A stretch of 64,000 bases of DNA from Tepidiformaceae bacterium (GTDB taxonomy: Bacteria; Chloroflexota; Dehalococcoidia; Tepidiformales; Tepidiformaceae). How positions within the stretch are numbered: the stretch's first letter is position 1; each line of letters opens with the position of its first letter. This document shows positions 1-64,000 of this stretch, piece after piece. The position numbers were made by a program, and so were the translations under genes. The notes under the pieces are model-generated. The model did not search any database and was not told the DNA's origin. It saw only the letters and a list, made by a program, of their open reading frames with translations. The stretch is from contig OZ241859.1 in NCBI GenBank assembly GCA_965203115.1, positions 817,964 through 881,963 of the forward strand, written 5' to 3'.

Positions 1-60
1 CAGCCCTGCGTAGTCGCCCCGGAAGTGGTGCGCCAGCCGCCCACCCGCCACCTCGAGGAC
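1..60 (-). repeat. Fragment duplicating the 3' portion of the HAD hydrolase gene (counterpart at 1017-1076)
   Basis: Positions 1-34 match 1017-1050 with a single mismatch (cagccctgcgtagtcgccc[c/t]ggaagtggtgcgcc), and similarity decays by about nt 60. There is no intact ORF. The left extent is cut by the window edge. Confidence 0.6.
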
Positions 61-153
61 AGCATCCGCTTCGGCTAGGCGCGCCCCTCGACCGCGAGCG
101 ACACGGCCATTGGCGCAGGCGGGCCTGCCGGCGGCGGTTCTAGGATTGCGCGC

Positions 154-957
154 ATGGAGCGCATCCGCGGAGCACGACGGCTGGTGTGGGTCGGGGTCGT
201 CCTCGGTGTGGCGGGTGCGGCGGCCGTGGCCGTGGGGATTCTTCTGGCCGTCAGAAGTGGTGGCGGGGAAGCGGTCGCCACTCCGACATCAACGCTCACG
301 ATGGAGACCTGCCTGGCGTACATGGGGTCGGGCGATACCGTGCCCGAAGGCGGTCCCTGCCTGATTGTCGTGTCCGATGGCTCCCCGGACTCGCTCGTCT
401 TGGAGTGGGTGGGTGGCCCCGACAACACCGCCGGGTGGCAGTACCGGAGGACGGTCTGGAACACCGGCGAGTCTCGCCAGGAACCGTGGGGGCCGTGGAC
501 GGACATTCCCGGCAGTCACTCGGCGACCCGCGCCTTCCGCCTGACCGGCCTCAGCAGCGACACCGGGCATCGCTTCGAGGTTCGAGCGGTCACGGGTGGC
601 GGCGAGGGGGTCCCTTCGAACCTCGAGGGTGGCATCACCCACAGGCCCGGCGAGCGTCCCCTCATCTACGCGGGCAGGATCGCCGAGGGCGACGGTCGCA
701 CGGAGTGGCAGCTCGGTGCCTTCATCTTCACGATCCCCGAGGGCATGCGCCTGGTCGGCGGCCTCTCCTGGGCGTCAGGCGGAGATTCGGGTACGTCCGT
801 CCAGGACTTCCAGGGACGGGGCAGCCTGAATTTCGTCCACACGCAGGAAGTCGTGAGACCGCACCTGCGGGAAGACCTGTCGGCGGGCGCCCGGCTCCGT
901 TTCCAGGTGCTGCTGAACGCCCTCATCGCCTCGGTGCGTGTCCTCCCTGACCAGTAG
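154..957 (+). CDS. Membrane-anchored protein with FN3-like domain (hypothetical)
   Basis: 267-aa ORF. It has an N-terminal basic stretch plus a hydrophobic helix (LVWVGVVLGVAGAAAVAVGILLAV), then an FN3-like segment (LVLEWVGGPDNTAGWQYR...HRFEVRAVTGGGEG). Third codon positions are G/C-rich. Confidence 0.6.
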   Translation: MERIRGARRLVWVGVVLGVAGAAAVAVGILLAVRSGGGEAVATPTSTLTMETCLAYMGSGDTVPEGGPCLIVVSDGSPDSLVLEWVGGPDNTAGWQYRRTVWNTGESRQEPWGPWTDIPGSHSATRAFRLTGLSSDTGHRFEVRAVTGGGEGVPSNLEGGITHRPGERPLIYAGRIAEGDGRTEWQLGAFIFTIPEGMRLVGGLSWASGGDSGTSVQDFQGRGSLNFVHTQEVVRPHLREDLSAGARLRFQVLLNALIASVRVLPDQ

Positions 958-975
958 GGACGCCCCCACCCCCGG

Positions 976-1602
976 CTACTCCCAGTCGTACCCCGCCGCC
1001 CGCAGGTCCGCGTGCAGCCCTGCGTAGTCGCCCTGGAAGTGGTGCGCCCGCATCCCCACCCCGCGCGCCGCCTCGACGTTCGCCGCGAGGTCGTCGATGA
1101 AGAAGCATGACGCCTCCGGCAACCCGATCCGCTCCGCCGCGAGGTGGTAGATGGCCGGGTCCGGCTTCGCCAGCCCGACCAGCCCCGAGATCACGCGGTC
1201 CGTCCAGTTCACGTTCACCCCGAACTGCTCCGTGATCCGCGTCTCCAGGTCCGGCGCCGCGTTGCTCAGCAGCCCCACCCGCACGCCCGCCGCCGCCAGC
1301 GCGTTCGCCAGGTCGATGTTCGGCTGGTGGACGCGGATCGGACGTGCATACCACTCCTCGAAGAGCCCCTCGGCGCGCTCACCGCAGTGCTCCGCCAGCG
1401 ACGCGATCGCCGCCGCCCGCCAGATCGAGCGGTCGCTGATGCGCCCCGTCTGCAGGTCCCGCCACGCGTCCGTGCCGTAGAGGGCGCGCCGCAGGGCGCG
1501 CGCCGGCAGGCCGTTCCGCTCGCAGAACGCGTCGTACTCGTCCCAGTCCTGGCGCAGGAGCACGCCGCCGAAGTCGAACAGGACCGCGCGGTCGCCGGAC
1601 AT
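976..1602 (-). CDS. HAD-superfamily hydrolase (subfamily IA-like)
   Basis: 208 aa. It carries N-terminal HAD motif I (VLFDFGGVL) and C-terminal motif FFIDD. Confidence 0.85.
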   Translation of the reverse strand: MSGDRAVLFDFGGVLLRQDWDEYDAFCERNGLPARALRRALYGTDAWRDLQTGRISDRSIWRAAAIASLAEHCGERAEGLFEEWYARPIRVHQPNIDLANALAAAGVRVGLLSNAAPDLETRITEQFGVNVNWTDRVISGLVGLAKPDPAIYHLAAERIGLPEASCFFIDDLAANVEAARGVGMRAHHFQGDYAGLHADLRAAGYDWE

Positions 1603-1612
1603 CGCGGGCTCG

Positions 1613-2542
1613 CTAGCTCGACTGCGCGCGCTGGTAGAAGTTGAGGCCCTCGATCGCCGGCCGGAAGACCGCCGGCATCCGCCGGAACATGTCGTCCACC
1701 GTCCACGGCTCCTTGCCCTGGATCTGCCGGATCATGTCGGGCGTGTTGAACAGCGACACCTGGTACCCCGAGGCCCCGATCACCTGCCCGTTGATCCAGC
1801 CCGACTCCGTGCTCGCCAGGTACACCACCGGCGGCGCCACGTTGTCCGGTGACATCTCCCGCGCGCGGTCCTCCGCCGCGCGCTGCTGGGCCGCGTCGAG
1901 CTGCCGCCGCCGCTCCGGCGGGATCGTGTCGCCCATGCGCGTGGCCGCGCCCGGGCTGATCGCGTTCGCGGTCACGCCGTAGCGGCCGAGCGCGTTCGCG
2001 CACGAGTACGTCAGGCCCACGATGCCGAGCTTCGCCGCCGCGTAGTTCGGCTGCCCCGGCGAACCGGAGAGACCGGACACCGATGTGAAGTTGATCAGCC
2101 GGTAGTCGCCCTTGCGCTCCTGCCGCCAGTAGATGGAGGCGTACTTGGAGGTGTTGAACGTGCCCTTCAGGTGGACCGCGATGACCGCGTCCCACTCGGC
2201 CTCGGTCATGTTGAAGATCATGCGGTCCCGCAGGATGCCGGCGACGTTGCAGAGGATGTCGAGCGACCCGTACTCGTTCAGCGCCGTGCGGATGATCTGT
2301 TCCGAGGCGTCGTAGTCCGAGACGTCGTCGAAGTTGGCGACGGCCGTGCCGCCCGCGGCCTCGATCTCGCGCACCACCTCGCGCGCGGGCGCGTCGTCCG
2401 CGCCCTCGCCGTCGACGCTGCCGCCGAGGTCGTTCACGACCACGGCCGCGCCTTCCGCCGCCATCAGCTTCGCGATCGAGGCGCCGATGCCCCGCCCCGC
2501 GCCCGTCACGATCGCCACGCGATCCTTCAGTCGATCCGCCAT
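1613..2542 (-). CDS. SDR-family NAD(P)-dependent oxidoreductase
   Basis: 309 aa. It has the Rossmann motif VTGAGRGIG and a catalytic YAAAK (YxxxK). Confidence 0.9.
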   Translation of the reverse strand: MADRLKDRVAIVTGAGRGIGASIAKLMAAEGAAVVVNDLGGSVDGEGADDAPAREVVREIEAAGGTAVANFDDVSDYDASEQIIRTALNEYGSLDILCNVAGILRDRMIFNMTEAEWDAVIAVHLKGTFNTSKYASIYWRQERKGDYRLINFTSVSGLSGSPGQPNYAAAKLGIVGLTYSCANALGRYGVTANAISPGAATRMGDTIPPERRRQLDAAQQRAAEDRAREMSPDNVAPPVVYLASTESGWINGQVIGASGYQVSLFNTPDMIRQIQGKEPWTVDDMFRRMPAVFRPAIEGLNFYQRAQSS

Positions 2543-2677
2543 GTGGGTGCTCCTCTGCCCTGCTGGTTCTGGTCTCGCGGGCGCTCGCGGCCCGTGTATT
2601 CACAAAGCCGCCCCATTCTGCCACCCGCCCCCGAAGGCGCGAGCGCGCCCCGCCCGCCGCCCCTCCCGCGTGGCAGA

Positions 2678-3349
2678 ATGGCGCTCCCCATGACCGATAT
2701 GGACGCCCCCGACGACAAGCACCGCCCCTACGACCGCGACAGCGTCGACCACGTCCTCACCACGACCCGCTCCGTGCGACGCCGCCTCGACTTCGACCGC
2801 CCCGTCGAGCCCGAGGTCATCGAGGAGTGCATCGGCATCGCCATCCAGGCCGCGCCCGGCGGCGGCCAGGCCCGTCCCTGGCACTTCATGGTCGTGACCG
2901 ACGAGGCCAAGCGCGACGCCATCGGCGGGCTCTACCGAGAGGGCTTCTACCAGTTCGCCGGCGCCCGCCCCATGCGCCCCGTCATCGCCTACCTCGCCGA
3001 CAACATCCACCGCTGCCCCGTCCTCATCATCCCCTGCATCGAAGGGCGCGCCGAGAACGACGGGCAGGGCGCCCAGGCGAGCCTCTACGGCCAGATCCTG
3101 CCCGCCGCCTGGTCGCTCCAGATGGCGCTCCGCACGCGCGGCCTGGGCACCGCCTGGACCGGCATCCACCTCCGCTACGCCGAGGAGGTCGCCAACCTCC
3201 TCGCCATCCCCGACACCGTCAGCCAGGCGACCCTCTTCCCCGTCGCCTACTTCACCGGCGACGACAACTTCAAGCCCGTCGAGCGCCCGCCCCTCTCCGA
3301 GGTCATCCACTGGGACGCCTGGGGCTCCCGCGACAAGCCCATCGCCTGA
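2678..3349 (+). CDS. Nitroreductase-family protein
   Basis: In-frame ATG at 2678 inside track ORF 2171..3349; the upstream part of that ORF is antisense to the SDR gene. The sequence is nitroreductase-like (TTRSVRRRLDFDRPV, PWHFMVVTD). Confidence 0.85.
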   Translation: MALPMTDMDAPDDKHRPYDRDSVDHVLTTTRSVRRRLDFDRPVEPEVIEECIGIAIQAAPGGGQARPWHFMVVTDEAKRDAIGGLYREGFYQFAGARPMRPVIAYLADNIHRCPVLIIPCIEGRAENDGQGAQASLYGQILPAAWSLQMALRTRGLGTAWTGIHLRYAEEVANLLAIPDTVSQATLFPVAYFTGDDNFKPVERPPLSEVIHWDAWGSRDKPIA

Positions 3350-3358
3350 CGCCGCCGG

Positions 3359-3691
3359 TCAGACGTGGTCGCTCAATGCATCGGCGCCCCACTGGTTGAG
3401 GCTCTTCCCTTCCGCCGCCGCCGCGACGGACACGCTCGCGTGGAGCTCCGGCTCGAGCCGCACGTTGAACCGTCCCGAGTAGCGGCGCCGGGGCTCGGCG
3501 CCGTCCTCCGCACACATCTCAAGGAACACCCTGAGCGAAGCCGCCCCCTCTGTCCTGAGCCCGGAAACGTCCCGGGCATAGAAGTCGGCGCCGCCGTTCA
3601 GGTCCAGAAACTCTCCGCGGAACATGTCGATCTCCGGGTCGAACTGAATCACGGCGTGATAGCCGTCAATCTCCATGATGTTGGTCTTCAT
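3359..3691 (-). CDS. hicB: HicB-family antitoxin-like protein (no adjacent HicA)
   Basis: 110 aa. The N-terminal part is HicB-like (GYHAVIQFDPEIDMFRGEF) and the C-terminal part is RHH-like (SGRFNVRLEPELHASVSVAAAAEGKSLNQW). Confidence 0.8.
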   Translation of the reverse strand: MKTNIMEIDGYHAVIQFDPEIDMFRGEFLDLNGGADFYARDVSGLRTEGAASLRVFLEMCAEDGAEPRRRYSGRFNVRLEPELHASVSVAAAAEGKSLNQWGADALSDHV

Positions 3692-3769
3692 GGTTCTACT
3701 CCGTTCCGCTTCAACCAGTTGCGAGTCGTCGTCAGGCTATCTTTCGCCACGAGCATGGCCTGCCTCGAG

Positions 3770-4405
3770 CTACCCGCCCGCCACGTCGAACACGAACCGC
3801 GCCGCCTCCCCGGCTGCCTCCGCCAGGTTCTCCGCCTCCGTCCGCCCCGAGGCCTTGCGCGGCTTGAGCCCGTGGTCGCCGTCGGGCAGCCAGTGCACCC
3901 GGACCCGCTCCGAGAGCGCGTACCCCGCCACCTCCTCCCGCCGCCCGAACGGGTCGCGCTCGCCCTGCAGGATGAGCACCGGCGTGCCGATCGCCTCGAG
4001 GTGCGCCGTGCGCAGCCGGTCGGGCTTTCCCGGCGGGTGGAACGGGTACCCGAGGCAGACTACCCCCGCGACGCCCGCCTCCTCCGCCACCATGCTCGCG
4101 ATGCGCCCGCCCATCGACTTCCCGCCGATGACCAGCCCCTCCGCCCCGAGGTCGTCGATGACCTCGCGCCAGCTGGCCTCCAGCACGCGCCCCGGGTTCG
4201 GCCCCGGACGCTTCCCCGTCGTCCGCCGCGCGGCCATGTAGGGGAACTCGAAGCGCACGGTGCGCACCCCCTCTCCCGCGAGCAGTCCCGCCACGCGCTC
4301 CATCCAGGGGTGGTCCATGGGCGCCCCCGCCCCGTGCGCCAGCACGAGCGTGGGCGCATCCTCCGGCCCGTCGATCAGGTAGCGGCCGCTCGTCTCCGCC
4401 GCCAT
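3770..4405 (-). CDS. Alpha/beta hydrolase (KANL3/Tex30-like)
   Basis: Track ORF 3770..4486 trimmed to the ATG at 4405 (MAAETSG...) to avoid overlap with the upstream gene. It contains LVLAHGAGAPMDHPWM and the nucleophile elbow GGKSMGG. Confidence 0.8.
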   Translation of the reverse strand: MAAETSGRYLIDGPEDAPTLVLAHGAGAPMDHPWMERVAGLLAGEGVRTVRFEFPYMAARRTTGKRPGPNPGRVLEASWREVIDDLGAEGLVIGGKSMGGRIASMVAEEAGVAGVVCLGYPFHPPGKPDRLRTAHLEAIGTPVLILQGERDPFGRREEVAGYALSERVRVHWLPDGDHGLKPRKASGRTEAENLAEAAGEAARFVFDVAGG

Positions 4406-4418
4406 CGAACGCCTGCTC

Positions 4419-4871
4419 CTACTCCACCACCCGCCACTGCACGAGCGTGTACGCTTCGTCGCCCTCGCCCTTGTCCTCGAACGCAACCTCCACCTCCGCC
4501 CCGATCACGACGTCCTGCGTCCGGTCCCCGAGCAGGTTGCCGGCCATGCGCACGTTCCCCGCGTCCGGCAACTCGACCAGCACGACGATGTAGGGGGTCG
4601 CCTCTTGCAGCGCCGGGTGGACCGGGTGCCAGACCCGCTCCCAGCTGTAGATGAGCCCGCGACCCGAGACCTTCGTATACCCCAGGTCGTACGAGTGACA
4701 CTGGTAGCAGATCCACTCCGGCCCCCACTGGAAGCCGTCGCAGGCGCGGCACTGCTGCACCACCAACTCGTGGCGCTCGGCCGCCTTCCAGAACTCCGCC
4801 CCCAGCCCGTCGTTCGCCGGGGCCGGACGGGGCAGGCCCTCCGGCAGGTAGGCGCCCGTCTCGGCGCTCAC
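4419..4871 (-). CDS. Zn-ribbon/OB-fold protein (DUF35 family)
   Basis: 150 aa. It has a CxxC...CxxC ribbon (CRACDGFQWGPEWICYQC) followed by an OB-fold-like C-terminus. This family typically partners thiolase-like proteins. Confidence 0.85.
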   Translation of the reverse strand: MSAETGAYLPEGLPRPAPANDGLGAEFWKAAERHELVVQQCRACDGFQWGPEWICYQCHSYDLGYTKVSGRGLIYSWERVWHPVHPALQEATPYIVVLVELPDAGNVRMAGNLLGDRTQDVVIGAEVEVAFEDKGEGDEAYTLVQWRVVE

Positions 4872-6058
4872 GCGTCCACGCCCCGGTCCGCCGCCAGGAT
4901 CAGGTCGCTCACCGGCTGCACCATCGGCCCCGACGTCACCATCGAGACGTTCGCGTCCGGTACCTGGCAGGTCGAGTCGCCCCGCACCTGCCGCACCGCC
5001 TCGTGCACCAGCTCAAGGCCGTGCATGTAGCACTCGGCCAGGTTGCCGCCGCTCGTGTTGAGCGGCAGCTTCCCGTCGGGCGCGGAGAAGTTCTCCAGCG
5101 TGAAGAAGTCGTTCACCTCGTCCGGCTCGCAGAAGCCGTGCTCGACGATGCTCATGAGCACGCCGCCGGTGAAGTTCTCGTAGCTCTGGAGCACGTCCAC
5201 GTCCTCCGGACCGAGGCCCGCCATCGCGTACAGCCGCGGCGCCAGCGTCTTGAAGTTCGAGGTCGCGTAGTCCGGCGAGTTGTGCGCCGTCGCCGCCTGC
5301 CGGTAGTCCGACCCCTGGGCCGCGCTCAGCACCCACGCCGGCTGCTGTTTCATGTCCTTCGCGCGCTCCGCGCTCGTCACGATCAGGGCCGCCGCCCCGT
5401 CGTTCTCCTGGCAGCAGTCGAACAGGTGGAAGGGCTCCACGATCATGCGCGAGTTGTCGTACATCTCCTCCGTCAGCTCGCGCCCGTACATCACCGCCCG
5501 CGGGTTCGACTGCGCGTGCCGGTAGGTGGCCATCGAGATCGCCCGCAGCGCGCTCTGCTCCGCGCCGTGCTCGTGCATGAAGCGGCGGATGCGCATCGCG
5601 AACGACTGCGCCGGCGAGAGCAGCCCGTAGGGCGCCGTGAAGGCCCCCGGACCCGGCGCCGTCGGCGTCTGCGGGCCCTGGCCGAAGCGCCCGAACTGGC
5701 CCTGCGCCAGCCCCCGGTACACGACCACGTACTTCGAGTACCCCGCCACGACCGCCGCCACCGCGTTCGCGACCGCTCCGGAGCCGCCGCCACCGCCGCC
5801 GCCCCAGACCATGTTGTTGAAGGTCAGGTCCGGGCTGCCGAGCGCGGTCATCAGCCGGGACGGGTCGTTCCGGTCGTCCGCGTAGGACGCGAACCCGTCG
5901 ATCTCGCGCACGTCGATGCCCGCGTCCTCGGCGGCCAGCTGGACGGCGTCGAGCACCAGCTTGACCTCGGGATCGGGCGACTGCCCCCGCTTGTAGTAGG
6001 TGGTCTCGCCGATGCCCACGATGGCGGTCTTGCCGCGCATGGTGGCGTCCTCCGTCAT
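4868..6058 (-). CDS. Thiolase-like / lipid-transfer (SCP-x type) protein
   Basis: 396 aa with a thiolase-fold sequence. Its stop overlaps the GTG start of the DUF35 gene (GTGA at 4868-4871), suggesting translational coupling. Confidence 0.85.
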   Translation of the reverse strand: MTEDATMRGKTAIVGIGETTYYKRGQSPDPEVKLVLDAVQLAAEDAGIDVREIDGFASYADDRNDPSRLMTALGSPDLTFNNMVWGGGGGGGSGAVANAVAAVVAGYSKYVVVYRGLAQGQFGRFGQGPQTPTAPGPGAFTAPYGLLSPAQSFAMRIRRFMHEHGAEQSALRAISMATYRHAQSNPRAVMYGRELTEEMYDNSRMIVEPFHLFDCCQENDGAAALIVTSAERAKDMKQQPAWVLSAAQGSDYRQAATAHNSPDYATSNFKTLAPRLYAMAGLGPEDVDVLQSYENFTGGVLMSIVEHGFCEPDEVNDFFTLENFSAPDGKLPLNTSGGNLAECYMHGLELVHEAVRQVRGDSTCQVPDANVSMVTSGPMVQPVSDLILAADRGVDA

Positions 6059-6163
6059 GCTCGCCTCCGGCGCTTCAGGCTACGCCCGAATCGTACACGC
6101 CACCCCCGTACGGGGGCCTTGTATCCTCACGCGAGCGGGGGTAACACCGGAAGGGGAGGAGCG

Positions 6164-6493
6164 ATGACGGTGATGGAGCACCGGGGCTACCGCGGGGTGG
6201 TCTCGTTCGACGACGAGGCCGGCGTCCTCTTTGGCGAGGTGATCGGCACGCGTGACATGATCACCTTCGAGGGCGAGTCCGTTGCGGAGGTCCAGGTCGC
6301 CTTCCGCGAATCCGTCGACGGATATCTGGAATTCTGCGAGGAGCGAGGCCGCGAGCCGGACAAGCCCTTCTCCGGCAAGATCCCGCTTCGCATCTCGCCG
6401 GACCTCCACCGCGCCGCAACCGAAGCCGCCTGGGCCCGCGGCAAGAGCCTCAACGCCTGGCTCGCCGAGACCGTGGCCGAAGCCGTGCGCTGA
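6164..6493 (+). CDS. hicB: HicB-family antitoxin-like protein (no adjacent HicA)
   Basis: ATG at 6164 is preceded by the RBS aaggggagga. The sequence MTVMEHRGYRGVVSFDDEAGVLFGEV...SGKIPLRISPDLHRAATEAAWARGKSLNAW is a paralog of 3359..3691. Confidence 0.8.
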   Translation: MTVMEHRGYRGVVSFDDEAGVLFGEVIGTRDMITFEGESVAEVQVAFRESVDGYLEFCEERGREPDKPFSGKIPLRISPDLHRAATEAAWARGKSLNAWLAETVAEAVR

Positions 6494-6700
6494 CCCGTGC
6501 CAGCGCCCCCTTCCCCTCCCCTCCCCCGCGCGCTTCACTCCACGCCGTGCCTGCCGTCCGGCCTGGACTACGGTGACGAGTCGTATGCACTGACGGGCCA
6601 ACCGGGGGTCCGCAGAACCCCCAGCCCCTTACCCCCTGCTACCCTCCGGCCATGCCCGGATCCGGCGCCCTTGGGGTGGCTCGTGTCCGGAGGTGACGCC

Positions 6701-7078
6701 ATGGACCGCTACGTCGACCCCACCGAGCAACTCGTCACCGAGATTTTCGTGCGGGACATCGCGAAGTCGACGGCGTTCTACCGCCGCCTGGGCTTCGAAC
6801 TGGTCAGGGACGACGGTGACTTCGTCGAGCTCGCATGGGAGGGTCACCGCCTCTTCCTCGATGAGCGGGCCGAACTCGGGCCGGTACCCGACACCGTGCA
6901 GGCCAATGTTCGCGTGATGGTTCCCGATGTCGACCGGTACTGGGTGCTGGCGGCGGAGATGGGCGCGCGCGTCCTCGCTCCGATCGCGGACAAGTCCTAC
7001 GGGTTGCGCGACTTCGCCATCGCCGACCCCGACGGCTTCGCCGTGCGCTTCGCCACCCCACTTGAAGACCGGGGATGA
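6701..7078 (+). CDS. VOC-family (glyoxalase/bleomycin-resistance fold) protein
   Basis: In-frame ATG at 6701 within ORF 6497..7078. The sequence is VOC-like (FYRRLGFELVRDDGDFVELAWEG...GLRDFAIADPDGFAVRF). Confidence 0.8.
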   Translation: MDRYVDPTEQLVTEIFVRDIAKSTAFYRRLGFELVRDDGDFVELAWEGHRLFLDERAELGPVPDTVQANVRVMVPDVDRYWVLAAEMGARVLAPIADKSYGLRDFAIADPDGFAVRFATPLEDRG

Positions 7079-7087
7079 GGCTGGCCC

Positions 7088-7483
7088 CTACGCCGCCGGA
7101 ATCTCCTTCGACCACATCCATGCGGGAAGCCAGCGCGAGAACAGCCGCACCGCTTCCTCGTCGCGCCGGCTCGGCGAGAGCATGTACTTCGCCTTCCCCT
7201 TGCCCGAGCGCGAGTACGCGAACGTGCCGTTGGCCGTCTTCCCGATCGCGATGAACCCGTTCGCGTTGTTCGAGCTGATGGCGATGAGCCCGTTCGAGTT
7301 CACGCTCGAGAACGCGATGACGCCCGTCGCGTTGATGGTGGCGAAGGCCACCAGGCCGATCGCGTTGACGCTGCAGATGGCGACAACGCCGACCGCGTTC
7401 ACCGCGCTGACGGCAATGACCCCGATAGCGTTGACCGCGCTGATCGCGACCAGCGCAATGGCGTTGTTGGTGTCGAAGACCAT
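7088..7483 (-). CDS. Hypothetical protein built from seven 11-residue (33-nt) repeats, consensus N-A-x-G-h-h-A-h-S-x-h
   Basis: 131-aa ORF. Minus-strand codons are almost all G/C-ending, unlike the antisense ORF 6927..7511. The 11-mers run NAIALVAISAV/NAIGVIAVSAV/NAVGVVAICSV/NAIGLVAFATI/NATGVIAFSSV/NSNGLIAISSN/NANGFIAIGKT, followed by a basic/aromatic tail. Confidence 0.6.
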   Translation of the reverse strand: MVFDTNNAIALVAISAVNAIGVIAVSAVNAVGVVAICSVNAIGLVAFATINATGVIAFSSVNSNGLIAISSNNANGFIAIGKTANGTFAYSRSGKGKAKYMLSPSRRDEEAVRLFSRWLPAWMWSKEIPAA

Positions 7484-7526
7484 GTGTTCCCTGCTCTCTC
7501 TGAAGCCGTGAGCCTACAGAACGCCC

Positions 7527-8192
7527 CTAGGTCGCGACCACCCGGTAGCGCGTCGCGTCCAGCGATTCCATCACGTCCGCGATGCCCGCCGGCATCCGCT
7601 CGACGCCTTCCGTGCCACGGGGCGCGCCGTAGCGCTCCTCCAGCGAGGCCACCCGCGCGTCGAGCACATCCTGGTCCCGCCACTGCTCGAACCAGCAGAT
7701 CATGCCCGGCACATCCTCCCGTTCGTGCGCGATGTGCGTGACGTTGCCGGGGAACTCCTGGCCGGTCCGGCTCAAGTCAACGGCGAGGTCCCGCAGGTCC
7801 CTCTCCCGGCCCGGCTTCGCCCGCGCGATCGCCCACCCCGTGATCGACGCCTCGTACCAGTCCCGGTCGGGGTTCACGTGGTTGCGGAGCAGGTCGTACC
7901 CGAGCTGCTCCCGACGCTGGATCGACGTGTACAGCCGCGACCCCTCGGGCCCCTCCGGCCCGCCCGCCAGCATCGGCCGGATGCGCTCCACGTGACGCTC
8001 CAGCAGCGGCATCGTCGCCCACTGCTCGTACCAGAGGAAGTCGCGCGGGTCGTCCAGGTTCTGCAGGCAGATGTAGATGTCGCAGCCCTCGTCCAGCCGG
8101 TTCGAGGTCTCCGTCAGCTCGTTCGCGATCGCGATGAAGCTGTTCTCCCGCCCCGGACGCGCCGTCAGTCCCACCGTCCACGTGATCACCAC
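7527..8192 (-). CDS. Tandem ABM (antibiotic biosynthesis monooxygenase-like, ferredoxin-fold) domain protein
   Basis: 221 aa with two Dabb/ABM-like halves: ARPGRENSF...DPRDFLWYEQWATMPLLERH and AKPGRERDL...VPGMICWFEQWRDQDVLDARV. Confidence 0.6.
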   Translation of the reverse strand: MVITWTVGLTARPGRENSFIAIANELTETSNRLDEGCDIYICLQNLDDPRDFLWYEQWATMPLLERHVERIRPMLAGGPEGPEGSRLYTSIQRREQLGYDLLRNHVNPDRDWYEASITGWAIARAKPGRERDLRDLAVDLSRTGQEFPGNVTHIAHEREDVPGMICWFEQWRDQDVLDARVASLEERYGAPRGTEGVERMPAGIADVMESLDATRYRVVAT

Positions 8193-8193
8193 G

Positions 8194-8697
8194 CTACTCC
8201 TCCGGTCCCTCGAACGCGCCCGCCAGCGCCCCCGGGAAGTCCTGCCCCGGCCCCCGCCGCGTCGCCACCTCCCCGATGTGGTAGTAGGCGTGCGCGATCG
8301 TGCGGAACACCAGGTAGCGCAGCGTCGTCGCCGGGAACGGACCCCAGGCGGGCACGACCGTCTCGGCCAGGTCCGCGTCGCTCATGTCCCCGAAAAACGC
8401 CTCCGCTTCCGCCCGCACCTCCCGCGCCGCCGCCGCGATCCCCTCCCAGTCCCCACACTCCCCGCTGAACTCGTACTCGGCGTGCTCGCGAGCGAAGGTC
8501 GGGTGCATCGCCCCACCCCGCATCACCTCGTTCACGTAGAAGTCGAACCCGCCGATCAGGTGCCGCAACGTCCACCCGAACGCGCTCGCGCCATCCGGCC
8601 GCGCCGTCGCCTCCTCCGCCGTCATGTCCGCGTAGGCGCGGTCGAGGTCGTCCCATGCATCGAACAGCAGCGGCACGAGGGTCCGGTCGCCGGGCAT
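8194..8697 (-). CDS. DinB-family protein
   Basis: 167 aa. It has a DinB-like four-helix pattern with His motifs (TLRHLIGG..., HAYYHIGE). It ends 1 nt before the next gene's start, so it looks operonic with 7527..8192. Confidence 0.8.
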   Translation of the reverse strand: MPGDRTLVPLLFDAWDDLDRAYADMTAEEATARPDGASAFGWTLRHLIGGFDFYVNEVMRGGAMHPTFAREHAEYEFSGECGDWEGIAAAAREVRAEAEAFFGDMSDADLAETVVPAWGPFPATTLRYLVFRTIAHAYYHIGEVATRRGPGQDFPGALAGAFEGPEE

Positions 8698-8922
8698 CGC
8701 AGCCTCCCCGCGAGGGTGTTGGGAGTCTACGGCTTGCGGCAGGGCCTTGTGGGATGGCTATGCTTGGTATGTGAGTAAGGCAGGAAACACCGAAGCGGAA
8801 GAAGAACTGACCGACAAGGAGAAGCGCCGCAAGAGGGTGGTACTCCAGATGCTTGCCGATCGAGACAAGCGCCAACCCATGTCACGCGAGGAGTTCAAGA
8901 GACTGCGAGACGAAGGCCGGCC

Positions 8923-9690
8923 CTAGCCCGTTCCGCCTTTGTCCAGCGCCGCCAGCAGACGCGCCTTGTCCGCCACGAACTCCGGGTCCGTCACGATGTC
9001 CGGGTGGCGCGGGCGCGGGTAGTCGACCTCGAAGCGGGCGGCCATGCGCGCCGGACGCGGCGTCATCACGTAGGCCACGTCCGAGAGGATGAGCGCCTCC
9101 TCCACGTCATGCGTCACGAACAGCACCGTGCGCGCGTCGCTCGCCCAGACCTCCTGCAGCCACTGGTGCATCTCCCGACGCGTGATCGCGTCCAGCGCCC
9201 CGAACGGCTCGTCCAGCAGGAGCACGTGGCGCGGCACGAGGAACGTCCGCAGCAGCGCCAGGCGCTGACGCATCCCCCCGCTCAGCTGCGAGGGCCAGCT
9301 TTCCTCGAAGCCCGCCAGCCCGAACCGTTCGAACAGGTCGAGCGCGTGCCGGCGCGCCTCCGCCTTCGGCTCGCCCGCGATCTCCGCGCCCAGCACGGCG
9401 TTCCCGATCGCCTTCCGCCACGGGAGCAGCAGGTCCTTCTGCGGCATGTAGGCCGCCAGGCCCGGCTCCCCGACGGTCGACTGCCCTTCGATCAGCGCCT
9501 CGCCCGCGTCCGGCGCCAGCAGCCCCGCGAGCACCTGCAGCAGCGTGCTCTTGCCGCAGCCGCTCGGCCCTACGAGGCTCACGAACGCGCCCGGCGCCGC
9601 CTCCAGGTCCACCCCGTCGAGCACCTCGACGGGGCGGGTTCCCGGAAACGTGTGCCGCAGCCCGCGGATGGCGACGGCTGCTTCGCTCAT
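8923..9690 (-). CDS. ABC transporter ATP-binding protein (NitT/TauT/ThiZ-like)
   Basis: In-frame ATG at 9690 (MSEAAVAIRGL...). It has Walker A GPSGCGKST, signature LSGGMRQR and Walker B LLLDEP. The upstream part of track ORF 8923..10524 is a frame artefact. Confidence 0.9.
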   Translation of the reverse strand: MSEAAVAIRGLRHTFPGTRPVEVLDGVDLEAAPGAFVSLVGPSGCGKSTLLQVLAGLLAPDAGEALIEGQSTVGEPGLAAYMPQKDLLLPWRKAIGNAVLGAEIAGEPKAEARRHALDLFERFGLAGFEESWPSQLSGGMRQRLALLRTFLVPRHVLLLDEPFGALDAITRREMHQWLQEVWASDARTVLFVTHDVEEALILSDVAYVMTPRPARMAARFEVDYPRPRHPDIVTDPEFVADKARLLAALDKGGTG

Positions 9691-9698
9691 CGCTCCCC

Positions 9699-10697
9699 CT
9701 ACGGGAGGAAGTCGTTCGTGAACGCGTCCTCCACGTCGATCGCCGACTCGGTCAGCCCCGCCTCGCGCAGGAAGCTCTCGAAGCGGGTCCAGACGTCCAG
9801 CTCCTGCCGGCCCCAGTTGTCGGGGTCGGAGGTGTATCGCTCGGCAAGATACGCCGCGCTCGCCTTCACCAGCTCCTCGTCCAGCTCCGGCGCGGCTTCG
9901 AGCAGGATCTCGGCCGCTTCCTCGGGGTTCTCGATCGCGTAGCGATAGCCCCGCGCCGTCGCCTCCATGAAGGCCTCGACCAGGTCGGAGTCCTCGTCGA
10001 TCAGCGACTCGCTCGTCACGATCATCGGCGTGTACCAGTCGGGGATGCAGTCCGTGTGGTCGATGAAGCGCACGAACGACACGTCCCGGCCCAGCACCTC
10101 CGTGTAGCGGATGCCGTCCCAGGCGTCGAAGATCCAGACGAAGTCGTAGTCGCCCTGCTCCATGCCGACGATGTAATCGACGTTCCCGATGATGGCGTAC
10201 TCGACCGTGTCCGGGTCGCCCCCGCCGCACTCGACGAGCTTCGAGATGAGCGCTGACTCCAGCGCTCCGCCCCAGCCGCCGTAGGTCTTGCCGGCGAGGT
10301 CGCCGGGGCCTTCGATCCCCTCTTCGGCGAGGGCGATCAGGCTCGACGTGTTGTGCTCGATGACGGCCGCGATGGCGACGACCGGGATGCCCTGCTCGCG
10401 CGCCGGGATCACGCTCTCCTGCACCGAGATGCCGAAGTGCGCGACTCCGGCTCCCACCGCCTGGTCGACGATGTTCTCGCCGGGCTGGACGATCTCGACG
10501 TTGAGGCCGGCGTCCTCGTACCACCCCTTCGCCTTCGCGATGTAGACGCCCGCGTGGTTCGTGTTCGGCGTCCAGTCGAGCATGAAGGTGACGTCCGTGG
10601 GCTCGTCCGGTTCGTCGTCGCCGCAGGCGATGACGACCAGCCCCAGCGCCACCAGCAGCAGGGGTATCAGCAGGTACCGTGCGTTCAGGAATCTCAT
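9699..10697 (-). CDS. ABC substrate-binding lipoprotein, NMT1/THI5 (ThiY-like) family
   Basis: ATG at 10697 gives the signal/lipobox MRFLNARYLLIPLLLVALGLVVIACG. The body is NMT1/THI5-like (FMLDWTPNTNHAGVYIAKAKGWY). Confidence 0.85.
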   Translation of the reverse strand: MRFLNARYLLIPLLLVALGLVVIACGDDEPDEPTDVTFMLDWTPNTNHAGVYIAKAKGWYEDAGLNVEIVQPGENIVDQAVGAGVAHFGISVQESVIPAREQGIPVVAIAAVIEHNTSSLIALAEEGIEGPGDLAGKTYGGWGGALESALISKLVECGGGDPDTVEYAIIGNVDYIVGMEQGDYDFVWIFDAWDGIRYTEVLGRDVSFVRFIDHTDCIPDWYTPMIVTSESLIDEDSDLVEAFMEATARGYRYAIENPEEAAEILLEAAPELDEELVKASAAYLAERYTSDPDNWGRQELDVWTRFESFLREAGLTESAIDVEDAFTNDFLP

Positions 10698-11536
10698 GAG
10701 CCGTTCTCTCCTTGGTCGTTGGCGTATTTCCATGGCGAGGCGACCCTCGCCAGCAGGTGCACCGCCACGAAGAGGGCGATGCTGAGAAGCGCGATCACGA
10801 CGATCGCGGCGAAGATCTGGTCGGTCTGGTAGGCCGAGCGGGAGCGGATGATGAAGATTCCCAGGCCGCTCTGCGCTCCCACCCACTCGCCGAAGATCGC
10901 CCCGATGACCGCGTAGGCGGCGGCGATCTTGAGTCCCGCGAAGAACGAGGGAACTGCGGAGGGGATGAGCACGTGCCGCAGGACCTCCAGCCTGCTCGCC
11001 CCCATGCTGCGAACCAGCGCCACCATCTCCCGGTCCGCCGATGCGAGGCCGTCAACCGTGCTCACGACGATCGGGAAGAAGCAGACCAGTCCCACGACCG
11101 TGACCTTTGGCTCGATCCCAAGGCCGAGCCAGACGACGAGCAGCGGGGCCAGCACGATCATCGGGATCGTCTGGGACGTGACCGCGATCGGGTAGAGGAC
11201 GCGGCGCACGATGGGGATGCTCGCGATCAGCACCGCCAGGATCACGCCGCCCGCGGCAGCGGCCCCGATTCCGGCGATCGCCTCCACCGCCGTCGTTCGG
11301 ATGTGGGCGGGGAAGAGGTGACCCTTCTCGGCAAACACATCCCAGATGGCGCTAGGCGCCGGCAGGATGTACGGCCGTGTGTCGAGCACCTCGACCATCA
11401 GCTCCCACAGCCCCACGAGCGCCGCCAGCAACACGAGCGCCGGCGCGTACTCCCAGGCCGCGCCGCCCCAGCGCCCCAGCAGCCGCCCCCCTCGCAGGGG
11501 AAGCGTGCGCGGCAGGGAGGGAACCTCAGCTGCCAT
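10694..11536 (-). CDS. ABC transporter permease (NitT/TauT/ThiX-like)
   Basis: 280 aa, multi-TM, with an EAA-like loop. It has an ATGA overlap with the binding-protein gene. Confidence 0.9.
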   Translation of the reverse strand: MAAEVPSLPRTLPLRGGRLLGRWGGAAWEYAPALVLLAALVGLWELMVEVLDTRPYILPAPSAIWDVFAEKGHLFPAHIRTTAVEAIAGIGAAAAGGVILAVLIASIPIVRRVLYPIAVTSQTIPMIVLAPLLVVWLGLGIEPKVTVVGLVCFFPIVVSTVDGLASADREMVALVRSMGASRLEVLRHVLIPSAVPSFFAGLKIAAAYAVIGAIFGEWVGAQSGLGIFIIRSRSAYQTDQIFAAIVVIALLSIALFVAVHLLARVASPWKYANDQGENGS

Positions 11537-11825
11537 CGCGGAACTTCCCGGTCAGGCTGTCGATGGTCGGCCCGCCTGCCTGGGCCGTCTGCTCGACCTT
11601 GATGACGGTCACGAGACCCTGCGCGCCCGCGTTCAGGCAGGCCTCGTGGACCTGCCGCATCAGCGGCCAGACCTCGTCGGGTTCGCCCTCGACGGTCGTG
11701 CCGAGGGCGCCCACCTCGTACTTCAGTCCCGAGCTCTGCACCGCTCCGATGGCGGCGTCGATGTGCTTGTAGGGGTCGTCGGGTGTGCCGGCGGGGCTCG
11801 CCAGGCACTGCAGTTCCACGATCAT
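11526..11825 (-). CDS. MTH1187/YkoF-family thiamine-binding protein
   Basis: ATG at 11825 is preceded by aaggaggg. The sequence is MIVELQCLASPAGT...KYEVGALGTTVEGEPDEVW. It is the first gene downstream of the TPP riboswitch. Confidence 0.8.
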   Translation of the reverse strand: MIVELQCLASPAGTPDDPYKHIDAAIGAVQSSGLKYEVGALGTTVEGEPDEVWPLMRQVHEACLNAGAQGLVTVIKVEQTAQAGGPTIDSLTGKFRDGS

Positions 11826-11988
11826 GCGCGCCCTCCTTGCGCTGCCGGGGGCGCCCGATCGGTCGGAACCTGGGGAGAAAGGGTGAGGCCGGCTCAGCGT
11901 CTGTTCGCTGAACCCCTGCCGGGCAGGCACGTCGAACTCCGGCGCCTCTGCGCCGCACTCGTACTTGCTGCCGAAGCTGTTACCTTCA

Positions 11989-12072
11989 CGCCGCTTCCCT
12001 ACGCTCGCATTACCGAGATCAGGTTCCTGGGGTGGTCCTCGCGGATCTCAGCCTTTCGGCCCCCCCGGCGGC
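11989..12072 (-). promoter_or_regulatory. TPP (THI-box) riboswitch
   Basis: The minus strand reads cgccgggggggccgaaaggCUGAGAuccgcgaggaccaccccaggAACCUGAUCucgGUAAUgcgAGCGUAGGGAagcggcg. It contains the conserved CUGAGA and ACCUGAUC...GUAAU...AGCGUAGGGA elements and a closing P1 (CGCCG/CGGCG). It lies upstream of the ykoF-like/thiXYZ-like operon. Confidence 0.85.
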
Positions 12073-12222
12073 AGATTCCGTATCCGGAATTTGCACCCTC
12101 CACGCTAGGCGCGGCCTTCCCCTGCGTCAACCGCCGCCCCGCCGCCTGACCCTGTACGCGCATGGCGGTATACTCGCGTGGCTTTAGCGATTCCATCCTC
12201 AGGCAATCACAGGGAGGCCCCA

Positions 12223-13440
12223 GTGGCAGTAGCCTCAACGACCCTCGAAGGGACCGCGCTCGAGCGCGTCCACAAGCTCACCCAGGTCATTCGCGAAGGC
12301 GGCGACGAAGCCCAGAAGCTGCGCCGCCTCCCCGACGAGACCGTCGACATCCTCATCGACGAGGGCATCTTCCGCTTCACCCTCCCGCCCGAGCTCGGCG
12401 GCGAGGATGCCAGCTCCATGGAGACCATCGAGGTCCTCGAAGCCATCTCCGCCATCGACGCTTCCGTCGGCTGGAACGTGATGATCGGCTCCGAGATCAA
12501 CGCCATGGCCGCCGGCGGCATGGACAAGGACCTCGCCAAGGAGGTCTACCTCGATAACCCGCGCGTCATCATGTGCGGCGGCGGCGGCCCCGGGACGATC
12601 CCCGGCAAGGCCGTCGAGCAGCCCAACGGCGACTACAAGATCTGGGGCCAGACCACCTTCCAGAGCGGCTGCCACCAGGTCGAGTGGGCCTTCATGTCCT
12701 GCCCCATCTACGAAAGCGAAGATGCCGAGGGCCCGATCATGGACGAGGCCATGGGCATGCCGAAGATGAAGATGTTCTTCGTCAACAAGTCCAAGTTCGA
12801 GATCGTCGACACCTGGGACGTCGCCGGCCTGCGCGGCTCCGGCAGCCACGACGTCAAGTGCGACGGCGCCATCATCGAGAAGAAGTGGCGGGACGTTGAG
12901 CTGGTGTCGCTGCCGGCGCACTACCCCAACCCCGTGTTCCGCATCCCGGTTCCCCTGCGCCTTTCCTACAACAAGGCGGCGGTGGCCCTCGGTGTCGGCC
13001 GCGGCGCCCTCGACGTGTTCGAGGACCTCGCCCAGAACAAGGTCCCGATGCTCTCCAGCGGCACCCTCCGCGAGCGCCCCGTCGCCCAGTACCGCACGGG
13101 CGAGGCGGAGGCGACCGTGCAGGCCGCCCGCGCGTTCGTGATGGAGTCGATGCGCGAGGTCGAGGACGAGCTTCACGCCGGCGCCGAGCACCCCAGCGCG
13201 GAGATCACGAAGAAGGCGCGGCTCGCCTGCACCTTCGCGGCCAACGCCTGCATGCACGCTGTGGACCTGATCCACAACACCGCCGGCACCACCGGCGCGC
13301 GCATGTACAGCCCGCTCGAGCGCAAGCTCCGCGACGCGCACGGCTGCGCCTCCCACCGCTGGGTCGCGCACCCGTTGTACGAGACGATCGGCAAGCTCTA
13401 CCTGGGCCACGAGCCCGACTTCGAGTTCCAGGGCGCCTAG
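12223..13440 (+). CDS. Acyl-CoA dehydrogenase-family protein (type-2/flavin monooxygenase-like)
   Basis: ACAD-like sequence across the ORF. The preferred start is GTG 12223, 6 nt after the RBS agggagg. The track start at 12178 is the alternative. Confidence 0.85.
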   Translation: MAVASTTLEGTALERVHKLTQVIREGGDEAQKLRRLPDETVDILIDEGIFRFTLPPELGGEDASSMETIEVLEAISAIDASVGWNVMIGSEINAMAAGGMDKDLAKEVYLDNPRVIMCGGGGPGTIPGKAVEQPNGDYKIWGQTTFQSGCHQVEWAFMSCPIYESEDAEGPIMDEAMGMPKMKMFFVNKSKFEIVDTWDVAGLRGSGSHDVKCDGAIIEKKWRDVELVSLPAHYPNPVFRIPVPLRLSYNKAAVALGVGRGALDVFEDLAQNKVPMLSSGTLRERPVAQYRTGEAEATVQAARAFVMESMREVEDELHAGAEHPSAEITKKARLACTFAANACMHAVDLIHNTAGTTGARMYSPLERKLRDAHGCASHRWVAHPLYETIGKLYLGHEPDFEFQGA

Positions 13441-13466
13441 CCGAACCACCCCTCCGCACCCACACC

Positions 13467-13496
13467 AAGAGGCCGGGCAAATCGCCCGGCCTCTTT
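13467..13496. terminator. Bidirectional stem-loop between convergent genes
   Basis: aagaggccgggc-aaatc-gcccggcctctt forms a perfect 12-bp stem. It is flanked by A-rich and T-rich runs and sits between the stops at 13440 (+) and 13505 (-). Confidence 0.6.
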
Positions 13497-13504
13497 GCGT
13501 CGCG

Positions 13505-14695
13505 TCAGCCGATAACGCCCGCTTCCGCCAGTTCCGCCAGTTCGTCGTCGCCCAGCCCCAGGTCGTCCGTCAGCACCTCGTGGGTGTGCTGGCCGAGGAG
13601 CGGCGAGCCCACGAGCGGCACGTCGCTCGCCGACATGCGCGGCGGCCACCCGAGCAACTGCACCTCGCCCCATTCCTGGTGCTCGATCGTCTTCACGAAG
13701 CCGCGTTCGTTCAGGTGCGGGTTCTCGTAGATGTCCTGCGTGTCGAGCACGGCTCCGCAGGGCACGCCCGCCTCGCCCAGGAGGCGCATCACCTCGTGCT
13801 TGTCCCGCTGCCGCGTCCACGCCTCGATCTCGGCGGTCAGGGCGTCGCTGTTGTCGCGCCGCGCGCCGGCCGTCGCGAACCGCTCGTCCTCGCGCAGGTC
13901 CGGCCGCCCGATGGCGTCGCAGAAGGCATCCCACATGCGGGGCGTCACGATCAGGAGGATGACGTAGTCGTTCGGCCCGCCGGGGGCGCACGCGTAGAGG
14001 CGGGAGGTCGCCTGCGCCCCCTGGCCCGTGCGCGGCGCGGCCTTGCGACCCCAGTCCGCCCCGCTCGAGATGGCCGTCCGCAGCCAGTAGGTCATCGCCT
14101 CCTGCATGGAGATTTCGAGGGCCTGTCCCTCGCCCGTCCGCAGCCGCTGGATGTAGGCCGCGCAGATGGCGAGCGCCATCTGCACGCCCGTGCCCGAGTC
14201 GCCCACCGTGATCCCGGGGCGCAGGGGCGGCCCGTCGGGCTCGCCCGTCACCGCCACGGAGCCGCCCGCCGCCTGCGCGATCATGTCGAAGCACTTGTAG
14301 TCCGAGTAGGGGCCCGACAGCCCGAAGCCCTTGATGCGCGCGTAGATGATCGCCGGGTTGGCCGCCTTCATCACGTCGTAGGTCAGGCCGAGCTTCTCCA
14401 TCACGCCCGGCCCGTAGTTCTCGACGAATACGTCGTACTGCGGCGCCAGCCGGAGCAGGATCTCCCGGCCGCGCTCGTCCTGCAGGTCCAGCGCGAGGCT
14501 GCGCTTGTTGCTGTTCCAGTTGACGAAGTAGGGCGAGTTGTCCTGTCCCGTGTAGACGCCGCGCCCGGGGTCGCCCACGCCCGGCCGCTCGATCTTCACC
14601 ACGTCCGCGCCCAGCCACGCGAGCGCCTGCGTACACGAGGTTCCCGCCTCGTACTGCGTCATGTCGAGGATTCGCACTCCATCCAGCGCCGGCAT
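13505..14695 (-). CDS. CoA transferase family III (CaiB/BaiF-type)
   Basis: 396 aa. It shows the typical N-terminus LDGVRILDMTQYEAGTSCTQALAWLGADVVKIERPG. Confidence 0.9.
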   Translation of the reverse strand: MPALDGVRILDMTQYEAGTSCTQALAWLGADVVKIERPGVGDPGRGVYTGQDNSPYFVNWNSNKRSLALDLQDERGREILLRLAPQYDVFVENYGPGVMEKLGLTYDVMKAANPAIIYARIKGFGLSGPYSDYKCFDMIAQAAGGSVAVTGEPDGPPLRPGITVGDSGTGVQMALAICAAYIQRLRTGEGQALEISMQEAMTYWLRTAISSGADWGRKAAPRTGQGAQATSRLYACAPGGPNDYVILLIVTPRMWDAFCDAIGRPDLREDERFATAGARRDNSDALTAEIEAWTRQRDKHEVMRLLGEAGVPCGAVLDTQDIYENPHLNERGFVKTIEHQEWGEVQLLGWPPRMSASDVPLVGSPLLGQHTHEVLTDDLGLGDDELAELAEAGVIG

Positions 14696-14766
14696 GAGGT
14701 CCCTCCCGAGACATCGAACGTCAGGCGCAGTCTAGAGCGTTCACGGCAAGCCCCGCGCCGCGCTTT

Positions 14767-15327
14767 GTGCCTGGCCGGCGGCCCGCCTACGCTGGCTCGG
14801 TGCCCCCGGAACGCATCCGCGTCGACTTCCGCAAGTACCCCGACGCCCAGCACTGGCAGTACGACCTCCGCTGGCTCGCCGAGGACGAGTACGGCACATG
14901 GCTCTGGGGCCCGCCGGGCACGCGCGCCCAGCGCAGCGACGAGCCGCCCATCACGTTCAGCTCCACCAACCTCAAGCTCGTCACCGACGGCTGGTGGGCG
15001 GGCATCTGGCAGGCATCCGGCGAACCCGAGGTCTATGTCGACATCGCCACTCCGGCGGTGTGGAGCGAGGGCAGGGTCACGCTGATCGACCTCGACCTGG
15101 ACGTGGTGCGCCTCCGCTCCGGCGCCGTCCGCATCCTGGACGAGGACGAGTTCGCCGAGCACCAGGTCGCCCTCGGCTACCCCCGGGAGCTGATCGAGGG
15201 CGCCCGCGAAGCGTGCGAGCGCGTGCGCGTCATGCTCGAACGCAACGAGGAGCCCTTCGCCACCGCCGCCGCCACCCGCCTCGCCCAGGCGGTCGCGCTC
15301 GCGAAGGAGCAGCCGGGCGACGGGTAG
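14767..15327 (+). CDS. DUF402-domain protein (nucleoside di/triphosphatase-like family)
   Basis: 186 aa with DUF402-like motifs (VYVDIATP...LIDLDLDVV...ILDEDEF). The start is GTG 14767; the alternative is GTG 14800. Confidence 0.75.
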   Translation: MPGRRPAYAGSVPPERIRVDFRKYPDAQHWQYDLRWLAEDEYGTWLWGPPGTRAQRSDEPPITFSSTNLKLVTDGWWAGIWQASGEPEVYVDIATPAVWSEGRVTLIDLDLDVVRLRSGAVRILDEDEFAEHQVALGYPRELIEGAREACERVRVMLERNEEPFATAAATRLAQAVALAKEQPGDG

Positions 15328-15369
15328 GGACTCGGCCGGGGTGGGGGACCGATGCGAGTGGGTTTGAAG

Positions 15370-15445
15370 TGGTACGCCAGAGAGGATTCGAACCTCTGAC
15401 CTCTACCTCCGCAGGGTAGCGCTCTATCCACTGAGCTACTGGCGC
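15370..15445 (-). tRNA. tRNA-Arg, anticodon read as GCG
   Basis: The reverse complement is gcgccagtagctcagtggatagagcgCTACCcuGCGgaGGTAGaggtcagaggttcgaatcctctctggcgtacca. It folds as a cloverleaf with U33 before GCG, and CCA is encoded. Confidence 0.85.
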
Positions 15446-15453
15446 ACGTTTTC

Positions 15454-15541
15454 TGGTGCCGAAGGTGAGATTTGAACTCACACGCCCGCAAGGGGCACTA
15501 CGCCCTGAACGTAGCGCGTCTGCCTGTTCCGCCACTTCGGC
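15454..15541 (-). tRNA. tRNA-Leu (anticodon CAG), long variable arm
   Basis: The reverse complement is gccgaagtggcggaacaggcagacgcgCTACGuuCAGggCGTAGtgccccttgcgggcgtgtgagttcaaatctcaccttcggcacca. This is close to the canonical bacterial Leu-CAG pattern. Confidence 0.9.
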
Positions 15542-15637
15542 GCCATCGACCATTATCTTCCGGCGCCCGCTCGCCTTCAAACCGCGCCCCGCGCGCTGGC
15601 GGATGAGGTGGGTCGGCTCTAGACTCGGAAGCGCGTT

Positions 15638-15714
15638 GGGCGGTTAGCTCAGATGGTTAGAGCGCGTCGTTCACACCGACGAGGCCACTGGTTCGAGTCC
15701 AGTATCGCCCACCA
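15638..15714 (+). tRNA. tRNA-Val (anticodon CAC)
   Basis: gggcggttagctcagatggttagagcgCGTCGuuCACacCGACGaggccactggttcgagtccagtatcgcccacca. CCA is encoded. Confidence 0.9.
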
Positions 15715-15729
15715 GCACGTACCGTACTC

Positions 15730-15896
15730 ATAACTTGGCCTGACAGGGCGACGTCGGCGGCGTCTCCGCCCCCGATGGGGCTGTCCGGCGGGGTCGGGAT
15801 CGTGTAGTGGATCGTGGCGGCGCCGGGGGCGACGGCGATCTCCTTCACGAACGAGCGGATGAAGGCCTTCGACTCGGTCAGTTCGCTCGTCCCCTG
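15730..15896 (-). pseudogene. C-terminal remnant of a large serine recombinase-like gene abutting tRNA-Val
   Basis: The minus-strand frame reads (stop)TYQGTSELTESKAFIRSFVKEIAVAPGAATIHYTIPTPPDSPIGGG.... This resembles the C-terminal ...F(I/L)RSFV(K/E)EI.V......I.YTIP segment of large serine recombinases. An in-frame stop lies immediately upstream, and the frame runs antisense into the tRNA. Confidence 0.4.
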
Positions 15897-15999
15897 GTAC
15901 GTCTACCGTTTCACCTGCTGAGGCTTTGCGATCGCAGCTGTTCGCAGCGTGAACGACGACCTGCGAGCCGCAGGTCGCAACTGTGACGAGCTCCAGGGC

Positions 16000-16260
16000 C
16001 TACCCGGTGACGGTGAACAGGTCGTAGAAGTCCAGCCCGAGCACGCGCAGCAGGCGTCTCCGCACCTCCGGCGAGGGGCAGCGCGCGCCACTCATGAGCT
16101 GGGAGAGATAGCCCGAGGAGATCCCGACCCGGCGCGCAAGCTCGTTCTGGGAGATGTGCCGCTCCTCGAGGAAGGCCCACACCGGGGCCCGGTTGAGGGT
16201 GACCCGCAGCGGGTTGCGCCGGTAGGTCATCGCACCGTTACCCGCGGACGGAGCGCCCAT
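16000..16260 (-). CDS. XRE-family helix-turn-helix transcriptional regulator
   Basis: 86 aa with an HTH (ISQNELARRVGISSGYLSQLMSG). An alternative start is ATG 16230. Confidence 0.8.
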   Translation of the reverse strand: MGAPSAGNGAMTYRRNPLRVTLNRAPVWAFLEERHISQNELARRVGISSGYLSQLMSGARCPSPEVRRRLLRVLGLDFYDLFTVTG

Positions 16261-16264
16261 CCCC

Positions 16265-18157
16265 TCAGTTGCCCCCGCCGGAGGCGGCGGCTGGCGGCGG
16301 GTCGCTGCGGACGACGAGCGGGGTGAGCGGGGGCAGGCCGCCGGCGAACAGCTCGGCGAAGGGGCGATTCACGGAGTCCGGCGCGCCCGTGGTGTACGAG
16401 ACCCACTCGCCCTCGTTCAGCGCCCAGGCGGCGGACAGGGCGTGCTCGCGCGCGCACTCGGCCAGCCCCTCCACGCCGCCGCCCTCGTAGAGCACGAGGC
16501 TGAAGCCCCCGGCGACCTCGCCCCGCAGGCAGCCGGACCAGTCCGCGGGCGTGGCGAGCGCGCCCACCGGGTCCTCGCTCGCCGGTCCCTCGCTCGCCGC
16601 AACCAGCGGCGTGAGCGAGGGCACGCCCTCGGGGTAGAGCGCCGCGAAGGGCTCGTTGACGAAGCCCGGCGCTTCGGGGAGGTAGGCGACGTAGCGGCCC
16701 TCGTGCAGGGCGTAGAGGCCCCGCACGCCCCGGCTCTCCGCGCAGGCCGCCAGCTCCTCGACGCTCCCGCCCTCGAAGACGAGGAGGCTGAAGCCCGCCG
16801 CCAGGGCGCCCTTCAGGCAGTGCCCCCAGGACTCCTCGGCGGTGACCTCCAGAGCCACGCGGTAGACGCGCGTGCGGCTGCCGTCCGCCGACGTGACGGT
16901 CACGGTGATCTCCGGGACGCCATCGAGCGCGACCTGGTGGCCCGCGGTCCGCCGGTGGGTATCGGGCGGCTCGACCACGACGGTGGTCCGCCGCTGCGCC
17001 GCCTCGGCGGTCACGGTGGTCGTCGTCACCCCCTCGCCGGGTACGCCCGCGTACTCCGTGCGCAGCGGCGAGAACGCGCCGATCGCGACGCCCTCCAGCG
17101 CGAGCGAGGCGAGGCGCGCGTCGATGGCGTCGGGCATGTTGTAGGTGTAGACCTTGCCGTCGTTCGCGTCTGCGACGTACATGAGGGCGCCGTCGGACCA
17201 GATGCCGCGCGGGCTGTTGTTGCCGACGCGGCCGAGCTCCGTGAAGTCCTCGTCCCCGACCCGCTCGAGGCTGGCTCCCTCACCTGCCGCTTCAACCTCC
17301 TCGCGGGCAGGGAGGCGGTAGGCGAAGAGGCGCGGGGGACTCGAGGGGTCGGAGACCCAGAGCGTGACGCCGTCGGACCAGATGCCCCGGGGGGAGCCGT
17401 TGGCGGGGTCGAGCGCGTACTCGGCGAGGAGGGCGCCGCTCTCGAGGTCGTAGGCGAAGACGGCGTTGCGGCGTTCATCGAGGACCCACATGGTCTTGCC
17501 GTCGGACCAGATGCCACGGGCGTCGGCGTTGCGCTCGCCGAGCTCGATGTCACGGTCCGCGAGGCGCTCGCCGCTGGTGAGGTCGTAGGCGAAGAGGCGC
17601 TCGCGGCCGCTGTCGCCGACCCACGCGCGCCCCTTGCCATCGGACCAGATGCCGCGGGGCGCGCGGTTGCGCTCGTCCAACTCGAACTCGCGCTCCTCGA
17701 CGCGCTCACCCGTCTTCAGATCGTAGACGTAGGCGGCGTCGGCGGCGCCGTCGGCGTTGTGGAGGAGCCAGAGCACTGCCCCGTCGGACCACATCCCGGT
17801 AGGCGTGCCGTGATCACCGTCCAGCGCCTCGATGTCGTGCTTCGCGGTCCACTCGAAGTCGGCCTCGCTCGGCCGGGGAGGGGCCGTGATGGCGGGCCCG
17901 ACCGGCGGCTGTGGCTGGTCCGGCGGCTCCGGGTCCACGTTGTTCTCCGGGGGGTCCGGCGGCTCCGGGTCCACGTTGTTCTCCGTGTTCTCGGTGTTCT
18001 CGGTGTTCTCGGTGTTCTCGGTGTTCTCCGGGTGGTCCGGATGCGCGAACGCCTGCTGGGGCAGCAGCAGGGCCAGGCCGAGGGCCGCCGTCGCAAGCGC
18101 GAGCAGCAGGGCCGGAGCGGGGGAACGCCGGGAGAGGAAGGAGGAGGCCCGCCGCAC
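16265..18157 (-). CDS. Secreted multi-domain repeat protein (signal peptide, acidic ENT/PEPP linker, five GIWSDG repeats, cadherin-like beta-sandwich, two paired-Cys C-terminal domains)
   Basis: GTG start at 18157 with RBS gggagg. The signal peptide is ...ALLLALATAALGLALLLPQQAFA. Five roughly 45-50-aa repeats are centred on (P)RGIWSDG..(L/M)WV.D....(F/Y)AY.L. The segment LASLALEGVAIGAFSPLRTEY...ITVTVTSADGSRTRVYRVAL is cadherin-like. Two homologous C-terminal modules run W..CL(K/R)G...GFSL(L/V)..EGG.VE.LA.CA. Confidence 0.8.
   Translation of the reverse strand: MRRASSFLSRRSPAPALLLALATAALGLALLLPQQAFAHPDHPENTENTENTENTENTENNVDPEPPDPPENNVDPEPPDQPQPPVGPAITAPPRPSEADFEWTAKHDIEALDGDHGTPTGMWSDGAVLWLLHNADGAADAAYVYDLKTGERVEEREFELDERNRAPRGIWSDGKGRAWVGDSGRERLFAYDLTSGERLADRDIELGERNADARGIWSDGKTMWVLDERRNAVFAYDLESGALLAEYALDPANGSPRGIWSDGVTLWVSDPSSPPRLFAYRLPAREEVEAAGEGASLERVGDEDFTELGRVGNNSPRGIWSDGALMYVADANDGKVYTYNMPDAIDARLASLALEGVAIGAFSPLRTEYAGVPGEGVTTTTVTAEAAQRRTTVVVEPPDTHRRTAGHQVALDGVPEITVTVTSADGSRTRVYRVALEVTAEESWGHCLKGALAAGFSLLVFEGGSVEELAACAESRGVRGLYALHEGRYVAYLPEAPGFVNEPFAALYPEGVPSLTPLVAASEGPASEDPVGALATPADWSGCLRGEVAGGFSLVLYEGGGVEGLAECAREHALSAAWALNEGEWVSYTTGAPDSVNRPFAELFAGGLPPLTPLVVRSDPPPAAASGGGN
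17917..18029. repeat. In-frame coding tandem repeats: 36-nt unit x2, then 9-nt unit (gtgttctcg) x5
   Basis: ggtccggcggctccgggtccacgttgttctcc occurs at 17917 and 17953. gtgttctcg/gtgttctcc occurs five times across 17985-18029. These encode ENNVDPEPPD x2 and (ENT)5. Confidence 0.9.
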
Positions 18158-18308
18158 GGCTAGCCTCCCGGCGGGGGAGGGGGAAGGGTGAGGGCGAAAG
18201 GTTCGGAGGGGCGTCGCCCGCGCGGGTTCGGGGGCAACGCGAGCCGCCGGACCCAGGCCCGATCCGTTCGAGCGACAGGAGTCATGCCCGGGTATCCCAC
18301 GATCACCA

Positions 18309-19541
18309 TCACCGGTGCGTCACGCGCCGCGCTTGACTCCTGCTCGCCTCCTTGCGGCTCAGTCGGTAGCGCGTGATGCCGGCAGCGAGCGTGGCGATGG
18401 TAACGACGAGGGCGATCATTCCCGCGGACACGCCTGCGTCCTGGCCGTTGACCAGTCCGGCGTTGCCTGTGTCCGGGACGGCAGGGGCTTCGGCGCTGGC
18501 GGCCACGATGGTGAGGGTTGCCGTCGCGACCCGGTCTTGCACGCCGCCGCCCAGCCCCACGGTGCCGCAGGGCGCCACGCCGTCCTCCGGATAGTCCCCC
18601 TCGGGGCCGGCCCAGCACGAGATCGCGACCAGTTCGTGGTCGCCGGCCGGCAGATCGTCGGGCAACACCAACGTCGCGGTGAACGCGCCGTCGGGCGTGA
18701 TGCCCGGAGGGTCGATGTGGATGTGCTCGGCGATCCACTGGCCCGATTCAGAGTACCTGCCGGGATGGAGCGAACTCGACTCGGGCTCGACGCTCGCCAC
18801 GCCTGCAATCGGCACGCCGCCGATCGTGATGGTCGAGCTGTAGATGAAGGAGCCTTCCTCTTCCACCCGGAAACCGGAGCCCTCGACCGTGATGGTGTCG
18901 CCCGGCCGCGCCTCGCTCACGCTCAGGGTCAACTGCGCTCGCGGTTCCTCGTCGTCGCCCTCCGCCCGGGCTGAGCCGGGCAGAATGGTGAGGGTTGCGG
19001 TTGCAACGCGGTCCCTGACGCCGCCGCCGAGGCCAACCGTGCCGCAGGGCGCGACGCCGTCCTCGGGGTAGTCCCCGTCGGGCCCGGCCCAACACGAGAC
19101 CGCGACCAGGTCGTGGTCGCCGGCCGGCAGATCGTCGGGCAGCACCAACGTCGCGGTGAACGCGCCGTCGGGTGTGGTGCCCGGAGGGTCGATGTGGATG
19201 TGCTCGGCGATCCACTGGCCCGATTCAGAGTACCTGCCGGGATGGAGCGAACTCGACTCGGGCTCGACGCTCGCCACGCCTGCAATCGGCACGCCGCCGA
19301 TCGTGATGGTCGAGCTGTAGATGAAGGAGCCTTCCTCTTCCACCCGGAAACCGGAGGCCTCAACCGTGATGGTGTCGCCCGGCCGCGCCTCGCTCACGCT
19401 CAGGGTCAACTGCGCTCGCGGTTCCTCGTTGTCGCCCTCCGCCCGGGCTGAGCTGGCAGGGACCGTCAGCGCCGCGGTCAGCATCGCGGCCAAGGCCAGC
19501 AGCCAGGTCAGGACGCGGGCTGGCCGCACCGGTAGTCGCAT
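18309..19541 (-). CDS. Secreted/surface protein with two tandem 159-aa domains and a C-terminal sorting-signal-like tail
   Basis: ATG at 19541 with RBS aggagag. The signal peptide is MRLPVRPARVLTWLLALAAMLTAALTVPASSARA. The C-terminus is AVPDTGNAGL...VSAGMIALVVTIATLAAGITRYRLSRK, that is an LPxTG-like motif followed by a TM helix and a basic tail. Confidence 0.8.
   Translation of the reverse strand: MRLPVRPARVLTWLLALAAMLTAALTVPASSARAEGDNEEPRAQLTLSVSEARPGDTITVEASGFRVEEEGSFIYSSTITIGGVPIAGVASVEPESSSLHPGRYSESGQWIAEHIHIDPPGTTPDGAFTATLVLPDDLPAGDHDLVAVSCWAGPDGDYPEDGVAPCGTVGLGGGVRDRVATATLTILPGSARAEGDDEEPRAQLTLSVSEARPGDTITVEGSGFRVEEEGSFIYSSTITIGGVPIAGVASVEPESSSLHPGRYSESGQWIAEHIHIDPPGITPDGAFTATLVLPDDLPAGDHELVAISCWAGPEGDYPEDGVAPCGTVGLGGGVQDRVATATLTIVAASAEAPAVPDTGNAGLVNGQDAGVSAGMIALVVTIATLAAGITRYRLSRKEASRSQARRVTHR
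18499..19452. repeat. 477-bp tandem duplication (x2) inside the CDS
   Basis: The landmark cccgggctgagc occurs at 18965 and 19442, an offset of 477. Positions 18702-18879 are identical to 19179-19356. The flanks toward the low-coordinate side of each unit are clearly more diverged. Confidence 0.9.
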
Positions 19542-19643
19542 ACGTACTCTCCTGTCGTAGCCGTGTGACTGAATCGCATTTTCCTGCACTGGCCGGCAAC
19601 CGTGGGTGTGCGTCCGTGTAGGTCTTTGTGCAGTTGAGTATGG

Positions 19644-19845
19644 GCGATCCACGGATGAACTCAGGGCGAAGTCTTGCCTCGATTCAATGAAGCAGTGATG
19701 AATTCCGCCCCGAACGCTAGATTCATCCCCACACAGGCCCGTTCCCGGGGGGGTGACGAGTTGGAGAACGCCGACCAACGGCCCCCGGGAGCGGAGCCCC
19801 CGGGAGAGCGCCCGCTCCCTGACCGACGCGCCCTACGCCGTGATC
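19644..19845 (+). repeat. Copy A of the conserved intergenic module plus a decayed 5' stub of a kinase paralog
   Basis: It aligns to 21381-21669. The ATG is replaced by TTG, and about 83 nt are missing between two GGAGA microhomologies. Similarity stops at 19845, just before the stop of the minus-strand oxidoreductase gene. Confidence 0.8.
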
Positions 19846-19861
19846 GCCAGGGCCACTCTCT

Positions 19862-21235
19862 TCATGGTGACAAGTCTCCTCTCTGGGACTGTCCTCCAAC
19901 TTTCAGCAGGCCCAGGGCCTCTTCAGCCGCGGCAAGGCCGCTGGCCAGGGCTCCGTTGACCAGGGGAACTCGCGTGTAATCGCCCGCCAGGAAGAGGTTG
20001 GGGATTTCCTGTCCGAGCTCGCGGCGGCTGTTCGCCACCGCCTTGAACATCCCCGGCGGCCCCTTGCACACCGCGATCTTCCACCGGTAGACGCGCGTGA
20101 ACAGCCCGTCGTCGTCGCCCGGAAAGGCCGAACCGGGCGGCGGGTTTCGGCGAATGTCCCGCAGCAACTCGCGCTTGACCTCCTCATCGTCCAGTTCCAG
20201 CAGTTGCTTTGCGCGCTCGCGCCCCGCGATCAGGTCCAGCATGCTCTTGCCCGGTGGCACGCAGCCCGGCAGGTTGATGGACCGGTCCAGCACCAGGGGA
20301 GTCTCGTCCTGCGGGTAGATTGCGCCGTGCCAGCCGGGGGGAAGCGGCGGACGGTCCAGTCCCATCACCAACCGGCACGCGGAGGAGTAGGTGACGTTGC
20401 CCAGCGTCTCCCGGACCCTTTGTGGAAGGCCGGGGATGATCTCCAGCGCGACCGGAGCGGGAACCGCGCAGATAACCGCGTCGGCCTCGATGGTCTCGCC
20501 GTCGATCACCACGCCCGCCACGCCCCCCTCCCCGACGAGTACCTCCCTCACAGGCGTCGAAACGCGGGTGACGTCTGCGCACGCATCGCGCAGGGCGCGG
20601 GCAAGTGCGCCCGCCCCCTTCTCCGGCTGGATGAGCTTGTGCGGTCGCAGAAGCGTGTTGGCCAGGTACCCCCTGATGTACGCCTGGCTGGAGGAAGCGA
20701 CATAGTCCAGCACGCCATTCTCGACGAACCCGCTGAGCGTGACCCGGAGAGACTCGGACGCGCCCGTCTTCTCCAGGTACTCGCCGAAGGTCTCATCTCC
20801 GTCGATCTCGGCCAGGCGGCTGTTGCTGGCGAACGTCAGGTAGTCGGCCTGGCGAAAGACCTTATGGATCAGCTTCATCGCCCCCCAGGACAGCAGTCCC
20901 ATGTTCGCAAACGCGCTCAGGTTGCTGAGCACGCCGGGAATGGACGGAGCAGCCGTGGTTACATGCCACCGTCCGTCTTTGTACCAGCCGAGCTTCTGGA
21001 TCGAGGGGACCAGTGGCACGCCTAACTCCTCGCAGATGCGAAACACCGCGTCGTAGGAGTAGCAGAAGAAGTCCACCCCCGTATCGATGAGACACCCGTC
21101 CACCTCGTCGGCCGCAAGCCGCCCACCGACATGATTCTCGGACTCCAGGAGCAAAGCATCGACACCACGCTTCTTCAACGTGTATGCCGCGCCCAGCCCG
21201 GCTGCGCCCCCGCCGACTATGATGACCCGCTTCAT
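19862..21235 (-). CDS. FAD-dependent oxidoreductase (amine oxidase/phytoene desaturase-like family)
   Basis: The dinucleotide-binding N-terminus is MKRVIIVGGGAAGLGAAYTL and the C-terminus is FLAGDYTRVPLVNGALASG. The start was chosen at ATG 21235; the track start at 21328 is the alternative. Confidence 0.8.
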   Translation of the reverse strand: MKRVIIVGGGAAGLGAAYTLKKRGVDALLLESENHVGGRLAADEVDGCLIDTGVDFFCYSYDAVFRICEELGVPLVPSIQKLGWYKDGRWHVTTAAPSIPGVLSNLSAFANMGLLSWGAMKLIHKVFRQADYLTFASNSRLAEIDGDETFGEYLEKTGASESLRVTLSGFVENGVLDYVASSSQAYIRGYLANTLLRPHKLIQPEKGAGALARALRDACADVTRVSTPVREVLVGEGGVAGVVIDGETIEADAVICAVPAPVALEIIPGLPQRVRETLGNVTYSSACRLVMGLDRPPLPPGWHGAIYPQDETPLVLDRSINLPGCVPPGKSMLDLIAGRERAKQLLELDDEEVKRELLRDIRRNPPPGSAFPGDDDGLFTRVYRWKIAVCKGPPGMFKAVANSRRELGQEIPNLFLAGDYTRVPLVNGALASGLAAAEEALGLLKVGGQSQRGDLSP

Positions 21236-21320
21236 GTCCGAAGCCGCGGGGACGGCGCGTCCGTGCCGCCGGAGCCGCGGAGGTTCTTCAGGAAAGTCAG
21301 TGCGCGCATACAGGTGTCCC

Positions 21321-21475
21321 TCGGCCACGTTTGCCCGGCCCGTGGGGCGTACTCGCGAACTGCAACCGGCGAATCGTCTAGCGATCGATGAATGAACTCA
21401 GGGTGAAGTCTTGCGCCGATTTGATGAAGTAGTGATGAATTCCGCCCAGAACGCTAGAATCATCCCCGGGCAGGC
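21321..21475 (+). repeat. Copy B of the conserved intergenic module (between the oxidoreductase and the fused kinase/regulator gene)
   Basis: It aligns over its full length with copy C (25430-25585) and over its right half with copy A. Stop codons occur in several frames. Confidence 0.85.
21422..21460 (+). promoter_or_regulatory. Putative promoter with 11-bp-phased direct repeats (TGATGAA-N4-TGATGAA) overlapping the -35 position and a TAGAAT -10-like hexamer
   Basis: TGATGAA occurs at 21422-21428 and 21433-21439, and TAGAAT at 21455-21460, 15 nt after the second repeat. The RBS aggggagg and ATG 21502 follow. GATGAA-N5-GATGAA and TAGA(A/T)T are retained in copies A and C. Confidence 0.4.
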
Positions 21476-21501
21476 ACGTACGTTCCCAGGGGAGGTGACG
21501 A

Positions 21502-23874
21502 ATGGAGAACGCCGACCAACGGGCACCGGGAGCGGAGCCGCCGGGAGACCGCCTCTCCCGCCTCAGCCAGGCCAGCCTCCGCATCAACGAGAGCCTGGAC
21601 GTGGACACGGCCCTCCAGGCCGTGATGGAGAGCGCCCGCTCCCTGACCGACGCGCCCTACGCCGTGATCATCACCCTGGACGCGTCGGGCGCGGTCGAGG
21701 ACCACCTCGTCCTGGGCCTCGAACCCGACGACGTGGAGCGGCTGTGGCAGGCGCCCCAGGGGAAGCTCTTCTTCGAGTACCTCAACGCCCTGCCGGGTCC
21801 GCTGCGGGTGGGACACCTGGAGGAGTTCACGGGGTCCATCGGTCTCGGGGAGTTCCGCTCGCCCGTCAAGCTCACCGCCTTCATGGCGGCCCCGATCCTG
21901 CACCAGGGGGTGCGCTCGGGCCACATCTTCGTGGGCAGCGTCGAGCCGGGACGGGAGTTCTCCCGGGAGGACGAGGAGACGCTCGTGATGTTCGCCTCCC
22001 AGGCGGCCCTGGTCATCGCCAACGCCCGCACGCACCGCGAGGAGCGACAGGCGCGGGCGGACCTCGAGACGCTGGTCAACACCTCGCCCGTGGGCGTCGC
22101 CGTCTTCGACGCCCGCACGGGGGCGCCGATCTCCTTCAACCGCGAGGCCATGCGCATCGTGGACGGGCTGCGGGACGAGGGCCAGAAGCCGGAGGACCTC
22201 CTCGAGGTGCTGACCTGCGTGCGTGCGGATGGCCGCGAGGTCTCTCTCGCGGAGCTGTCGCTGGCGGAGCTGTTCAGGGAGGGGGAGACGGTGCGGGCGG
22301 AGGAGATCGTGCTGCGCGTTCCGGACGGACGCAGCATCACCATCCTGCTCAACGCGACCCCGATCCGCGCCGAGGACGGCGAGCTGGCTTCCTTCGTCGT
22401 CACGCTCCAGGACATGAAGCCGCTCGAGGAGCAGGAGCGGCTGCGGGCCGAGTTCCTGGGCATGGTGAGCCACGAGCTGCGCATGCCCCTGACCTCCATC
22501 TGGGGCTCGGTGATGGCGATGTTGGAGTCGCCGGAGGCCGACCCAGCCGTGCTGCGCCAGTTCCAGCGGATCGTCCTCGACCAGGTCGGCGGCATGCGCA
22601 CCCTGATCGACGACCTGCTGGACGTGGCCCGCATCGAGACGGGCGCGCTGCCGGTGGACCCGGAGCCGGCGGAGGTGGCCGTGCTCGTGGACCGGGCCAG
22701 GAACGCTTTCGCCAGCGCCGGGGGCCGGAACGAGCTCGCCCTCGAGGTGGAGCCGGACCTGCCCCTGGTGATGGCCGACCGCAGGCGCATCGTCCAGGTC
22801 ATCGGCAACCTCCTGTCCAACGCGGCGCGGCACTCTCCGGAGTCGTCCGTCATCCAGGTGTCCGCCGTGCGCGAGGGCGGTCACGTCGAGGTCTCGGTGA
22901 CCGACCAGGGCCGGGGGATACCCGCCGAGGACCTGCCGCTGCTGTTCCGCAAGTTCTCCCGCCGGGAGGACAGCGACGTGGGGGGCGACACCGGCCTCGG
23001 GCTCGCCATTTGCAAGGGCATCGTGGAGGCCCACGGGGGCCGCATCCGGGCCGAGAGCGACGGGCCCGGCCTGGGAGCGCGGTTCGTCTTCACCCTGCCG
23101 GTGGTCGAGGGGGCCGGTCCGGCCCGCCGCCCCGCCGCCCGCGAGCGGGACGAAGGTCAGTCGGCGGGAACGGTCCTGGTGGTGGACGACGACCCCGTCG
23201 TGCTCAGGTCGGTGCGGGAGATCCTCGCCGGCGCGGGCTTCCGCGCGGTGGTGACCGCCGACCCGGAGGAGGCGCTGGCGCTGGTGGCGGAGCACAGCCC
23301 CCGCTTGGCCCTGCTGGACCTGATGCTGCCGGAGCGGGACGGGGTGGAGCTGATGGGGGACATCCTCGCCGCCACCCGCATCCCCGTGATCTTCCTCTCG
23401 GCCTACGGCAGGGAGGAGGTGGTCGCCGGGGTGCTGGAGCAGGGCGCCACCGACTACATCGTCAAGCCCTTCTCGCCCACGGAGCTGGTGGCCAGGGTGC
23501 GGGCGGCCCTGCGCCGCGCCGGGGAGCCGCAGCGCCTCGCTCCCGAGGAGCCCTTCGTGCTGGGCGACCTGCGCATCGACTACGCCACCCGCAGGGTGAC
23601 GGTCTCGGGACGGCCGGCGCCGCTAACGCCCACCGAGTTCGATCTGCTGGCGACGCTCTCGATGGAGGCGGGGCGGGTGGTGCCCCATGACCGCCTGCTG
23701 AGGCGGGCGTGGAGCCCGGGCAAGCCGGGGAACCTGCGCGTGCTGCGCACGCACCTCAAGCACCTGCGCCGCAAGCTGGGCGACGACGCCAGCAACCCCA
23801 CCTACATCTTCGCCGAGCCCCGCGTCGGCTACCGGATGCCGGCGGGCGAGACGGCCCCGGCCGGCGAGCGCTGA
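21502..23874 (+). CDS. Soluble fused two-component protein: GAF - PAS - HisKA/HATPase_c - REC - OmpR-type winged-helix DNA-binding domain
   Basis: 790 aa with no TM segment. The H-box is SHELRMPLTSI and the G-box GLGLAICKGIVEAHGG. The REC domain reads VLVVDDDP...LLDLMLPERDG...KPF. The wHTH reads LTPTEFDLLATL...LRTHLKHLRRKL...VGYRM. Confidence 0.9.
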   Translation: MENADQRAPGAEPPGDRLSRLSQASLRINESLDVDTALQAVMESARSLTDAPYAVIITLDASGAVEDHLVLGLEPDDVERLWQAPQGKLFFEYLNALPGPLRVGHLEEFTGSIGLGEFRSPVKLTAFMAAPILHQGVRSGHIFVGSVEPGREFSREDEETLVMFASQAALVIANARTHREERQARADLETLVNTSPVGVAVFDARTGAPISFNREAMRIVDGLRDEGQKPEDLLEVLTCVRADGREVSLAELSLAELFREGETVRAEEIVLRVPDGRSITILLNATPIRAEDGELASFVVTLQDMKPLEEQERLRAEFLGMVSHELRMPLTSIWGSVMAMLESPEADPAVLRQFQRIVLDQVGGMRTLIDDLLDVARIETGALPVDPEPAEVAVLVDRARNAFASAGGRNELALEVEPDLPLVMADRRRIVQVIGNLLSNAARHSPESSVIQVSAVREGGHVEVSVTDQGRGIPAEDLPLLFRKFSRREDSDVGGDTGLGLAICKGIVEAHGGRIRAESDGPGLGARFVFTLPVVEGAGPARRPAARERDEGQSAGTVLVVDDDPVVLRSVREILAGAGFRAVVTADPEEALALVAEHSPRLALLDLMLPERDGVELMGDILAATRIPVIFLSAYGREEVVAGVLEQGATDYIVKPFSPTELVARVRAALRRAGEPQRLAPEEPFVLGDLRIDYATRRVTVSGRPAPLTPTEFDLLATLSMEAGRVVPHDRLLRRAWSPGKPGNLRVLRTHLKHLRRKLGDDASNPTYIFAEPRVGYRMPAGETAPAGER

Positions 23875-24227
23875 GCGCGGCCCCAGCGCCGCAACGATTC
23901 CGCGCGCTCCCTCGGCTTCGGCGGCTTCACCCTCCCCTCCCCGTAGGGGTGTTCCGCTTGCTCGCGGCGCCCATGCGCCACTGAGGCGCGCGCGCGGGCC
24001 ACACCCGTTGGGGAAGAGCTAGACCCTCCTCCTGTGGTGAATCCTCTGTCTTGGCATGGCGCGGCTCTTCCACGGAACTCATCGGCTGCCGCCATCGCCC
24101 GACCGTCCATCTGTGGGGCCTTCGGTTCCGTTTGCTGTCGGTGTACGGCATATCTGGGCTCAGGCGTGGTAGACCCCAAAAGCAAACTGATCCGATGAGC
24201 CGTTCTGGACTTTCGTCAGCGTGCCTC

Positions 24228-25370
24228 TTAACGGGATGCTTGAGCCGCCATCGCCGCCAGCGTTAGCTCCTGCGCCCGCACGAGTTCGTCCTCCGTGAAG
24301 CACGAGAATACCGCCCTGGTGCCCTCGGCAATAATGCGCAGAGCAGCGGGAGGCATCGCCTCCATGGCAGCGGGGTCGGAGGAGAGGAGGGGCAGGAACT
24401 CGGAGTTCTCCACGGCGTAGTTGGCTATACAGTTGGCGGACTCCGCAGTGAGTTCGCCGAGCACGCCCTCGATGGCTGCTACGTAGAGCGACGCGATGGT
24501 CGCGGGTGAGAGACAGGCCGCTGCGGGAGCGGCAGCCCTGACTCCGTCCAGCGGCTTGGCGGTGAGCAGAGTATTCATCTGCTGCTCGGAGAGAATCTCA
24601 CGCATGCACGCTTCTTCGGCATGAGGAAGCACAGCGACAAGGTCCGCCCCCGTCAACGAGGAGGCGCTGTCGATGGCGGCGTACGCCTGTAGGCCGAGTC
24701 GGAAACTCTCGGCATCCGTCAGGCAGTCCCAGTAGGCAAGGATGAATTCGTGCCTCTTACTGGTGCTGGTTGTCTCTTCTCCCTCCCACTCAACTCCCAT
24801 CTGGATGTAGGCGTTTTCAGGGTGTTGGAGCGAGAGGTCCGTGATGCACCTGCGACTGTCCTCGGAGCGTCCACCAGCGAAGGCATCGTTGGCCGCGACA
24901 ACGAACAGCACGACGTTCTCCGATTCCATGCAGCCGACCAGGGTGGCGGTGGCTTCGGAGCTGCCGCTCTGCAGGAGCGGTGCGGCGAGGAGTACCGCGT
25001 AGAGGGTTTCACCGACGGCGGCTCGGATGCAGTCCGTCTCGTCAGTGGAGAGCCGGTCCATCAGGTCCTTGCCGGTGGACGACTCGTCGATCACGAAGTC
25101 GCGCATCGATACTGTCGATTGCGCCATATCCGGCGTCGGGGACGGCGCAGGGGTAGGCTCCGGTGTCGGGCTCGGCGTGGCAGTGGGTGGAAGCGGCGTG
25201 GCGGTGGGCGTAGGGGTAGGCTCCGGTGTCGGGCTCGGCGTGGCGGTGGGCGGAAGCGGCGTGGCGGTGGGCGCAGGATCAGGTTCGCCCGCGCAGGCGG
25301 CGCTAACGGCAATCAGCGTGGCGAAAGCGACTACCAGGATAACGAGTCTCGGTTTGACTGCGTGGGTCAT
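24228..25370 (-). CDS. Lipoprotein with Pro/Thr-rich linker and repeated Cys-containing helical modules (hypothetical)
   Basis: ATG at 25370 gives the lipobox signal MTHAVKPRLVILVVAFATLIAVSAACAG. A PT linker follows. Recurring motifs include ...ETDCIRAA, SRRCITDL, EEACMREI, SANCIANY and VFSCFTED. By eye the gene has more A/T-ending codons than its neighbours. Confidence 0.7.
   Translation of the reverse strand: MTHAVKPRLVILVVAFATLIAVSAACAGEPDPAPTATPLPPTATPSPTPEPTPTPTATPLPPTATPSPTPEPTPAPSPTPDMAQSTVSMRDFVIDESSTGKDLMDRLSTDETDCIRAAVGETLYAVLLAAPLLQSGSSEATATLVGCMESENVVLFVVAANDAFAGGRSEDSRRCITDLSLQHPENAYIQMGVEWEGEETTSTSKRHEFILAYWDCLTDAESFRLGLQAYAAIDSASSLTGADLVAVLPHAEEACMREILSEQQMNTLLTAKPLDGVRAAAPAAACLSPATIASLYVAAIEGVLGELTAESANCIANYAVENSEFLPLLSSDPAAMEAMPPAALRIIAEGTRAVFSCFTEDELVRAQELTLAAMAAQASR
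25149..25274. repeat. 63-nt coding tandem repeat x2 (TATPLPPTATPSPTPEPTP[T/A]P)
   Basis: Units start at 25149 and 25212 (aggggtaggctccggtgtcgggctcggcgtggc...). Confidence 0.9.
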
Positions 25371-25429
25371 CGTTGTATCCGTATTTCTGGCAAATGCTCG
25401 GGGCAGGCATTGGCGGCCGGGACCGCCCA

Positions 25430-25585
25430 TCGGCCACGGTTCCCCGGCCCCGTGGGGCGTACAGGCAACCTGCAACCGGCGAATAGTCTAGCGATCGCTG
25501 AATGAACTCAGGGTGAAGCCACACCCTGATTCGATGAAGTGACGATGAATTCCGCCCCGAACGCTAGAATCATCCCCGGGCAGGC
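25430..25585 (+). repeat. Copy C of the conserved intergenic module
   Basis: It aligns with 21321-21475. Homology ends at gggcaggc, where a helicase fragment begins. Confidence 0.85.
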
Positions 25586-25588
25586 CTC

Positions 25589-26254
25589 GAGCTCGTGGAG
25601 TTCCCGACGGCCTGCTGGTTTGAAACCCACTACAGCGTCTACACCATGAGGCAGGCGTCACGGCACTCCTGGCGCATCGGGCAGACGGACCCCGTCCAGG
25701 TCGTCTTCATGGCCTACCGGAACACCCTTCAGGCGGACGCGCTCAAGCTCGTGGCGCAGAAGCTCCAGTCCTCCCTCGCCGTCGAGGGGGAGTTGCCGGA
25801 GGACGGCCTCGCCGCCTACGGGGACGACGGCGACGACCTGATGCTCCACGGCAAGATCGTCATGAACCTCGGCGGGGAGCTTTGGGCCTTCGTGAAGCCG
25901 AGGCGGCTCGGCGCGCTTCTAGCCTCGGACTCCGGCGTGTGGCTGGAGCGCGACCCGGACACGGTGCGCGAGCCCGACCTCGCCTTCACGGCGGCCGAGC
26001 GGCTCCCGCTCGATGCCTGGAACACGGGCTACTCCGAGGTGGTCCCTGACTTGGTGGTCGAGGTCGCATCTCCCAGCGACAGCCGTCGCGAACTCAACGA
26101 TAAGGCGCAGATGTGGCTGCGCCACGGTCCGGCTTCTGAGCTGCCGACGCGCCGTCGAGTCGTGGGCGCCCCATGTCGCCATGCCCCGTGCGAGGCACCG
26201 ACAGGTTTGCGTCGGGAGCCCGCACCGGCAACGGTGCGAACACGCACGCTGTAA
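25589..26254 (+). pseudogene. Chimeric remnant: C-terminal fragment of an SNF2/DEAD-like helicase fused to a degraded Uma2-family (DUF820) endonuclease
   Basis: ACWFETHYSVYTMRQASRHSWRIGQTDPVQVVFMAYRNTLQADALKLVAQKLQ is a helicase motif VI region. It is followed by ...REPDLAFTAAERLP...VVPDLVVEVASPSDSRRELNDKAQMWLRHG, an Uma2 PD-(D/E)xK core. There is no N-terminal helicase part, and the tail is out of frame. Confidence 0.6.
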
Positions 26255-26299
26255 GGGCGAAGGCAGGGCCCGCGCGAGAGACCAGGAGAGCCGGGTGCG

Positions 26300-26803
26300 C
26301 TAGCGCCCCCGGTTGTGCTCCATCGTCGCGTGGTTGGCCAGGATCTTCGAGGTCACGGCCCGCAGGGTCTCAAGCTCCGCCGGGCTGACGCCCGCCAGCA
26401 GCCTGGTCTCGTGCTGGGCGACGCGCTCGCGAAGCTCTTCCGTGAGCTCCTTGCCCTGGGGCGTCAGCCTCAGGAGCACGACCCGACGATCGTCGGTGCG
26501 CCGCCGCCGCCGCAGAAGCCCGCGGTCGACGAGCTTCGAGACGAGCCGGCTGATGCGCGGGGCATCGGCCGGAAGCACGTTGGCGAGCTGCGTCACCGTC
26601 CACTCGTTCTGCTCGGAGAACGACTTCAGGATCGAGAACTCCATGTTGATGAGGCCCGCCGGCGCGATTTGCCGTTCGGACCCCTTCACCACGGCGCTCA
26701 CAAGTTGCGAGACGCCCTCCGCTAGTTCAGGAGCCGACGACCCTTCATCCGAAAGGTCCCCTGCCCGTTCTGTATCAGCTGTATTAGTTATGTTCGTAGA
26801 CAC
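26300..26803 (-). CDS. MarR-family transcriptional regulator
   Basis: 167 aa with a winged HTH (WTVTQLANVLPADAPRISRLVSKLVDRGLLRRRRRTDDRRVVLLRLTPQG). Confidence 0.85.
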   Translation of the reverse strand: MSTNITNTADTERAGDLSDEGSSAPELAEGVSQLVSAVVKGSERQIAPAGLINMEFSILKSFSEQNEWTVTQLANVLPADAPRISRLVSKLVDRGLLRRRRRTDDRRVVLLRLTPQGKELTEELRERVAQHETRLLAGVSPAELETLRAVTSKILANHATMEHNRGR

Positions 26804-26905
26804 CGGTCACTCCAGCAATTGGTGCTTGGCGAATTATGTCCCACTTCATAGTCCCGCGCACACGCGAGGTCGGTCAAATGTGTGAGCATGCTGACATTCT
26901 GGACC

Positions 26906-26935
26906 GAAAATGCCGCCTCGCATAGGCCTGCGAGG
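26906..26935 (-). terminator. Possible intrinsic terminator after the BtuFCD-like operon
   Basis: The minus strand reads CCUCGCAggccuaUGCGAGGcggcauuuucgg, a 7-bp stem followed by a partial U-tract, about 160 nt after the stop at 27099. Confidence 0.35.
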
Positions 26936-27098
26936 AGATTTGACACCTTTTAGGCGCAAAGAGACCCCTTTCTGGTGGTTTTCGCACTCGCCGGCGCCCG
27001 ATCATGGGCCATCCTTCCGTCCGGGAGCGGTACGCCTGACATGATCGTGCCCCCTGTGCTTGACATATGGCGAGGCAGCCCCGTTCTCGTCGCCGCCG

Positions 27099-27962
27099 TC
27101 AGCTTCGGGAGGCACTGGTCACGCGGTCGCCGGCCGCCTCGCGAGCGGTCGCGTCGCCGTTCGCCGCCGGCCCGATCAGGCTGACCGCCAGCGCCTCCGT
27201 CACCGGGTCGCGGTACACGGCCGAACGCACCCCGAAGGCCGACTCGATCGTCTCCGGGGTCAGCACCTCCTCCGGCGGCCCCTCCGTGACGACCGCGCCG
27301 TTGCTGATCAGCACGAGCCGGTCGCAGTAGCGGGCGGCCAGGTTCAGGTCGTGGATGGCCGCGATGGCCGTGAGCCCGTCGTCGACGATCCGGCGCACCA
27401 GCCCGAGGATCGTGAGCTGGTGCAGGATGTCGAGGTTCGAGGTCGGTTCGTCCAGCAGCAGGATGCGGGGCTGCTGGGCCAGCGCCCGCGCGAGGAACAC
27501 GCGCTGGCGCTCGCCACCCGACAGCGTCTCCAGCGTCCGCTGCTCGAACTGGTCCGTCTCGGTGAGCCGCATCGCCTCCCGGGCGATGCGGTCGTCGGCC
27601 TGTCCCTCCACCTGGAACCGTCCCAGGTGCGGGTAGCGCCCCATCAGGACCAGCTCGAAGGCCGTGAAGCCCTGCGTGTAGGGCGCGATCTGCGGGACCA
27701 GCGCGAGCATCGCCGCGACATCCCGCGCGGGCATGGCGGAGAGGTCGGCGCCCTCCAGCCAGACCGCCCCCTCCTGGTGCCGGATCACCCCGGACAGCGT
27801 CCGCAGCAGGGTCGACTTGCCCGCCCCGTTCGGGCCGATCAGCCCGACGAATTGCCCCCGCTCGGCGCGCATATCGACGCGGTCCAGCAGCGTCTTCGCC
27901 TCGACGCTGAAGGAGACGCCGTGTGCGTCAACCGGTGCGGGGGAGTTGCCGTTCGCGTTCAT
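27099..27962 (-). CDS. ABC transporter ATP-binding protein (FecE/BtuD family)
   Basis: ATG at 27962 (MNANGNS...). It has Walker A GPNGAGKST, signature LSGGERQR and Walker B LLLDEP. Confidence 0.9.
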   Translation of the reverse strand: MNANGNSPAPVDAHGVSFSVEAKTLLDRVDMRAERGQFVGLIGPNGAGKSTLLRTLSGVIRHQEGAVWLEGADLSAMPARDVAAMLALVPQIAPYTQGFTAFELVLMGRYPHLGRFQVEGQADDRIAREAMRLTETDQFEQRTLETLSGGERQRVFLARALAQQPRILLLDEPTSNLDILHQLTILGLVRRIVDDGLTAIAAIHDLNLAARYCDRLVLISNGAVVTEGPPEEVLTPETIESAFGVRSAVYRDPVTEALAVSLIGPAANGDATAREAAGDRVTSASRS

Positions 27963-27970
27963 GTCGTCAC

Positions 27971-29188
27971 CTACTCGGCCAGGCTGAAGGATTCCGCCGG
28001 CGGATCGGGGAAGTCGTCCGGCCACATCATGCGGGCCAGGTCCTCCGCCCCGCGAATGTTCCAGTACGAGAGCGTCGTGAAGTGCTTGCTCTCCACGATG
28101 AAGACGGCCTCGTTCTTGATCGCGGGAAGCTCCGCCAGCGCTTCGCGCTCCAGCAGGCTCTGCCGGAACTCCTCCGCGCCGAACGCCACCGGCTGGGGAA
28201 TGATGATGATGTCCGGGGCCATGGCGATCACGCCCTCGAGGCTGGTCGTCTGGTTGCCCGTGACGCCCGCCTCCGCGGCGGCGTTGAGGCCACCGGCGGC
28301 GAGGATGACCCCGCCCTCGGTCGACCCCTCGCCCGCCACCCAGAGCGTGTCCGAGTACTGCGTGAGGGCGAGCACGCGCGGCTTCGGCTCCTTCGCGCTC
28401 GTGATCGCCACGAGCGCGTCGTAGCGCGCCTCAACCTCGTCGGCGAACTCGGAGGCGCGCTCCTCCTCGCCGTAGATGTAGCCCATGAGCAGGATCGCGT
28501 TGATGCGCGCCTCCGATCCTTGCTCCAGCTCCGTCTGGATGACGGGGATGCCCGCCCGGATCAGGGCCTCCACGACCTCGATCGGGAACCAGGGGCTCGT
28601 TACCACGATGTCCGGCGACTGCGCGATGATGACCTCCGGATCCCGCGAAATCTCCGCCTTCTCCTGCACCAGGTGCGCGACGTTCGAGTACGTCTCGTCC
28701 TTCGACACGGCGCCCACGGCCACGAGCCGCTCGCTCGGCACGATCGCCAGCGTCATCTCGTCGTGCCCGATCGAGGCCGTGATGATCCGCAGCGGCTTGG
28801 CGGGGATGCTGACGACCCCGTTCAGCCCCTCGACCTCGCGTGGCCAGCCCATGTTCGTGGGGTCCACGATCCCGCGCACGCCCTCGAGCGAGCGCGCCGC
28901 CGGCGTCGGCTCCGGCGTCGCGACGGGCGTTGGCTCCGGCGTCGCTTCGGGTGTCGCCGCCGGCGCCTCGGTTGACGCTTCGGTGGGCGCCGCGGTCGGC
29001 GCTTCCGTCGGTTCGGGCGTCGCCGCGGGGGTCGCCGCTTCCGTGGCGACCGGCGTCGGTTGAGGCGCTTCTTCGTCGTCGGAGCAGGCGGCAAGAGCCA
29101 GCCCGAGGGCGAAGAAGGCCACTGGGACGACCAGGAGGCGAAGTGGTCTGAAGGGCACGAGTTCTCCTTTTGACCGGCGTGCGTTCAC
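27971..29188 (-). CDS. ABC substrate-binding lipoprotein (BtuF/FecB cluster A family) with long Ala/Thr/Pro/Glu linker
   Basis: The lipobox is FFALGLALAACSDD, followed by a low-complexity ATPEPTEAPT linker and a periplasmic-binding-protein type 2 body. Confidence 0.85.
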   Translation of the reverse strand: MNARRSKGELVPFRPLRLLVVPVAFFALGLALAACSDDEEAPQPTPVATEAATPAATPEPTEAPTAAPTEASTEAPAATPEATPEPTPVATPEPTPAARSLEGVRGIVDPTNMGWPREVEGLNGVVSIPAKPLRIITASIGHDEMTLAIVPSERLVAVGAVSKDETYSNVAHLVQEKAEISRDPEVIIAQSPDIVVTSPWFPIEVVEALIRAGIPVIQTELEQGSEARINAILLMGYIYGEEERASEFADEVEARYDALVAITSAKEPKPRVLALTQYSDTLWVAGEGSTEGGVILAAGGLNAAAEAGVTGNQTTSLEGVIAMAPDIIIIPQPVAFGAEEFRQSLLEREALAELPAIKNEAVFIVESKHFTTLSYWNIRGAEDLARMMWPDDFPDPPAESFSLAE

Positions 29189-30261
29189 AGGGCGTACACC
29201 TGCCGCTTGTTCTTGATGAGCAGGGCGATGAAGAACGGCGCTCCCACGAACGCCGTGAGGATTCCCACGCGGAGCTCCGCCGGCTGGATGACCATCCGGG
29301 CGACGGTGTCGGCGACCATCACGAAGACGGCGCCGCCCAGCGCGCTCATGGGGATGAGCACGCGGTTGTCCGGCCCCAGCACGAGCCGCAGCACGTGCGG
29401 GACCACCAGCCCCACGAACGCGATCGTGCCGCTCACGGCAACCGCCGCGCCCGTGGCCAGCGCCGATATCGCGAGCAGCGCCACGCGCGTCACGCCCACG
29501 CGCACGCCCATCGAGCGCGCTTCGTCGTCGCCCAGCATCAGCAGGTTCAGGTCGCGCGCCATGATCAGGAGCACGACCGTGCTCCCCAGGATGAGGGGCC
29601 CGGCGATGCGCACATGCTCCCAGGCGCGGGCGTCGAGGCCTCCCGCCAGCCAGAACAGGACCTCCCGGAGCGCCTCGTTGTCGGGCAGGAAGATGATGAT
29701 CGCGGAGACGATCGCCCCCAGGAACGCGTTCACGGCGACGCCCGCCAGCAGCAGCGTCGCCATCGAGAAGTGCCCCCCGACGACGGCGATGCCGTAGACG
29801 AGGAAGGCCGCCGCGATCGCCCCCGCGAAGGCGAAGACCGGCAGCGCCAGGAAGAAGAGCCCGGTGAGCCCCCCCGCGATCGCGATGACGGCTCCCAGCG
29901 CCCCGCCCGCCGAGACGCCGATGATGCCCGGGTCCGCCATGGGATTGCGGAACAGGCCCTGCATCGTCGCGCCCGCGACCCCCAGCGCCATCCCCACCGC
30001 CGCCCCGACGATGATCCGCGGCAGCCGGATCTGCTCGATCACGAGCTGCTCCGTCCGCCCGAAGTCGGGCGTGGCGAACCCGATCGCGGATAGCACGATC
30101 CAGGCGACGTCGCCGACGGAGATGTCGACCGGCCCGAGGCTGAGGGAGATCAGGCCGACCACGATCACGAGCGCCAGCAGGATCGTCCCGCCGATCGCCA
30201 GCCGGACGCCGACGCCCATCCGGCGGTAGCTGCGCAGGGTCGTGAGTGCGCCGGCCTGCAA
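29185..30261 (-). CDS. FecCD/BtuC-family ABC permease
   Basis: 358 aa, multi-TM, FecCD-like. The track start is TTG 30261, which directly abuts the terminator U-tract, so an internal ATG (30219, MGVGV...) is an alternative start. Confidence 0.85.
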   Translation of the reverse strand: MQAGALTTLRSYRRMGVGVRLAIGGTILLALVIVVGLISLSLGPVDISVGDVAWIVLSAIGFATPDFGRTEQLVIEQIRLPRIIVGAAVGMALGVAGATMQGLFRNPMADPGIIGVSAGGALGAVIAIAGGLTGLFFLALPVFAFAGAIAAAFLVYGIAVVGGHFSMATLLLAGVAVNAFLGAIVSAIIIFLPDNEALREVLFWLAGGLDARAWEHVRIAGPLILGSTVVLLIMARDLNLLMLGDDEARSMGVRVGVTRVALLAISALATGAAVAVSGTIAFVGLVVPHVLRLVLGPDNRVLIPMSALGGAVFVMVADTVARMVIQPAELRVGILTAFVGAPFFIALLIKNKRQVYAL

Positions 30262-30263
30262 CG

Positions 30264-30293
30264 AAAAACCTCCAGCGTCTCTCCGCTGGAGGT
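30264..30293 (-). terminator. Riboswitch expression-platform terminator
   Basis: The minus strand reads accuCCAGCGgagagaCGCUGGaggUUUUUcg, with a 9-bp stem (30269-30277/30284-30292) and a U5 run. Confidence 0.6.
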
Positions 30294-30344
30294 ACCTTCT
30301 TCGACCGTTCCGGTTCGGTGCCCGGAGATCGAGGGCACCTCTCT

Positions 30345-30515
30345 ATGGCGGAGAGATGTCTCCTCTCGTCCAGGCAGGTCTCCTGGCTTACGGGCTGGAT
30401 GTGCGCCGTGCCCTTCCCATCGGTTCCCCGACAGTGGGCGCCGGCTCCGTCTTCCCGATTACAGTGGCGCTACCGCGGCGGAATCTCACCGCCTTCCCTA
30501 TTCTCCCGGGACGGG
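30345..30515 (-). promoter_or_regulatory. Cobalamin (B12) riboswitch
   Basis: The minus strand reads gagaAUAGGGAAGgcGGUGAGAuuCCgccGCGGUAGCGCCACUGUaaucgGGAAG...GGGAAGG...AGCCAGGAGACCUGCC (B12 box at about 30373-30388). It lies upstream of the BtuFCD-like operon. Confidence 0.85.
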
Positions 30516-30621
30516 CACCTGGACGAACAAAGCCATCGCGAGCGTATGGCCGCACCGCTCGCCCGTCAAGGATGTTCGCGAGGACGCCGCGGGGCAGGGG
30601 TCGCGCGGGTCACGACTGCGA

Positions 30622-31014
30622 CTAGCGCAGGAGCACAACCTCGATGCCCGGCCCGAGGTCGAGGTCGCTCCAGGCCCGATCGGCGGTGAGGACGGGAAGG
30701 TTGCGCTCCCGCCCGAGCGCGAGGCACGCGCGATCGCCGAACGACAGGCCCGCGATGCGGCTGGCGGCTCGCAGCATCCCCGCCGAGTAGGCGGCAGTCT
30801 CGTCGAAGGGGATGCAGGGCACACCCAGCAGGCCGATCGATCTGCCGATGGCCTCTTCGGAGAGTCCCGTCTCCGCCAACTTCGCGGTCACCTCGGAGAG
30901 GTTGACCGTGCTCATCACAGCGCCGTCCACTACTGCTTGCGCCACCCGGTCGCCTCCCTGTTCCCCGTGGATCAGGGCAAGCAGAGCCGATGCATCAAGT
31001 ACCCAGTTACTCAC
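30622..31014 (-). CDS. vapC: PIN-domain toxin (VapC family)
   Basis: 130 aa. It has the N-terminal WVLDASALLAL acidic motif and C-terminal LSFGDRACLAL...LTADRAW. Confidence 0.85.
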   Translation of the reverse strand: MSNWVLDASALLALIHGEQGGDRVAQAVVDGAVMSTVNLSEVTAKLAETGLSEEAIGRSIGLLGVPCIPFDETAAYSAGMLRAASRIAGLSFGDRACLALGRERNLPVLTADRAWSDLDLGPGIEVVLLR

Positions 31015-31255
31015 GCGCCGCTTCCGCGCGACGCTCTGCGATCAGTTCATCAACCAGCGAGCGATCGTCTCCTACGTGCTTCCTCACCATCTCCTGTGCG
31101 CGCTTGAAGCCCTCCTTCTGGCTGATGAGTTGCAGTTCGTTCCCCTCCAGTATGAGGACCACCGTGTCGCCCCCTTGCAGTCCGAGGGCTTGCCGGTGCG
31201 CGGCGGGGATAACCACCCTTCCGTGCTTGTCTATGGTTGTCGTGCACAGTTCCAT
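31007..31255 (-). CDS. vapB: AbrB/MazE/SpoVT-type antitoxin (VapB-like)
   Basis: MELCTTTIDKHGRVVIPAAHRQALGLQGGDTVVL is a SpoVT/AbrB swapped-hairpin motif. It overlaps vapC by 8 nt. The longer track ORF up to 31396 would run through a tRNA, so it was trimmed to ATG 31255. Confidence 0.75.
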   Translation of the reverse strand: MELCTTTIDKHGRVVIPAAHRQALGLQGGDTVVLILEGNELQLISQKEGFKRAQEMVRKHVGDDRSLVDELIAERRAEAARE

Positions 31256-31326
31256 CCGGCACATCCCTCTCTTCATGGCACGCGGTGCACCATGTGCCAT
31301 ATCAAGACCATTGTGCCAGAAAGGGC

Positions 31327-31412
31327 TGGTACCGGGGGAGGGATTCGAACCCTCACGCCTTTCGGCCACGGATTTTAAGTCCGCTGCGTCTGCCAAGTTC
31401 CGCCACCCCAGC
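31327..31412 (-). tRNA. tRNA-Leu (anticodon UAA), long variable arm
   Basis: The reverse complement is gctggggtggcggaacttggcagacgcaGCGGAcuUAAaaTCCGTggccgaaaggcgtgagggttcgaatccctcccccggtacca. Confidence 0.9.
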
Positions 31413-31462
31413 GCCTGCCAGTGATCATAGGCGCTCCCGGCAACCCTGCGCCGGAGCGCCCG

Positions 31463-32440
31463 CTACCGGGCCTCCCACTGCCCCTCGGCCTCCCGCGCCT
31501 CGCCCCGCGACGCCAGCAGGTCGAGCTGGCCCTGCACGCTCGACGCCGTCTGCCAGAAGCGGCGCTCGGCGCCGCGCGGGAAGAGCCGCGCGCAGAGCTC
31601 GTACACCGTCGCCGGACCGCCCTCCCGGAGGGACTCCCGCACCCGCGAGCAGCGCCGCTCGATGCGCGCCAGCGCCCCCGCCAGTTCCTCGCCCGCCCCG
31701 TCGAACGGCTCCCCGTGTCCCGGGAAGCAGCGCGTGAACCCGCCCTCCGCCAGCCGCTCGAGGGAGGCCGCGAAGTGCGCCAGCGTGGGGAAACGCCGCA
31801 GCCCCTCCCCCTCCGCCACGAACTGGATCGCCGGCAGCGGGTCGACGTCCGGCAGGAGCTGGTCGCCCGAGAAGAGCCACCCCTCCTCCGGAACCGCCAG
31901 CACGACGTTCCCCGGGGTGTGCCCCGGCGATGCCAGGACCTCGACGCCCCCGACCTCTGCGTCGCCCTCGACGAACCGGTCCGCCTCGAACGGCGGGTAG
32001 CGCAGCCCCGTGGGCCAGCGCACGCCGTCCACCGGGTACTCCGCCGATTCCGCCGCGCGCCGCGCCGCCGCCCGGCGCGACTCCACCCGCTCCCGCACGT
32101 GCGCGAGCGTCTCCGGCGGCGCGCCCGTGCTCGCCGCCCAGCCCAGCATCGCCTCCGTCTCCGCCGGCGACTGCAGCAGGGGGCGCGCCGTCAGGGGGCT
32201 ATCGTCCTTCCCCACCCAGACGGGAACCCCGGCCTCCTGCCAGCGCCGCCCCAGACCGGCGTGGTCGTGGTGCCCGTGCGTCGCGATGACCATGTCCGGC
32301 AGGTCGTGCCCGAGCCCTTCCCGCAGCGCTTCCCAGGCCCCGGCGAAGTCGGGGCCGGTATCTACGAGCAGGCGGGCGCCGCCCCGCTCGACGAGGTGCA
32401 CGGTGTTGTCGCCCAGCGCGATCGAGCGCACGTCGGCCAT
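31463..32440 (-). CDS. MBL-fold metallo-hydrolase
   Basis: 325 aa with the HxHxDH motif (THGHHDHAG). Confidence 0.85.
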   Translation of the reverse strand: MADVRSIALGDNTVHLVERGGARLLVDTGPDFAGAWEALREGLGHDLPDMVIATHGHHDHAGLGRRWQEAGVPVWVGKDDSPLTARPLLQSPAETEAMLGWAASTGAPPETLAHVRERVESRRAAARRAAESAEYPVDGVRWPTGLRYPPFEADRFVEGDAEVGGVEVLASPGHTPGNVVLAVPEEGWLFSGDQLLPDVDPLPAIQFVAEGEGLRRFPTLAHFAASLERLAEGGFTRCFPGHGEPFDGAGEELAGALARIERRCSRVRESLREGGPATVYELCARLFPRGAERRFWQTASSVQGQLDLLASRGEAREAEGQWEAR

Positions 32441-32508
32441 GCCCTCAGTTTGCCACGCGAGTCGCGCCGGTCCTGCTCAACGCCTACGATCGCCTCCCAG
32501 GGGGCCCC

Positions 32509-33627
32509 ATGTCCGATGCCACCACCACCCGTCTCTCCACGGAGGACGTGAACACCATCTACGGCGTTGCTTCCGACCTCGGCACGAGCGTCGAGCGCGT
32601 CATCGTCGGGAAGAGCGAGGTCGTCAAGCTGGCGCTCGTCGCCCTCCTCTGCGAGGGGCACATCCTCCTGGAGGATGTGCCCGGCACGGGCAAGACCACC
32701 CTCGCGAAGGCGATCGCGCGCTCCCTGGGCTGCTCCTTCAAGCGCATCCAGTTCACGCCCGACCTCATGCCTTCCGACATCACGGGCATCCACTACTTCG
32801 ACCAGAAGACGCAGGAGTTCGCCTTCCGCGAAGGGCCGCTCATCGCGCAGGTCGTCCTCGCCGACGAGATCAACCGCGCCACCCCCCGCACGCAGGCCGC
32901 CCTCCTGGAGGCGATGGAGGAGCGCCAGCTCACGGTCGAGGGCGAGACGACCTACCTGCCCCGCCCCTTCCTCGTCATCGCCACCCAGAACCCGGTCGAG
33001 CTCGAAGGGACCTTTCCCCTCCCCGAGGCCCAGCTCGATCGCTTCCTGCTGCGCCTCACCATCGGCTACCCCGGCGAGGACGACGAGGACGAGATCCTCG
33101 CCCGCCAGGAGCACACGAATCCCCTCGACGCGCTCCAGCCCGTCGTGACCGCCGCGCGGCTCTCGGAGATGGCGGACGCGCTCCAGCGGCTGCACGTCGA
33201 TCCGGCACTCCGCCGCTACGCCGTGCGCATCGTGCGCGAGACCCGCAACGAAGCCGCTTTCGAGCTGGGCGCGAGCCCGCGCGCGAGCCTCGCCCTCTTC
33301 CGCGCCGCCCGCGCCTACGCTGCCGTCAACGGGCGCGACTACGTCCTCCCGGACGACGTGAAGGCGATGGCGCCCCACGTCCTCCCCCACCGCCTCATCC
33401 TCTCCACCCAGACCCGCCTCCGCGGCCGCGAAGTGGAGGACCTGATCGCGGACGTCCTCGCGCGCGTCCCCGTCCCCATCGAGGACGACGCCGCCTCCTC
33501 GCGCGCCACCGCCTCGCCGGCGCGCCCGTCCCCGGCCGCCTCCTCGCGCCCCGCCCCCGCGGCGTCGTCCCGTTCCTCCGCACGCGACTCGTCGTCCGGC
33601 GACGAGTCGCCCTGGCAGCGCAGCTGA
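32509..33627 (+). CDS. MoxR-family AAA+ ATPase
   Basis: It has Walker A EDVPGTGKTTLAK, Walker B VVLADEINRA and the MoxR-typical LDRF motif, plus a Ser/Ala/Pro-rich C-terminal tail. Confidence 0.9.
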   Translation: MSDATTTRLSTEDVNTIYGVASDLGTSVERVIVGKSEVVKLALVALLCEGHILLEDVPGTGKTTLAKAIARSLGCSFKRIQFTPDLMPSDITGIHYFDQKTQEFAFREGPLIAQVVLADEINRATPRTQAALLEAMEERQLTVEGETTYLPRPFLVIATQNPVELEGTFPLPEAQLDRFLLRLTIGYPGEDDEDEILARQEHTNPLDALQPVVTAARLSEMADALQRLHVDPALRRYAVRIVRETRNEAAFELGASPRASLALFRAARAYAAVNGRDYVLPDDVKAMAPHVLPHRLILSTQTRLRGREVEDLIADVLARVPVPIEDDAASSRATASPARPSPAASSRPAPAASSRSSARDSSSGDESPWQRS

Positions 33628-33659
33628 TGTCGCCGCCACCCGGCCGCCGGCGCTAGCCC

Positions 33660-34871
33660 ATGGTCTTCCGCGACCTCTGGCTGCTCGCGGGACCGGTGCT
33701 CATCGGCGTGGGCGCCGGAACGGGCCAGCCCATGGTCACCGGCATCGGCGTCGTCGTGCTCTTCGTCGGCGCGTTCAGCCGGCTCTGGGCGCGCTACATC
33801 TTCCGGCGGGTGAGCGTGGGCGCCAGCCTCAGCGAGGCCCGCGCCTTCCAGGGCGAGAAGGTGGAGCTGCGCTTCGAGATGGAGAACCGCAAGCTCCTGC
33901 CCCTGCCCTGGTTCGACCTGCGTGTCGCAATGTCCGAGGAGCTCGAAATCGAGGGCGAGGAGCTTCCCGCGGCCTCCGCTCCGGGCCTCAACTGGCTTAC
34001 GCGGCGGGGCGCCCTCGGCTGGTACGAACGCAAGCGCTGGCGCCTGCAGGTCAGCGCGCGCGAGCGCGGCCAGTTCCAGATCGGACCCACCCAGCTTCAC
34101 TCCGCCGACATCCTCGGCATCTTTCCCCGCCACCTCGATGACGCCGGGATGACGCCCTACATCGCCTACCCGCGCGTCTTCGCCCTCGATGACCTCGGCT
34201 TTCCCGCCGATCGCCCCCTCGGCGAGTCGAAGGGCCGCAACCGCATCTTCGAGGACCCCCTCCGCATCGCCGGCCTGCGCGAGTACGAGCCCGGCGACCC
34301 GCTCCGCCGCATCGACTGGAAGGCCACGGCCCGCCGCGGCGAGCTGCAGTCGCGCGTGTACGAGCCCTCTGCCGTCCAGCATCTCTACGTCCTCCTCAAC
34401 ATCGACACGCTTGAGCACTCCTGGGAGGGCTACCTGAAGGACGACCTGGAGCGAAACGTCTCGATGGCGGCCTCGCTCGCGGTCTGGGCGACGGGCCGCC
34501 GCTACGCCGTCGGCCTGCTCGCGAACGGCTCGCTGCCCAACTCCGACCGGCCCATCCGCCTCGCCCCCTCCCGCGCCCGCTCCCAGCTCCCCCGCATCCT
34601 CGAGACGCTGGCCGTCGTCCAGCCCCTCACCATGGGCGACCTCAGCAGCCGCCTGCGCCGCGAGGCGAGCCGCCTCCCCCTCGGTTCCACCCTCATCCTC
34701 GCCGCCGCCTTCATCCCCGACGAGCTCGCGGAGGCCATGCGGCGGCTGCAGGACGAGGGCTACCGCGTCGCCGTCGTCGTCACCTCCGACCGCGTCGACC
34801 TCGACAAGCTGACGGGCTTGCCCGTTCGTGTAGCCGGGCGCCGCTTCGAGCAGAGCGAGGTGCTTGTGTGA
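33660..34871 (+). CDS. DUF58-domain protein (MoxR-associated)
   Basis: 403 aa with N-terminal TM helices and DUF58 motifs (LREYEPGDPLRRIDWKATAR). Confidence 0.85.
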   Translation: MVFRDLWLLAGPVLIGVGAGTGQPMVTGIGVVVLFVGAFSRLWARYIFRRVSVGASLSEARAFQGEKVELRFEMENRKLLPLPWFDLRVAMSEELEIEGEELPAASAPGLNWLTRRGALGWYERKRWRLQVSARERGQFQIGPTQLHSADILGIFPRHLDDAGMTPYIAYPRVFALDDLGFPADRPLGESKGRNRIFEDPLRIAGLREYEPGDPLRRIDWKATARRGELQSRVYEPSAVQHLYVLLNIDTLEHSWEGYLKDDLERNVSMAASLAVWATGRRYAVGLLANGSLPNSDRPIRLAPSRARSQLPRILETLAVVQPLTMGDLSSRLRREASRLPLGSTLILAAAFIPDELAEAMRRLQDEGYRVAVVVTSDRVDLDKLTGLPVRVAGRRFEQSEVLV

Positions 34872-36226
34872 TCCGTCGCGTCGCCCTCGTCCTCCTGCTC
34901 GCCGCCGAGGCGCTGGCCTTCTACACCGGCGGCGAGGTCGTCATGCGCATCCTGCCGGAGCCCGGGAACGAGCTCGTGAGCGCTCCCGGCTTCCTGGTCG
35001 TCGTCTTCGTGTCCTTCTTCGCCCCGGCGGCGCTCGACTGGTACGGCGTCGGGGCGGGCAAGCGGGCGACGGCGGTCGGCGTCATCGGTCTCCTCGTCCT
35101 CTACGGCGCCCTCCGCCTCCAGTACGCGGGCGACCTCGCCCTCTGGGACTTCGGCTGGCTCGCCGATTTCGTCGTTCGCACGGGCACGGTCAGGGACTGG
35201 ATTGCGCCCGTCCTCACGAGCAGCGTCCTCCTCGTCCTGCTCTGGGCGTGGGCGGCCTGGCGCTCGCGCAGCGGCGTCTGGATCGAGAACGCGCCCCGCT
35301 CCCTCGCCATCCCCTTCGCCCTCGTGACCCTCGCCCTGCTGCTGACGGCCGCGAGCGAGCAGGCCGAGGTGGTCACGCGCGGCGGCGTCGTCTTCTACGG
35401 CGTGGCGCTCGCGGCCCTGGCCTGCTCGCAGCTCTCCCAGAGCGGCGCGAGCATGGGAAGCCTGCGCTCGGGGGGCGTCACCACGGCGCTTCTCGCCGGG
35501 ACCGCCGCCTTTGCGGTCCTCGGCGTCGTTCTCGTCGGCGTCCTCCTCGAGCCCCTCGTCGATGTTCTCTCGGGACCTGTTGCCACGGTCGGAAGGGCGA
35601 TCGCCTGGTTCATTACGTACGCGATCTTCGTCCCGATCGCCTGGGTGCTCACGAACCTCTTCGATCTCCTCTTCGGCTGGCTGGGGGGCGACTCCGAGCC
35701 GGCGGAGATCCAGCTTCCCGAGCCGCCCATAGACGGCGAAGAGGGGCAGGGTGGCGAGTTCGACAGTGAGTCGCTGGCCGCCCGCGCGGCGCGCTACACC
35801 CTGGCGGGCGGCGCCATCTTCCTCGGGGTCGCCGCCGTAGCCGCGCTCATCTTCATCCTCGCCGTGCTGCGCCGCCGCGCCGCCGAACGAGGTCCGGAGG
35901 CGACCGAGGCCGAGCGCGCCGGCAGCCTCGGCGAGGACCTGCGCGGCGCCGCCCGCAACCTCTTCCGCCGCGGCGAGCGCCGCGAGCCCGCCGGCGAAGG
36001 CGTCACCCGCCTCTACCTGGAGGTGCTCGAATCGGCCCGACGGGAAGGGGCGCCCCGGGCCGAGGGCCAGACGCCGCACGAGTTCGCCCCCGTCCTCATC
36101 AGCGCCTTCCACCGCGACGTGACGGACGAGATCACCGCCGCCTTCGAGTACGCCCGCTACGCCGGGCGCCCCCCCGACGAGTCCACCCTCGCCGACCTCC
36201 GCCGCCGCTGGGAAGGCCGCGACTAG
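34868..36226 (+). CDS. Polytopic membrane protein with C-terminal DUF4129-like domain
   Basis: It has a GTGA overlap with the DUF58 gene and multiple TM helices. The C-terminus is ...LYLEVLESARREGAPRAEGQTPHEFA...FEYARYAGRPP. Confidence 0.7.
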   Translation: MIRRVALVLLLAAEALAFYTGGEVVMRILPEPGNELVSAPGFLVVVFVSFFAPAALDWYGVGAGKRATAVGVIGLLVLYGALRLQYAGDLALWDFGWLADFVVRTGTVRDWIAPVLTSSVLLVLLWAWAAWRSRSGVWIENAPRSLAIPFALVTLALLLTAASEQAEVVTRGGVVFYGVALAALACSQLSQSGASMGSLRSGGVTTALLAGTAAFAVLGVVLVGVLLEPLVDVLSGPVATVGRAIAWFITYAIFVPIAWVLTNLFDLLFGWLGGDSEPAEIQLPEPPIDGEEGQGGEFDSESLAARAARYTLAGGAIFLGVAAVAALIFILAVLRRRAAERGPEATEAERAGSLGEDLRGAARNLFRRGERREPAGEGVTRLYLEVLESARREGAPRAEGQTPHEFAPVLISAFHRDVTDEITAAFEYARYAGRPPDESTLADLRRRWEGRD

Positions 36227-36984
36227 CGCGCGTCCCGCAGCAGCGCCCACCCCTCGCCCTGCCCCACCACCCGCGGGACCGCCCCCGACGTGTCCTCACG
36301 CGCCGCGAACGCGATGTCCGCGTCAAGGCCCAGCGCCTTCAGCCCCTGCGCGTGGCTCCCCCCCGCGACCAGGCGCGCGCTGCGGTCCGTGCGCTGCGGG
36401 AGTCCCGGCGCGATCCAGTCCTCGTAGCCGGTGAGCTCCGCCGCCACGCCCGCCGCGTCCCCCAGCTCCAGTCCCGGGCTCTCCCGCGCGATCAGTTGCA
36501 CGAGCCGCGCCGCCGCCGCGAAGTCCTCCAGCGAGAAGCGCCTGCCCCCCGCGTTTCCGGCGCAGACCAGCGCCACCCGTTCGAACCCGGCCGCCCAGCG
36601 CGCCGCCGCCCCCGCGTTCGCGAACGCCGCCGTCGCCACCGCCCCCCGGCCCGCCGCCCCGCAGATCGCGCGCGTCCCGTTGGTCGTGAACAGCACCGCC
36701 CCCCTGCCGCGCACGTCGAGCGTGGCCGCCTCCGCGGGCGAGTTGCCGTGGTCGAAGCCCTCGGGCGGCAGGCCGCCCACCTCCCCGAACAGGACGCGCC
36801 CCTCCGCCCGCGCCCGTTCCCGCGCCGCCTCGATGTCGTCGACGACGAGCAGGTCCGACAGGCCGCCCTCGAACAGCGTCGCGATCGTCGTCGTCGCGCG
36901 CAGCACGTCGATCACGAGGAAGGCGTCCGCCTCGATCGCGTCGACCTCCGAGGGGAGCAGGGCCACGTCGAGCCGTTTCGTCAT
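36223..36984 (-). CDS. 2-phosphosulfolactate phosphatase (ComB) family protein
   Basis: 253 aa with ComB-like motifs (VIDVLRATTTIATL, GFDHGNSP). Confidence 0.8.
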   Translation of the reverse strand: MTKRLDVALLPSEVDAIEADAFLVIDVLRATTTIATLFEGGLSDLLVVDDIEAARERARAEGRVLFGEVGGLPPEGFDHGNSPAEAATLDVRGRGAVLFTTNGTRAICGAAGRGAVATAAFANAGAAARWAAGFERVALVCAGNAGGRRFSLEDFAAAARLVQLIARESPGLELGDAAGVAAELTGYEDWIAPGLPQRTDRSARLVAGGSHAQGLKALGLDADIAFAAREDTSGAVPRVVGQGEGWALLRDAR

Positions 36985-37052
36985 GGGCGCAGCATGCCCC
37001 CTGGACCGGTCCCGCGCACGTTCCGGGGCGGCGGCAATGCGGTCGAGGCCGT

Positions 37053-37856
37053 ATGCTTGAAGGGATGGACCCGCGACCCGTCGGCATGTTCGATTCCGGC
37101 GTCGGCGGGCTCAGCGTTTTCCGCGAATTCCGCCGTCTCGCCCCCCGCGAGCGCACCGTCTACTTCGCCGATACCGCCTACTTCCCCTACGGCCCCCGCG
37201 ACCCGGGCGAGGTGCGCAAGCGCGCCTTCGCCATCGCCCACCGCCTCGTCGAGTCGGACGTGAAGCTCATCGTCGTCGCCTGCAACACAGCCTCCGCCGC
37301 CGCCGTCGCCGATCTGCGCCAGCTCTTCGACCTGCCCTTCGTCGGCATGGTGCCCGCCGTGAAGCCGGCGGCGCGCGCCTCCCGCAGCGGCCGCGTCGCC
37401 ATCCTCGCCACGCCCGGCACCTTCGACGGCGACCTCTACGCCGGCGTCGTCGACGAGTTCGGCAAGGGCGCCGCCATCGAGCGCGTCGTCGGCCATGACC
37501 TCGCCGAACTGGTCGAACGCGGCGAGGTCGACACGCCCGCCGCGCGCGAGGCCGTGCGCGCCGCGCTCGCCCGCCCCGTCGCGAACGGCGCCGACATCGT
37601 CGTGCTCGGCTGCACCCACTACGAGTTCCTCGAACCGGCCATCACCGCTGAGTTCCCGGGCGTCTCCGTTCTCGGCACGGGCGAGCCGGTCGCGAAGCGC
37701 GCCTGTGACCTCCTCGAGGAGCTCGACCTGGAAGCGCCTCCCGATGCCGAGGGCGCCCTCGACCTCATCGTCTCCGGCAACCGCGAGGCCTTCCTCGAAA
37801 CCCTGCCCCGCCTCGGCTTCGCTCCCCGCGAGCAGGAAGCGGAGGCGCAGTCGTGA
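37053..37856 (+). CDS. murI: Glutamate racemase
   Basis: It has FDSGVGGLSV, ACNTASA and GCTHY motifs. Confidence 0.9.
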   Translation: MLEGMDPRPVGMFDSGVGGLSVFREFRRLAPRERTVYFADTAYFPYGPRDPGEVRKRAFAIAHRLVESDVKLIVVACNTASAAAVADLRQLFDLPFVGMVPAVKPAARASRSGRVAILATPGTFDGDLYAGVVDEFGKGAAIERVVGHDLAELVERGEVDTPAAREAVRAALARPVANGADIVVLGCTHYEFLEPAITAEFPGVSVLGTGEPVAKRACDLLEELDLEAPPDAEGALDLIVSGNREAFLETLPRLGFAPREQEAEAQS

Positions 37857-38617
37857 CGTCCTACGTCGAGCGCCTGACCCGGCGCAGCCGCGAGGCTGGC
37901 AGCTACGTCTGCGTCGGCCTCGACCCACCGGGCGACACGCCCGTCGGGGAGGTGGCCGAGCGGAACCGCCGCCTCATCGAGGCGACCGCTCCGTATGCGG
38001 CCTGCTTCAAGCCGAATCTGGCCTTCTACGAGCAGTTCGGCATCCCCGGCCTGCGCGCCCTCGAAGAGACCCTCGCCGCCATCCCCGACGGGATCCCCGT
38101 CATCGCCGACGCCAAGCGGGGCGACATGGGGAACACCGCCGCCGCCTACGCCCGCGCCCTCTTCGAGGTCTGGGGCTTCGACGCCGCCACCGTGAACCCC
38201 TTCCAGGGGCGGGACGCCGTGCAGCCCTTCCTCGACTACGAGGACAAGGGGGTCTACCTGCTCTGCCGGACCTCCAACCCCGGCTCCGCCACCATCCAGA
38301 ACGCGGCGCTCGCGGACGGCGCGCCCCTCTACGAGCGCCTCGCCGCCGAGATGCCGTCCTGGGGCGCGAACGTCGGCCTCGTCGTCGGCGCGACCGCGCC
38401 CGCCGAGCTTGCCCGCGTACGCGAGCTCGCCCCCGCGGCGACCCTGCTCGTGCCGGGCGTCGGCGCGCAGGGCGGCGACCCCGCCGAGGTCGTCGCGGCC
38501 GCGAAGGCGGAGTACGGACTCATGGTCGTGAACGCCTCCCGCGGCATCGCCGGCGCCCCCGACCCGGCCGCCGCCGCGCGCGACCTGCGCGACGCCCTCA
38601 ACGCCCCCGCCCCGTGA
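37853..38617 (+). CDS. pyrF: Orotidine 5'-phosphate decarboxylase (type 2)
   Basis: It has VCVGLDPP, KPNLAFYE and ADAKRGDMGNT motifs, and overlaps the murI stop. Confidence 0.9.
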   Translation: MTSYVERLTRRSREAGSYVCVGLDPPGDTPVGEVAERNRRLIEATAPYAACFKPNLAFYEQFGIPGLRALEETLAAIPDGIPVIADAKRGDMGNTAAAYARALFEVWGFDAATVNPFQGRDAVQPFLDYEDKGVYLLCRTSNPGSATIQNAALADGAPLYERLAAEMPSWGANVGLVVGATAPAELARVRELAPAATLLVPGVGAQGGDPAEVVAAAKAEYGLMVVNASRGIAGAPDPAAAARDLRDALNAPAP

Positions 38618-38805
38618 CCGACGAGGTGGCCGTCGGCGACGTCTGGCGGATGCGTCGCCGCCACCCCTGCGGCAGCTGGGAGTGGCGGGTCTACCGCGTC
38701 GGCGCCGATATCGGCCTCGCCTGCCTCGGGTGCGGGCGGCGCGTGATGCTCGAGCGCCGCCGCTTCGAGCAGCGCGCCAGGTCGCGGGTCTCCGCCGCCT
38801 CGTGA
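38614..38805 (+). CDS. DUF951-family small protein
   Basis: GTG at 38614 overlaps the pyrF stop. The sequence is VGDVWRMRRRHPCGSWEWRVYRVGADIGLACLGCGRRVML (CxxxW...CxxC). Confidence 0.65.
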   Translation: MTDEVAVGDVWRMRRRHPCGSWEWRVYRVGADIGLACLGCGRRVMLERRRFEQRARSRVSAAS

Positions 38806-40178
38806 GCGCCGCCCCCGCCTGGGAGGACGCGGCCGAGCCCTCCTCGCCCCCTGCCCTCCTCCAGCAGCTCCCGTTCCGCCGCCTGAGCACGTCGCGCTTC
38901 TTCGCCCGCGTCGCCCAGAACTCCCTCAACCTCGCCCTCGTCCTCCTCGTCCTCGACGCGACGGGCAAGGCCTTCTATACGAGCCTGCTCGTCCTCGCGC
39001 TCGTCGTGCCCATGATGGTCGCGGGCATCGTCGCCGGGGTCGCCGCCGACGCCATCCCGCGCCGCCTCATCGTCGCCCTCGGCAACCTCGCCCGCGCCGC
39101 CGTCTGCGTCGGCTTCATCCTCCAGCCCGGCGAGACCGGGACGCTCTACGTCGTCGCCGTCCTCCTCGCCGTTGTCGCGCCGTTCGTCGCCGCCGCCGAG
39201 GGCTCGATCCTTCCCTCGATCGTCACGCGCGGCGAGCTCGCCCGCGCGAACGCCATCGGTCAGGCCGTCGGCGGCGCCGCCCAGATCGTCGGGTTCGCCG
39301 TGCTCACGCCCGTCGTCCTGCGCGTCTTCGAGCGTGCCGACGTGCTCTTCGGGATCGTCGCGGCCCTGTTCGTGATCGCGGCCGTGGAGGCCGTCCGCAT
39401 CGGCCCCGTGGCCCGCACGCGCGAGGAAGCGGACGTGTTCCCGCCACCCGAACCCGAACCCGAACCCGCGCCCGAGCCCGCGACGATCGGGGCCGTGCCC
39501 GAGGCGATCGCCCCGCGCCCCGCGGAGGGCGCGTCCTGGTGGCAGGCGGGCTGGCGCGCCATGCGCCGCGACCCGGTGGTCTTCAAGGCCGCCATCGAGC
39601 TCACGCTCATCACGATGATGCTCATCATCCTCGGCGGCCTCGTCCCCACCTACATCCGCGATGTGCTCGAACTGCCCTTCGAGATCGGCGCCCTCGTCCT
39701 CACCCCCGCCGCCATCGGCGTCATCGTGGGGCTGCGCATCGCCGGGCCGCTGGCGCACCACCTGCCCCACGGACTGCTCAGCTCCATCGGGTTCGCCGCC
39801 TTCACGGGCTTGCTGCTCGCGCTCGCCTTCGTCAACGAGGAGGCCTCGTTCCTCGCCGGCTACGGCGCCTTTGCCTGGCTCGACGGCGTTCATCTCGGGG
39901 ACTTCGACGGCGGCGCCCTCCTCGCGATGACCATCGTCCTGCCCCTCGGCTTCGCCTATGCGATCGTCAGCGTCGCCGCCCAGACGGTGCTCAACGACCG
40001 CGTGCCGCTCGCCCTCCAGGGCCGCGTGGTCGCGACCCAGGGTGCGATGGCGGCGCTCGCCGCCTCGCTGCCGGTGCTGGGCGCCGGCGCCCTCGGGGAC
40101 TGGCTCGGCGTGCAGCCCGTCATGGCCATCCTCGCCGTCGCCATCGCCGCCGCCACGGTGGTCAACCTGCGCTCCTGA
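38802..40178 (+). CDS. MFS transporter
   Basis: GTG at 38802 overlaps the preceding stop. There are about 12 hydrophobic segments. A central loop carries a PEPEPEPAPEP insert. Confidence 0.8.
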   Translation: MSAAPAWEDAAEPSSPPALLQQLPFRRLSTSRFFARVAQNSLNLALVLLVLDATGKAFYTSLLVLALVVPMMVAGIVAGVAADAIPRRLIVALGNLARAAVCVGFILQPGETGTLYVVAVLLAVVAPFVAAAEGSILPSIVTRGELARANAIGQAVGGAAQIVGFAVLTPVVLRVFERADVLFGIVAALFVIAAVEAVRIGPVARTREEADVFPPPEPEPEPAPEPATIGAVPEAIAPRPAEGASWWQAGWRAMRRDPVVFKAAIELTLITMMLIILGGLVPTYIRDVLELPFEIGALVLTPAAIGVIVGLRIAGPLAHHLPHGLLSSIGFAAFTGLLLALAFVNEEASFLAGYGAFAWLDGVHLGDFDGGALLAMTIVLPLGFAYAIVSVAAQTVLNDRVPLALQGRVVATQGAMAALAASLPVLGAGALGDWLGVQPVMAILAVAIAAATVVNLRS

Positions 40179-40260
40179 GGCGGGCGCGCCTTGCCGCCCC
40201 TCGCCGCGCCCACCTATCATCGAGCCGATCGAGCCGGAACCTTCCGGCGGGGGGTGGGAT

Positions 40261-40794
40261 ATGCGCGAGATGAGCATCGAGAGCATCCGTCTCTCGCTGA
40301 ACAGCTACCAGCGCATCGCCATCCTTCGCGAGAAGGACACCGATCGCTACCTCACCATCTGGATCGGGCCCTACGAGGCCGAGAGCATCTCCCTGCGCCT
40401 CCACCACGTCACCCCGCCCCGCCCCCAGACCCACGACCTGCTCTGCAGCGTCATCGAGCAGCTCGGCGGGAAGGTGCAGTACATCCTCCTGAACGACCTC
40501 TCCCGCGATACCTACTTCGCCCGCATCGTCCTCGACGTGAACGGCGACGCCGTCGAGATCGACTCGCGCCCGTCCGACGCCATCTCCCTCGCCGTGCGCA
40601 CCGGCTCCCCCATCTATGCCGAAGAGGCCGTCCTCGACCAGGGCGGCGAGATCATCCGCGAAGGCGACGACCAGGAGGGTGTCGAGCGCGAGCCGGAGAA
40701 GCCCGTCGATCCCGCCGAGCTGGAGCGGCTGGGGCCGTTCAAGGACTTCATCGAGGGCCTCGATCTGAGCGGGTTCGACGATCCCAACCGGTAA
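40261..40794 (+). CDS. Bifunctional nuclease (BFN/DUF151) family protein
   Basis: The sequence is MREMSIESIRL...RYLTIWIGPYEAESISL...THDLL...IDSRPSDAISLA. Confidence 0.8.
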   Translation: MREMSIESIRLSLNSYQRIAILREKDTDRYLTIWIGPYEAESISLRLHHVTPPRPQTHDLLCSVIEQLGGKVQYILLNDLSRDTYFARIVLDVNGDAVEIDSRPSDAISLAVRTGSPIYAEEAVLDQGGEIIREGDDQEGVEREPEKPVDPAELERLGPFKDFIEGLDLSGFDDPNR

Positions 40795-40869
40795 GCGCGG
40801 GGCGGCCCCGATGCTCGCTTGCGCATCTCTTCACAATCACCCTATGATCCCCGCGGTTTGAGCGCGGTC

Positions 40870-41130
40870 ATGGCGAAGCCTGAGCGTGGCGGATGGATAG
40901 CGCCAACCGCTTACCTCATGGGAGCAGGCTGGTATTTCGCCACCTGCATCGTCGTCGGAATCGTGCTCGGACTCTGGCTCGACAACCTCACCGGGCTCGA
41001 GCCGCTCTTCATCCTCCTGGGGATAGTCCTGGGACTGACTCTGGCCATCGGTGGCGGAATCCGCATGCTTCTCCCCTTCATGAAACGCTTTGGCGGTGGC
41101 GCCAACGGCGCCGACGGCGGTAGCGAGTGA
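40870..41130 (+). CDS. AtpZ/AtpI-like small membrane protein of the atp operon
   Basis: ATG at 40870. It has two TM helices (GWYFATCIVVGIVLGLWLDNLTG; LFILLGIVLGLTLAIGGG) and lies immediately upstream of atpB with an overlap. Confidence 0.6.
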   Translation: MAKPERGGWIAPTAYLMGAGWYFATCIVVGIVLGLWLDNLTGLEPLFILLGIVLGLTLAIGGGIRMLLPFMKRFGGGANGADGGSE

Positions 41131-42437
41131 GAAGGTTCAGGCTCCCTCTCATCATCATCGCCGCGCTCGCGTGGATCGTCGTCGGCCTGATCGTCGCCCG
41201 CGGTCCCCAGCCCGAGATCATCGTTCCCGCCGAGGTCATCACCAGGGTCGGCTTCCTCAACATCTCGAACACGATGATCTCCGCCTGGGCGGCGATGTTC
41301 ATCCTCCTCGTCGTCTGCGTCCTCGCCACGCGCACGATGAGGCTCATCCCCACCGGCGCCCAGAACTTCGTCGAGTCCGTCGTCGAGTTCCTGATGGGTC
41401 AGCTGGAAGACATCGCCGGCACCAGCAACGCCCGCCGCTTCTTCCCCGTCATCGCCACCTTCTTCATCTTCATCCTCCTCTCCAACTGGATGGGCCTCCT
41501 CCCCTTCTTCAACGCCATCGGCAAGACGGAGGACATCGGCGTGGAGGTCTTCCACTACATCGAGGAGCACCACGTCGAAAACGAGCCCTTCAAGGAGGAG
41601 ATCGCGCACTCCTCCGGCTGGCTGGTCGACAACGTCGGAATCGGCCTCGTCCTGCCGAACGCCGACGACGCCCACTTCGAGATGGGCGCCACGCCCGCGA
41701 CGCCCGTCTCCGCCGGACAGGCGCTCGACAAGTACATCGTCTTCCTGGCCCAGACCTTCACCGACTTCGACCCCGGGGACTACCTTGAGGATGCGGGCGG
41801 CCACGGCGCCATCGAGGTCACGCCCGCCATGCTGCAGGCGGCCCGAGACGCCCTCAACGCCGACCCCGACGCGCCCAAGCTCCTCCCCGCCACGGAGAAG
41901 CATGCCGTCCCGAGCGCAGCCCTTGGCGACGACCTCGTCGTGAGCGGCATCGACTTCCCCGGTCAGAAGCTGGCGCTCATCATCCCGCTCTTCCGCTCCG
42001 TCTACAGCGACGTGAACAACACGATCGCGCTCGCCCTCATCTCGTTCGTGATGGTCGAGTGGTGGGGCCTGCGCACGCTCGGCTTCAGCTACCTCGGGAA
42101 GTTCTTCAACTTCAGCGGCGCCATCCCCTTCTTCGTGGGCATCCTCGAGCTGCTCTCGGAGTTCATCCGCATCGTCAGCTTCGCCTTCAGGCTTTTCGGC
42201 AACATCTTCGCCGGGGAGGTGCTCATATTAATGCTCACCTTCCTCCTGCCCTTCCTCATCGTCGACATCATCTATGGCCTGGAGCTCTTCGTCGGCTTCA
42301 TCCAGGCCGCGGTCTTCGCGCTCCTCACGCTCGTGTTCGCCGTCATGGCGGTCGAGCACCACGACGAGGAGCACGAGGGCCACGAAGGCGAAGCCGGCCA
42401 CGCCGACATGGAATCCCAGGGGAGCCCGGGGCAGTAG
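41127..42437 (+). CDS. atpB: F0F1 ATP synthase subunit a, unusually long (436 aa)
   Basis: It keeps the conserved a-subunit elements LLSNWMGLLPF, SDVNNTIALA and the essential Arg region FAFRLFGNIFAGE. It also carries a roughly 150-aa insert (41517-41981) and a His/Glu-rich tail. Confidence 0.85.
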   Translation: MRRFRLPLIIIAALAWIVVGLIVARGPQPEIIVPAEVITRVGFLNISNTMISAWAAMFILLVVCVLATRTMRLIPTGAQNFVESVVEFLMGQLEDIAGTSNARRFFPVIATFFIFILLSNWMGLLPFFNAIGKTEDIGVEVFHYIEEHHVENEPFKEEIAHSSGWLVDNVGIGLVLPNADDAHFEMGATPATPVSAGQALDKYIVFLAQTFTDFDPGDYLEDAGGHGAIEVTPAMLQAARDALNADPDAPKLLPATEKHAVPSAALGDDLVVSGIDFPGQKLALIIPLFRSVYSDVNNTIALALISFVMVEWWGLRTLGFSYLGKFFNFSGAIPFFVGILELLSEFIRIVSFAFRLFGNIFAGEVLILMLTFLLPFLIVDIIYGLELFVGFIQAAVFALLTLVFAVMAVEHHDEEHEGHEGEAGHADMESQGSPGQ

Positions 42438-42767
<330 letters not shown>

Positions 42768-42805
42768 CCCGGCGGAAACGCCAATCGGGAAGAAGGGAGC
42801 TCGCG

Positions 42806-43318
42806 ATGGGCGAGGCTTTCACCGCTCTCGGTATCAATCTGCCGCAGTTGGTCGCGCAGATCGCGAATTTCGTGGTCCTGCTCCTGATCCTGCGCTTCAC
42901 CCTCTACAAGCCGGTCCTGCGCATGCTCGACCAGCGCCGCGAGCGCATCGCCGAAGGCCTCGGCGCGGCCGAACAGGCCCGCGCCGAAGCCTCCGACGCA
43001 CAGGAGCGCATCGAGGCCCAGCTTGCCGAGGCCCGCGGACAGGGTCAGGAGATCGTGGCCAACGCCCAGCAGGTGGCGGCCCGTATCCAGGACGACGCCC
43101 GCCAGCAGGCGGAGCGCGACCGCGAGGCCGCCGCCGAGCGTTCGGTCCAGGAGATCCAGCTCGAGCGTGACCGCGCCATCGCCGACCTCCGCGCGGAGTT
43201 CGCCGAGATCACCGTCACCGCCGCCGAGCGCGTCATCCGCCAGTCCCTCGACGACGATGCCCACCAGCGCATCATCGAAGAGACGCTGGCCGAGTCCGAG
43301 CTCGGGGAGCGCAGCTAG
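42806..43318 (+). CDS. atpF: F0F1 ATP synthase subunit b
   Basis: It has an N-terminal TM helix, then a long charged helix. Position in the operon supports the call. Confidence 0.85.
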   Translation: MGEAFTALGINLPQLVAQIANFVVLLLILRFTLYKPVLRMLDQRRERIAEGLGAAEQARAEASDAQERIEAQLAEARGQGQEIVANAQQVAARIQDDARQQAERDREAAAERSVQEIQLERDRAIADLRAEFAEITVTAAERVIRQSLDDDAHQRIIEETLAESELGERS

Positions 43319-43849
43319 ATGGCCGACAGGCAGGCGGCAAAGCGCTACGCACAGGCGGCCTTCGCCATCGCCCGCGACGGCGATGCGATTGCCGCGTGGC
43401 GCGCCGACCTCGACGACGTCGCCGCCGTGCTGGCGGAGTCCGACGCCGCGGGCTGGTTCGCCGCCCCGCGCGTGGCCGTGGCCGACCGCCAGGCCGCCGC
43501 CGGGCGCGCGCTCGAAGTCGGGCCGCTCGCGCTGAACCTCGCCAGGCTGCTCATCGCCAAGGGGCGAACGATGGAGGCGCGCGAGATCGCGGACGCCTTC
43601 AACCGCCTCGCGGACGAGCACGAGGGCCTGGCGCAGGCCGAGATCACCACGGCCGTCCCCCTCCGGGACGACCAGGTCGCCGCCATGGAGCGGCGCCTGG
43701 GCGAGGCCCTGGGGAAACGGATCACCGCCACCGCCGCTGTCGATTCCGGCATCATCGGTGGCGTCGTCCTCCGCATCGACGACCATCTCATCGATGGCAG
43801 CGTGCGCACCCGCCTCCGGCGGCTGCGCCGGGAGCTGAGCGGCGCCTAG
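43319..43849 (+). CDS. atpH: F0F1 ATP synthase subunit delta (OSCP)
   Basis: 176 aa with the OSCP-like C-terminus [20 protein letters not shown]. Position in the operon supports the call. Confidence 0.85.
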
Positions 43850-43877
43850 GGGCCGCACCACACAAGAGGAAACCACT

Positions 43878-45380
<1,503 letters not shown>

Positions 45381-45388
45381 GGAGCGCC

Positions 45389-46285
45389 ATGCCCACCATC
45401 CAACAGCTGCGCCGCCGCATCGGGTCGGTACGGAATACCGCCAAGATCACGAATGCGCTCCAGCTCGTGGCCGCCTCCAAGATGCGCCGCGCCCAGGAGC
45501 GGGCCACCGAGGGCCGCCCCTACGCGGAGAAGATCCAGCTCGTCCTCTCTTCCCTCGCCTCCACCGCCCCCGGCGGCGGCGACGACGGCGAGAGCGAGGA
45601 GTCCCACCCCTTCCTCACCCAGCGCCCCGTGGAGAACATCGGCATCCTCCACATCACCCCGGACCGGGGACTGTGCGGCGCCCTCAACGCGAACCTGAAC
45701 AACAGCGCCGGCGGCTTCGTCGGCGATGCCGAACCGCCCACCGCCATCGTCGCCGTCGGCCGCAAGGGCCGCGACTTCTTCATCCGCTCCCGCCAGAACG
45801 TCGCCGCCGAGTTCACCGACCTCGGCGACTACCCCGCCCTCACCGACACGAGCGTCATCGCCCGCCTTGTCATGGACGACTACCTCGCGGGCAACGTGGA
45901 TCAGGTCTTCATCAGCTTCGCCGAGTTCGTGAGCACGGTGAACCAGCAGCCGGTCGTGCGCCGCCTCCTGCCCGTCGAGCCCCCGAGGGCGGAAGACGAG
46001 GCGGAGGCGGAGGCGCTCCGCCAGGAGTACATCTTCGAGCCCGACCCCGGCCAGGTCTTCGAGCGGCTCCTGCCCCGCTACGTGGAGATGCAGGTCCACG
46101 CCGCCATCCTCGAATCCGCCGCCTCCGAGCAGTCCGCCCGCATGGTCGCCATGAAGAACGCGACCGACAACGCCAACGAGATCGAGCGCGAGCTGACCCT
46201 GACCTACAACAAGGCCCGCCAGGAGCAGATCACGACCGAGCTGCTCGACATCGTTGGCGGCGCCGAGGCCGTCGTCAATGAGTGA
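45389..46285 (+). CDS. atpG: F0F1 ATP synthase subunit gamma
   Basis: The N-terminus is MPTIQQLRRRIGSVRNTAKITNALQLVAASKMRRAQ and the C-terminus ITTELLDIVGGAEA. Confidence 0.95.
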   Translation: MPTIQQLRRRIGSVRNTAKITNALQLVAASKMRRAQERATEGRPYAEKIQLVLSSLASTAPGGGDDGESEESHPFLTQRPVENIGILHITPDRGLCGALNANLNNSAGGFVGDAEPPTAIVAVGRKGRDFFIRSRQNVAAEFTDLGDYPALTDTSVIARLVMDDYLAGNVDQVFISFAEFVSTVNQQPVVRRLLPVEPPRAEDEAEAEALRQEYIFEPDPGQVFERLLPRYVEMQVHAAILESAASEQSARMVAMKNATDNANEIERELTLTYNKARQEQITTELLDIVGGAEAVVNE

Positions 46286-46936
46286 CGCCGCCCCCTTCGC
46301 CGCGGTCATCTTCGACATGGACGGCGTCCTCGTCGATGGCGAGCCCATCTACTACGGCGCGGCGACGGCGGTGCTTGCCGAGGACGGCATCACCTTCCCC
46401 CTGGACGACTACAAGAAGTACATGGGCACGAAGTCCGGCTGGGACGAGTTCACCCACGACCTCGGCCTGCCCCGCCCGGCCTCGTACTACCGTGATCGCT
46501 GCTCCGCGCTCGTCGCGGACGCCTACGCCGCCGTCGACACCCCCCTTCCCGGCGCCGTCGACCTCGTCCGGGGCCTGAAGGCGATCGGCCTGCCCCTCGC
46601 CGTCGCTTCCTCGACGCACCGCGCGAACGTCGAGGTCTGCCTCGACCGGCTCGGGATGCTGGACGCCTTCGACGTGATCGTCGCCGGGAACGACATCACG
46701 CACGGCAAGCCGCGCCCCGACAGCTACCTGCGCGCCTCCGGGCTCCTGGGCGTGGCCGCGCGGGACTGCCTCGCCATCGAGGACGCGCCCGCCGGCATCC
46801 AGGCCGCGCACGCCGCCGGCATGACCTGCTGGGCCGTCCGCACCGAGTACACGCGCGGGCTGCCCCTCCCCGACCCCGACCGCACGCTTGAGTCCCTCAC
46901 CGAGGTCGACCTCGCCGACATCGCGGGGGTGCCCGC

Positions 46937-46940
<4 letters not shown>
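46278..46940 (+). CDS. HAD-IA hydrolase (beta-phosphoglucomutase-like) embedded in the atp operon
   Basis: ATG at 46278 overlaps the atpG stop by 8 nt. HAD motif I is VIFDMDGVLVD and motif IV IEDAPAG. Confidence 0.85.
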
Positions 46941-49114
<2,174 letters not shown>

Positions 49115-49115
<1 letters not shown>

Positions 49116-49561
49116 TGCCGCTCTTCGTCGAAATCGTCACCGCCGAGCGCGTCGTCCGCACCGAAGAGGACGTCGAGGTGCTCATCGCCCCCGGCAGCGA
49201 GGGCCAGCTCGCGATCCTGCCCCGCCATGCGCCGCTCATGACGACGCTCGACTACGGCGAGCTCATCTTCCGGCGCGGCGCCGAGGAGTCCGCCTTCGCC
49301 ATCGGCGGCGGCTTCCTCGAGGTGCACAGCAACCACGTCACCGTCCTCGCCGATGCGGCCGAGGCCGCCGAGGAGATCGACGTGGATCGCGCCGAGGAGG
49401 CCCGCCGGCGCGCCGAGGAGCGTCTCGCCGGCGCCCGCGACGAGGGCGTGAGCGAAGCCGACCTCGCCCTCGCCCAGGCGGCCATGCAGCGCGCCCTCCT
49501 GCGCCTGCGCGTGGCCGAGCGCCGCCGCCGTCGCCCCGGCCCGCCCATGCCCGGAGGCTAG
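49115..49561 (+). CDS. atpC: F0F1 ATP synthase subunit epsilon
   Basis: The GTG start overlaps the atpD stop. It has a beta-sandwich N-terminus (VEIVTAERVV...LPRHAPL) and a helical C-terminus. Confidence 0.85.
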
Positions 49562-49707
49562 GCCGCGCCCCTCACCGACCCCGCGTGCGGTGCGTTTTCC
49601 GCTCGGTGACTCGGTCACGGCGCTCCTCCCGTTCGCGGAGGATACCCACGCCCTCGCCCGCCCGTTCGATTGCGGCAGATTCGGCCTCTCCCCATACTGA
49701 AACCCAG

Positions 49708-50982
49708 ATGGACGCCAGGAATGGACACAGCTCCCGCTACCAGGTGCGCGGTGGCGCTGTCCTCAACGGGTCCGTGCGCATCTCCGGCTCGGCGAACGCG
49801 GCCCTCGCTTCCATGTGCGCCGCCCTCCTCACGGACGAGACCGTCGTCCTCGAAAACGTCCCCGCCGTCTCCGATATCGACTCCCTCGCCGGGCTGCTCG
49901 CGCACCTCGGCGCGACCGTCGAGCGCCCCGACCCGAACCGCGTCGAGATCAACGCGGCGAAGGTCGGCACGCTCGAAGCGCCCATCGACCTCGTCTCGGA
50001 GAACCGCGCCTCCTTCCAGGTGATGGGCCCCCTCCTCGCCCGCCACGGCTTCGCCGCGCTCCCGCCCCCCGGCGGCGACGTGATCGGCCAGCGCCCCATC
50101 GCCGTGCATCTCGACGGCTTCGAGGCGATGGGCGCCGCCATCGACCGTGTCGGCGAGCACTACCAGGCCCGCGCCCCGCAGGGCCTCGCGGGAACGCGCG
50201 TCTTCGCCGACTACCCCTCCGTCTCCGGCACGCAGAACCTGATGCTCGCCGCCACGCTCGCCCGCGGCGAGACGACGATCATCAACGCCGCCACGGAGCC
50301 CGAGGTCCAGGCGCTGGCGGCGCTCCTCAACTCGATGGGCGCGCGCGTCTCCGGCGCCGGCACCCAGATCGTCACGATCGAGGGCGTCGAGCGCCTCCAG
50401 GGCACGACCTTCGCCCTCATCCCCGACCGCATCGAGGCGGGCACGTTCGCCATCGCCGCCGCCATGACCCACGGCGACGTCGAGCTCATCGACGCGCCCG
50501 TGGGGGTCATGGACGCGCTCATCACGAAGCTCCGAGCCGCCGGCGCCACCGTGGAGGCGCGCGAGGGCTCCCTGCGCGTCGCGGCCGGCTCGCGGCTCGC
50601 CCCCGTCGGCTTCCAGGCGCTCCCCTACCCGGGCCTCCCCACCGACCTCCACGCCCCCATGGGCGCCCTCCTCACCCAGGCCGACGGCGTCTCCATCATC
50701 CACGAGCGCGTCTTCGACAACCGCATGCTCTACGTCGACGAGCTGCGCAAGATGGGCGCCGAGATCGTGAGCACGGGCTCCTCCGCCATCGTCAGCGGCC
50801 CCACGCCCCTCCACGGCGCCCGCGCCCGCGCCCTCGACGTGCGAGCCGGAGCAGCCGTCCTCCTCGCCGGCCTCTCCGCCAGCGGTACGACCGTCATCGA
50901 CGACATCTACCACCTCGACCGCAAGTACGAACGCCTCGACGAGAAGCTGCGCGGCCTCGGCGCCGAGCTGGAGCGGGTGTAG
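49708..50982 (+). CDS. murA: UDP-N-acetylglucosamine 1-carboxyvinyltransferase (Asp in place of the fosfomycin-target Cys)
   Basis: ATG at 49708 and conserved MurA sequence throughout. The active-site loop reads [14 protein letters not shown] (GAC codon at 50077-50079), where E. coli has GGCTIGARPV. Confidence 0.95.
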
Positions 50983-50987
50983 TCGGT

Positions 50988-52049
50988 ATGGCGTTCGGCT
51001 TCATCTCGAACACGCGCGCGGGCATCGACCTCGGCACCGCCAACATCCTCGTCTTCGTCCAGGGGCAGGGCATCGTCGTGAACGAGCCCTCGGTCGTGGC
51101 GCGACATAACCGTGACGACGCGATCGTCGCCGTCGGCGCCGAGGCCCGCATGATGCAGGGCCGCACGCCCGGCGCCCTCAGCATCATCCGTCCCATGCGC
51201 GAGGGCGTCATCGCCGACTACCTCACGACGGAGGCGATGATGCGCTACTTCATCGGCGTCGTGACCGGCCGCTTCAACCTCATCCGCCCCGAGATCATGG
51301 TGACCGTTCCCGCCGGTGTGACCAGCGTCGAGCAGCGCGCCGTGCGCGACGCCGCCGAGCAGGCCGGCGCCCGCCGCCCCGCCCACCTCGTCCCCGAGCC
51401 GCTCGCCGCCGCCATCGGCGCGGGCGTTCCCGTGGGAACGCCCCGCGGCAACATGATCGTGAACATCGGCGGCGGGCGCACCGAGGCGGCGGTCATCTCC
51501 CTCTACGGCATCGTCGTGAGCGAGTCGGCCCGCGTCGCCGGCGACCGCATCGACGAGGCCATTCAGGCCTTCGTCCGCCGCCGCCACAACCTCGTCATCG
51601 GCGAGAGCACGGCCGAGGAGATCAAGATCGCGATCGGCTCGGCCATGCCCCTCGACGAGGGCGTCTCGACGCAGGTGCGCGGGCGCGACCAGCTCAGCGG
51701 CCTGCCGCGCACCATCACCCTCAACAGCGACGAGATCGCCCAGGCCATCCAGGATTCGCTCGGCCAGATCATCCAGGCCGTGCGCAGCGTGCTCGAACGC
51801 ACGCCCCCCGAGCTCGCCGCCGACGTCATCGACCACGGCATCGTCCTCACCGGCGGCGGCGCCCTCCTGCGGCACTTCGATGAACTCCTGACGCAGGAGA
51901 CCGGCGTCCCCTGCTACGTCGCCGACAGCCCCCTCGAGTGCGTCGCCGTCGGCGCCGCCATCGCCCTCGACCATCTCGAGATCATCGAGCGCAGCCTCCC
52001 GACCGAGGAGGAGCAGCTGGTGGGCCTCTTCCCCCAACCGGATCGCTGA
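50988..52049 (+). CDS. mreB: Rod shape-determining protein MreB
   Basis: It reads [13 protein letters not shown]..., an actin-like ATPase. No mreC/mreD follow. Confidence 0.95.
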
Positions 52050-52066
52050 CCTACCCTCGATCCTTC

Positions 52067-52648
52067 GTGCCTGAAAGTCCTTCCGCGGATGCCCTTGCCA
52101 TCGGCCCGAACATCAGCGTGGTCGGCGATAGCTGCTCGGGCAAGACGACCACCGCCGCCGCCCTCGCCGAACGGCTTGGACTGCGCCACGTCGAGCTCGA
52201 TTCCCTCAACTGGGAGCCGAACTGGGTGCAGGCTTCCGACGAGGTCGTGGTCGAACGCCTGCGCGCGGCCATGGCCGAGCCCGGGTGGGTCATCGACGGG
52301 AACTACGGGCGCATCCTCCGCCCCATCGTCTGGACCGCCGCCGATACCGTCGTCTGGCTCGACTTTCCCCTGCGCGTCACCCTGCCCCGCACCCTCGCGC
52401 GCTCGTTCCGCCGCTGGCGGACGCGGGAGCTGCTCTGGGGTACGAACCGCGAGCGCCTCTGGGAGCACTTCCTCCCCTGGGACCGCTCCCTCATCTGGTG
52501 GACGCTCAAGAGCCACCGCCGCCGCCGGATCGCCTACTCGGCCGCGATGGACGCCCCCGAGTACGAGGGAACGCAGTTCGTTCGCCTCCGCTCCCCCGCC
52601 GAGGTCGAACCGCTCCTGGAGCGTGTCAGGCTGGCGGTTCCGGCCTAG
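52067..52648 (+). CDS. P-loop NTPase (adenylate-kinase/topology-modulation-like family)
   Basis: GTG at 52067. Walker A is VVGDSCSGKTT. The protein is small and kinase-like. Confidence 0.7.
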   Translation: MPESPSADALAIGPNISVVGDSCSGKTTTAAALAERLGLRHVELDSLNWEPNWVQASDEVVVERLRAAMAEPGWVIDGNYGRILRPIVWTAADTVVWLDFPLRVTLPRTLARSFRRWRTRELLWGTNRERLWEHFLPWDRSLIWWTLKSHRRRRIAYSAAMDAPEYEGTQFVRLRSPAEVEPLLERVRLAVPA

Positions 52649-53283
52649 CTCGGCTGGGGCGCGAGCTCCTTCAGGTAGTACGTCATCCCCTGCATCATCA
52701 CGACCGGGTCGATCTGCCGGATCGAGACGCCGTCGGGCACGTGCGCCGAGATGGGCGCGTAGTTCAGGATGGCGTGTACGCCGCTCTCGACCAGCCGGTC
52801 GACCACCGCCTGCGCCGCCTCCGCCGGAACCGCCACCACCGCGATGTCGACGTGCCCGTTCGTTAGGTAGCCCTCCAGGTCGTCCATGGATCGCACTTCG
52901 ACCCCCTGGATGACCTTCCCCGCTACGTCGGGCGCGGCGTCGAAGGCGGCGACGGTGTTGAAGCCCTGCTGGGCGAACCCGTCGTACTCGAGGATGGCCT
53001 GGCCCAGCCGCCCGATCCCCACCACGCACACGCTCCACGAGCGGTCCAGCCCGAGGATCTCGCGCAGCCGGTCCAGCAGGTCGCCGACGTTGTAGCCGCG
53101 GCCCTGCTTGCCGAACCGCCCGAAGTAGCTCAGGTCCTTGCGGATCTGCGCGGGCGTCACGTCGAGCTGTTCGCCCAGGGTCTGCGAGCTGACGACCGTC
53201 TCGCCCGCCGCCGCCAGCGTCGTGAGCGCCCTCGCGTAGAGCGGCAGCCGGTTGATGACAACCTCGGGGATGTCAGAGGTCAT
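52645..53283 (-). CDS. rex: Redox-sensing transcriptional repressor Rex
   Basis: ATG at 53283. It has the wHTH INRLPLYARAL...IRKDLSYFG and the Rossmann motif VVGIGRLGQA. Confidence 0.9.
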   Translation of the reverse strand: MTSDIPEVVINRLPLYARALTTLAAAGETVVSSQTLGEQLDVTPAQIRKDLSYFGRFGKQGRGYNVGDLLDRLREILGLDRSWSVCVVGIGRLGQAILEYDGFAQQGFNTVAAFDAAPDVAGKVIQGVEVRSMDDLEGYLTNGHVDIAVVAVPAEAAQAVVDRLVESGVHAILNYAPISAHVPDGVSIRQIDPVVMMQGMTYYLKELAPQPS

Positions 53284-53428
53284 TGGCCGGGCCGGTCCCT
53301 CCTGCTCGCGCCCGCCGTCGCTCAGGCCGGCGACGGTTGTGAAAAATCGAACATTTGGATGATCCGCACTGTAAACCCCGCGTTCTGAGGGGGTCAACGG
53401 TCCCGTGTTACGAGTGCGTGCCGCGCGG

Positions 53429-54778
53429 CTATCGGGAAGAGAAGAGCGTCCTGATCGTGGCCGTCACATGCTCGTCGTCGGCCTCCGCTACCGTGCGCGG
53501 GTCGAGCAGCGTCTCCCCCGCCTCCACGCGCGCCACGATGGCCGGACCCGCCTCGCGCAGGGCCCGCGCCAGCCACTCCGCCCCTTCTTCCGCCCGCAGC
53601 GCCGCGCACCACGTTTGCCGCCCCGCCCCCGGCGCCGCCCCGCCTCCGATCATCGAGCGCGACTCGACCACGCGGCCGCCCCCCGCCTCCGCCCACGCCC
53701 GCGCGCGCGGCTCCAGCTGCTCCCGTTCCAGCGCCAGCATCCGCCAGACCGGGATCTCCTCCCGCTCCGTTCCCGCCACGTAGGCCATCAGCGTCGCGTT
53801 CAGCGCGGCGATCGTGAGCTTGTCGACCCGCAGGGCCCGCGCCATCGGGTGCCGCCGCAGCGCCGCCACGAGCTCTCCCCGTCCCGCGATCAGCCCGCAT
53901 TGCGGGCCGCCCAGCAGCTTGTCCCCGCTGAACATGGTCAGGTCCGCCCCGCCCTCCAGGTTCTCCCGCACGGTCGGCTCGTGCTCGACCCCGTAGTCTC
54001 CCGTCTCCACCAGGCACCCGCTGCCGAGGTCGTCGAGCAGGAGCACGCCGTGCTCCCTCGCCAGCGCCGCCAGCTCCCCGAGCTCCGGTCGCGCCGTGAA
54101 CCCCGTGACCTCGAAGTTGGAGCGGTGGACCCGCAGGATCGCCGCCGTCTCCTCGCCGATCGCGTTCGCGTAGTCCTCGACGTAGGTCCGGTTCGTCGTG
54201 CCTACCTCCACCAGCCGCGCCCCGCTTTCCCGCAGCACGTCGGGGATGCGGAAACGCCCCCCGATCTCCACCGCCTCCCCGCGCGACACGATGACCTCCC
54301 CGCCCCGCGCGAACACGTGCAGCGCCATCAGCAGGGCGGCCGCGTTGTTGTTCACCGCGAGCGCGTCCTCGGCGCCCGTCGTGCGCCGCAGCAGGTCGCG
54401 CACGTGCTCGTGCCGGCTCCCCCGGCCGCCCTCCTCCAGGTCGAACTCGAGGTTCGTGTAGTCGCGCGCCGCCTCCGCCATCGCCGCCATCGCCCGCTCG
54501 CTCAGCGGCGCCCGCCCCAGGTTCGTCTGCAGGATGACGCCAGTTGCGTTCACGACCCGCCGCAGCGAGGGTCGCGCCAGTTCCTCCAGGATCGCCGCCG
54601 CCTCCGCCGAGATCGCCGCGACATCGGGCGCGTCCTCTCCCTCCCGCACCGCCTCCCGCGCGCGTTCGATGGCCGTGCGCGCCGCCTCAAGCGCGAGCGC
54701 GTGCGGCCACGAGCCGTTGCCGCGCAGTTCGCCCAGCACCGCCTCGACGCTTGGAATCGCCCGAAAGGTCGACGGCAT
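53429..54778 (-). CDS. selA: L-seryl-tRNA(Sec) selenium transferase
   Basis: 449 aa with SelA motifs: IPSVEAVL, VVNATGVILQTNLGRAPL, RVHRSNFEVTGFT, and the PLP-Lys context FSGDKLLGGPQCG. Confidence 0.85.
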   Translation of the reverse strand: MPSTFRAIPSVEAVLGELRGNGSWPHALALEAARTAIERAREAVREGEDAPDVAAISAEAAAILEELARPSLRRVVNATGVILQTNLGRAPLSERAMAAMAEAARDYTNLEFDLEEGGRGSRHEHVRDLLRRTTGAEDALAVNNNAAALLMALHVFARGGEVIVSRGEAVEIGGRFRIPDVLRESGARLVEVGTTNRTYVEDYANAIGEETAAILRVHRSNFEVTGFTARPELGELAALAREHGVLLLDDLGSGCLVETGDYGVEHEPTVRENLEGGADLTMFSGDKLLGGPQCGLIAGRGELVAALRRHPMARALRVDKLTIAALNATLMAYVAGTEREEIPVWRMLALEREQLEPRARAWAEAGGGRVVESRSMIGGGAAPGAGRQTWCAALRAEEGAEWLARALREAGPAIVARVEAGETLLDPRTVAEADDEHVTATIRTLFSSR

Positions 54779-54860
54779 GTCGCGATCTTAACGCGGACCG
54801 GCCATTGATCGTGTTCGTAGGCGCGCGCTGCGCCAGAATCGAGGGGACGAATACCTCTCT

Positions 54861-55967
54861 GTGGGAAGAACCGTGAACCTCCGTATCCCCGGACCGACCC
54901 CCTGTCCCGATGACGTTCTCGAAGCCGTCGGCGGGCCCATGATGAACCACCGCGGACCCGAGTTCGCGGACATCATCAGGCGCGTCACCGAGGGACTGAA
55001 CTGGGTCTTCGGCGTCTCCACGGACGTTCTCACGATCACCGCTTCCGGAACCGGCGGGCTCGAAGCCGCCGTCGTCAACACGCTCAGCCCCGGCGACCGC
55101 GTGCTCGCCGTCTCCATCGGCGTCTTCGGCAACCGCCTCGCCTCCATCGCCGAGACCTACGGCGCGGAGGTCGAGCGCTACGAGTTCGAGTGGGGCGCCG
55201 CCGCCGACCCCGACGAGGTCGCCCGCCGCCTCGACGCGGACCCTTCGATCAAGGCCGTTCTCGTCACCCACAACGAGACCTCGACCGGCGTGACGAACCC
55301 GCTCGAGGCCATCGGGGCCGCCGTCCGCGAGCGCGGCCCCCTGCTCATCGTCGACGGGGTCAGCAGCGTCTCCTCCATCCCCTGTCCGGCCGAGCGCTGG
55401 GGCATCGACGTGCTCGTGAGCGGCTCCCAGAAGGGCTGGATGGTCCCGCCCGGGCTCGCCTTCCTCTGGCTCAGCGAGCGCGCCTGGGAAGCCGGCGAGA
55501 GCGCCACGATGCCGCGCTTCTACTTCGACCTCCAGCGCTCCCGCAGCTCGCTGGAGAGCGCACAGACGCCCTGGACCCCCGCGCTGTCCATCTTCTACGG
55601 CCTCGACAAGGCCTTCGAGTCCCTGCGCGCCGAGGGGCTGGAGGGCATCTACGGCCGCCACCGCGCCGTAGCCCAGTACACCCGCGACCGGGTGCGGGCG
55701 ATGGGCCTGGAGCTGTTCGCGCAGGACGAGCGCTTCGCCTCCGACACCGTCACCGCCGTGCGCTGGCCCGACGAGGTCGATGGTCCTGCCATCGCGAAGC
55801 GCGCCCGCGAGGAGTTCGGCGTCGTGCTCGGCGGAGGGCAGCAGAGCCTCCGCGGCAAGATCTTCCGCGTCGGCCACATGGGCTACTTCAGCCAGGAAGA
55901 CATCGCCGCCGCCCTCGACGTGCTCGAACGCCTCCTCGCGGAGACTCCCGCCGGCGCCAGGGCGTAG
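54861..55967 (+). CDS. Class-V aminotransferase (serine-glyoxylate/alanine-glyoxylate/phosphoserine aminotransferase-like)
   Basis: 368 aa with the PLP-Lys motif SGSQKGWMVPPG, in a serA neighbourhood. Confidence 0.85.
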   Translation: MGRTVNLRIPGPTPCPDDVLEAVGGPMMNHRGPEFADIIRRVTEGLNWVFGVSTDVLTITASGTGGLEAAVVNTLSPGDRVLAVSIGVFGNRLASIAETYGAEVERYEFEWGAAADPDEVARRLDADPSIKAVLVTHNETSTGVTNPLEAIGAAVRERGPLLIVDGVSSVSSIPCPAERWGIDVLVSGSQKGWMVPPGLAFLWLSERAWEAGESATMPRFYFDLQRSRSSLESAQTPWTPALSIFYGLDKAFESLRAEGLEGIYGRHRAVAQYTRDRVRAMGLELFAQDERFASDTVTAVRWPDEVDGPAIAKRAREEFGVVLGGGQQSLRGKIFRVGHMGYFSQEDIAAALDVLERLLAETPAGARA

Positions 55968-56018
55968 GCCTTTCCCCTCGCCTGCAAGCAGTCGAGGGTC
56001 CGTGAGCAAGAAGAAAAG

Positions 56019-56045
56019 TGGACTAGACTAGTCTAGACTAGTCCA
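56019..56045. promoter_or_regulatory. CTAG-rich nested palindrome, likely TA operator/promoter
   Basis: tGGACTAGACTAGTCTAGACTAGTCCa contains the overlapping palindromes TAGACTAGTCTA, CTAGTCTAGACTAG and GGACTAGTCC. It lies 15 nt upstream of the antitoxin ATG, with the RBS gaggag in between. Confidence 0.5.
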
Positions 56046-56060
56046 TGTTGAGGAGCCGCC

Positions 56061-56369
56061 ATGACGACCCAGCCCCAAACGCCCCGCACCTGGACGATTG
56101 CCGAAGCGAAGGCCCGCCTCTCCGAGATCCTCCGCCTCGCTGAGGAGGAGGGCCCGCAGCGGATCGGCCTGCGCAAGCCCTTCCTGGTCGTCTCCGAACG
56201 ACAGTGGCGTTCGCGGGAGCACGACCTCGAGTGGCGCAGGCGCGTCCCCGAGGAGATGCCGATGGGCAAGTGGCTCGTCGAGAACATGCCGCGCGGGGTG
56301 GGACTTGAGCTCCCCGACCGCAGCGATCCCCCGAGAGAGACTCCCTTCAGCGACTGGGAAGATGAGTGA
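56061..56369 (+). CDS. vapB: Phd/YefM-type antitoxin (VapB-like)
   Basis: 102 aa. The N-terminus WTIAEAKARLSEILRLAEEEGPQRI is typical of Phd/YefM antitoxins. It overlaps the toxin start. Confidence 0.7.
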   Translation: MTTQPQTPRTWTIAEAKARLSEILRLAEEEGPQRIGLRKPFLVVSERQWRSREHDLEWRRRVPEEMPMGKWLVENMPRGVGLELPDRSDPPRETPFSDWEDE

Positions 56370-56785
56370 ACGGCTACCTTCTCGACTCGAACGTCGTCTC
56401 CGAAGCGATCAAGCCGAGGCCAGAGCCCCGCGTACTCTCCTTCCTGGCGCGTGAACCTGAGGTCTGGCTGTCAGCCGTTGTCCTGCATGAGTTGGAGTTC
56501 GGCATTCGGCGTCTGGATCCCGGCCGGCGACGCACTCGCATGCGAACCGCCCTCGATGCATACCTGGCTCGTTACGGCCACAGGCTCCTCGCTGTGGCCG
56601 ATGTAGAGGCGGTGATCGCCGCCGCCATGCGCGCTGAGGCGCAACGCGCGGGGCGGGTTCTGCACGTCGCCGATGCCCTCATCGCCGGCACTGCCCGGGC
56701 CTACGGCCTTACGGTCGTCACCCGCAACGTGACGGACTTTGAGGTTATCGACATCGACGTGCTCAACCCCTGGGATAGCCCCTGA
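56366..56785 (+). CDS. vapC: PIN-domain toxin (VapC/FitB family)
   Basis: It has a GTGA overlap with the antitoxin. Motifs include YLLDSNVVSE... and DALIAGTARAYGLTVVTRNVTDF. Confidence 0.85.
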   Translation: MNGYLLDSNVVSEAIKPRPEPRVLSFLAREPEVWLSAVVLHELEFGIRRLDPGRRRTRMRTALDAYLARYGHRLLAVADVEAVIAAAMRAEAQRAGRVLHVADALIAGTARAYGLTVVTRNVTDFEVIDIDVLNPWDSP

Positions 56786-56870
56786 CGCCCACTCCCGCGA
56801 GAGGCTGTAACGCCCTCCGGCGCTATGCTGACCGCATGGCCCCGACCCTCCTCCCCCGCGAGCCCACCCC

Positions 56871-58469
56871 GTGACCGAGCCCGGCCCCCGCCCCCGAATC
56901 CTCATCGCCGACCCCATCGCCGGCGAAGGCGTCGCGCTGCTCGAACAGGAGGCGGAGGTCGACGTCCGCACCGGCCTCTCGCCGGGCGAGTTGCGGGAAG
57001 CGCTCGCCGGCTACGAGGCCCTCGTCGTGCGCAGCGAGGCCACGGTCACGGCCGACGCCCTCTCCAACGCCGACCGCCTCCAGATCATCGCCCGAGCGGG
57101 CACCGGCGTGGACAACGTCGACCTCGAGGCCGCCACCGAGCGCGGCATCGTCGTCGTGAACGCGCCGCGCGGCAACACCATCGCCGCCGCCGAGCACGCG
57201 TTCGCCCTGCTCGTCTCCCTCGCCCGCCACATCCCCCGCGCCGACCGCTCCCTGCGCGGCGGCGAATGGCGCCGGCGCGACTTCATGGGCGCCGAGCTTC
57301 GCGGCCGCACCCTCGGCCTTGTCGGGTTCGGCCCCATCGGCTCCGAGATGGCCCGTCGCGCCCTCGCCTTCGAGATGAACGTCGTCGCCCACGACCCGTT
57401 CGTCCCGGTCGAGCGCGTCCGCGCCCTCGGCGCCGAGCCCGTCGAGATCGACCGGCTCTACGGCGAGAGCGACTTCATCAGCGTGCACACCCCCCTGACC
57501 GCCTCCACCCGCGGCATGATCGCGCGCGAGCAGTTCGCGGCCATGAAGGACGGCGTGCGCCTCGTGAACGCCGCCCGCGGCGGCATCATCGACGAGAACG
57601 ACCTGCTCGACGCCGTGCGCTCGGGGAAGGTCGCCGGCGCCGCACTCGACGTGTTCACGTCGGAGCCCCCCGGCGAGCACCCCCTCTTCGAGGAGGAGCG
57701 CATCATCGTCACCCCCCACCTCGCCGGCTCGACCGTCGAGGCCCAGGAGCGCATCGCCGTCGACATCGCCGAGCAGGTGCTCGACGTGCTCGCCGGGCGC
57801 CCGCCCCGCTACCCCGTCAACGCGCCCCTCGTGCCGCCCGAGACCCTCGAAGTCGTCGGCCCCTACATCGGCGTCGCCGAGATGCTGGGCACGGTCGCGA
57901 CCCAGCTCCTCAGCGGCCAGCTCACGACCATCGACCTCTCCTTCTTCGGGGAGATCGCCGAGCACGATGTCACGCCCCTGAAGGCGTTCGCCATCCGCGG
58001 CCTGCTCCGCCCGATCAGCGAGCAGAACGTGAACCTCGTGAACGCGACGAGCATCGCCGAGGCCCGCGGCTGGACGATCGAGGAGCGCCTCCGCGCCTCG
58101 CACGAGGAGTTCCACAACCTCATCGAGCTGCGCGTCGGGAGCAGCGAAGCGCAGGTCACCGTCAGCGGCACGGCCAGCCACTCGCGCGCCACGATCGTGC
58201 GCATCAACGACCTCGACATCGACATCGTCCCCGACCCGAGCGGCTTCCTCCTCGTCTGCGAGAACGAGGACCGGCCCGGCATGATCGGCAGCCTCGGGAC
58301 CCTGCTCGGCGCCCGGGACATCAACATCAGCGCCATGCGCGTCGGCCGCAGCAGCCCGCGCGGGCGAGCCCTCATGGTCCTCATGCTCGACGACGAGCCG
58401 GACGCCGCCGCCCTCGACATGATCGCGGCCGTGGAGGGCATCGCCAGCGCCCGCCTGGTCCGTCTCTAG
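56871..58469 (+). CDS. serA: D-3-phosphoglycerate dehydrogenase (long form with ASB and ACT domains)
   Basis: 532 aa. The NAD motif is GLVGFGPIGSEMARR, with catalytic RGG..D and H. The C-terminal region is ACT-like. Confidence 0.95.
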   Translation: MTEPGPRPRILIADPIAGEGVALLEQEAEVDVRTGLSPGELREALAGYEALVVRSEATVTADALSNADRLQIIARAGTGVDNVDLEAATERGIVVVNAPRGNTIAAAEHAFALLVSLARHIPRADRSLRGGEWRRRDFMGAELRGRTLGLVGFGPIGSEMARRALAFEMNVVAHDPFVPVERVRALGAEPVEIDRLYGESDFISVHTPLTASTRGMIAREQFAAMKDGVRLVNAARGGIIDENDLLDAVRSGKVAGAALDVFTSEPPGEHPLFEEERIIVTPHLAGSTVEAQERIAVDIAEQVLDVLAGRPPRYPVNAPLVPPETLEVVGPYIGVAEMLGTVATQLLSGQLTTIDLSFFGEIAEHDVTPLKAFAIRGLLRPISEQNVNLVNATSIAEARGWTIEERLRASHEEFHNLIELRVGSSEAQVTVSGTASHSRATIVRINDLDIDIVPDPSGFLLVCENEDRPGMIGSLGTLLGARDINISAMRVGRSSPRGRALMVLMLDDEPDAAALDMIAAVEGIASARLVRL

Positions 58470-58480
58470 CGGCCGGCCCG

Positions 58481-59038
58481 GTGCCCCTGCACATCTGCGC
58501 CCTCGACTCCACCGACGAGGAGGCCATCGCGCAGGTCGCGCGCATCGTCCTCGAGGCGTTCCGCGACCACACCCCCTCGTGGCCCGACCTCGCCAGCGCC
58601 GAGGCCGAGGTGCGCGAGTCGTTCGCCGGGGACCGCCTCAGCCGCGTCGCCCGCATTGACGGCGTCGTGGTGGGGTGGATCGGCGGCATCCGCGAGTACG
58701 ACGGCCACGCCTGGGAGCTCCACCCCCTCGCCGTCGACCCCGCCCGCCAGGGCGAGGGTATCGGCCGCGCTCTCGTGGCCGACCTTGAGCGCGAGGTCGC
58801 CTCCCGGGGCGCGATTACCCTCTACCTCGGCGCCGACGACGAGGACGGGCGCACCTCCCTCAGCGACACCGACCTCTACCCGGACCCCCTGGATCGCCTC
58901 GCGAACATCGAGAACCCGGGCCGCCATCCCTACGAGTTCTACCGCGCCTGCGGCTTCTCCCTCGTGGGCGTCATCCCCGACGCGAACGGACCGGGCAAGC
59001 CCGACATCCTCATGGCCAAGCGGGTCGGCAGGGCCTAG
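58481..59038 (+). CDS. GNAT-family N-acetyltransferase
   Basis: GTG at 58481. The acetyl-CoA motif is LAVDPARQGEGIGRALV. Confidence 0.8.
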   Translation: MPLHICALDSTDEEAIAQVARIVLEAFRDHTPSWPDLASAEAEVRESFAGDRLSRVARIDGVVVGWIGGIREYDGHAWELHPLAVDPARQGEGIGRALVADLEREVASRGAITLYLGADDEDGRTSLSDTDLYPDPLDRLANIENPGRHPYEFYRACGFSLVGVIPDANGPGKPDILMAKRVGRA

Positions 59039-60300
59039 GGCGAGAGCGGCGCGAAGACGAGCCCCGTCCCCAGCTTCGGGTAGTAGAAGGTCGACTTCTG
59101 TGGCAGCCGCTCGCCCCCGTCGGCGAGCCCGATTACCTCGCTGGCGGGCACGTGCTGCAGCAGGAACCCGACCCCTCCGCCCGCCAGCGCCTTGACGACC
59201 TCACCCACCTCATGCGTGAAGGTCACGGCCCCCGCCCGCAGTTCCTCGTCGCTGATGGCCCAGAGCGGGTCCAGCACGCCCAGGCGCAGCAGGATCGGCG
59301 CCGCCGAGACCCAGCGCGCGCTCGCACCGGCGGGCGCGAGGCCGGCAACGGCCTCCGCGCTCTTCGGGCGCAGCAGGTGGACGCTGCCGGGCACGAGCCC
59401 GACCGCCACGATCGCGTCCGGCGAGGCCGCGCGCAGCGCCTCCAGCGTCTCGGGCTCGTGGCCTGCCGCCGCCTCCTCGATGTCGAACAGCCCGGCGAGG
59501 CGCTCGCGCCAGTCCGCCGGCGCTTCCCGCGGGACGTACCGGTGCAGCGGGCGCACCACCAGCCCCTCGTCCTCGACGGGCACGACGCCCGCCAGCGCGA
59601 ACCGCGCGGGGTGGTCGCTCGCGAGCGTCCCGTCGCGCTCCGCCAGCCAGGTGCGGTACGCGAACGAGGTCTCGTAGCGGTGGTGCCCGTCGGCGATGTA
59701 GAACGCCTCGGACAGCAGCGGCGCGATCTGTCGCAGCCGCTCCCGAAAGGCGGGCAGCGCCCAGAGGCGGTGCGTGACGCCGTCGGCGGTCTCGCCGGAC
59801 ACGTCCGGCTCGCCGCCCTCCGCCGTGCTCGCGAGCAGCTCCGCCAGCTGCCCCGAGCGGTCCCGCGCCAGCATGAAGATGGGGCTGAACTGCGTGCCCG
59901 TCGCCTGCAGCAGGCGCAGGCGGTCCTCCTTCGGGGCCGACATCGTGAACTCGTGCGGCAGCACCGCCCCCGCCTCCCACGGCTGCGACTCCACCCCGCA
60001 GATCAGCGCCCGCCGCCTTCGCTCGACGCCTGCCTCCACGAATACCTGCTCGTAGACGTACAGCATCGGCTCCTCGTCGCGCTCGACGATGCCGTCCGCG
60101 ATCCACCCCTCCAGCTCGGTCGCGATTGCCGCGTACTGGTCGCCCGCCGCCTCCAGCCGCACGGCGTTGTGCGGCGAAAGCTCGGCCAGCCGCTCCCGCT
60201 CGCGCTCGCCGATCACGTCGAACGGCGGCGCCAGCAACTGGTCCAGCGATCCCGCCTTCGCCGTGTAGCGCAGCCCCCGGATCGGCATCAGTCTCGGCAT
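59035..60300 (-). CDS. DUF1015-domain protein
   Basis: 421 aa with the typical N-terminus MPIRGLRY...LLAPPFDVI. Confidence 0.85.
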   Translation of the reverse strand: MPRLMPIRGLRYTAKAGSLDQLLAPPFDVIGERERERLAELSPHNAVRLEAAGDQYAAIATELEGWIADGIVERDEEPMLYVYEQVFVEAGVERRRRALICGVESQPWEAGAVLPHEFTMSAPKEDRLRLLQATGTQFSPIFMLARDRSGQLAELLASTAEGGEPDVSGETADGVTHRLWALPAFRERLRQIAPLLSEAFYIADGHHRYETSFAYRTWLAERDGTLASDHPARFALAGVVPVEDEGLVVRPLHRYVPREAPADWRERLAGLFDIEEAAAGHEPETLEALRAASPDAIVAVGLVPGSVHLLRPKSAEAVAGLAPAGASARWVSAAPILLRLGVLDPLWAISDEELRAGAVTFTHEVGEVVKALAGGGVGFLLQHVPASEVIGLADGGERLPQKSTFYYPKLGTGLVFAPLSP

Positions 60301-60364
60301 CGTCGGTCCTCCGTGTGCGCCTTCATGTGACTACGCCCCCGCCCTGTAGAATCGGGTTCCCGCC

Positions 60365-60697
60365 ATGAAACGCGCCCCGTACTGCGTCTTCTGCAACATC
60401 GTCGCCGGAACCGAGCCCGCGAACATCATCTACGAGGACGACGAGGTCATCGTCATCCAGAACGTGCTGCGCTGGGTGCCGGTCATGCTGCTCGCGATGA
60501 CGAAGGAGCACCGCACCCAGGCCGAGCTCTGGGAGAACGGCATCGAGGCCGTGGGCCGCATCGCGCACAAGATCGGGGCGGAAGCCTGTCCCGACGGCTT
60601 CCGCCTGCTCTCCAACTTCGGCTTCGAGGCCATGCAGAGCCAGGAGCACGGGCACCTCCACATCGTCGGCGGTACGCACCTCGGGCCCTACGTCTGA
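60365..60697 (+). CDS. HIT-family (histidine triad) protein
   Basis: 110 aa with CVFCNIV and the triad HGHLHIVGG. Confidence 0.9.
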   Translation: MKRAPYCVFCNIVAGTEPANIIYEDDEVIVIQNVLRWVPVMLLAMTKEHRTQAELWENGIEAVGRIAHKIGAEACPDGFRLLSNFGFEAMQSQEHGHLHIVGGTHLGPYV

Positions 60698-61419
60698 GCC
60701 GCCCGCAGCGCCTCGCGCTGCCGCTCGAACAGCTCCATGATGCCGCCCCGGGCCAGTTCCACGAGCGCGTCCAGCGATGCCCCGTCGAACGGCTTCCCTT
60801 CGGCCGTGCCCTGCACCTCGACGAACGCGTCCGCGCCCGTCATGACCACGTTGAAGTCGACCTCCGCGGCTGAGTCCTCCTCGTAGCAGAGGTCGAGAAC
60901 CGGCGCCCCGGCGACGACTCCCGCCGAGACCGCCGCGACCTGCGTCGTGATGGTCTCGGGGGGAATGAGGTTGGCGAGCGCCAGCTTCTCCGCCGCCAGC
61001 CGCAGGGCGATGAAGCCGCCCGTCACCGAGGCCGTGCGCGTGCCGCCGTCTGCCTGCAGCACGTCGCAATCCACCGTGATCGTGCGCGGGCCGAGCAGGT
61101 CGAGGTCGACGGCGGCGCGCAGCGAGCGGCCGATCAGCCGCTGGATCTCCTGCGTGCGCCCGCCCGGACGGCCCCGCTCCACCTCCCGCTGCGTCCGCGT
61201 CGAAGTCGACCGCGGCAGCATCGAGTACTCGGCCGTCACCCAGCCGCTCTGCGTGTTCCGCAGCCAGCCCGGCTGCCGTTCGGCGACGCTCGCCGCGCAG
61301 AGCACGCGCGTCTTCCCGAAGCTGATGAGGCAGCTCCCCTCGGCGAACTCCTGGTAGCCCGTCTCGATCGTGACGGGGCGCAGTTCGTTGGCGCGGCGGC
61401 CGTCGGTTCGTGCTGGCAT
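60688..61419 (-). CDS. rph: Ribonuclease PH
   Basis: ATG at 61419 (MPARTDGRRANELRP...) with conserved RNase PH motifs (TAEYSMLP, DCDVLQADGGTRTA). Confidence 0.95.
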   Translation of the reverse strand: MPARTDGRRANELRPVTIETGYQEFAEGSCLISFGKTRVLCAASVAERQPGWLRNTQSGWVTAEYSMLPRSTSTRTQREVERGRPGGRTQEIQRLIGRSLRAAVDLDLLGPRTITVDCDVLQADGGTRTASVTGGFIALRLAAEKLALANLIPPETITTQVAAVSAGVVAGAPVLDLCYEEDSAAEVDFNVVMTGADAFVEVQGTAEGKPFDGASLDALVELARGGIMELFERQREALRAAQT

Positions 61420-61432
61420 GGGGTCAGCTACG

Positions 61433-63805
61433 CTACCCCTCGCCCTCGGCAGGCGCAAAGCTCGCCGCCCAGCGTTCGGCGCGCACCGTGATGCTCGAAC
61501 CGTCGCTCACGATCGTCACGCGACCGTGTACGTCCGTCCGCAGCACCGCCCGTCCCGCCAGGTCCAGCAGCGTCTCCGCGGTGGGGTGTCCGAAGCGGTT
61601 CCCCTCGCCCGCCGAGATGACCGTGACCCATGCCCCGGTGGAGTCGAAGAAACCCTCTGCGTTCGTGCTGGCGCCGTGGTGAGGAACCTTGAGCACGTGC
61701 GCGCCGGCTTCCCCGGCGGCGAGCAGCGCGCGCTGCCCCTCCCCATCGATGTCGCCGGTCAGCAGGATGGTCGCTTCGCCGTAGCTCACGCGCAGCACGA
61801 CCGACCACGTATTCCGCGGCCCATCGAGCGTCCCGGGCGGCGGCCAGAGCGTCTCGAACCGCACCCCGTCGACCTCGAAGGCATCGCCCCGGCGCAGGGT
61901 CTTCCGCGTGCCCGCTTCCCCGGCGTACGTCGCGAAGATGGCGGTGTCGCGAGGCTGGCCGTTGTCGTACACCTGCCCCACGTCGAAGCGCGCCAGCACC
62001 GCCGGCAGCCCGCCGACGTGATCCGCGTCGGGGTGCGTGAGCACGACCGCCGCGATCTCCCGCTGCCAGTGGGGGAGCACGTCGCCGAGCTCGCGCGTCA
62101 GCACGATGCCGCTCGGCCCGCCGTCGACCACCACCCGCTCCCCGCCCGGCGTCGTGACGAGGATGGCGTCCCCCTGCCCGACATCGAGCACGGTGACCTG
62201 GAGCTCCCCCGGCCCGCCGATGGGCCACACGCTGACCGCGACCACCGCCGCCACGAGCGCGCCCGCGCCGCCGGCCAGGGCTGCCGCGCGCACGGTTCGC
62301 GCCACCTGCGGGCGCGGCTCCGCCTCGGCCTGTCTCGGCGCGAGATAGCGGTACGCCGGCCACGCGAGCGCGCCCAGCGCCGCCGTCGCGAGGAGCGCCG
62401 CCTCCGCCCCGAAGCGGGGCACGGTCACGGCCGCGCTCGGAACGCTCGCCCCCGCCTCCGCCATCCAGATGATGAAGGCCAGCGGGTAGTAGGCGACGAG
62501 CCCGATGGCCCACCCCGCCGGCTCCCAGACCGCCCCCGCGATGGCCGCCGCGCCGCTCAGCCAGAACGCGATCGCGAACACGGGCACGGTCGGGATGTTG
62601 ACCAGCGGGCCGATTAGCGAGACCTGCCCGAACGTGACCCAGATGATGGGCAGCGCCGCGACCCACGCCGCCAGCGAGAGCGATGCCACCTCCAGCAGCA
62701 CGTTCGGGACGGCGCCGGCGGCGCCGGCTCTCGCCGCCAGCCACTCCAGCCCGTAGCGGATCCAGGGCCCGAATACGATCAGCCCGGCGGTCGAGGCCAC
62801 GCTCAGCTGGAACCCCGCCTCCAGCGCGAGCCGTGGCTGCGCCGCCGTCATCGCGATCGCCGCCGCCGCGAGCGCCGCGAGGCCGCTCCGCGGGCGCCCC
62901 AGCCAGAAGCCGGCGAGCACGATCAGCGCCATGATCCCCGCCCGCACGACCGTCTCCTCCGCCCCGGCGAGGAACACGTACAGGAGCAGCGAGGCGGCGG
63001 CGGGCAGGATCGCGCGGTTGCGCCCCACCAGCGGCGCGAACAGCAGGAACACGAGCGCCGTCACAAGCGCGATGTTCGACCCCGAGACCGCCACGAAATG
63101 CGCCAGCCCCGTCTCCCTGAACGCCTCCGTCAGCTCCCGCGGCATCGTTCCGTCGCGCCCCATCACGATGCCGCTTCCCAGCGCGGCGGCGGGCTCGGGC
63201 AGCGCCGCCTGCATCGAGCGCTCCAGCCGCAGGCGCATCTCCGCCGCGAGCGCGCGCGGGCCGGCCCGCGCCTCCCCCAGCTGCTCGACCTCCGGGAAGC
63301 TCATCGTTCCCACGATGTCCCGTCGCGCCAGAAACGCGCGGTAGTCGAACGCCTCCAGCACCGGCGGCGCCTCGAGCCGCCCCGAGAGCCGTACGGGCGC
63401 TCCGTACGCCAGATATTCCGTCTGCCGCACGGTGATCAGCGCGCGTCCGTCCGTTTCGCGCCAGACGCCCCCCGCCTCGACCCGCTCCGCCCGCACGTGG
63501 TAGCGATGCGTCGTCAGCCCGGGGTCCGGCTCGGAATCGATGCGCCCCTCGATCGTGACCTCGGCGCCGAGCGAGCGCGCGAGGTCGGGGAGCGGCCGGT
63601 CCGCCCACTCCCCGAAACGCCAGCCTCCGAGCACCGCCAGCACGGCCGCCGCCGCCAGCGCCGCCGCCGCTCCCCGTCCCCGCAGCGCCCATGCTCCCGG
63701 CACGCCGGCGGCGAACCACGCCCCCGCCACCCATACCGGCGCGCCCCAGACGCCAACGGCCGCGAAGCCGAGAAGCCAGGCGGCCGCCAGGAGGGGAAGG
63801 GTCAC
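61433..63805 (-). CDS. comEC: ComEC/Rec2-family DNA internalization protein (with C-terminal MBL domain)
   Basis: 790 aa with a GTG start. It has a polytopic competence domain and an MBL domain (VLDVGQGDAILV...THPDADHVGG). Confidence 0.85.
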   Translation of the reverse strand: MTLPLLAAAWLLGFAAVGVWGAPVWVAGAWFAAGVPGAWALRGRGAAAALAAAAVLAVLGGWRFGEWADRPLPDLARSLGAEVTIEGRIDSEPDPGLTTHRYHVRAERVEAGGVWRETDGRALITVRQTEYLAYGAPVRLSGRLEAPPVLEAFDYRAFLARRDIVGTMSFPEVEQLGEARAGPRALAAEMRLRLERSMQAALPEPAAALGSGIVMGRDGTMPRELTEAFRETGLAHFVAVSGSNIALVTALVFLLFAPLVGRNRAILPAAASLLLYVFLAGAEETVVRAGIMALIVLAGFWLGRPRSGLAALAAAAIAMTAAQPRLALEAGFQLSVASTAGLIVFGPWIRYGLEWLAARAGAAGAVPNVLLEVASLSLAAWVAALPIIWVTFGQVSLIGPLVNIPTVPVFAIAFWLSGAAAIAGAVWEPAGWAIGLVAYYPLAFIIWMAEAGASVPSAAVTVPRFGAEAALLATAALGALAWPAYRYLAPRQAEAEPRPQVARTVRAAALAGGAGALVAAVVAVSVWPIGGPGELQVTVLDVGQGDAILVTTPGGERVVVDGGPSGIVLTRELGDVLPHWQREIAAVVLTHPDADHVGGLPAVLARFDVGQVYDNGQPRDTAIFATYAGEAGTRKTLRRGDAFEVDGVRFETLWPPPGTLDGPRNTWSVVLRVSYGEATILLTGDIDGEGQRALLAAGEAGAHVLKVPHHGASTNAEGFFDSTGAWVTVISAGEGNRFGHPTAETLLDLAGRAVLRTDVHGRVTIVSDGSSITVRAERWAASFAPAEGEG

Positions 63806-63830
63806 GGTGAAGCGGGGTTACGCGGCGGGG

Positions 63831-64000
63831 TCAGGCGACGAAGCGGTAGCCCTTGCCCCGGATCGTCTCGAGCTGCTCGTCGCTGCCGAGCACGGCGCGC
63901 ATCTTGCGGCGCAGGTTGCTCACGTGCGCCCGCACGAGGGTGTTCGCGCCGGCGTCGTCGTGGTACTGCCAGACCTCGGCCAGCAGGGTGCGGGGGTGCA
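63831..64000 (-). CDS. OmpR/PhoB-family response regulator, C-terminal part only (truncated by window end)
   Basis: The minus-strand translation is ...EVWQYHDDAGANTLVRAHVSNLRRKMRAVLGSDEQLETIRGKGYRFVA(stop), a canonical winged-helix C-terminus. Confidence 0.6.
   Translation of the reverse strand, partial: HPRTLLAEVWQYHDDAGANTLVRAHVSNLRRKMRAVLGSDEQLETIRGKGYRFVA

Follow-up and report, generated by a model that had tools for sequence, protein, structure and literature searches.

Three noncoding modules lie upstream of minus-strand genes

The window analyzed here is a 64 kb stretch of DNA in which three noncoding modules lie in the same orientation: copy A at 19593-19758, copy B at 21321-21500 and copy C at 25430-25590, all read on the plus strand. 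A repeat search placed 19592-19738, 21329-21475 and 25439-25585 in one family. An nhmmer profile run over the 64 kb returned three matches only (E 2e-56, 4e-53 and 1e-43) and no fourth copy. The window contains the 34-nt core GATGAATTCCGCCCNGAACGCTAGANTCATCCCC three times and no more, versus 0.00 expected from 100 shuffles. By blastn, B is 87% identical to C over 156 nt and 83% identical to A over 120 nt. Depending on the copy the modules are approximately 90-180 nt long, and with 83-87% identity among them their overall divergence is 13-17%. Their GC content is 0.51-0.57 versus roughly 0.65-0.75 (about 0.70) in the surroundings. B and C have about 60 additional nt in common on the left (21321-21380 and 25430-25490). 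These results bear out an earlier note on this DNA, which had described three repeated, A/T-richer modules in one orientation, each upstream of a minus-strand gene, with a left extension common to B and C. The limits it gave were also recovered, except that copy A reaches a right edge near 19758, with weak similarity on the left down to about 19593, and that homology of the B unit between close relatives begins near 21249 rather than 21321.

We found that the minus-strand neighbors are three different genes. The candidate target of copy A encodes a secreted or surface repeat protein with an internal 477-bp duplication (18309-19541), and its ortholog adjoins an A-type module in L004. The candidate target of copy B encodes an amine-oxidase-type FAD flavoprotein (19862-21235; PF01593, E 1.7e-47), and that of copy C a putative lipoprotein or secreted protein without a Pfam domain (24228-25370). 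On the plus strand, copy B is directly upstream of a gene for a 790-aa fused kinase-regulator (21502-23874). Where a kinase gene would be expected after copy C there is chimeric gene debris (25595-26254, plus strand), consisting of a stretch that resembles a helicase C-terminus, by reading of the translation only, and a truncated Uma2 (residues 84-178 only). The region is rich in such debris and its gene content differs between close relatives, including the genes between the modules. Near the modules there is also a MarR gene (26300-26803), along with an XRE-like ORF.

The modules carry phased direct repeats and predicted promoters

The conserved core contains four GATGAA-like half-sites that form two direct-repeat pairs with an 11-bp period, and 21 bp separate one pair from the other. 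Counted from the start of S1, the half-sites S1-S4 begin at 0, 11, 32 and 43 and are on the same helix face. The pattern RTGAA-N6-RTGAA occurs five times in the window versus 0.03 expected, and all five occurrences are within the three modules.

In copy B the distal pair (21391-21408, plus strand) is formed by S1 AATGAAC (21391-21397) and S2 GGTGAAG (21402-21408), 11 bp apart from start to start. One regulator dimer is predicted to bind this pair, which overlaps the -35 position of the predicted minus-strand promoter. In the proximal pair (21423-21444, plus strand) S3 reads GATGAAG-tagt and S4 reads GATGAAT-tccg; each of these 11-bp units has 7 conserved and 4 spacer positions. This proximal unit stops 10 bp short of TAGAAT (21455-21460, plus strand), the predicted -10 hexamer of the kinase promoter, and has a pho-box-like geometry over the predicted -35 position of that promoter. 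The predicted leader is about 35 nt long to the ATG at 21502 and has a GGAGGTG ribosome-binding site. TAnnnT hexamers are found at the corresponding place upstream of paralogous kinase genes.

The same elements are present in the other two copies. Copy A has S1 at 19654-19660, S2 at 19665-19671 (GGCGAAG), S3 at 19686-19692, S4 at 19697-19703 and a predicted plus-side -10, TAGATT, at 19718-19723. In copy C they lie at 25501-25507, 25512-25518, 25533-25539 and 25544-25550, followed by a predicted TAGAAT at 25565-25570 (plus strand). For the divergent promoter of copy B we infer a -10-like hexamer, TAGACG (21375-21380, minus strand). At the corresponding place C has TAGACT (25485-25490), A has CATACT (19637-19642), and related copies have TAAACT, TATACT or TAGACT; the hexamers of A and B are imperfect. 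A simple sigma-70 scan found no full promoter, and an activator-dependent promoter would score likewise.

Across 8 copies from 3 genomes, half-site columns were more conserved than inter-site columns (0.90 versus 0.78, p 1e-4), a test that is partly circular because the half-sites were defined after the sequences had been inspected. Conservation of the S4-to-(-10) spacer (TTCCGCCCNGAACGC) is similar to that of the half-sites, and this is left unexplained by a simple operator model.

The inverted repeat does not point to RNA structure

Conserved, noncoding, A/T-richer DNA with an imperfect inverted repeat could also encode an RNA made from one strand, either cis-regulatory, such as a leader or riboswitch, or a small structured one (sRNA); the earlier note had suggested a structured RNA. 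The left part common to B and C would fall in the 5' leader of the minus-strand genes and contains a short palindrome, CCACGG...CCGTGG. However, no Rfam match was found at the gathering threshold or at E <= 10, and folding energies were like those of shuffles on the two strands (z -0.72 and +0.55). RNAalifold on the 8 copies gave -6.0 kcal/mol with an unfavorable covariation term of +0.66, and predicted only 17 pairs, none of them within the best-conserved S3-S4 block. In addition, the conserved core is mostly upstream of the predicted plus-strand start. We therefore regard an RNA as very improbable.

The imperfect hairpin that the earlier note had described, GATGAATTC-N14-GAATCATC, occurs in all three window copies, but it has no folding support and does not hold up in related copies. 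As DNA it might be the operator of a dimeric repressor, or the conserved core might be bound by the nearby MarR- or XRE-type regulators. The inverted repeat does overlap the stretch from the -35 to the -10 in A, B, C and the related copy L004_A, the conservation of the S4-to-(-10) spacer is unexpected, and the MarR gene and XRE-like ORF are close by. However, the inverted repeat is degenerate in L001_kin (GAGTTATC) and L001_mid and absent from L004_2 and L001_A, whereas all four of these copies keep the direct repeats. The module travels with the kinase gene and not with the MarR or XRE genes, and the feature found family-wide upstream of the kinases is direct-repeat periodicity, not dyad symmetry. 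Another transcription factor is thus an improbable owner of the core.

Direct repeats recur upstream of paralogous kinase-regulator genes

The 790-aa product of the gene after copy B is the presumed cognate regulator. By Pfam it is a single polypeptide of the order GAF-PAS-HisKA-HATPase_c-REC-Trans_reg_C; the GAF-PAS part is N-terminal, and the protein has no evident membrane segment and appears cytoplasmic. Its C-terminal 235 aa best match MtrA (2gwr, E 5.6e-42), followed by KdpE and RegX3, and judged by these matches this part is a bona fide OmpR/PhoB response regulator with a winged helix. The protein belongs to a large paralogous family. Several paralogs on one contig are among the top matches listed, and in L003 two paralogs are in tandem.

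We compared the 200-nt upstream regions of 34 distinct kinase paralogs. Direct-repeat peaks were observed at lags of 10, 11, 21, 22 and 32 (z 4.2, 9.8, 8.8, 4.4 and 3.8), with 26 of the 34 upstream regions contributing. No such peak was seen in 98 GC-matched control windows taken from the same loci, and a hit was present in 76% of upstream regions versus 29% of controls (Fisher p 1.2e-6). The half-sites themselves vary among paralogs (GATGAA, GATAAG/GGTAAG, TGTATCA, GGTAAC) and the recognition helix differs among them as well. The window protein and its 93% ortholog have identical recognition helices and have GATGAA sites in common.

Orphan modules are duplicates that lost their kinase gene

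The earlier note had stated that A and B share the leader and the first kinase codons, and we found this to be correct: identity is 92% between 19762-19812 and 21503-21553 and 100% between 19803-19845 and 21627-21669. Copy A is therefore followed by an internally deleted relic of a kinase 5' end (19762-19849, plus strand; 84-nt match), in which codons ~1-17 are joined to codons ~42-56. This relic marks copy A as a former kinase promoter. Kinase 5' relics lie behind the orphan copies A, L004_A, L001_mid and the orphan in L089; the relic at the orthologous site in L004 is frameshifted. The orphan copy C has no kinase relic after it. Since the orphans of relatives bear relics too, the copies are duplicates of a unit, target gene <- module -> kinase, from which the kinase was later lost.

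Segmental duplication is thus the origin of the copies. The earlier note had set this possibility beside a lack of conservation in relatives; the duplication is there, but module copies, orphans included, are present in at least three other genomes. It went too far in placing the repeat outside all standard feature classes: the copies are most likely duplicated promoter-operators, and the kinase relics show their origin by segmental duplication.

The module might alternatively be mobile, as a small MITE-like non-autonomous element or as a recombination site, and spread between intergenic regions. This would fit several copies within 6 kb, intermodule genes that differ in close relatives, and an internal 21-22-nt imperfect inverted repeat, CCGGCGAAT(A/C)GTCTAGCGATC / GAACGCTAGAATCATCCCCGG, that flanks the half-sites. 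However, this repeat is internal, copy homology extends past both arms, and a better reading of the arms is a pair of GCTAGA(A/C)T -10 regions that face each other. No target-site duplication is visible at the module copies, which keep a constant orientation relative to the flanking genes and have kinase coding relics attached. Run over 185,579 species representatives, a degenerate pattern that matches five known variants hit just two relevant genomes, and it matched no viral contig. Mobility of this kind is highly unlikely to account for the copies.

Half-sites persist in orphan modules

Several orphans have a missing or damaged plus-side -10 (CAAAAC in L001_mid, deleted in L001_A, lost in L004_2), and half-sites persist in orphans in which it has decayed. 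In the A-type copy L001_A, S1 and the putative minus-strand -10 are gone. Between B and its L001 ortholog the S1-S4 block is 84% identical versus 71-75% in flanking noncoding DNA. Orphan A compared with its L004 ortholog showed no extra constraint, with a uniform 82-90% across gene, module and relic. The ortholog of the lipoprotein gene adjoins an orphan module in another genome (L089) and an intact kinase paralog in a third one (L090).

It is conceivable that B alone works, as the kinase promoter, and that A and C are neutral leftovers of segmental duplication and deletion, decaying slowly within an accessory region prone to rearrangement, with no regulon. The kinase relics prove such an origin, the region is filled with debris and variable between close relatives, the conservation of orphan A (0.82-0.90) is like that of the adjacent kinase relic (0.87), and L001_A has lost S1 and the left -10. 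However, A and C each retain four intact half-sites despite the 13-17% overall divergence. Orphans in relatives drop the useless plus-side -10 yet retain half-sites, and L004_2 even multiplies them (TGATGAAGTAG x3). Every orphan lies 5' of a gene that requires a promoter, and the lipoprotein-module pairing recurs in the L089 genome although the ortholog there is only 86% identical. Taken together, we consider it doubtful, though a serious possibility, that A and C are without function.

A proposed promoter-operator of the fused regulator

Our data suggest, with fair confidence, that the modules are copies of one divergent promoter with predicted sites for the neighboring fused sensor-kinase/response-regulator. 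The shared bidirectional regulatory region proposed in the earlier note is thus favored by the phased direct repeats, the -10, the adjacent OmpR/PhoB-type regulator and recurrence at paralogs; for the orphans, the place in a regulon that it also proposed is presumptive. Most likely the module is an ordinary kind of regulatory DNA that through duplication now also precedes two genes whose own regulator has been lost.

The recurring unit would comprise an accessory, mostly secreted, protein gene, the compact module and, diverging from it, the GAF-PAS-HisKA-HATPase-REC-OmpR-type fusion regulator. The regulator may sense a cytoplasmic signal via its GAF/PAS domains and phosphorylate its own receiver domain, and its winged helix would then bind the two pairs of 11-bp-phased GATGAA-like direct repeats as head-to-tail dimers. 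The kinase-proximal pair, replacing a -35 at 10 bp upstream of TAGAAT, would activate the regulator gene (autoregulation). The distal pair, at the -35 of the opposite TAGAC(T/G)-type -10, would control the divergent gene. Among the duplicated units B would have retained its regulator gene, while A, with its 84-nt relic, and C, which abuts debris, would have lost theirs. Because A and C retain four half-sites before minus-strand genes, the B-encoded regulator probably controls a small local regulon of three minus-strand genes and itself. From the sequence we infer the transcription starts, binding by the 790-aa regulator, the sign of regulation and the present activity of the orphans.

Comparison with known systems

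In positively autoregulated two-component operons, duplication of the promoter can create orphan operators and let the regulon grow. As in such operons, the regulator's own promoter here has predicted sites and other genes have copies of them. Unlike in such operons generally, the extra sites are whole-promoter duplicates that still carry regulator coding relics, so the evolutionary route is directly legible.

PhoB sites consist of two 11-bp repeats, each of 7 conserved positions plus 4 (PMC2648988), and the direct repeats of the module have the same period and the same division. OmpR/PhoB-family proteins bind as tandem head-to-tail dimers over the -35 element (PMC11825685). As at class II-type promoters of this family (PhoB, M. 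tuberculosis PhoP, GlnR, PmrA), the proximal pair either overlaps the -35 or stands in for it and stops about 10 bp short of the -10, and the output domain of the 790-aa protein is, like theirs, a Trans_reg_C winged helix. The second pair, two helical turns upstream, suggests a tetramer of tandem dimers. In contrast to the CTGTCAT of PhoB, the half-site is GATGAA-like. Unlike in PhoB-type systems, kinase and regulator are fused in one protein, the operator would serve two divergent promoters, and there are three local copies, two of them without an adjacent regulator gene.

The hybrid two-component systems (HTCS) of Bacteroides, as defined in PMC11253607, similarly combine sensor kinase, receiver and DNA-binding output in a single polypeptide, and their family is likewise strongly expanded within genomes. 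Just as HTCS adjoin polysaccharide utilization loci, each paralog here adjoins accessory genes that it presumably controls. However, HTCS reside in the membrane, sense glycans in the periplasm and have an AraC-type HTH, whereas in the 790-aa protein the sensor is an N-terminal GAF-PAS part, no membrane segment is evident and the output is an OmpR-type winged helix. HTCS loci contain Sus-like systems, whereas the neighbors here are secreted or surface proteins and a flavoprotein. The phylum is also different, the closest genomes being Dehalococcoidia MAGs.

Three copies of one noncoding module beside secreted-protein and flavoprotein genes

Three same-orientation copies of a noncoding module had been pointed out in the earlier note, and reading 18200-26200 together with a repeat finder confirmed them, the quoted core being recovered in a three-way alignment. 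Copy A lies at 19593-19758, copy B at 21321-21500 and copy C at 25430-25590, all in a single orientation and each on the 5' side of a gene. We found that a 34-nt block, GATGAATTCCGCCCNGAACGCTAGANTCATCCCC, is present three times where shuffles predict 0.00. When an nhmmer profile of the three copies was run over the 64-kb window it returned them with E values of 2e-56, 4e-53 and 1e-43; the next match had an E value of about 1, and no fourth copy was found. Pairwise identity is 87% for B with C (156 nt aligned) and 83% for B with A (120 nt). The module is also A/T-richer than its setting, as had been claimed, with a GC content of 0.51-0.57 vs about 0.70 in the surroundings. Similarly, the leader and first kinase codons described as common to A and B are shared: 3' of A we observed a relic of the kinase gene, made up of 19762-19812, 92% identical to 21503-21553, and of 19803-19845, 100% identical to 21627-21669.

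According to the ORF listing and Pfam, a minus-strand gene for a secreted repeat protein (18309-19541, the surface protein) is followed by copy A and then by the kinase relic, a minus-strand gene for an amine-oxidase-type flavoprotein (19862-21235) by copy B, and a minus-strand gene for a putative lipoprotein (24228-25370) by copy C. On the plus strand, 21502-23874 encodes a 790-aa GAF-PAS-HisKA-HATPase_c-REC-Trans_reg_C protein, the kinase or fusion protein. Copy C is abutted by a fragment (25595-26254) that joins a stretch like a helicase C-terminus, recognized by translation reading only, to a truncated Uma2 nuclease domain; this chimeric ORF fits deletions and rearrangements across the region.

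The left (minus-leader) part of the module holds a GC-rich palindrome, CCACGG...CCGTGG, read as GGCCGGGACCG...CGGTTCCCCGGCC in C (25416-25450). The 11-mer GGCAACCGTGG of the A-type copies (19594-19604 in the window, 5687-5697 in L001, a locus from a related genome) has the orientation opposite to the B-type copies, where CCACGGTTGCC is read. An inversion of A's left part was considered but is not supported, because the region is partly palindromic and aligns in both orientations.

The surface protein ends in a hydrophobic C-terminal anchor. Its gene contains an internal 477-bp tandem duplication (18500-19276; 300 nt aligned at 91%) and the protein therefore has two near-identical domains. The lipoprotein gene has a 63-bp tandem repeat (25131-25256, 89%) that gives a Pro/Thr-rich linker, and a lipoprotein paralog, P0128, is present in the same genome. 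Another minus-strand gene, 16265-18157, encodes a secreted 630-aa protein that carries a repeat rich in ENT/ENN close to its N-terminus and has, in addition, five '(P)RGIWSDG' propeller-like repeats together with a cadherin-like domain; its ortholog in the related locus L004 has 90% DNA identity. Secreted-protein genes, gene debris and modules make up a variable block at 16-26 kb. Three tRNA genes are clustered just before it at 15373-15711, a fourth lies at 31330-31412, and the block may be an accessory island adjoining tRNA genes. Elsewhere in the window, a minus-strand cobalamin riboswitch (30356-30537, 104.8 bits) is placed upstream of the three genes of an ABC importer (27099-30261, minus strand); by translation reading these look like permease, periplasmic-binding-protein and ATPase genes in a BtuFCD-like arrangement. 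A TPP riboswitch on the minus strand (11979-12076) scores 65 bits, above the gathering score. A second 790-aa ORF at 61433-63805 was rejected as a paralogous kinase, BLASTP finding no similarity.

The module has the anatomy of an OmpR/PhoB-type operator-promoter

Four GATGAA-like half-sites were read in the core of copy B: S1 AATGAAC (21391-21397), S2 GGTGAAG (21402-21408), S3 GATGAAG (21423-21429) and S4 GATGAAT (21434-21440). The spacing is 11 bp for S1/S2, 21 bp for S2/S3 and 11 bp for S3/S4, and therefore all four lie on one helical face. We found five matches to RTGAA-N6-RTGAA in the window, against 0.03 expected, and 5/5 were inside the three modules. The module carries the direct repeats of an OmpR/PhoB-type operator, with a period of ~10-11 bp.

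The two 11-bp units proximal to the kinase gene end at 21444 and, after a 10-bp gap, are followed by a predicted -10 element, TAGAAT (21455-21460). The E. coli pho box likewise lies 10 bp upstream of the -10 element. GGAGGTG and the kinase ATG come ~35 nt past TAGAAT, the kinase gene starting 42 nt after the predicted -10. On the opposite strand a TAnnnT-like hexamer is found 10 bp outside S1, namely TAGACG in B, TAGACT in C, CATACT in A and TAAACT, TATACT or TAGACT in relatives. A simple consensus scan of 19400-25800 detected no full sigma-70 promoter or terminator. The layout is the same as that published for PhoB sites, two 11-bp direct repeats each of 7 conserved bp plus 4 (PMC2648988), and it agrees with the activation complexes of the OmpR/PhoB family, where boxes overlapping the -35 element are occupied by head-to-tail dimers in tandem, alone or as tetramers and hexamers (PMC11825685). 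By sequence criteria the module qualifies as an OmpR/PhoB-type operator-promoter with putative binding sites.

Alternatively, a dyad-binding factor other than the fusion regulator might recognize GATGAATTC-N14-GAATCATC. However, this dyad is eroded in relatives that retain the direct repeats.

The possibility that the module is a structured RNA, raised in the earlier note, was rejected, both as an Rfam family and as a novel cis-regulatory RNA. No Rfam match was obtained at the modules at gathering thresholds, nor at E <= 10 with permissive filters, and the folding z was -0.72 for the plus strand and +0.55 for the minus strand. Alifold gave an energy of -6.0 kcal/mol; the covariation term was +0.66, its power being low with only eight closely related copies, and the alignment fold placed no pairs in the best-conserved block. 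We also rejected a MITE or transposon. Such an element would be bounded by its inverted repeat, but the sole inverted repeat (21366-21386 / 21449-21469) is internal, homology between copies runs past it on both sides, and its arms are two facing GCTAGA(A/C)T predicted -10 regions. No target-site duplication was visible flanking the modules. In a scan of 185,579 GTDB representative genomes, a set from which the source genome is absent, the degenerate module pattern gave two relevant genomes with one match each, and viral contigs gave 0.

The linked gene encodes a fused kinase-regulator of a large family

HisKA, HATPase_c, Response_reg (E 1.6e-25) and Trans_reg_C (E 4.9e-18) all lie in the single 790-aa ORF, with GAF (33-172) and PAS (187-305) domains at the N-terminus. 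The last 235 residues form a canonical OmpR/PhoB response regulator, matching MtrA (2gwr, E 5.6e-42) over both REC and the DNA-binding domain, and also KdpE, RegX3 and PrrA. The gene linked to the module encodes an OmpR/PhoB-family winged-helix regulator. Its output is OmpR-type, with no AraC HTH in Pfam, and no membrane segments were seen, by inspection only. One database protein, P0001, is 100% identical to the window kinase.

Of the 8,000 candidates scored, 7,968 matched the fusion protein at E <= 1e-30, and several paralogs can occur on single contigs. Locus L003 has two of them 1.3 kb apart on one strand, at 1660-4665 (1001 aa) and 6001-8379 (792 aa), showing a tandem array of fused kinase-regulators. 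Full-text searches of the sponge and Dehalococcoidia genomics literature returned nothing specific on this family or its sites, and we found no described regulation for these uncultured Dehalococcoidia-related organisms.

The operator architecture recurs upstream of paralogous kinase genes

We compared the 200 nt upstream of 34 distinct kinase paralogs with 98 equally GC-poor windows from the same loci. Pooled direct-repeat autocorrelation of the upstream regions peaked at lags 10, 11, 21, 22 and 32 (z = 4.2, 9.8, 8.8, 4.4 and 3.8), with 26/34 regions contributing to the signal, whereas the control windows had no such peak. A repeat match was present in 76% of the kinase-upstream windows vs 29% of the controls (Fisher p 1.2e-6). 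Since the peaks are found in kinase-upstream DNA and not in controls, helically phased direct repeats are specific to the promoters of this family. Spacing like that between the repeats and the -10 in B is also seen upstream of paralogs, all -10s and starts being predicted.

L001 encodes a 93% ortholog of the fusion protein and has the module at the same place. An 81% relative, L002, has a diverged module with GATAAA/GGTGAA sites and cAGAAT, and in the 72% relatives L008 and L010 the sites are GATGAAG/GCTAAAC, or four repeats of GATAAGG/GGTAAGG, with TAAGAT or TAGTGT after them. Both the repeat sequence and the recognition helix vary among paralogs; the helix is identical in the window protein and L001, and GATGAA sites are common to both, a qualitative correspondence. 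nhmmer was tried for detecting the module upstream of distant paralogs (<= 82% identity) and gave only weak matches (L002, L008, L089). By this search the sequence module is confined to very close relatives, and the predicted architecture of phased repeats and a -10 is general. In L004, TGATGAAGTAG is repeated about three times (1741-1775, minus strand), and in L010 a 21-bp unit, GATAAGGatatGGTAAGGttc, occurs twice (200-245). Predicted binding-site repeats thus appear to expand by tandem duplication.

Orphan copies arose by duplication and loss of the regulator gene

The nhmmer profile found further module copies in very close relatives only, and among public genomes the closest to contain it are Dehalococcoidia MAGs. 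Of the three copies in L001, one is A-type and lies at the contig edge, one is an orphan (a module lacking an adjacent intact kinase gene) at 1883-2061 and one is kinase-linked. L004 has two orphans. The first, of A type, adjoins the ortholog of the surface-protein gene; the second is at 1846-1763. Behind most orphans we observed a relic of the kinase 5' end, of 84 nt in A, ~100 nt with a frameshift in L004 and ~30 nt in the L001 orphan. A weaker module match in L089, with GATAAA/GGTAAA-type sites, is divergent to an 86-aa gene and a lipoprotein ortholog and is followed by ~27 kinase codons. In L090, the kinase gene divergent to the lipoprotein and flavoprotein orthologs is intact but belongs to a different paralog, and its repeats are of TGTATCA type. 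These layouts give "accessory gene(s) <- module -> kinase-regulator" as the recurring ancestral unit; the copies in the window came from duplication of units of this kind, the regulator gene having been lost in two.

Around the lipoprotein ortholog of L091, repeated GC-rich, REP-style palindromes (GGGGCGGTTCACGAACCGCCCC-like) occupy the upstream region (5560-5900) in place of the module. Small ORFs resembling nitrile-hydratase-leader-type RiPP precursors (...PDGFD..VHE....AHLVLPP...TEAE...V.GG) are present in several tandem copies in L004 (52-1383), and one in L089 (9414-9674) lies between the orphan module and the lipoprotein ortholog.

Among orphans, damage to or deletion of the plus-side -10 is frequent (both L001 copies without the kinase and the second L004 orphan), and the half-sites are retained, in the second L004 orphan even amplified to three units of TGATGAAGTAG. 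Across eight copies, half-site columns are conserved at 0.90 vs 0.78 between sites (Mann-Whitney p 1e-4), the sites having been chosen after seeing the data. Between B and L001, the S1-S4 block is 84% identical, the flanking noncoding DNA 71-75% and the kinase coding sequence 92%. The strongest competing reading has B alone as functional, with A and C as neutral relics. In its favor, orphan A and its L004 counterpart are uniformly 82-90% identical throughout, with the kinase relic at 87%, and no extra conservation indicative of selection is seen in this orthologous pair at this divergence. The suggestion of a shared bidirectional regulatory region defining a small regulon was largely right, the regulon being a candidate one.

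Proposed mechanism and relation to known systems

Domain order suggests that the cytoplasmic GAF/PAS sensor would control autophosphorylation and intramolecular or intradimer transfer to REC. Given the geometry and the family precedent, the winged helix may then bind S3-S4 as a head-to-tail dimer that replaces a -35 element and activates the regulator's own TAGAAT promoter. The divergent gene's promoter, which points the other way, could be controlled by another dimer bound to S1-S2 at a distance of two helical turns. All four sites are kept in A and C, and so the remaining regulator would also govern the surface-protein and lipoprotein genes, a proposal to which we give about even chances.

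The module is a real feature of a known class and does not define a new class of element. If the proposed regulation is true, it provides a testable operator motif, made of two pairs of 11-bp GATGAA repeats, together with a candidate local regulon in which the regulator is joined by three genes. How a regulon can grow is legible here: a whole promoter-operator unit is copied, the regulator gene, now redundant, is lost by deletion, and the target gene keeps the operator in front of it. The module and its paralog-specific variants could be used in annotation to predict targets of the very large fused kinase-regulator family in MAGs. We regard the interest as modest; it comes from the visible evolutionary path by which duplicated promoters became orphan operators, from how large the uncharacterized regulator family is and from the testable motif.

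A broader reading, which we consider improbable, is that fused cytoplasmic GAF-PAS-kinase-receiver-OmpR proteins, with several paralogs in each genome, make up a large and so far undescribed regulatory system in Dehalococcoidia-type Chloroflexota, one whose function parallels that of Bacteroides HTCS/PUL. Each paralog would control an adjacent secreted or surface cassette via its own portable promoter-operator variant, and recombination between modules would shuffle cassettes between strains, leaving orphan operators that wire extra surface-protein genes into the surviving regulon.

The comparison system for the fusion regulator is the Bacteroides hybrid two-component system (HTCS; PMC11253607). 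In both, kinase, receiver and DNA-binding domain are found in one polypeptide. However, the HTCS has a periplasmic membrane-anchored sensor and an AraC-type HTH, whereas the window protein has no periplasmic sensor and an OmpR-type output. We conclude that the linked regulator resembles the Bacteroides HTCS in how it works, yet is not a member of that family.

Follow-up and report, generated by a model that had tools for sequence, protein, structure and literature searches.

Which protein reads the phased GATGAA repeats in front of a gene for a fused sensor kinase/response regulator, and which genes are controlled through them? The repeats lie in the window, the whole 64,000-nucleotide (64-kb) stretch of DNA that was analysed. 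An earlier note had taken them for a Pho-box-like operator bound by the OmpR-type domain at the end of the adjacent protein, and had extended this control to the genes beside two further copies of the element (A and C, copy B being the one at the kinase gene). Our analysis of sequence indicates that the repeats are very probably docking sites through which the fused regulator controls its own gene and the neighbouring gene on the opposite strand. The elements of module B and the gene that it precedes are as follows:

21375-21380, minus strand: divergent -10-like hexamer, reverse complement TAGACG, weak, with G as last base
21391-21396, plus strand: half-site 1, AATGAA, overlapping a GATGAA at 21387-21392; 5 of 6 columns invariant in six close copies
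21402-21407, plus strand: half-site 2, GGTGAA, 11 bp past site 1
21422-21428 and 21433-21439, plus strand: TGATGAA direct-repeat pair, 11 bp from start to start
21423-21428, plus strand: half-site 3, GATGAA, 21 bp past site 2
21434-21439, plus strand: half-site 4, GATGAA, 11 bp past site 3 and covering the -35 position; 6 of 6 columns invariant
21440-21454, plus strand: spacer TTCCGCCCAGAACGC, 15 nt, from site 4 to the -10
21455-21460, plus strand: -10 hexamer TAGAAT of the kinase-regulator promoter, 15 nt past site 4
21488-21495, plus strand: RBS aggggagg, kept in the orthologous loci L081 and L082
21502, plus strand: ATG start codon of the kinase-regulator gene
21502-23874, plus strand: fused sensor kinase/response regulator, 790 aa, GAF-PAS-HisKA-HATPase_c-REC-Trans_reg_C by Pfam

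The positions reported earlier for the repeats, spacer, TAGAAT, RBS and ATG of copy B are all correct, and copies C and A read as they had been described (CGATGAA-N4-CGATGAA with TAGAAT at 25532-25570, and CAATGAA-N4-TGATGAA with TAGATT at 19685-19723). The TGATGAA pair is real and forms only the promoter-proximal half of the element, a second in-phase pair lying upstream (21391 and 21402). The operator of module B consists of four same-strand phased half-sites with spacings of 11, 21 and 11 bp (offsets 0, 11, 32 and 43 bp) and the consensus RRTGAA. The TAGACG hexamer starts 16 nt to the left of site 1, with a 10-nt gap, and falls inside the 14-17 nt range in which 26 of 41 family promoters have a minus-strand -10-like hexamer.

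A sigma-70 scan of positions 19000-26500 returned no canonical promoter, and by hand the hexamer GTGATG, at 17-nt spacing upstream of TAGAAT, matches TTGACA at 3 of 6 positions. The repeat therefore occupies the place of the missing -35, as had been proposed. The same-strand half-sites of 6-7 bp at 10-11 bp spacing fit an OmpR/PhoB-type operator, and the proximal site covers the poor -35 of a promoter with a recognisable -10, which is a class-II-like arrangement. The promoter also has a G at -14 (cGC-TAGAAT), resembling an extended -10. A search for GATGAA-N5-GATGAA with at most one mismatch gave 3 occurrences in the 64 kb against 0.03 expected; the relaxed form RRTGAA-N5-RRTGAA gave 5 against 0.01 expected in the window, all of them within modules A, B and C.

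The protein encoded next to these sites is equipped to be their reader. Pfam detects its receiver (Response_reg, 1.6e-25) and its winged-helix output domain (Trans_reg_C, 4.9e-18), the GAF domain begins at residue 33, and the recognition helix NLRVLRTHLKHLRRKL spans residues 744-759. The phosphorelay residues are intact, namely H324 in the H-box, the phospho-acceptor D606, S633 and K655, as are the N, G1 and G2 boxes and the receiver acidic pocket. We found no transmembrane segment (maximum Kyte-Doolittle 19-residue mean 1.42) and the protein is apparently soluble. Its REC-wHTH half is closest to MtrA (4.6e-42), KdpE, RegX3, BaeR, PrrA and M. tuberculosis PhoP. The best 120 database matches of the fused protein are all full-length and 68-93% identical, and the family comprises at least 571 loci in species-representative genomes. 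The hosts are mostly uncultured Dehalococcoidia/Chloroflexota and also include Latescibacterota, Gemmatimonadota, Caldilineaceae and Acidimicrobiia, and several paralogues per genome are common. A published list of sponge-associated genomes includes the bins SB0661 and SB0664 (PMC7883664), which points only indirectly to a sponge-microbiome origin for some family loci. No description of the fused family or of its operator was found in the literature searched.

Copies A and C could seem to corroborate the element of copy B. Their features are:

19637-19723, plus strand: module A, a duplicate of the ~147-nt module
19637-19642, minus strand: -10-like hexamer of module A, reverse complement CATACT
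19654, 19665, 19686 and 19697, plus strand: half-sites GATGAA, GGCGAA (decayed), AATGAA and GATGAA of module A
19718-19723, plus strand: -10 TAGATT of module A
19761-19845, plus strand: pseudogene stub of the kinase 5' end attached to module A (from tblastn, translation and an exact repeat)
25485-25570, plus strand: module C, a duplicate of the ~147-nt module
25485-25490, minus strand: -10 of module C, reverse complement TAGACT
25501, 25512, 25533 and 25544, plus strand: half-sites AATGAA, GGTGAA, GATGAA and GATGAA of module C
25565-25570, plus strand: -10 TAGAAT of module C

All three are paralogous copies of one ~147-nt module, B and C being 86% and B and A 63% identical. Since they are segmental duplicates, their mutual agreement reflects shared ancestry and has to be dropped as independent evidence of function. 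The stub beside copy A encodes kinase residues 1-17 and 43-56, with an internal deletion, and includes a 43-nt exact repeat (19803-19845 is identical to 21627-21669 in the kinase gene). Copy C ends ~15 nt beyond its own -10 and is followed by gene fragments only, a helicase C-terminal piece fused to a Uma2 piece. At least 8 further loci also have extra lineage-specific site pairs close to the kinase gene. The extra copy in L081, which comprises the module and ~25 nt of the gene 5' end with a decayed -10, sits just upstream of a divergent 272-aa secreted protein and parallels copy A of the window.

On the minus strand, each of the three copies faces an intact gene:

18309-19541, minus strand: partner of module A, a 410-aa protein with a signal-peptide-like N-terminus and internal Ig-like repeats
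19862-21235, minus strand: partner of module B, flavin amine oxidase-type (Pfam Amino_oxidase, 2.1e-47)
24228-25370, minus strand: partner of module C, a 380-aa putative lipoprotein with a Pro/Thr-rich linker

Because the plus strands of copies A and C run only into fragments, with nothing intact downstream, the genes that these copies could control are the divergent minus-strand secreted-protein genes. The proposed control of the genes next to A and C is thus retained for these candidates and lost for the plus strand.

Independent evidence has to come from other genomes. In L081, a 93% orthologue, the element reads GGATGAA-N4-GGTGAA ... GGATGAA-N4-TGATGAA-N15-TAGAGT, and in L082, an 82% orthologue, AATGAA-N4-GATGAA ... 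CGATGAA-N4-TGATGAA-N16-TAGTAT. Both loci retain all four half-sites and the -10, and the DNA between the pairs drifts. Since the upstream pair is present in L081, L082 and module B alike, the element is one of four same-strand half-sites, and its repeats are kept in orthologous loci in a footprint-like manner, so that the earlier note passes the comparative check it had set itself. Across six close copies the four half-sites have 19 of 24 columns invariant as against 1 of 15 between the pairs, a footprint-like pattern in the aligned sequences; between sites 3 and 4 the count is 1 of 5. The spacer from site 4 to the -10, with 11 of 15 columns invariant, is also conserved, and a related spacer, TTTnGsCCAAnnnGC, is present in distant family members. 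This conservation is not accounted for by the operator model, and the spacer could mark a second factor.

A strict regular expression, NATGAA-N5-NATGAA, found no match in 80 homologous loci. Since lineages differ in their repeat word, this negative is a false one, and we replaced the expression with word-agnostic tests of spacing and layout. Other word-bound approaches were of limited use: nhmmer anchored on the spacer and -10 reached 26 loci only, the 34-nt motif being too short for sensitivity, and a picker of the most repeated hexamer was overwhelmed by GC-rich words. When metagenomes were scanned for TGAAGNNNNGATGAATTCSGCCC, 9 matches came up, none with the layout, a -10 or a kinase gene, and these were judged to be chance.

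The word-agnostic tests showed that the phasing is a property of the family. Of the 84 family upstream regions, 59 contain a 7-mer direct repeat (at most one mismatch) spaced by exactly 11 bp, compared with 15.3 +/- 3.7 of 84 (maximum 22) after dinucleotide shuffling, and smaller spacing peaks appear at 10, 21 and 22 bp. We then scored the four-site layout, defined as spacings of 10-11, 21-23 and 10-11 bp with a score of at least 23 of 28 as a clear case. It was found in 41 of 84 promoters, in 6 of 420 shuffles and in 5 of 166 random segments of the same loci; at a score of at least 24 the counts were 23 of 84 promoters and 0 of 420 shuffles. Of the 41 clear cases, 27 have a plus-strand [T/C]ANNNT hexamer that begins 21-24 nt past the first base of the site-4 7-mer, and 26 have a minus-strand -10-like hexamer that starts 14-17 nt before site 1, over a background of ~1 per offset. 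In sequence terms the family unit is a minus-strand -10, ~9 nt, sites 1 and 2, ~14 nt, sites 3 and 4, 15 to 16 nt, and a plus-strand -10. With the four-site layout and two fixed -10 positions, the conserved unit has the form of a putative back-to-back divergent promoter. About half of the family promoters fall outside the layout at the threshold of 23, notably the 'WLVRD/N' helix group. The geometry has exceptions too, since in one subgroup (L010, L015) the start codon directly adjoins the proximal pair.

The divergent side of this promoter is variable. Apart from L081 and L082, the divergent partner genes compared share no homology, and all of the close ones open with signal-peptide-like segments. 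A Pfam scan of 40 candidate divergent ORFs, the calling of which is noisy in 70% GC DNA, gave a heterogeneous set with fn3 (6), cadherin-like (3), PKD and FlgD_ig domains and a few FAD enzymes, and for these candidates we can speak only of a tendency toward fn3, cadherin-like and Ig-like domains. Over ~85 nt the left flank of module B shares 84% identity with that of L081, although the divergent gene encodes an amine oxidase at module B and an fn3 protein at L081. This identity despite different genes suggests that the partner was exchanged close to its start codon. Between the window and L081 we detected no synteny beyond the kinase gene.

If the adjacent protein reads the repeats, its recognition helix and the repeat word could be expected to change together. 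Helix cores and repeat words pair as follows:

helix core THLKHL: repeat word GATGAA
helix core THLMHL or THLMRL: repeat words GGTAAA, GATAAC and GTAACTT
helix core SRRVRTAAKQL: repeat word CTGTGAG
helix core VRAMRTIVSSL: repeat word TATCAAC
helix core RPMRTIVxKL: repeat words TGTGACC and TGTAACC
helix core MRTLRTHVRRL: repeat words GATGAC and GGTGAC
helix core MSPMRTxANKL: repeat word GTCACTT

Helix distance and word distance correlate with a Mantel r of 0.30, a value reached in 0 of 2000 permutations by a statistic that ignores phylogeny. Helix variability is focused at positions 2, 4, 8, 10 and 11 (2.3-2.8 bits), and Arg6, Arg13 and the hydrophobic positions are fixed across the family. Paralogues within the same genome bear distinct helix/word pairs, for example GTTACAT, GTAACTT and GTCACTT in OZ220720. 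The four sites of one promoter are 73% alike as against 51% alike to the sites of other lineages, which indicates that the four sites have changed in concert. The covariation is confounded by the shared descent of gene and promoter, and since the Mantel test carries no phylogenetic correction we regard the helix/word association as supportive, not conclusive. It is nevertheless difficult to account for the concerted replacement of all four sites if there was no selection for binding by the adjacent protein.

Taken together, orthologues, family architecture and helix covariation support the earlier note in reading the repeats as a putative operator of the adjacent OmpR-type domain, with autoregulation as the probable outcome. 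What the sequences show directly is the architecture, its conservation, its covariation with the recognition helix and the intact catalytic residues; binding, dimer stoichiometry, transcription starts and the choice between activation and repression are what we infer. We consider it likely that module B is an autoregulated back-to-back divergent promoter on which two tandem dimers of the fused regulator would bind. In this compact promoter of ~90 bp the two tandem half-site pairs would lie on one helix face. A signal at the GAF/PAS region would lead to phosphotransfer from His324 to Asp606 within the kinase dimer, and the two tethered winged-helix domains would then bind head to tail on a half-site pair, one dimer to each pair. 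The proximal pair (21423-21439) would fill the -35 region, and the -10 of this promoter is good (TAGAAT, with the G at -14). As there is no usable -35 and the proximal pair stands in its place, the regulator would control its own synthesis; the sign is most likely positive, as in class-II activation by OmpR/PhoB proteins. The distal pair (21391-21407) would lie at about -23 to -39 of the opposite-strand promoter and could couple the divergent gene to the same signal, a step against which the poor divergent -10 of module B (TAGACG) has to be set. Copies A and C, which have kept intact only the divergent secreted-protein genes, may extend the local regulon.

The same operator and regulator could also work with the opposite sign. 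The proximal pair would then be a repressor site, the bound regulator would occlude sigma region 4 or the alpha C-terminal domain, and the promoter would fire by means of its -10 and G-14, with no need of a -35. A tethered dimeric regulator could bind constitutively, an issue that has been raised for hybrid two-component systems (HTCSs; PMC11253607). The G at -14 recurs in many family members (tGC-TAGAAT or tGG-CATAAT) and would favour repression, since such a promoter may fire without an activator, and in L010/L015 the proximal pair overlaps the presumed -10 and start region. Against negative autoregulation, the -35 is absent in essentially all members and the distance from site to -10 is tightly fixed. 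A missing -35 with a fixed site-to--10 distance typifies class-II activation as practised by PhoB, PhoP and OmpR, and positive autoregulation is the rule in most OmpR-family systems. We therefore hold negative autoregulation to be a minority possibility, albeit one worth keeping in mind.

It is improbable that the element is a genuine OmpR-family operator bound by another regulator, stand-alone or paralogous, encoded elsewhere in the genome. Related genomes do hold several paralogues of the family, the window covers 64 kb of a ~3.1-Mb contig, and paralogous regulators are probably encoded outside it. Within the 64-kb window, however, no second wHTH protein or kinase-regulator paralogue was found, the module always travels with the fused gene, and changes in the repeat word follow those in the neighbouring protein's helix, both across lineages and among same-genome paralogues.

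That the phased GATGAA words have no regulatory function, being a by-product of segmental duplication or low-complexity AT-rich DNA, a mobile element end or a structured RNA, is very unlikely: the duplicate nature of A, B and C and the plus-strand fragments faced by A and C would fit it, but the family-wide phasing, layout and two -10 distances stand far above shuffled and same-locus controls, and orthologues show the footprint pattern. A mobile element was rejected for want of flanking inverted repeats, and a structured RNA or riboswitch because Rfam gave no match at E <= 1 and neither leader nor module has a fold more stable than that of its shuffles (z-scores +0.6 to +1.3).

Returning to the autoregulated divergent promoter, it is textbook knowledge that OmpR/PhoB regulators can control their own genes by way of phased direct repeats at the -35, and the finding as first written was thus a new instance of a known principle. 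What is new is the family-wide, co-diversifying four-site bidirectional module. These observations lead us to speculate, tentatively and with more doubt than conviction, that module and gene form a portable, self-contained sensor-regulator-promoter cassette. Such a cassette would have been copied within genomes and passed from phylum to phylum among uncultured bacteria that are at least in part associated with sponges, its paralogues insulated from each other by co-diversification of helix and operator. The divergent slot would have been refilled again and again with different secreted or surface proteins (fn3, cadherin-like, Ig-like), leaving scars of a module plus a gene stub like copy A. 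On the cassette reading, regulator and operator being always adjacent, the family would provide a look-up table for the recognition code of OmpR/PhoB winged helices. The joint change of helix and half-site word itself gives hundreds of adjacent cognate protein/DNA pairs, and the specificity rules of this major class of regulators could be derived from them. The module may also explain the sensory control of variable, secreted, eukaryote-like surface proteins in uncultured symbiont-type bacteria.

How does this module compare with known systems? As in the Pho box of E. coli, read by PhoB, 11-bp-phased direct repeats replace a missing -35 before a good -10, and the output of the fused regulator is likewise REC plus a winged helix. 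The Pho box consensus is CTGTCAT-N4-CTGTCAT and the last repeat of pho promoters ends roughly 10 bp from the -10; in the module the half-sites are RRTGAA, (T/C)GATGAA in the proximal pair, and the last repeat ends 15-16 bp from the -10. Moreover, the module has four half-sites serving, as we read it, two divergent promoters, kinase and regulator form one protein with GAF-PAS sensing, and the gene context lacks phosphate-regulon genes, the neighbours being the amine oxidase and secreted proteins. The description as Pho-box-like accordingly holds for the geometry and fails for the sequence and the distance to the -10; a Pho box proper is excluded by half-site sequence, -10 distance, a non-phosphate regulator and gene context. 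By function and geometry the element is best classed as a putative OmpR/PhoB-type, class-II-like operator.

The closest solved relatives of the REC-wHTH half share the geometry. Two 6-bp direct-repeat half-sites are reported for KdpE (PMC3264566) and 7-bp direct repeats with a 4-bp spacer, that is 11-bp phasing, for M. tuberculosis PhoP (PMC4832192), the same hexamer-N5-hexamer arrangement as in the module. KdpE, M. tuberculosis PhoP, MtrA and RegX3 (E = 5e-42 to 1e-28) differ in being stand-alone regulators with separate membrane kinases and other half-site sequences. In the HTCSs of Bacteroides, kinase, receiver and DNA-binding domain are likewise joined in one polypeptide, tethered to a dimeric kinase; these sit in the membrane, have an HTH output of the AraC/XylS type and regulate polysaccharide-utilisation loci (PMC11253607). 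The fused family, in contrast, has no transmembrane segment, would sense in the cytoplasm through GAF-PAS and carries an OmpR/PhoB winged helix (Trans_reg_C) as output, with no Pfam match in the fused regulator to an AraC/XylS-type domain (HTH_18). At ompF and ompC, OmpR binds as cooperative dimers to several tandem pairs of ~10-bp-phased half-sites before the -10, with the proximal pair near the -35. The two pairs of the module differ from this arrangement in that they are split by a skipped helical turn and appear to serve opposite promoters.

The family of sensor kinases fused to a response regulator (GAF-PAS-HK-REC-wHTH) to which the kinase gene downstream of module B belongs is very large, with at least 571 loci in species representatives and several paralogues per genome. 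Its members range over Dehalococcoidia/Chloroflexota, Latescibacterota, Gemmatimonadota, Caldilineaceae and Acidimicrobiia. Since the promoter layout is the same across these groups at 56-80% identity, the fused kinase gene may have spread horizontally together with its promoter, as this comparison suggests. Among the names of metagenome-assembled genomes carrying family loci, the SB06xx bins are part of a sponge metagenome series (PMC7883664).

Within the family the start geometry varies. The proximal site pair of a SAR202-like subgroup directly abuts the kinase start codon (TATGGT-N6-ATG), which suggests that the kinase mRNA would be leaderless and the operator geometry different. In the group with the repeat word CTGTGAG the ATG of the divergent gene follows the opposite-strand TAAAAT at 7 nt, and here the divergent gene also looks to be leaderless.

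Loci of the family with a variant start geometry
L010, L012, L014, L015
L046, L055, L057, L060 and related loci

The genome of the window and its 93% relative (locus L081) have in common an extra module followed by a stub of the kinase 5' end. In both, this unit lies directly beyond a minus-strand gene, which has the stub on one side and the intact kinase gene on the other.

Kinase 5'-end stubs attached to the extra module
19761-19845, in the window
2065-2090, in L081

From this arrangement it looks as if recombination through the module has repeatedly inserted or exchanged the divergent partner gene. To the left of module B, about 85 nt (window 21248-21340 against L081 5608-5700) are 84% identical in the two genomes, despite which the divergent genes differ, being an amine oxidase in the window and a 1140-aa fn3 protein in L081. 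This stretch reads in frame with the downstream gene in both as an N-terminal extension, (V/M)AExHLYARTxxPxEPP, and may represent either a conserved leader or an alternative start.

Genes of repeat-containing proteins also lie near the modules, as does a chimeric ORF.

Repeats and gene fragments near copies A and C, the duplicates of module B
18500-19276, two 300-nt copies, 91% identical, 477 nt from start to start, within the divergent secreted protein of copy A
25131-25256, 63-nt tandem repeat, 89% identical, inside the divergent putative lipoprotein of copy C
16265-18157, minus strand, 630-aa secreted protein with five internal repeats spaced about 140 nt
25595-26254, chimeric ORF made of gene fragments, downstream of copy C

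The 300-nt copies, with a weak TIG match, probably arose when an Ig/TIG-like domain was recently duplicated, and the 63-nt repeat codes for a Pro/Thr-rich linker. The 630-aa protein, with matches of Cadherin-like and SGL type, is a further surface-type repeat protein of the same neighbourhood. In the chimeric ORF a helicase-like C-terminal piece (WRIGQTDPVQVVFMAYRNTLQADALKLVAQKLQ...) is fused to a partial Uma2-family endonuclease domain, which points to a region that is rearranged and in decay.

The spacer between the promoter-proximal half-site and the -10 (21440-21454) is invariant at 11 of 15 columns in the close copies, nearly the conservation of the half-sites themselves. A related motif, TTTnGsCCAAnnnGC, recurs in family members of other phyla.

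Loci with the spacer-related motif
L001, L002, L016, L026, L027, L050, L061, L072

Only part of this conservation is explained by the G at -14 and by T-rich sequence that extends the half-site on its 3' side, and sequence conservation is not a property of ordinary promoter spacers.
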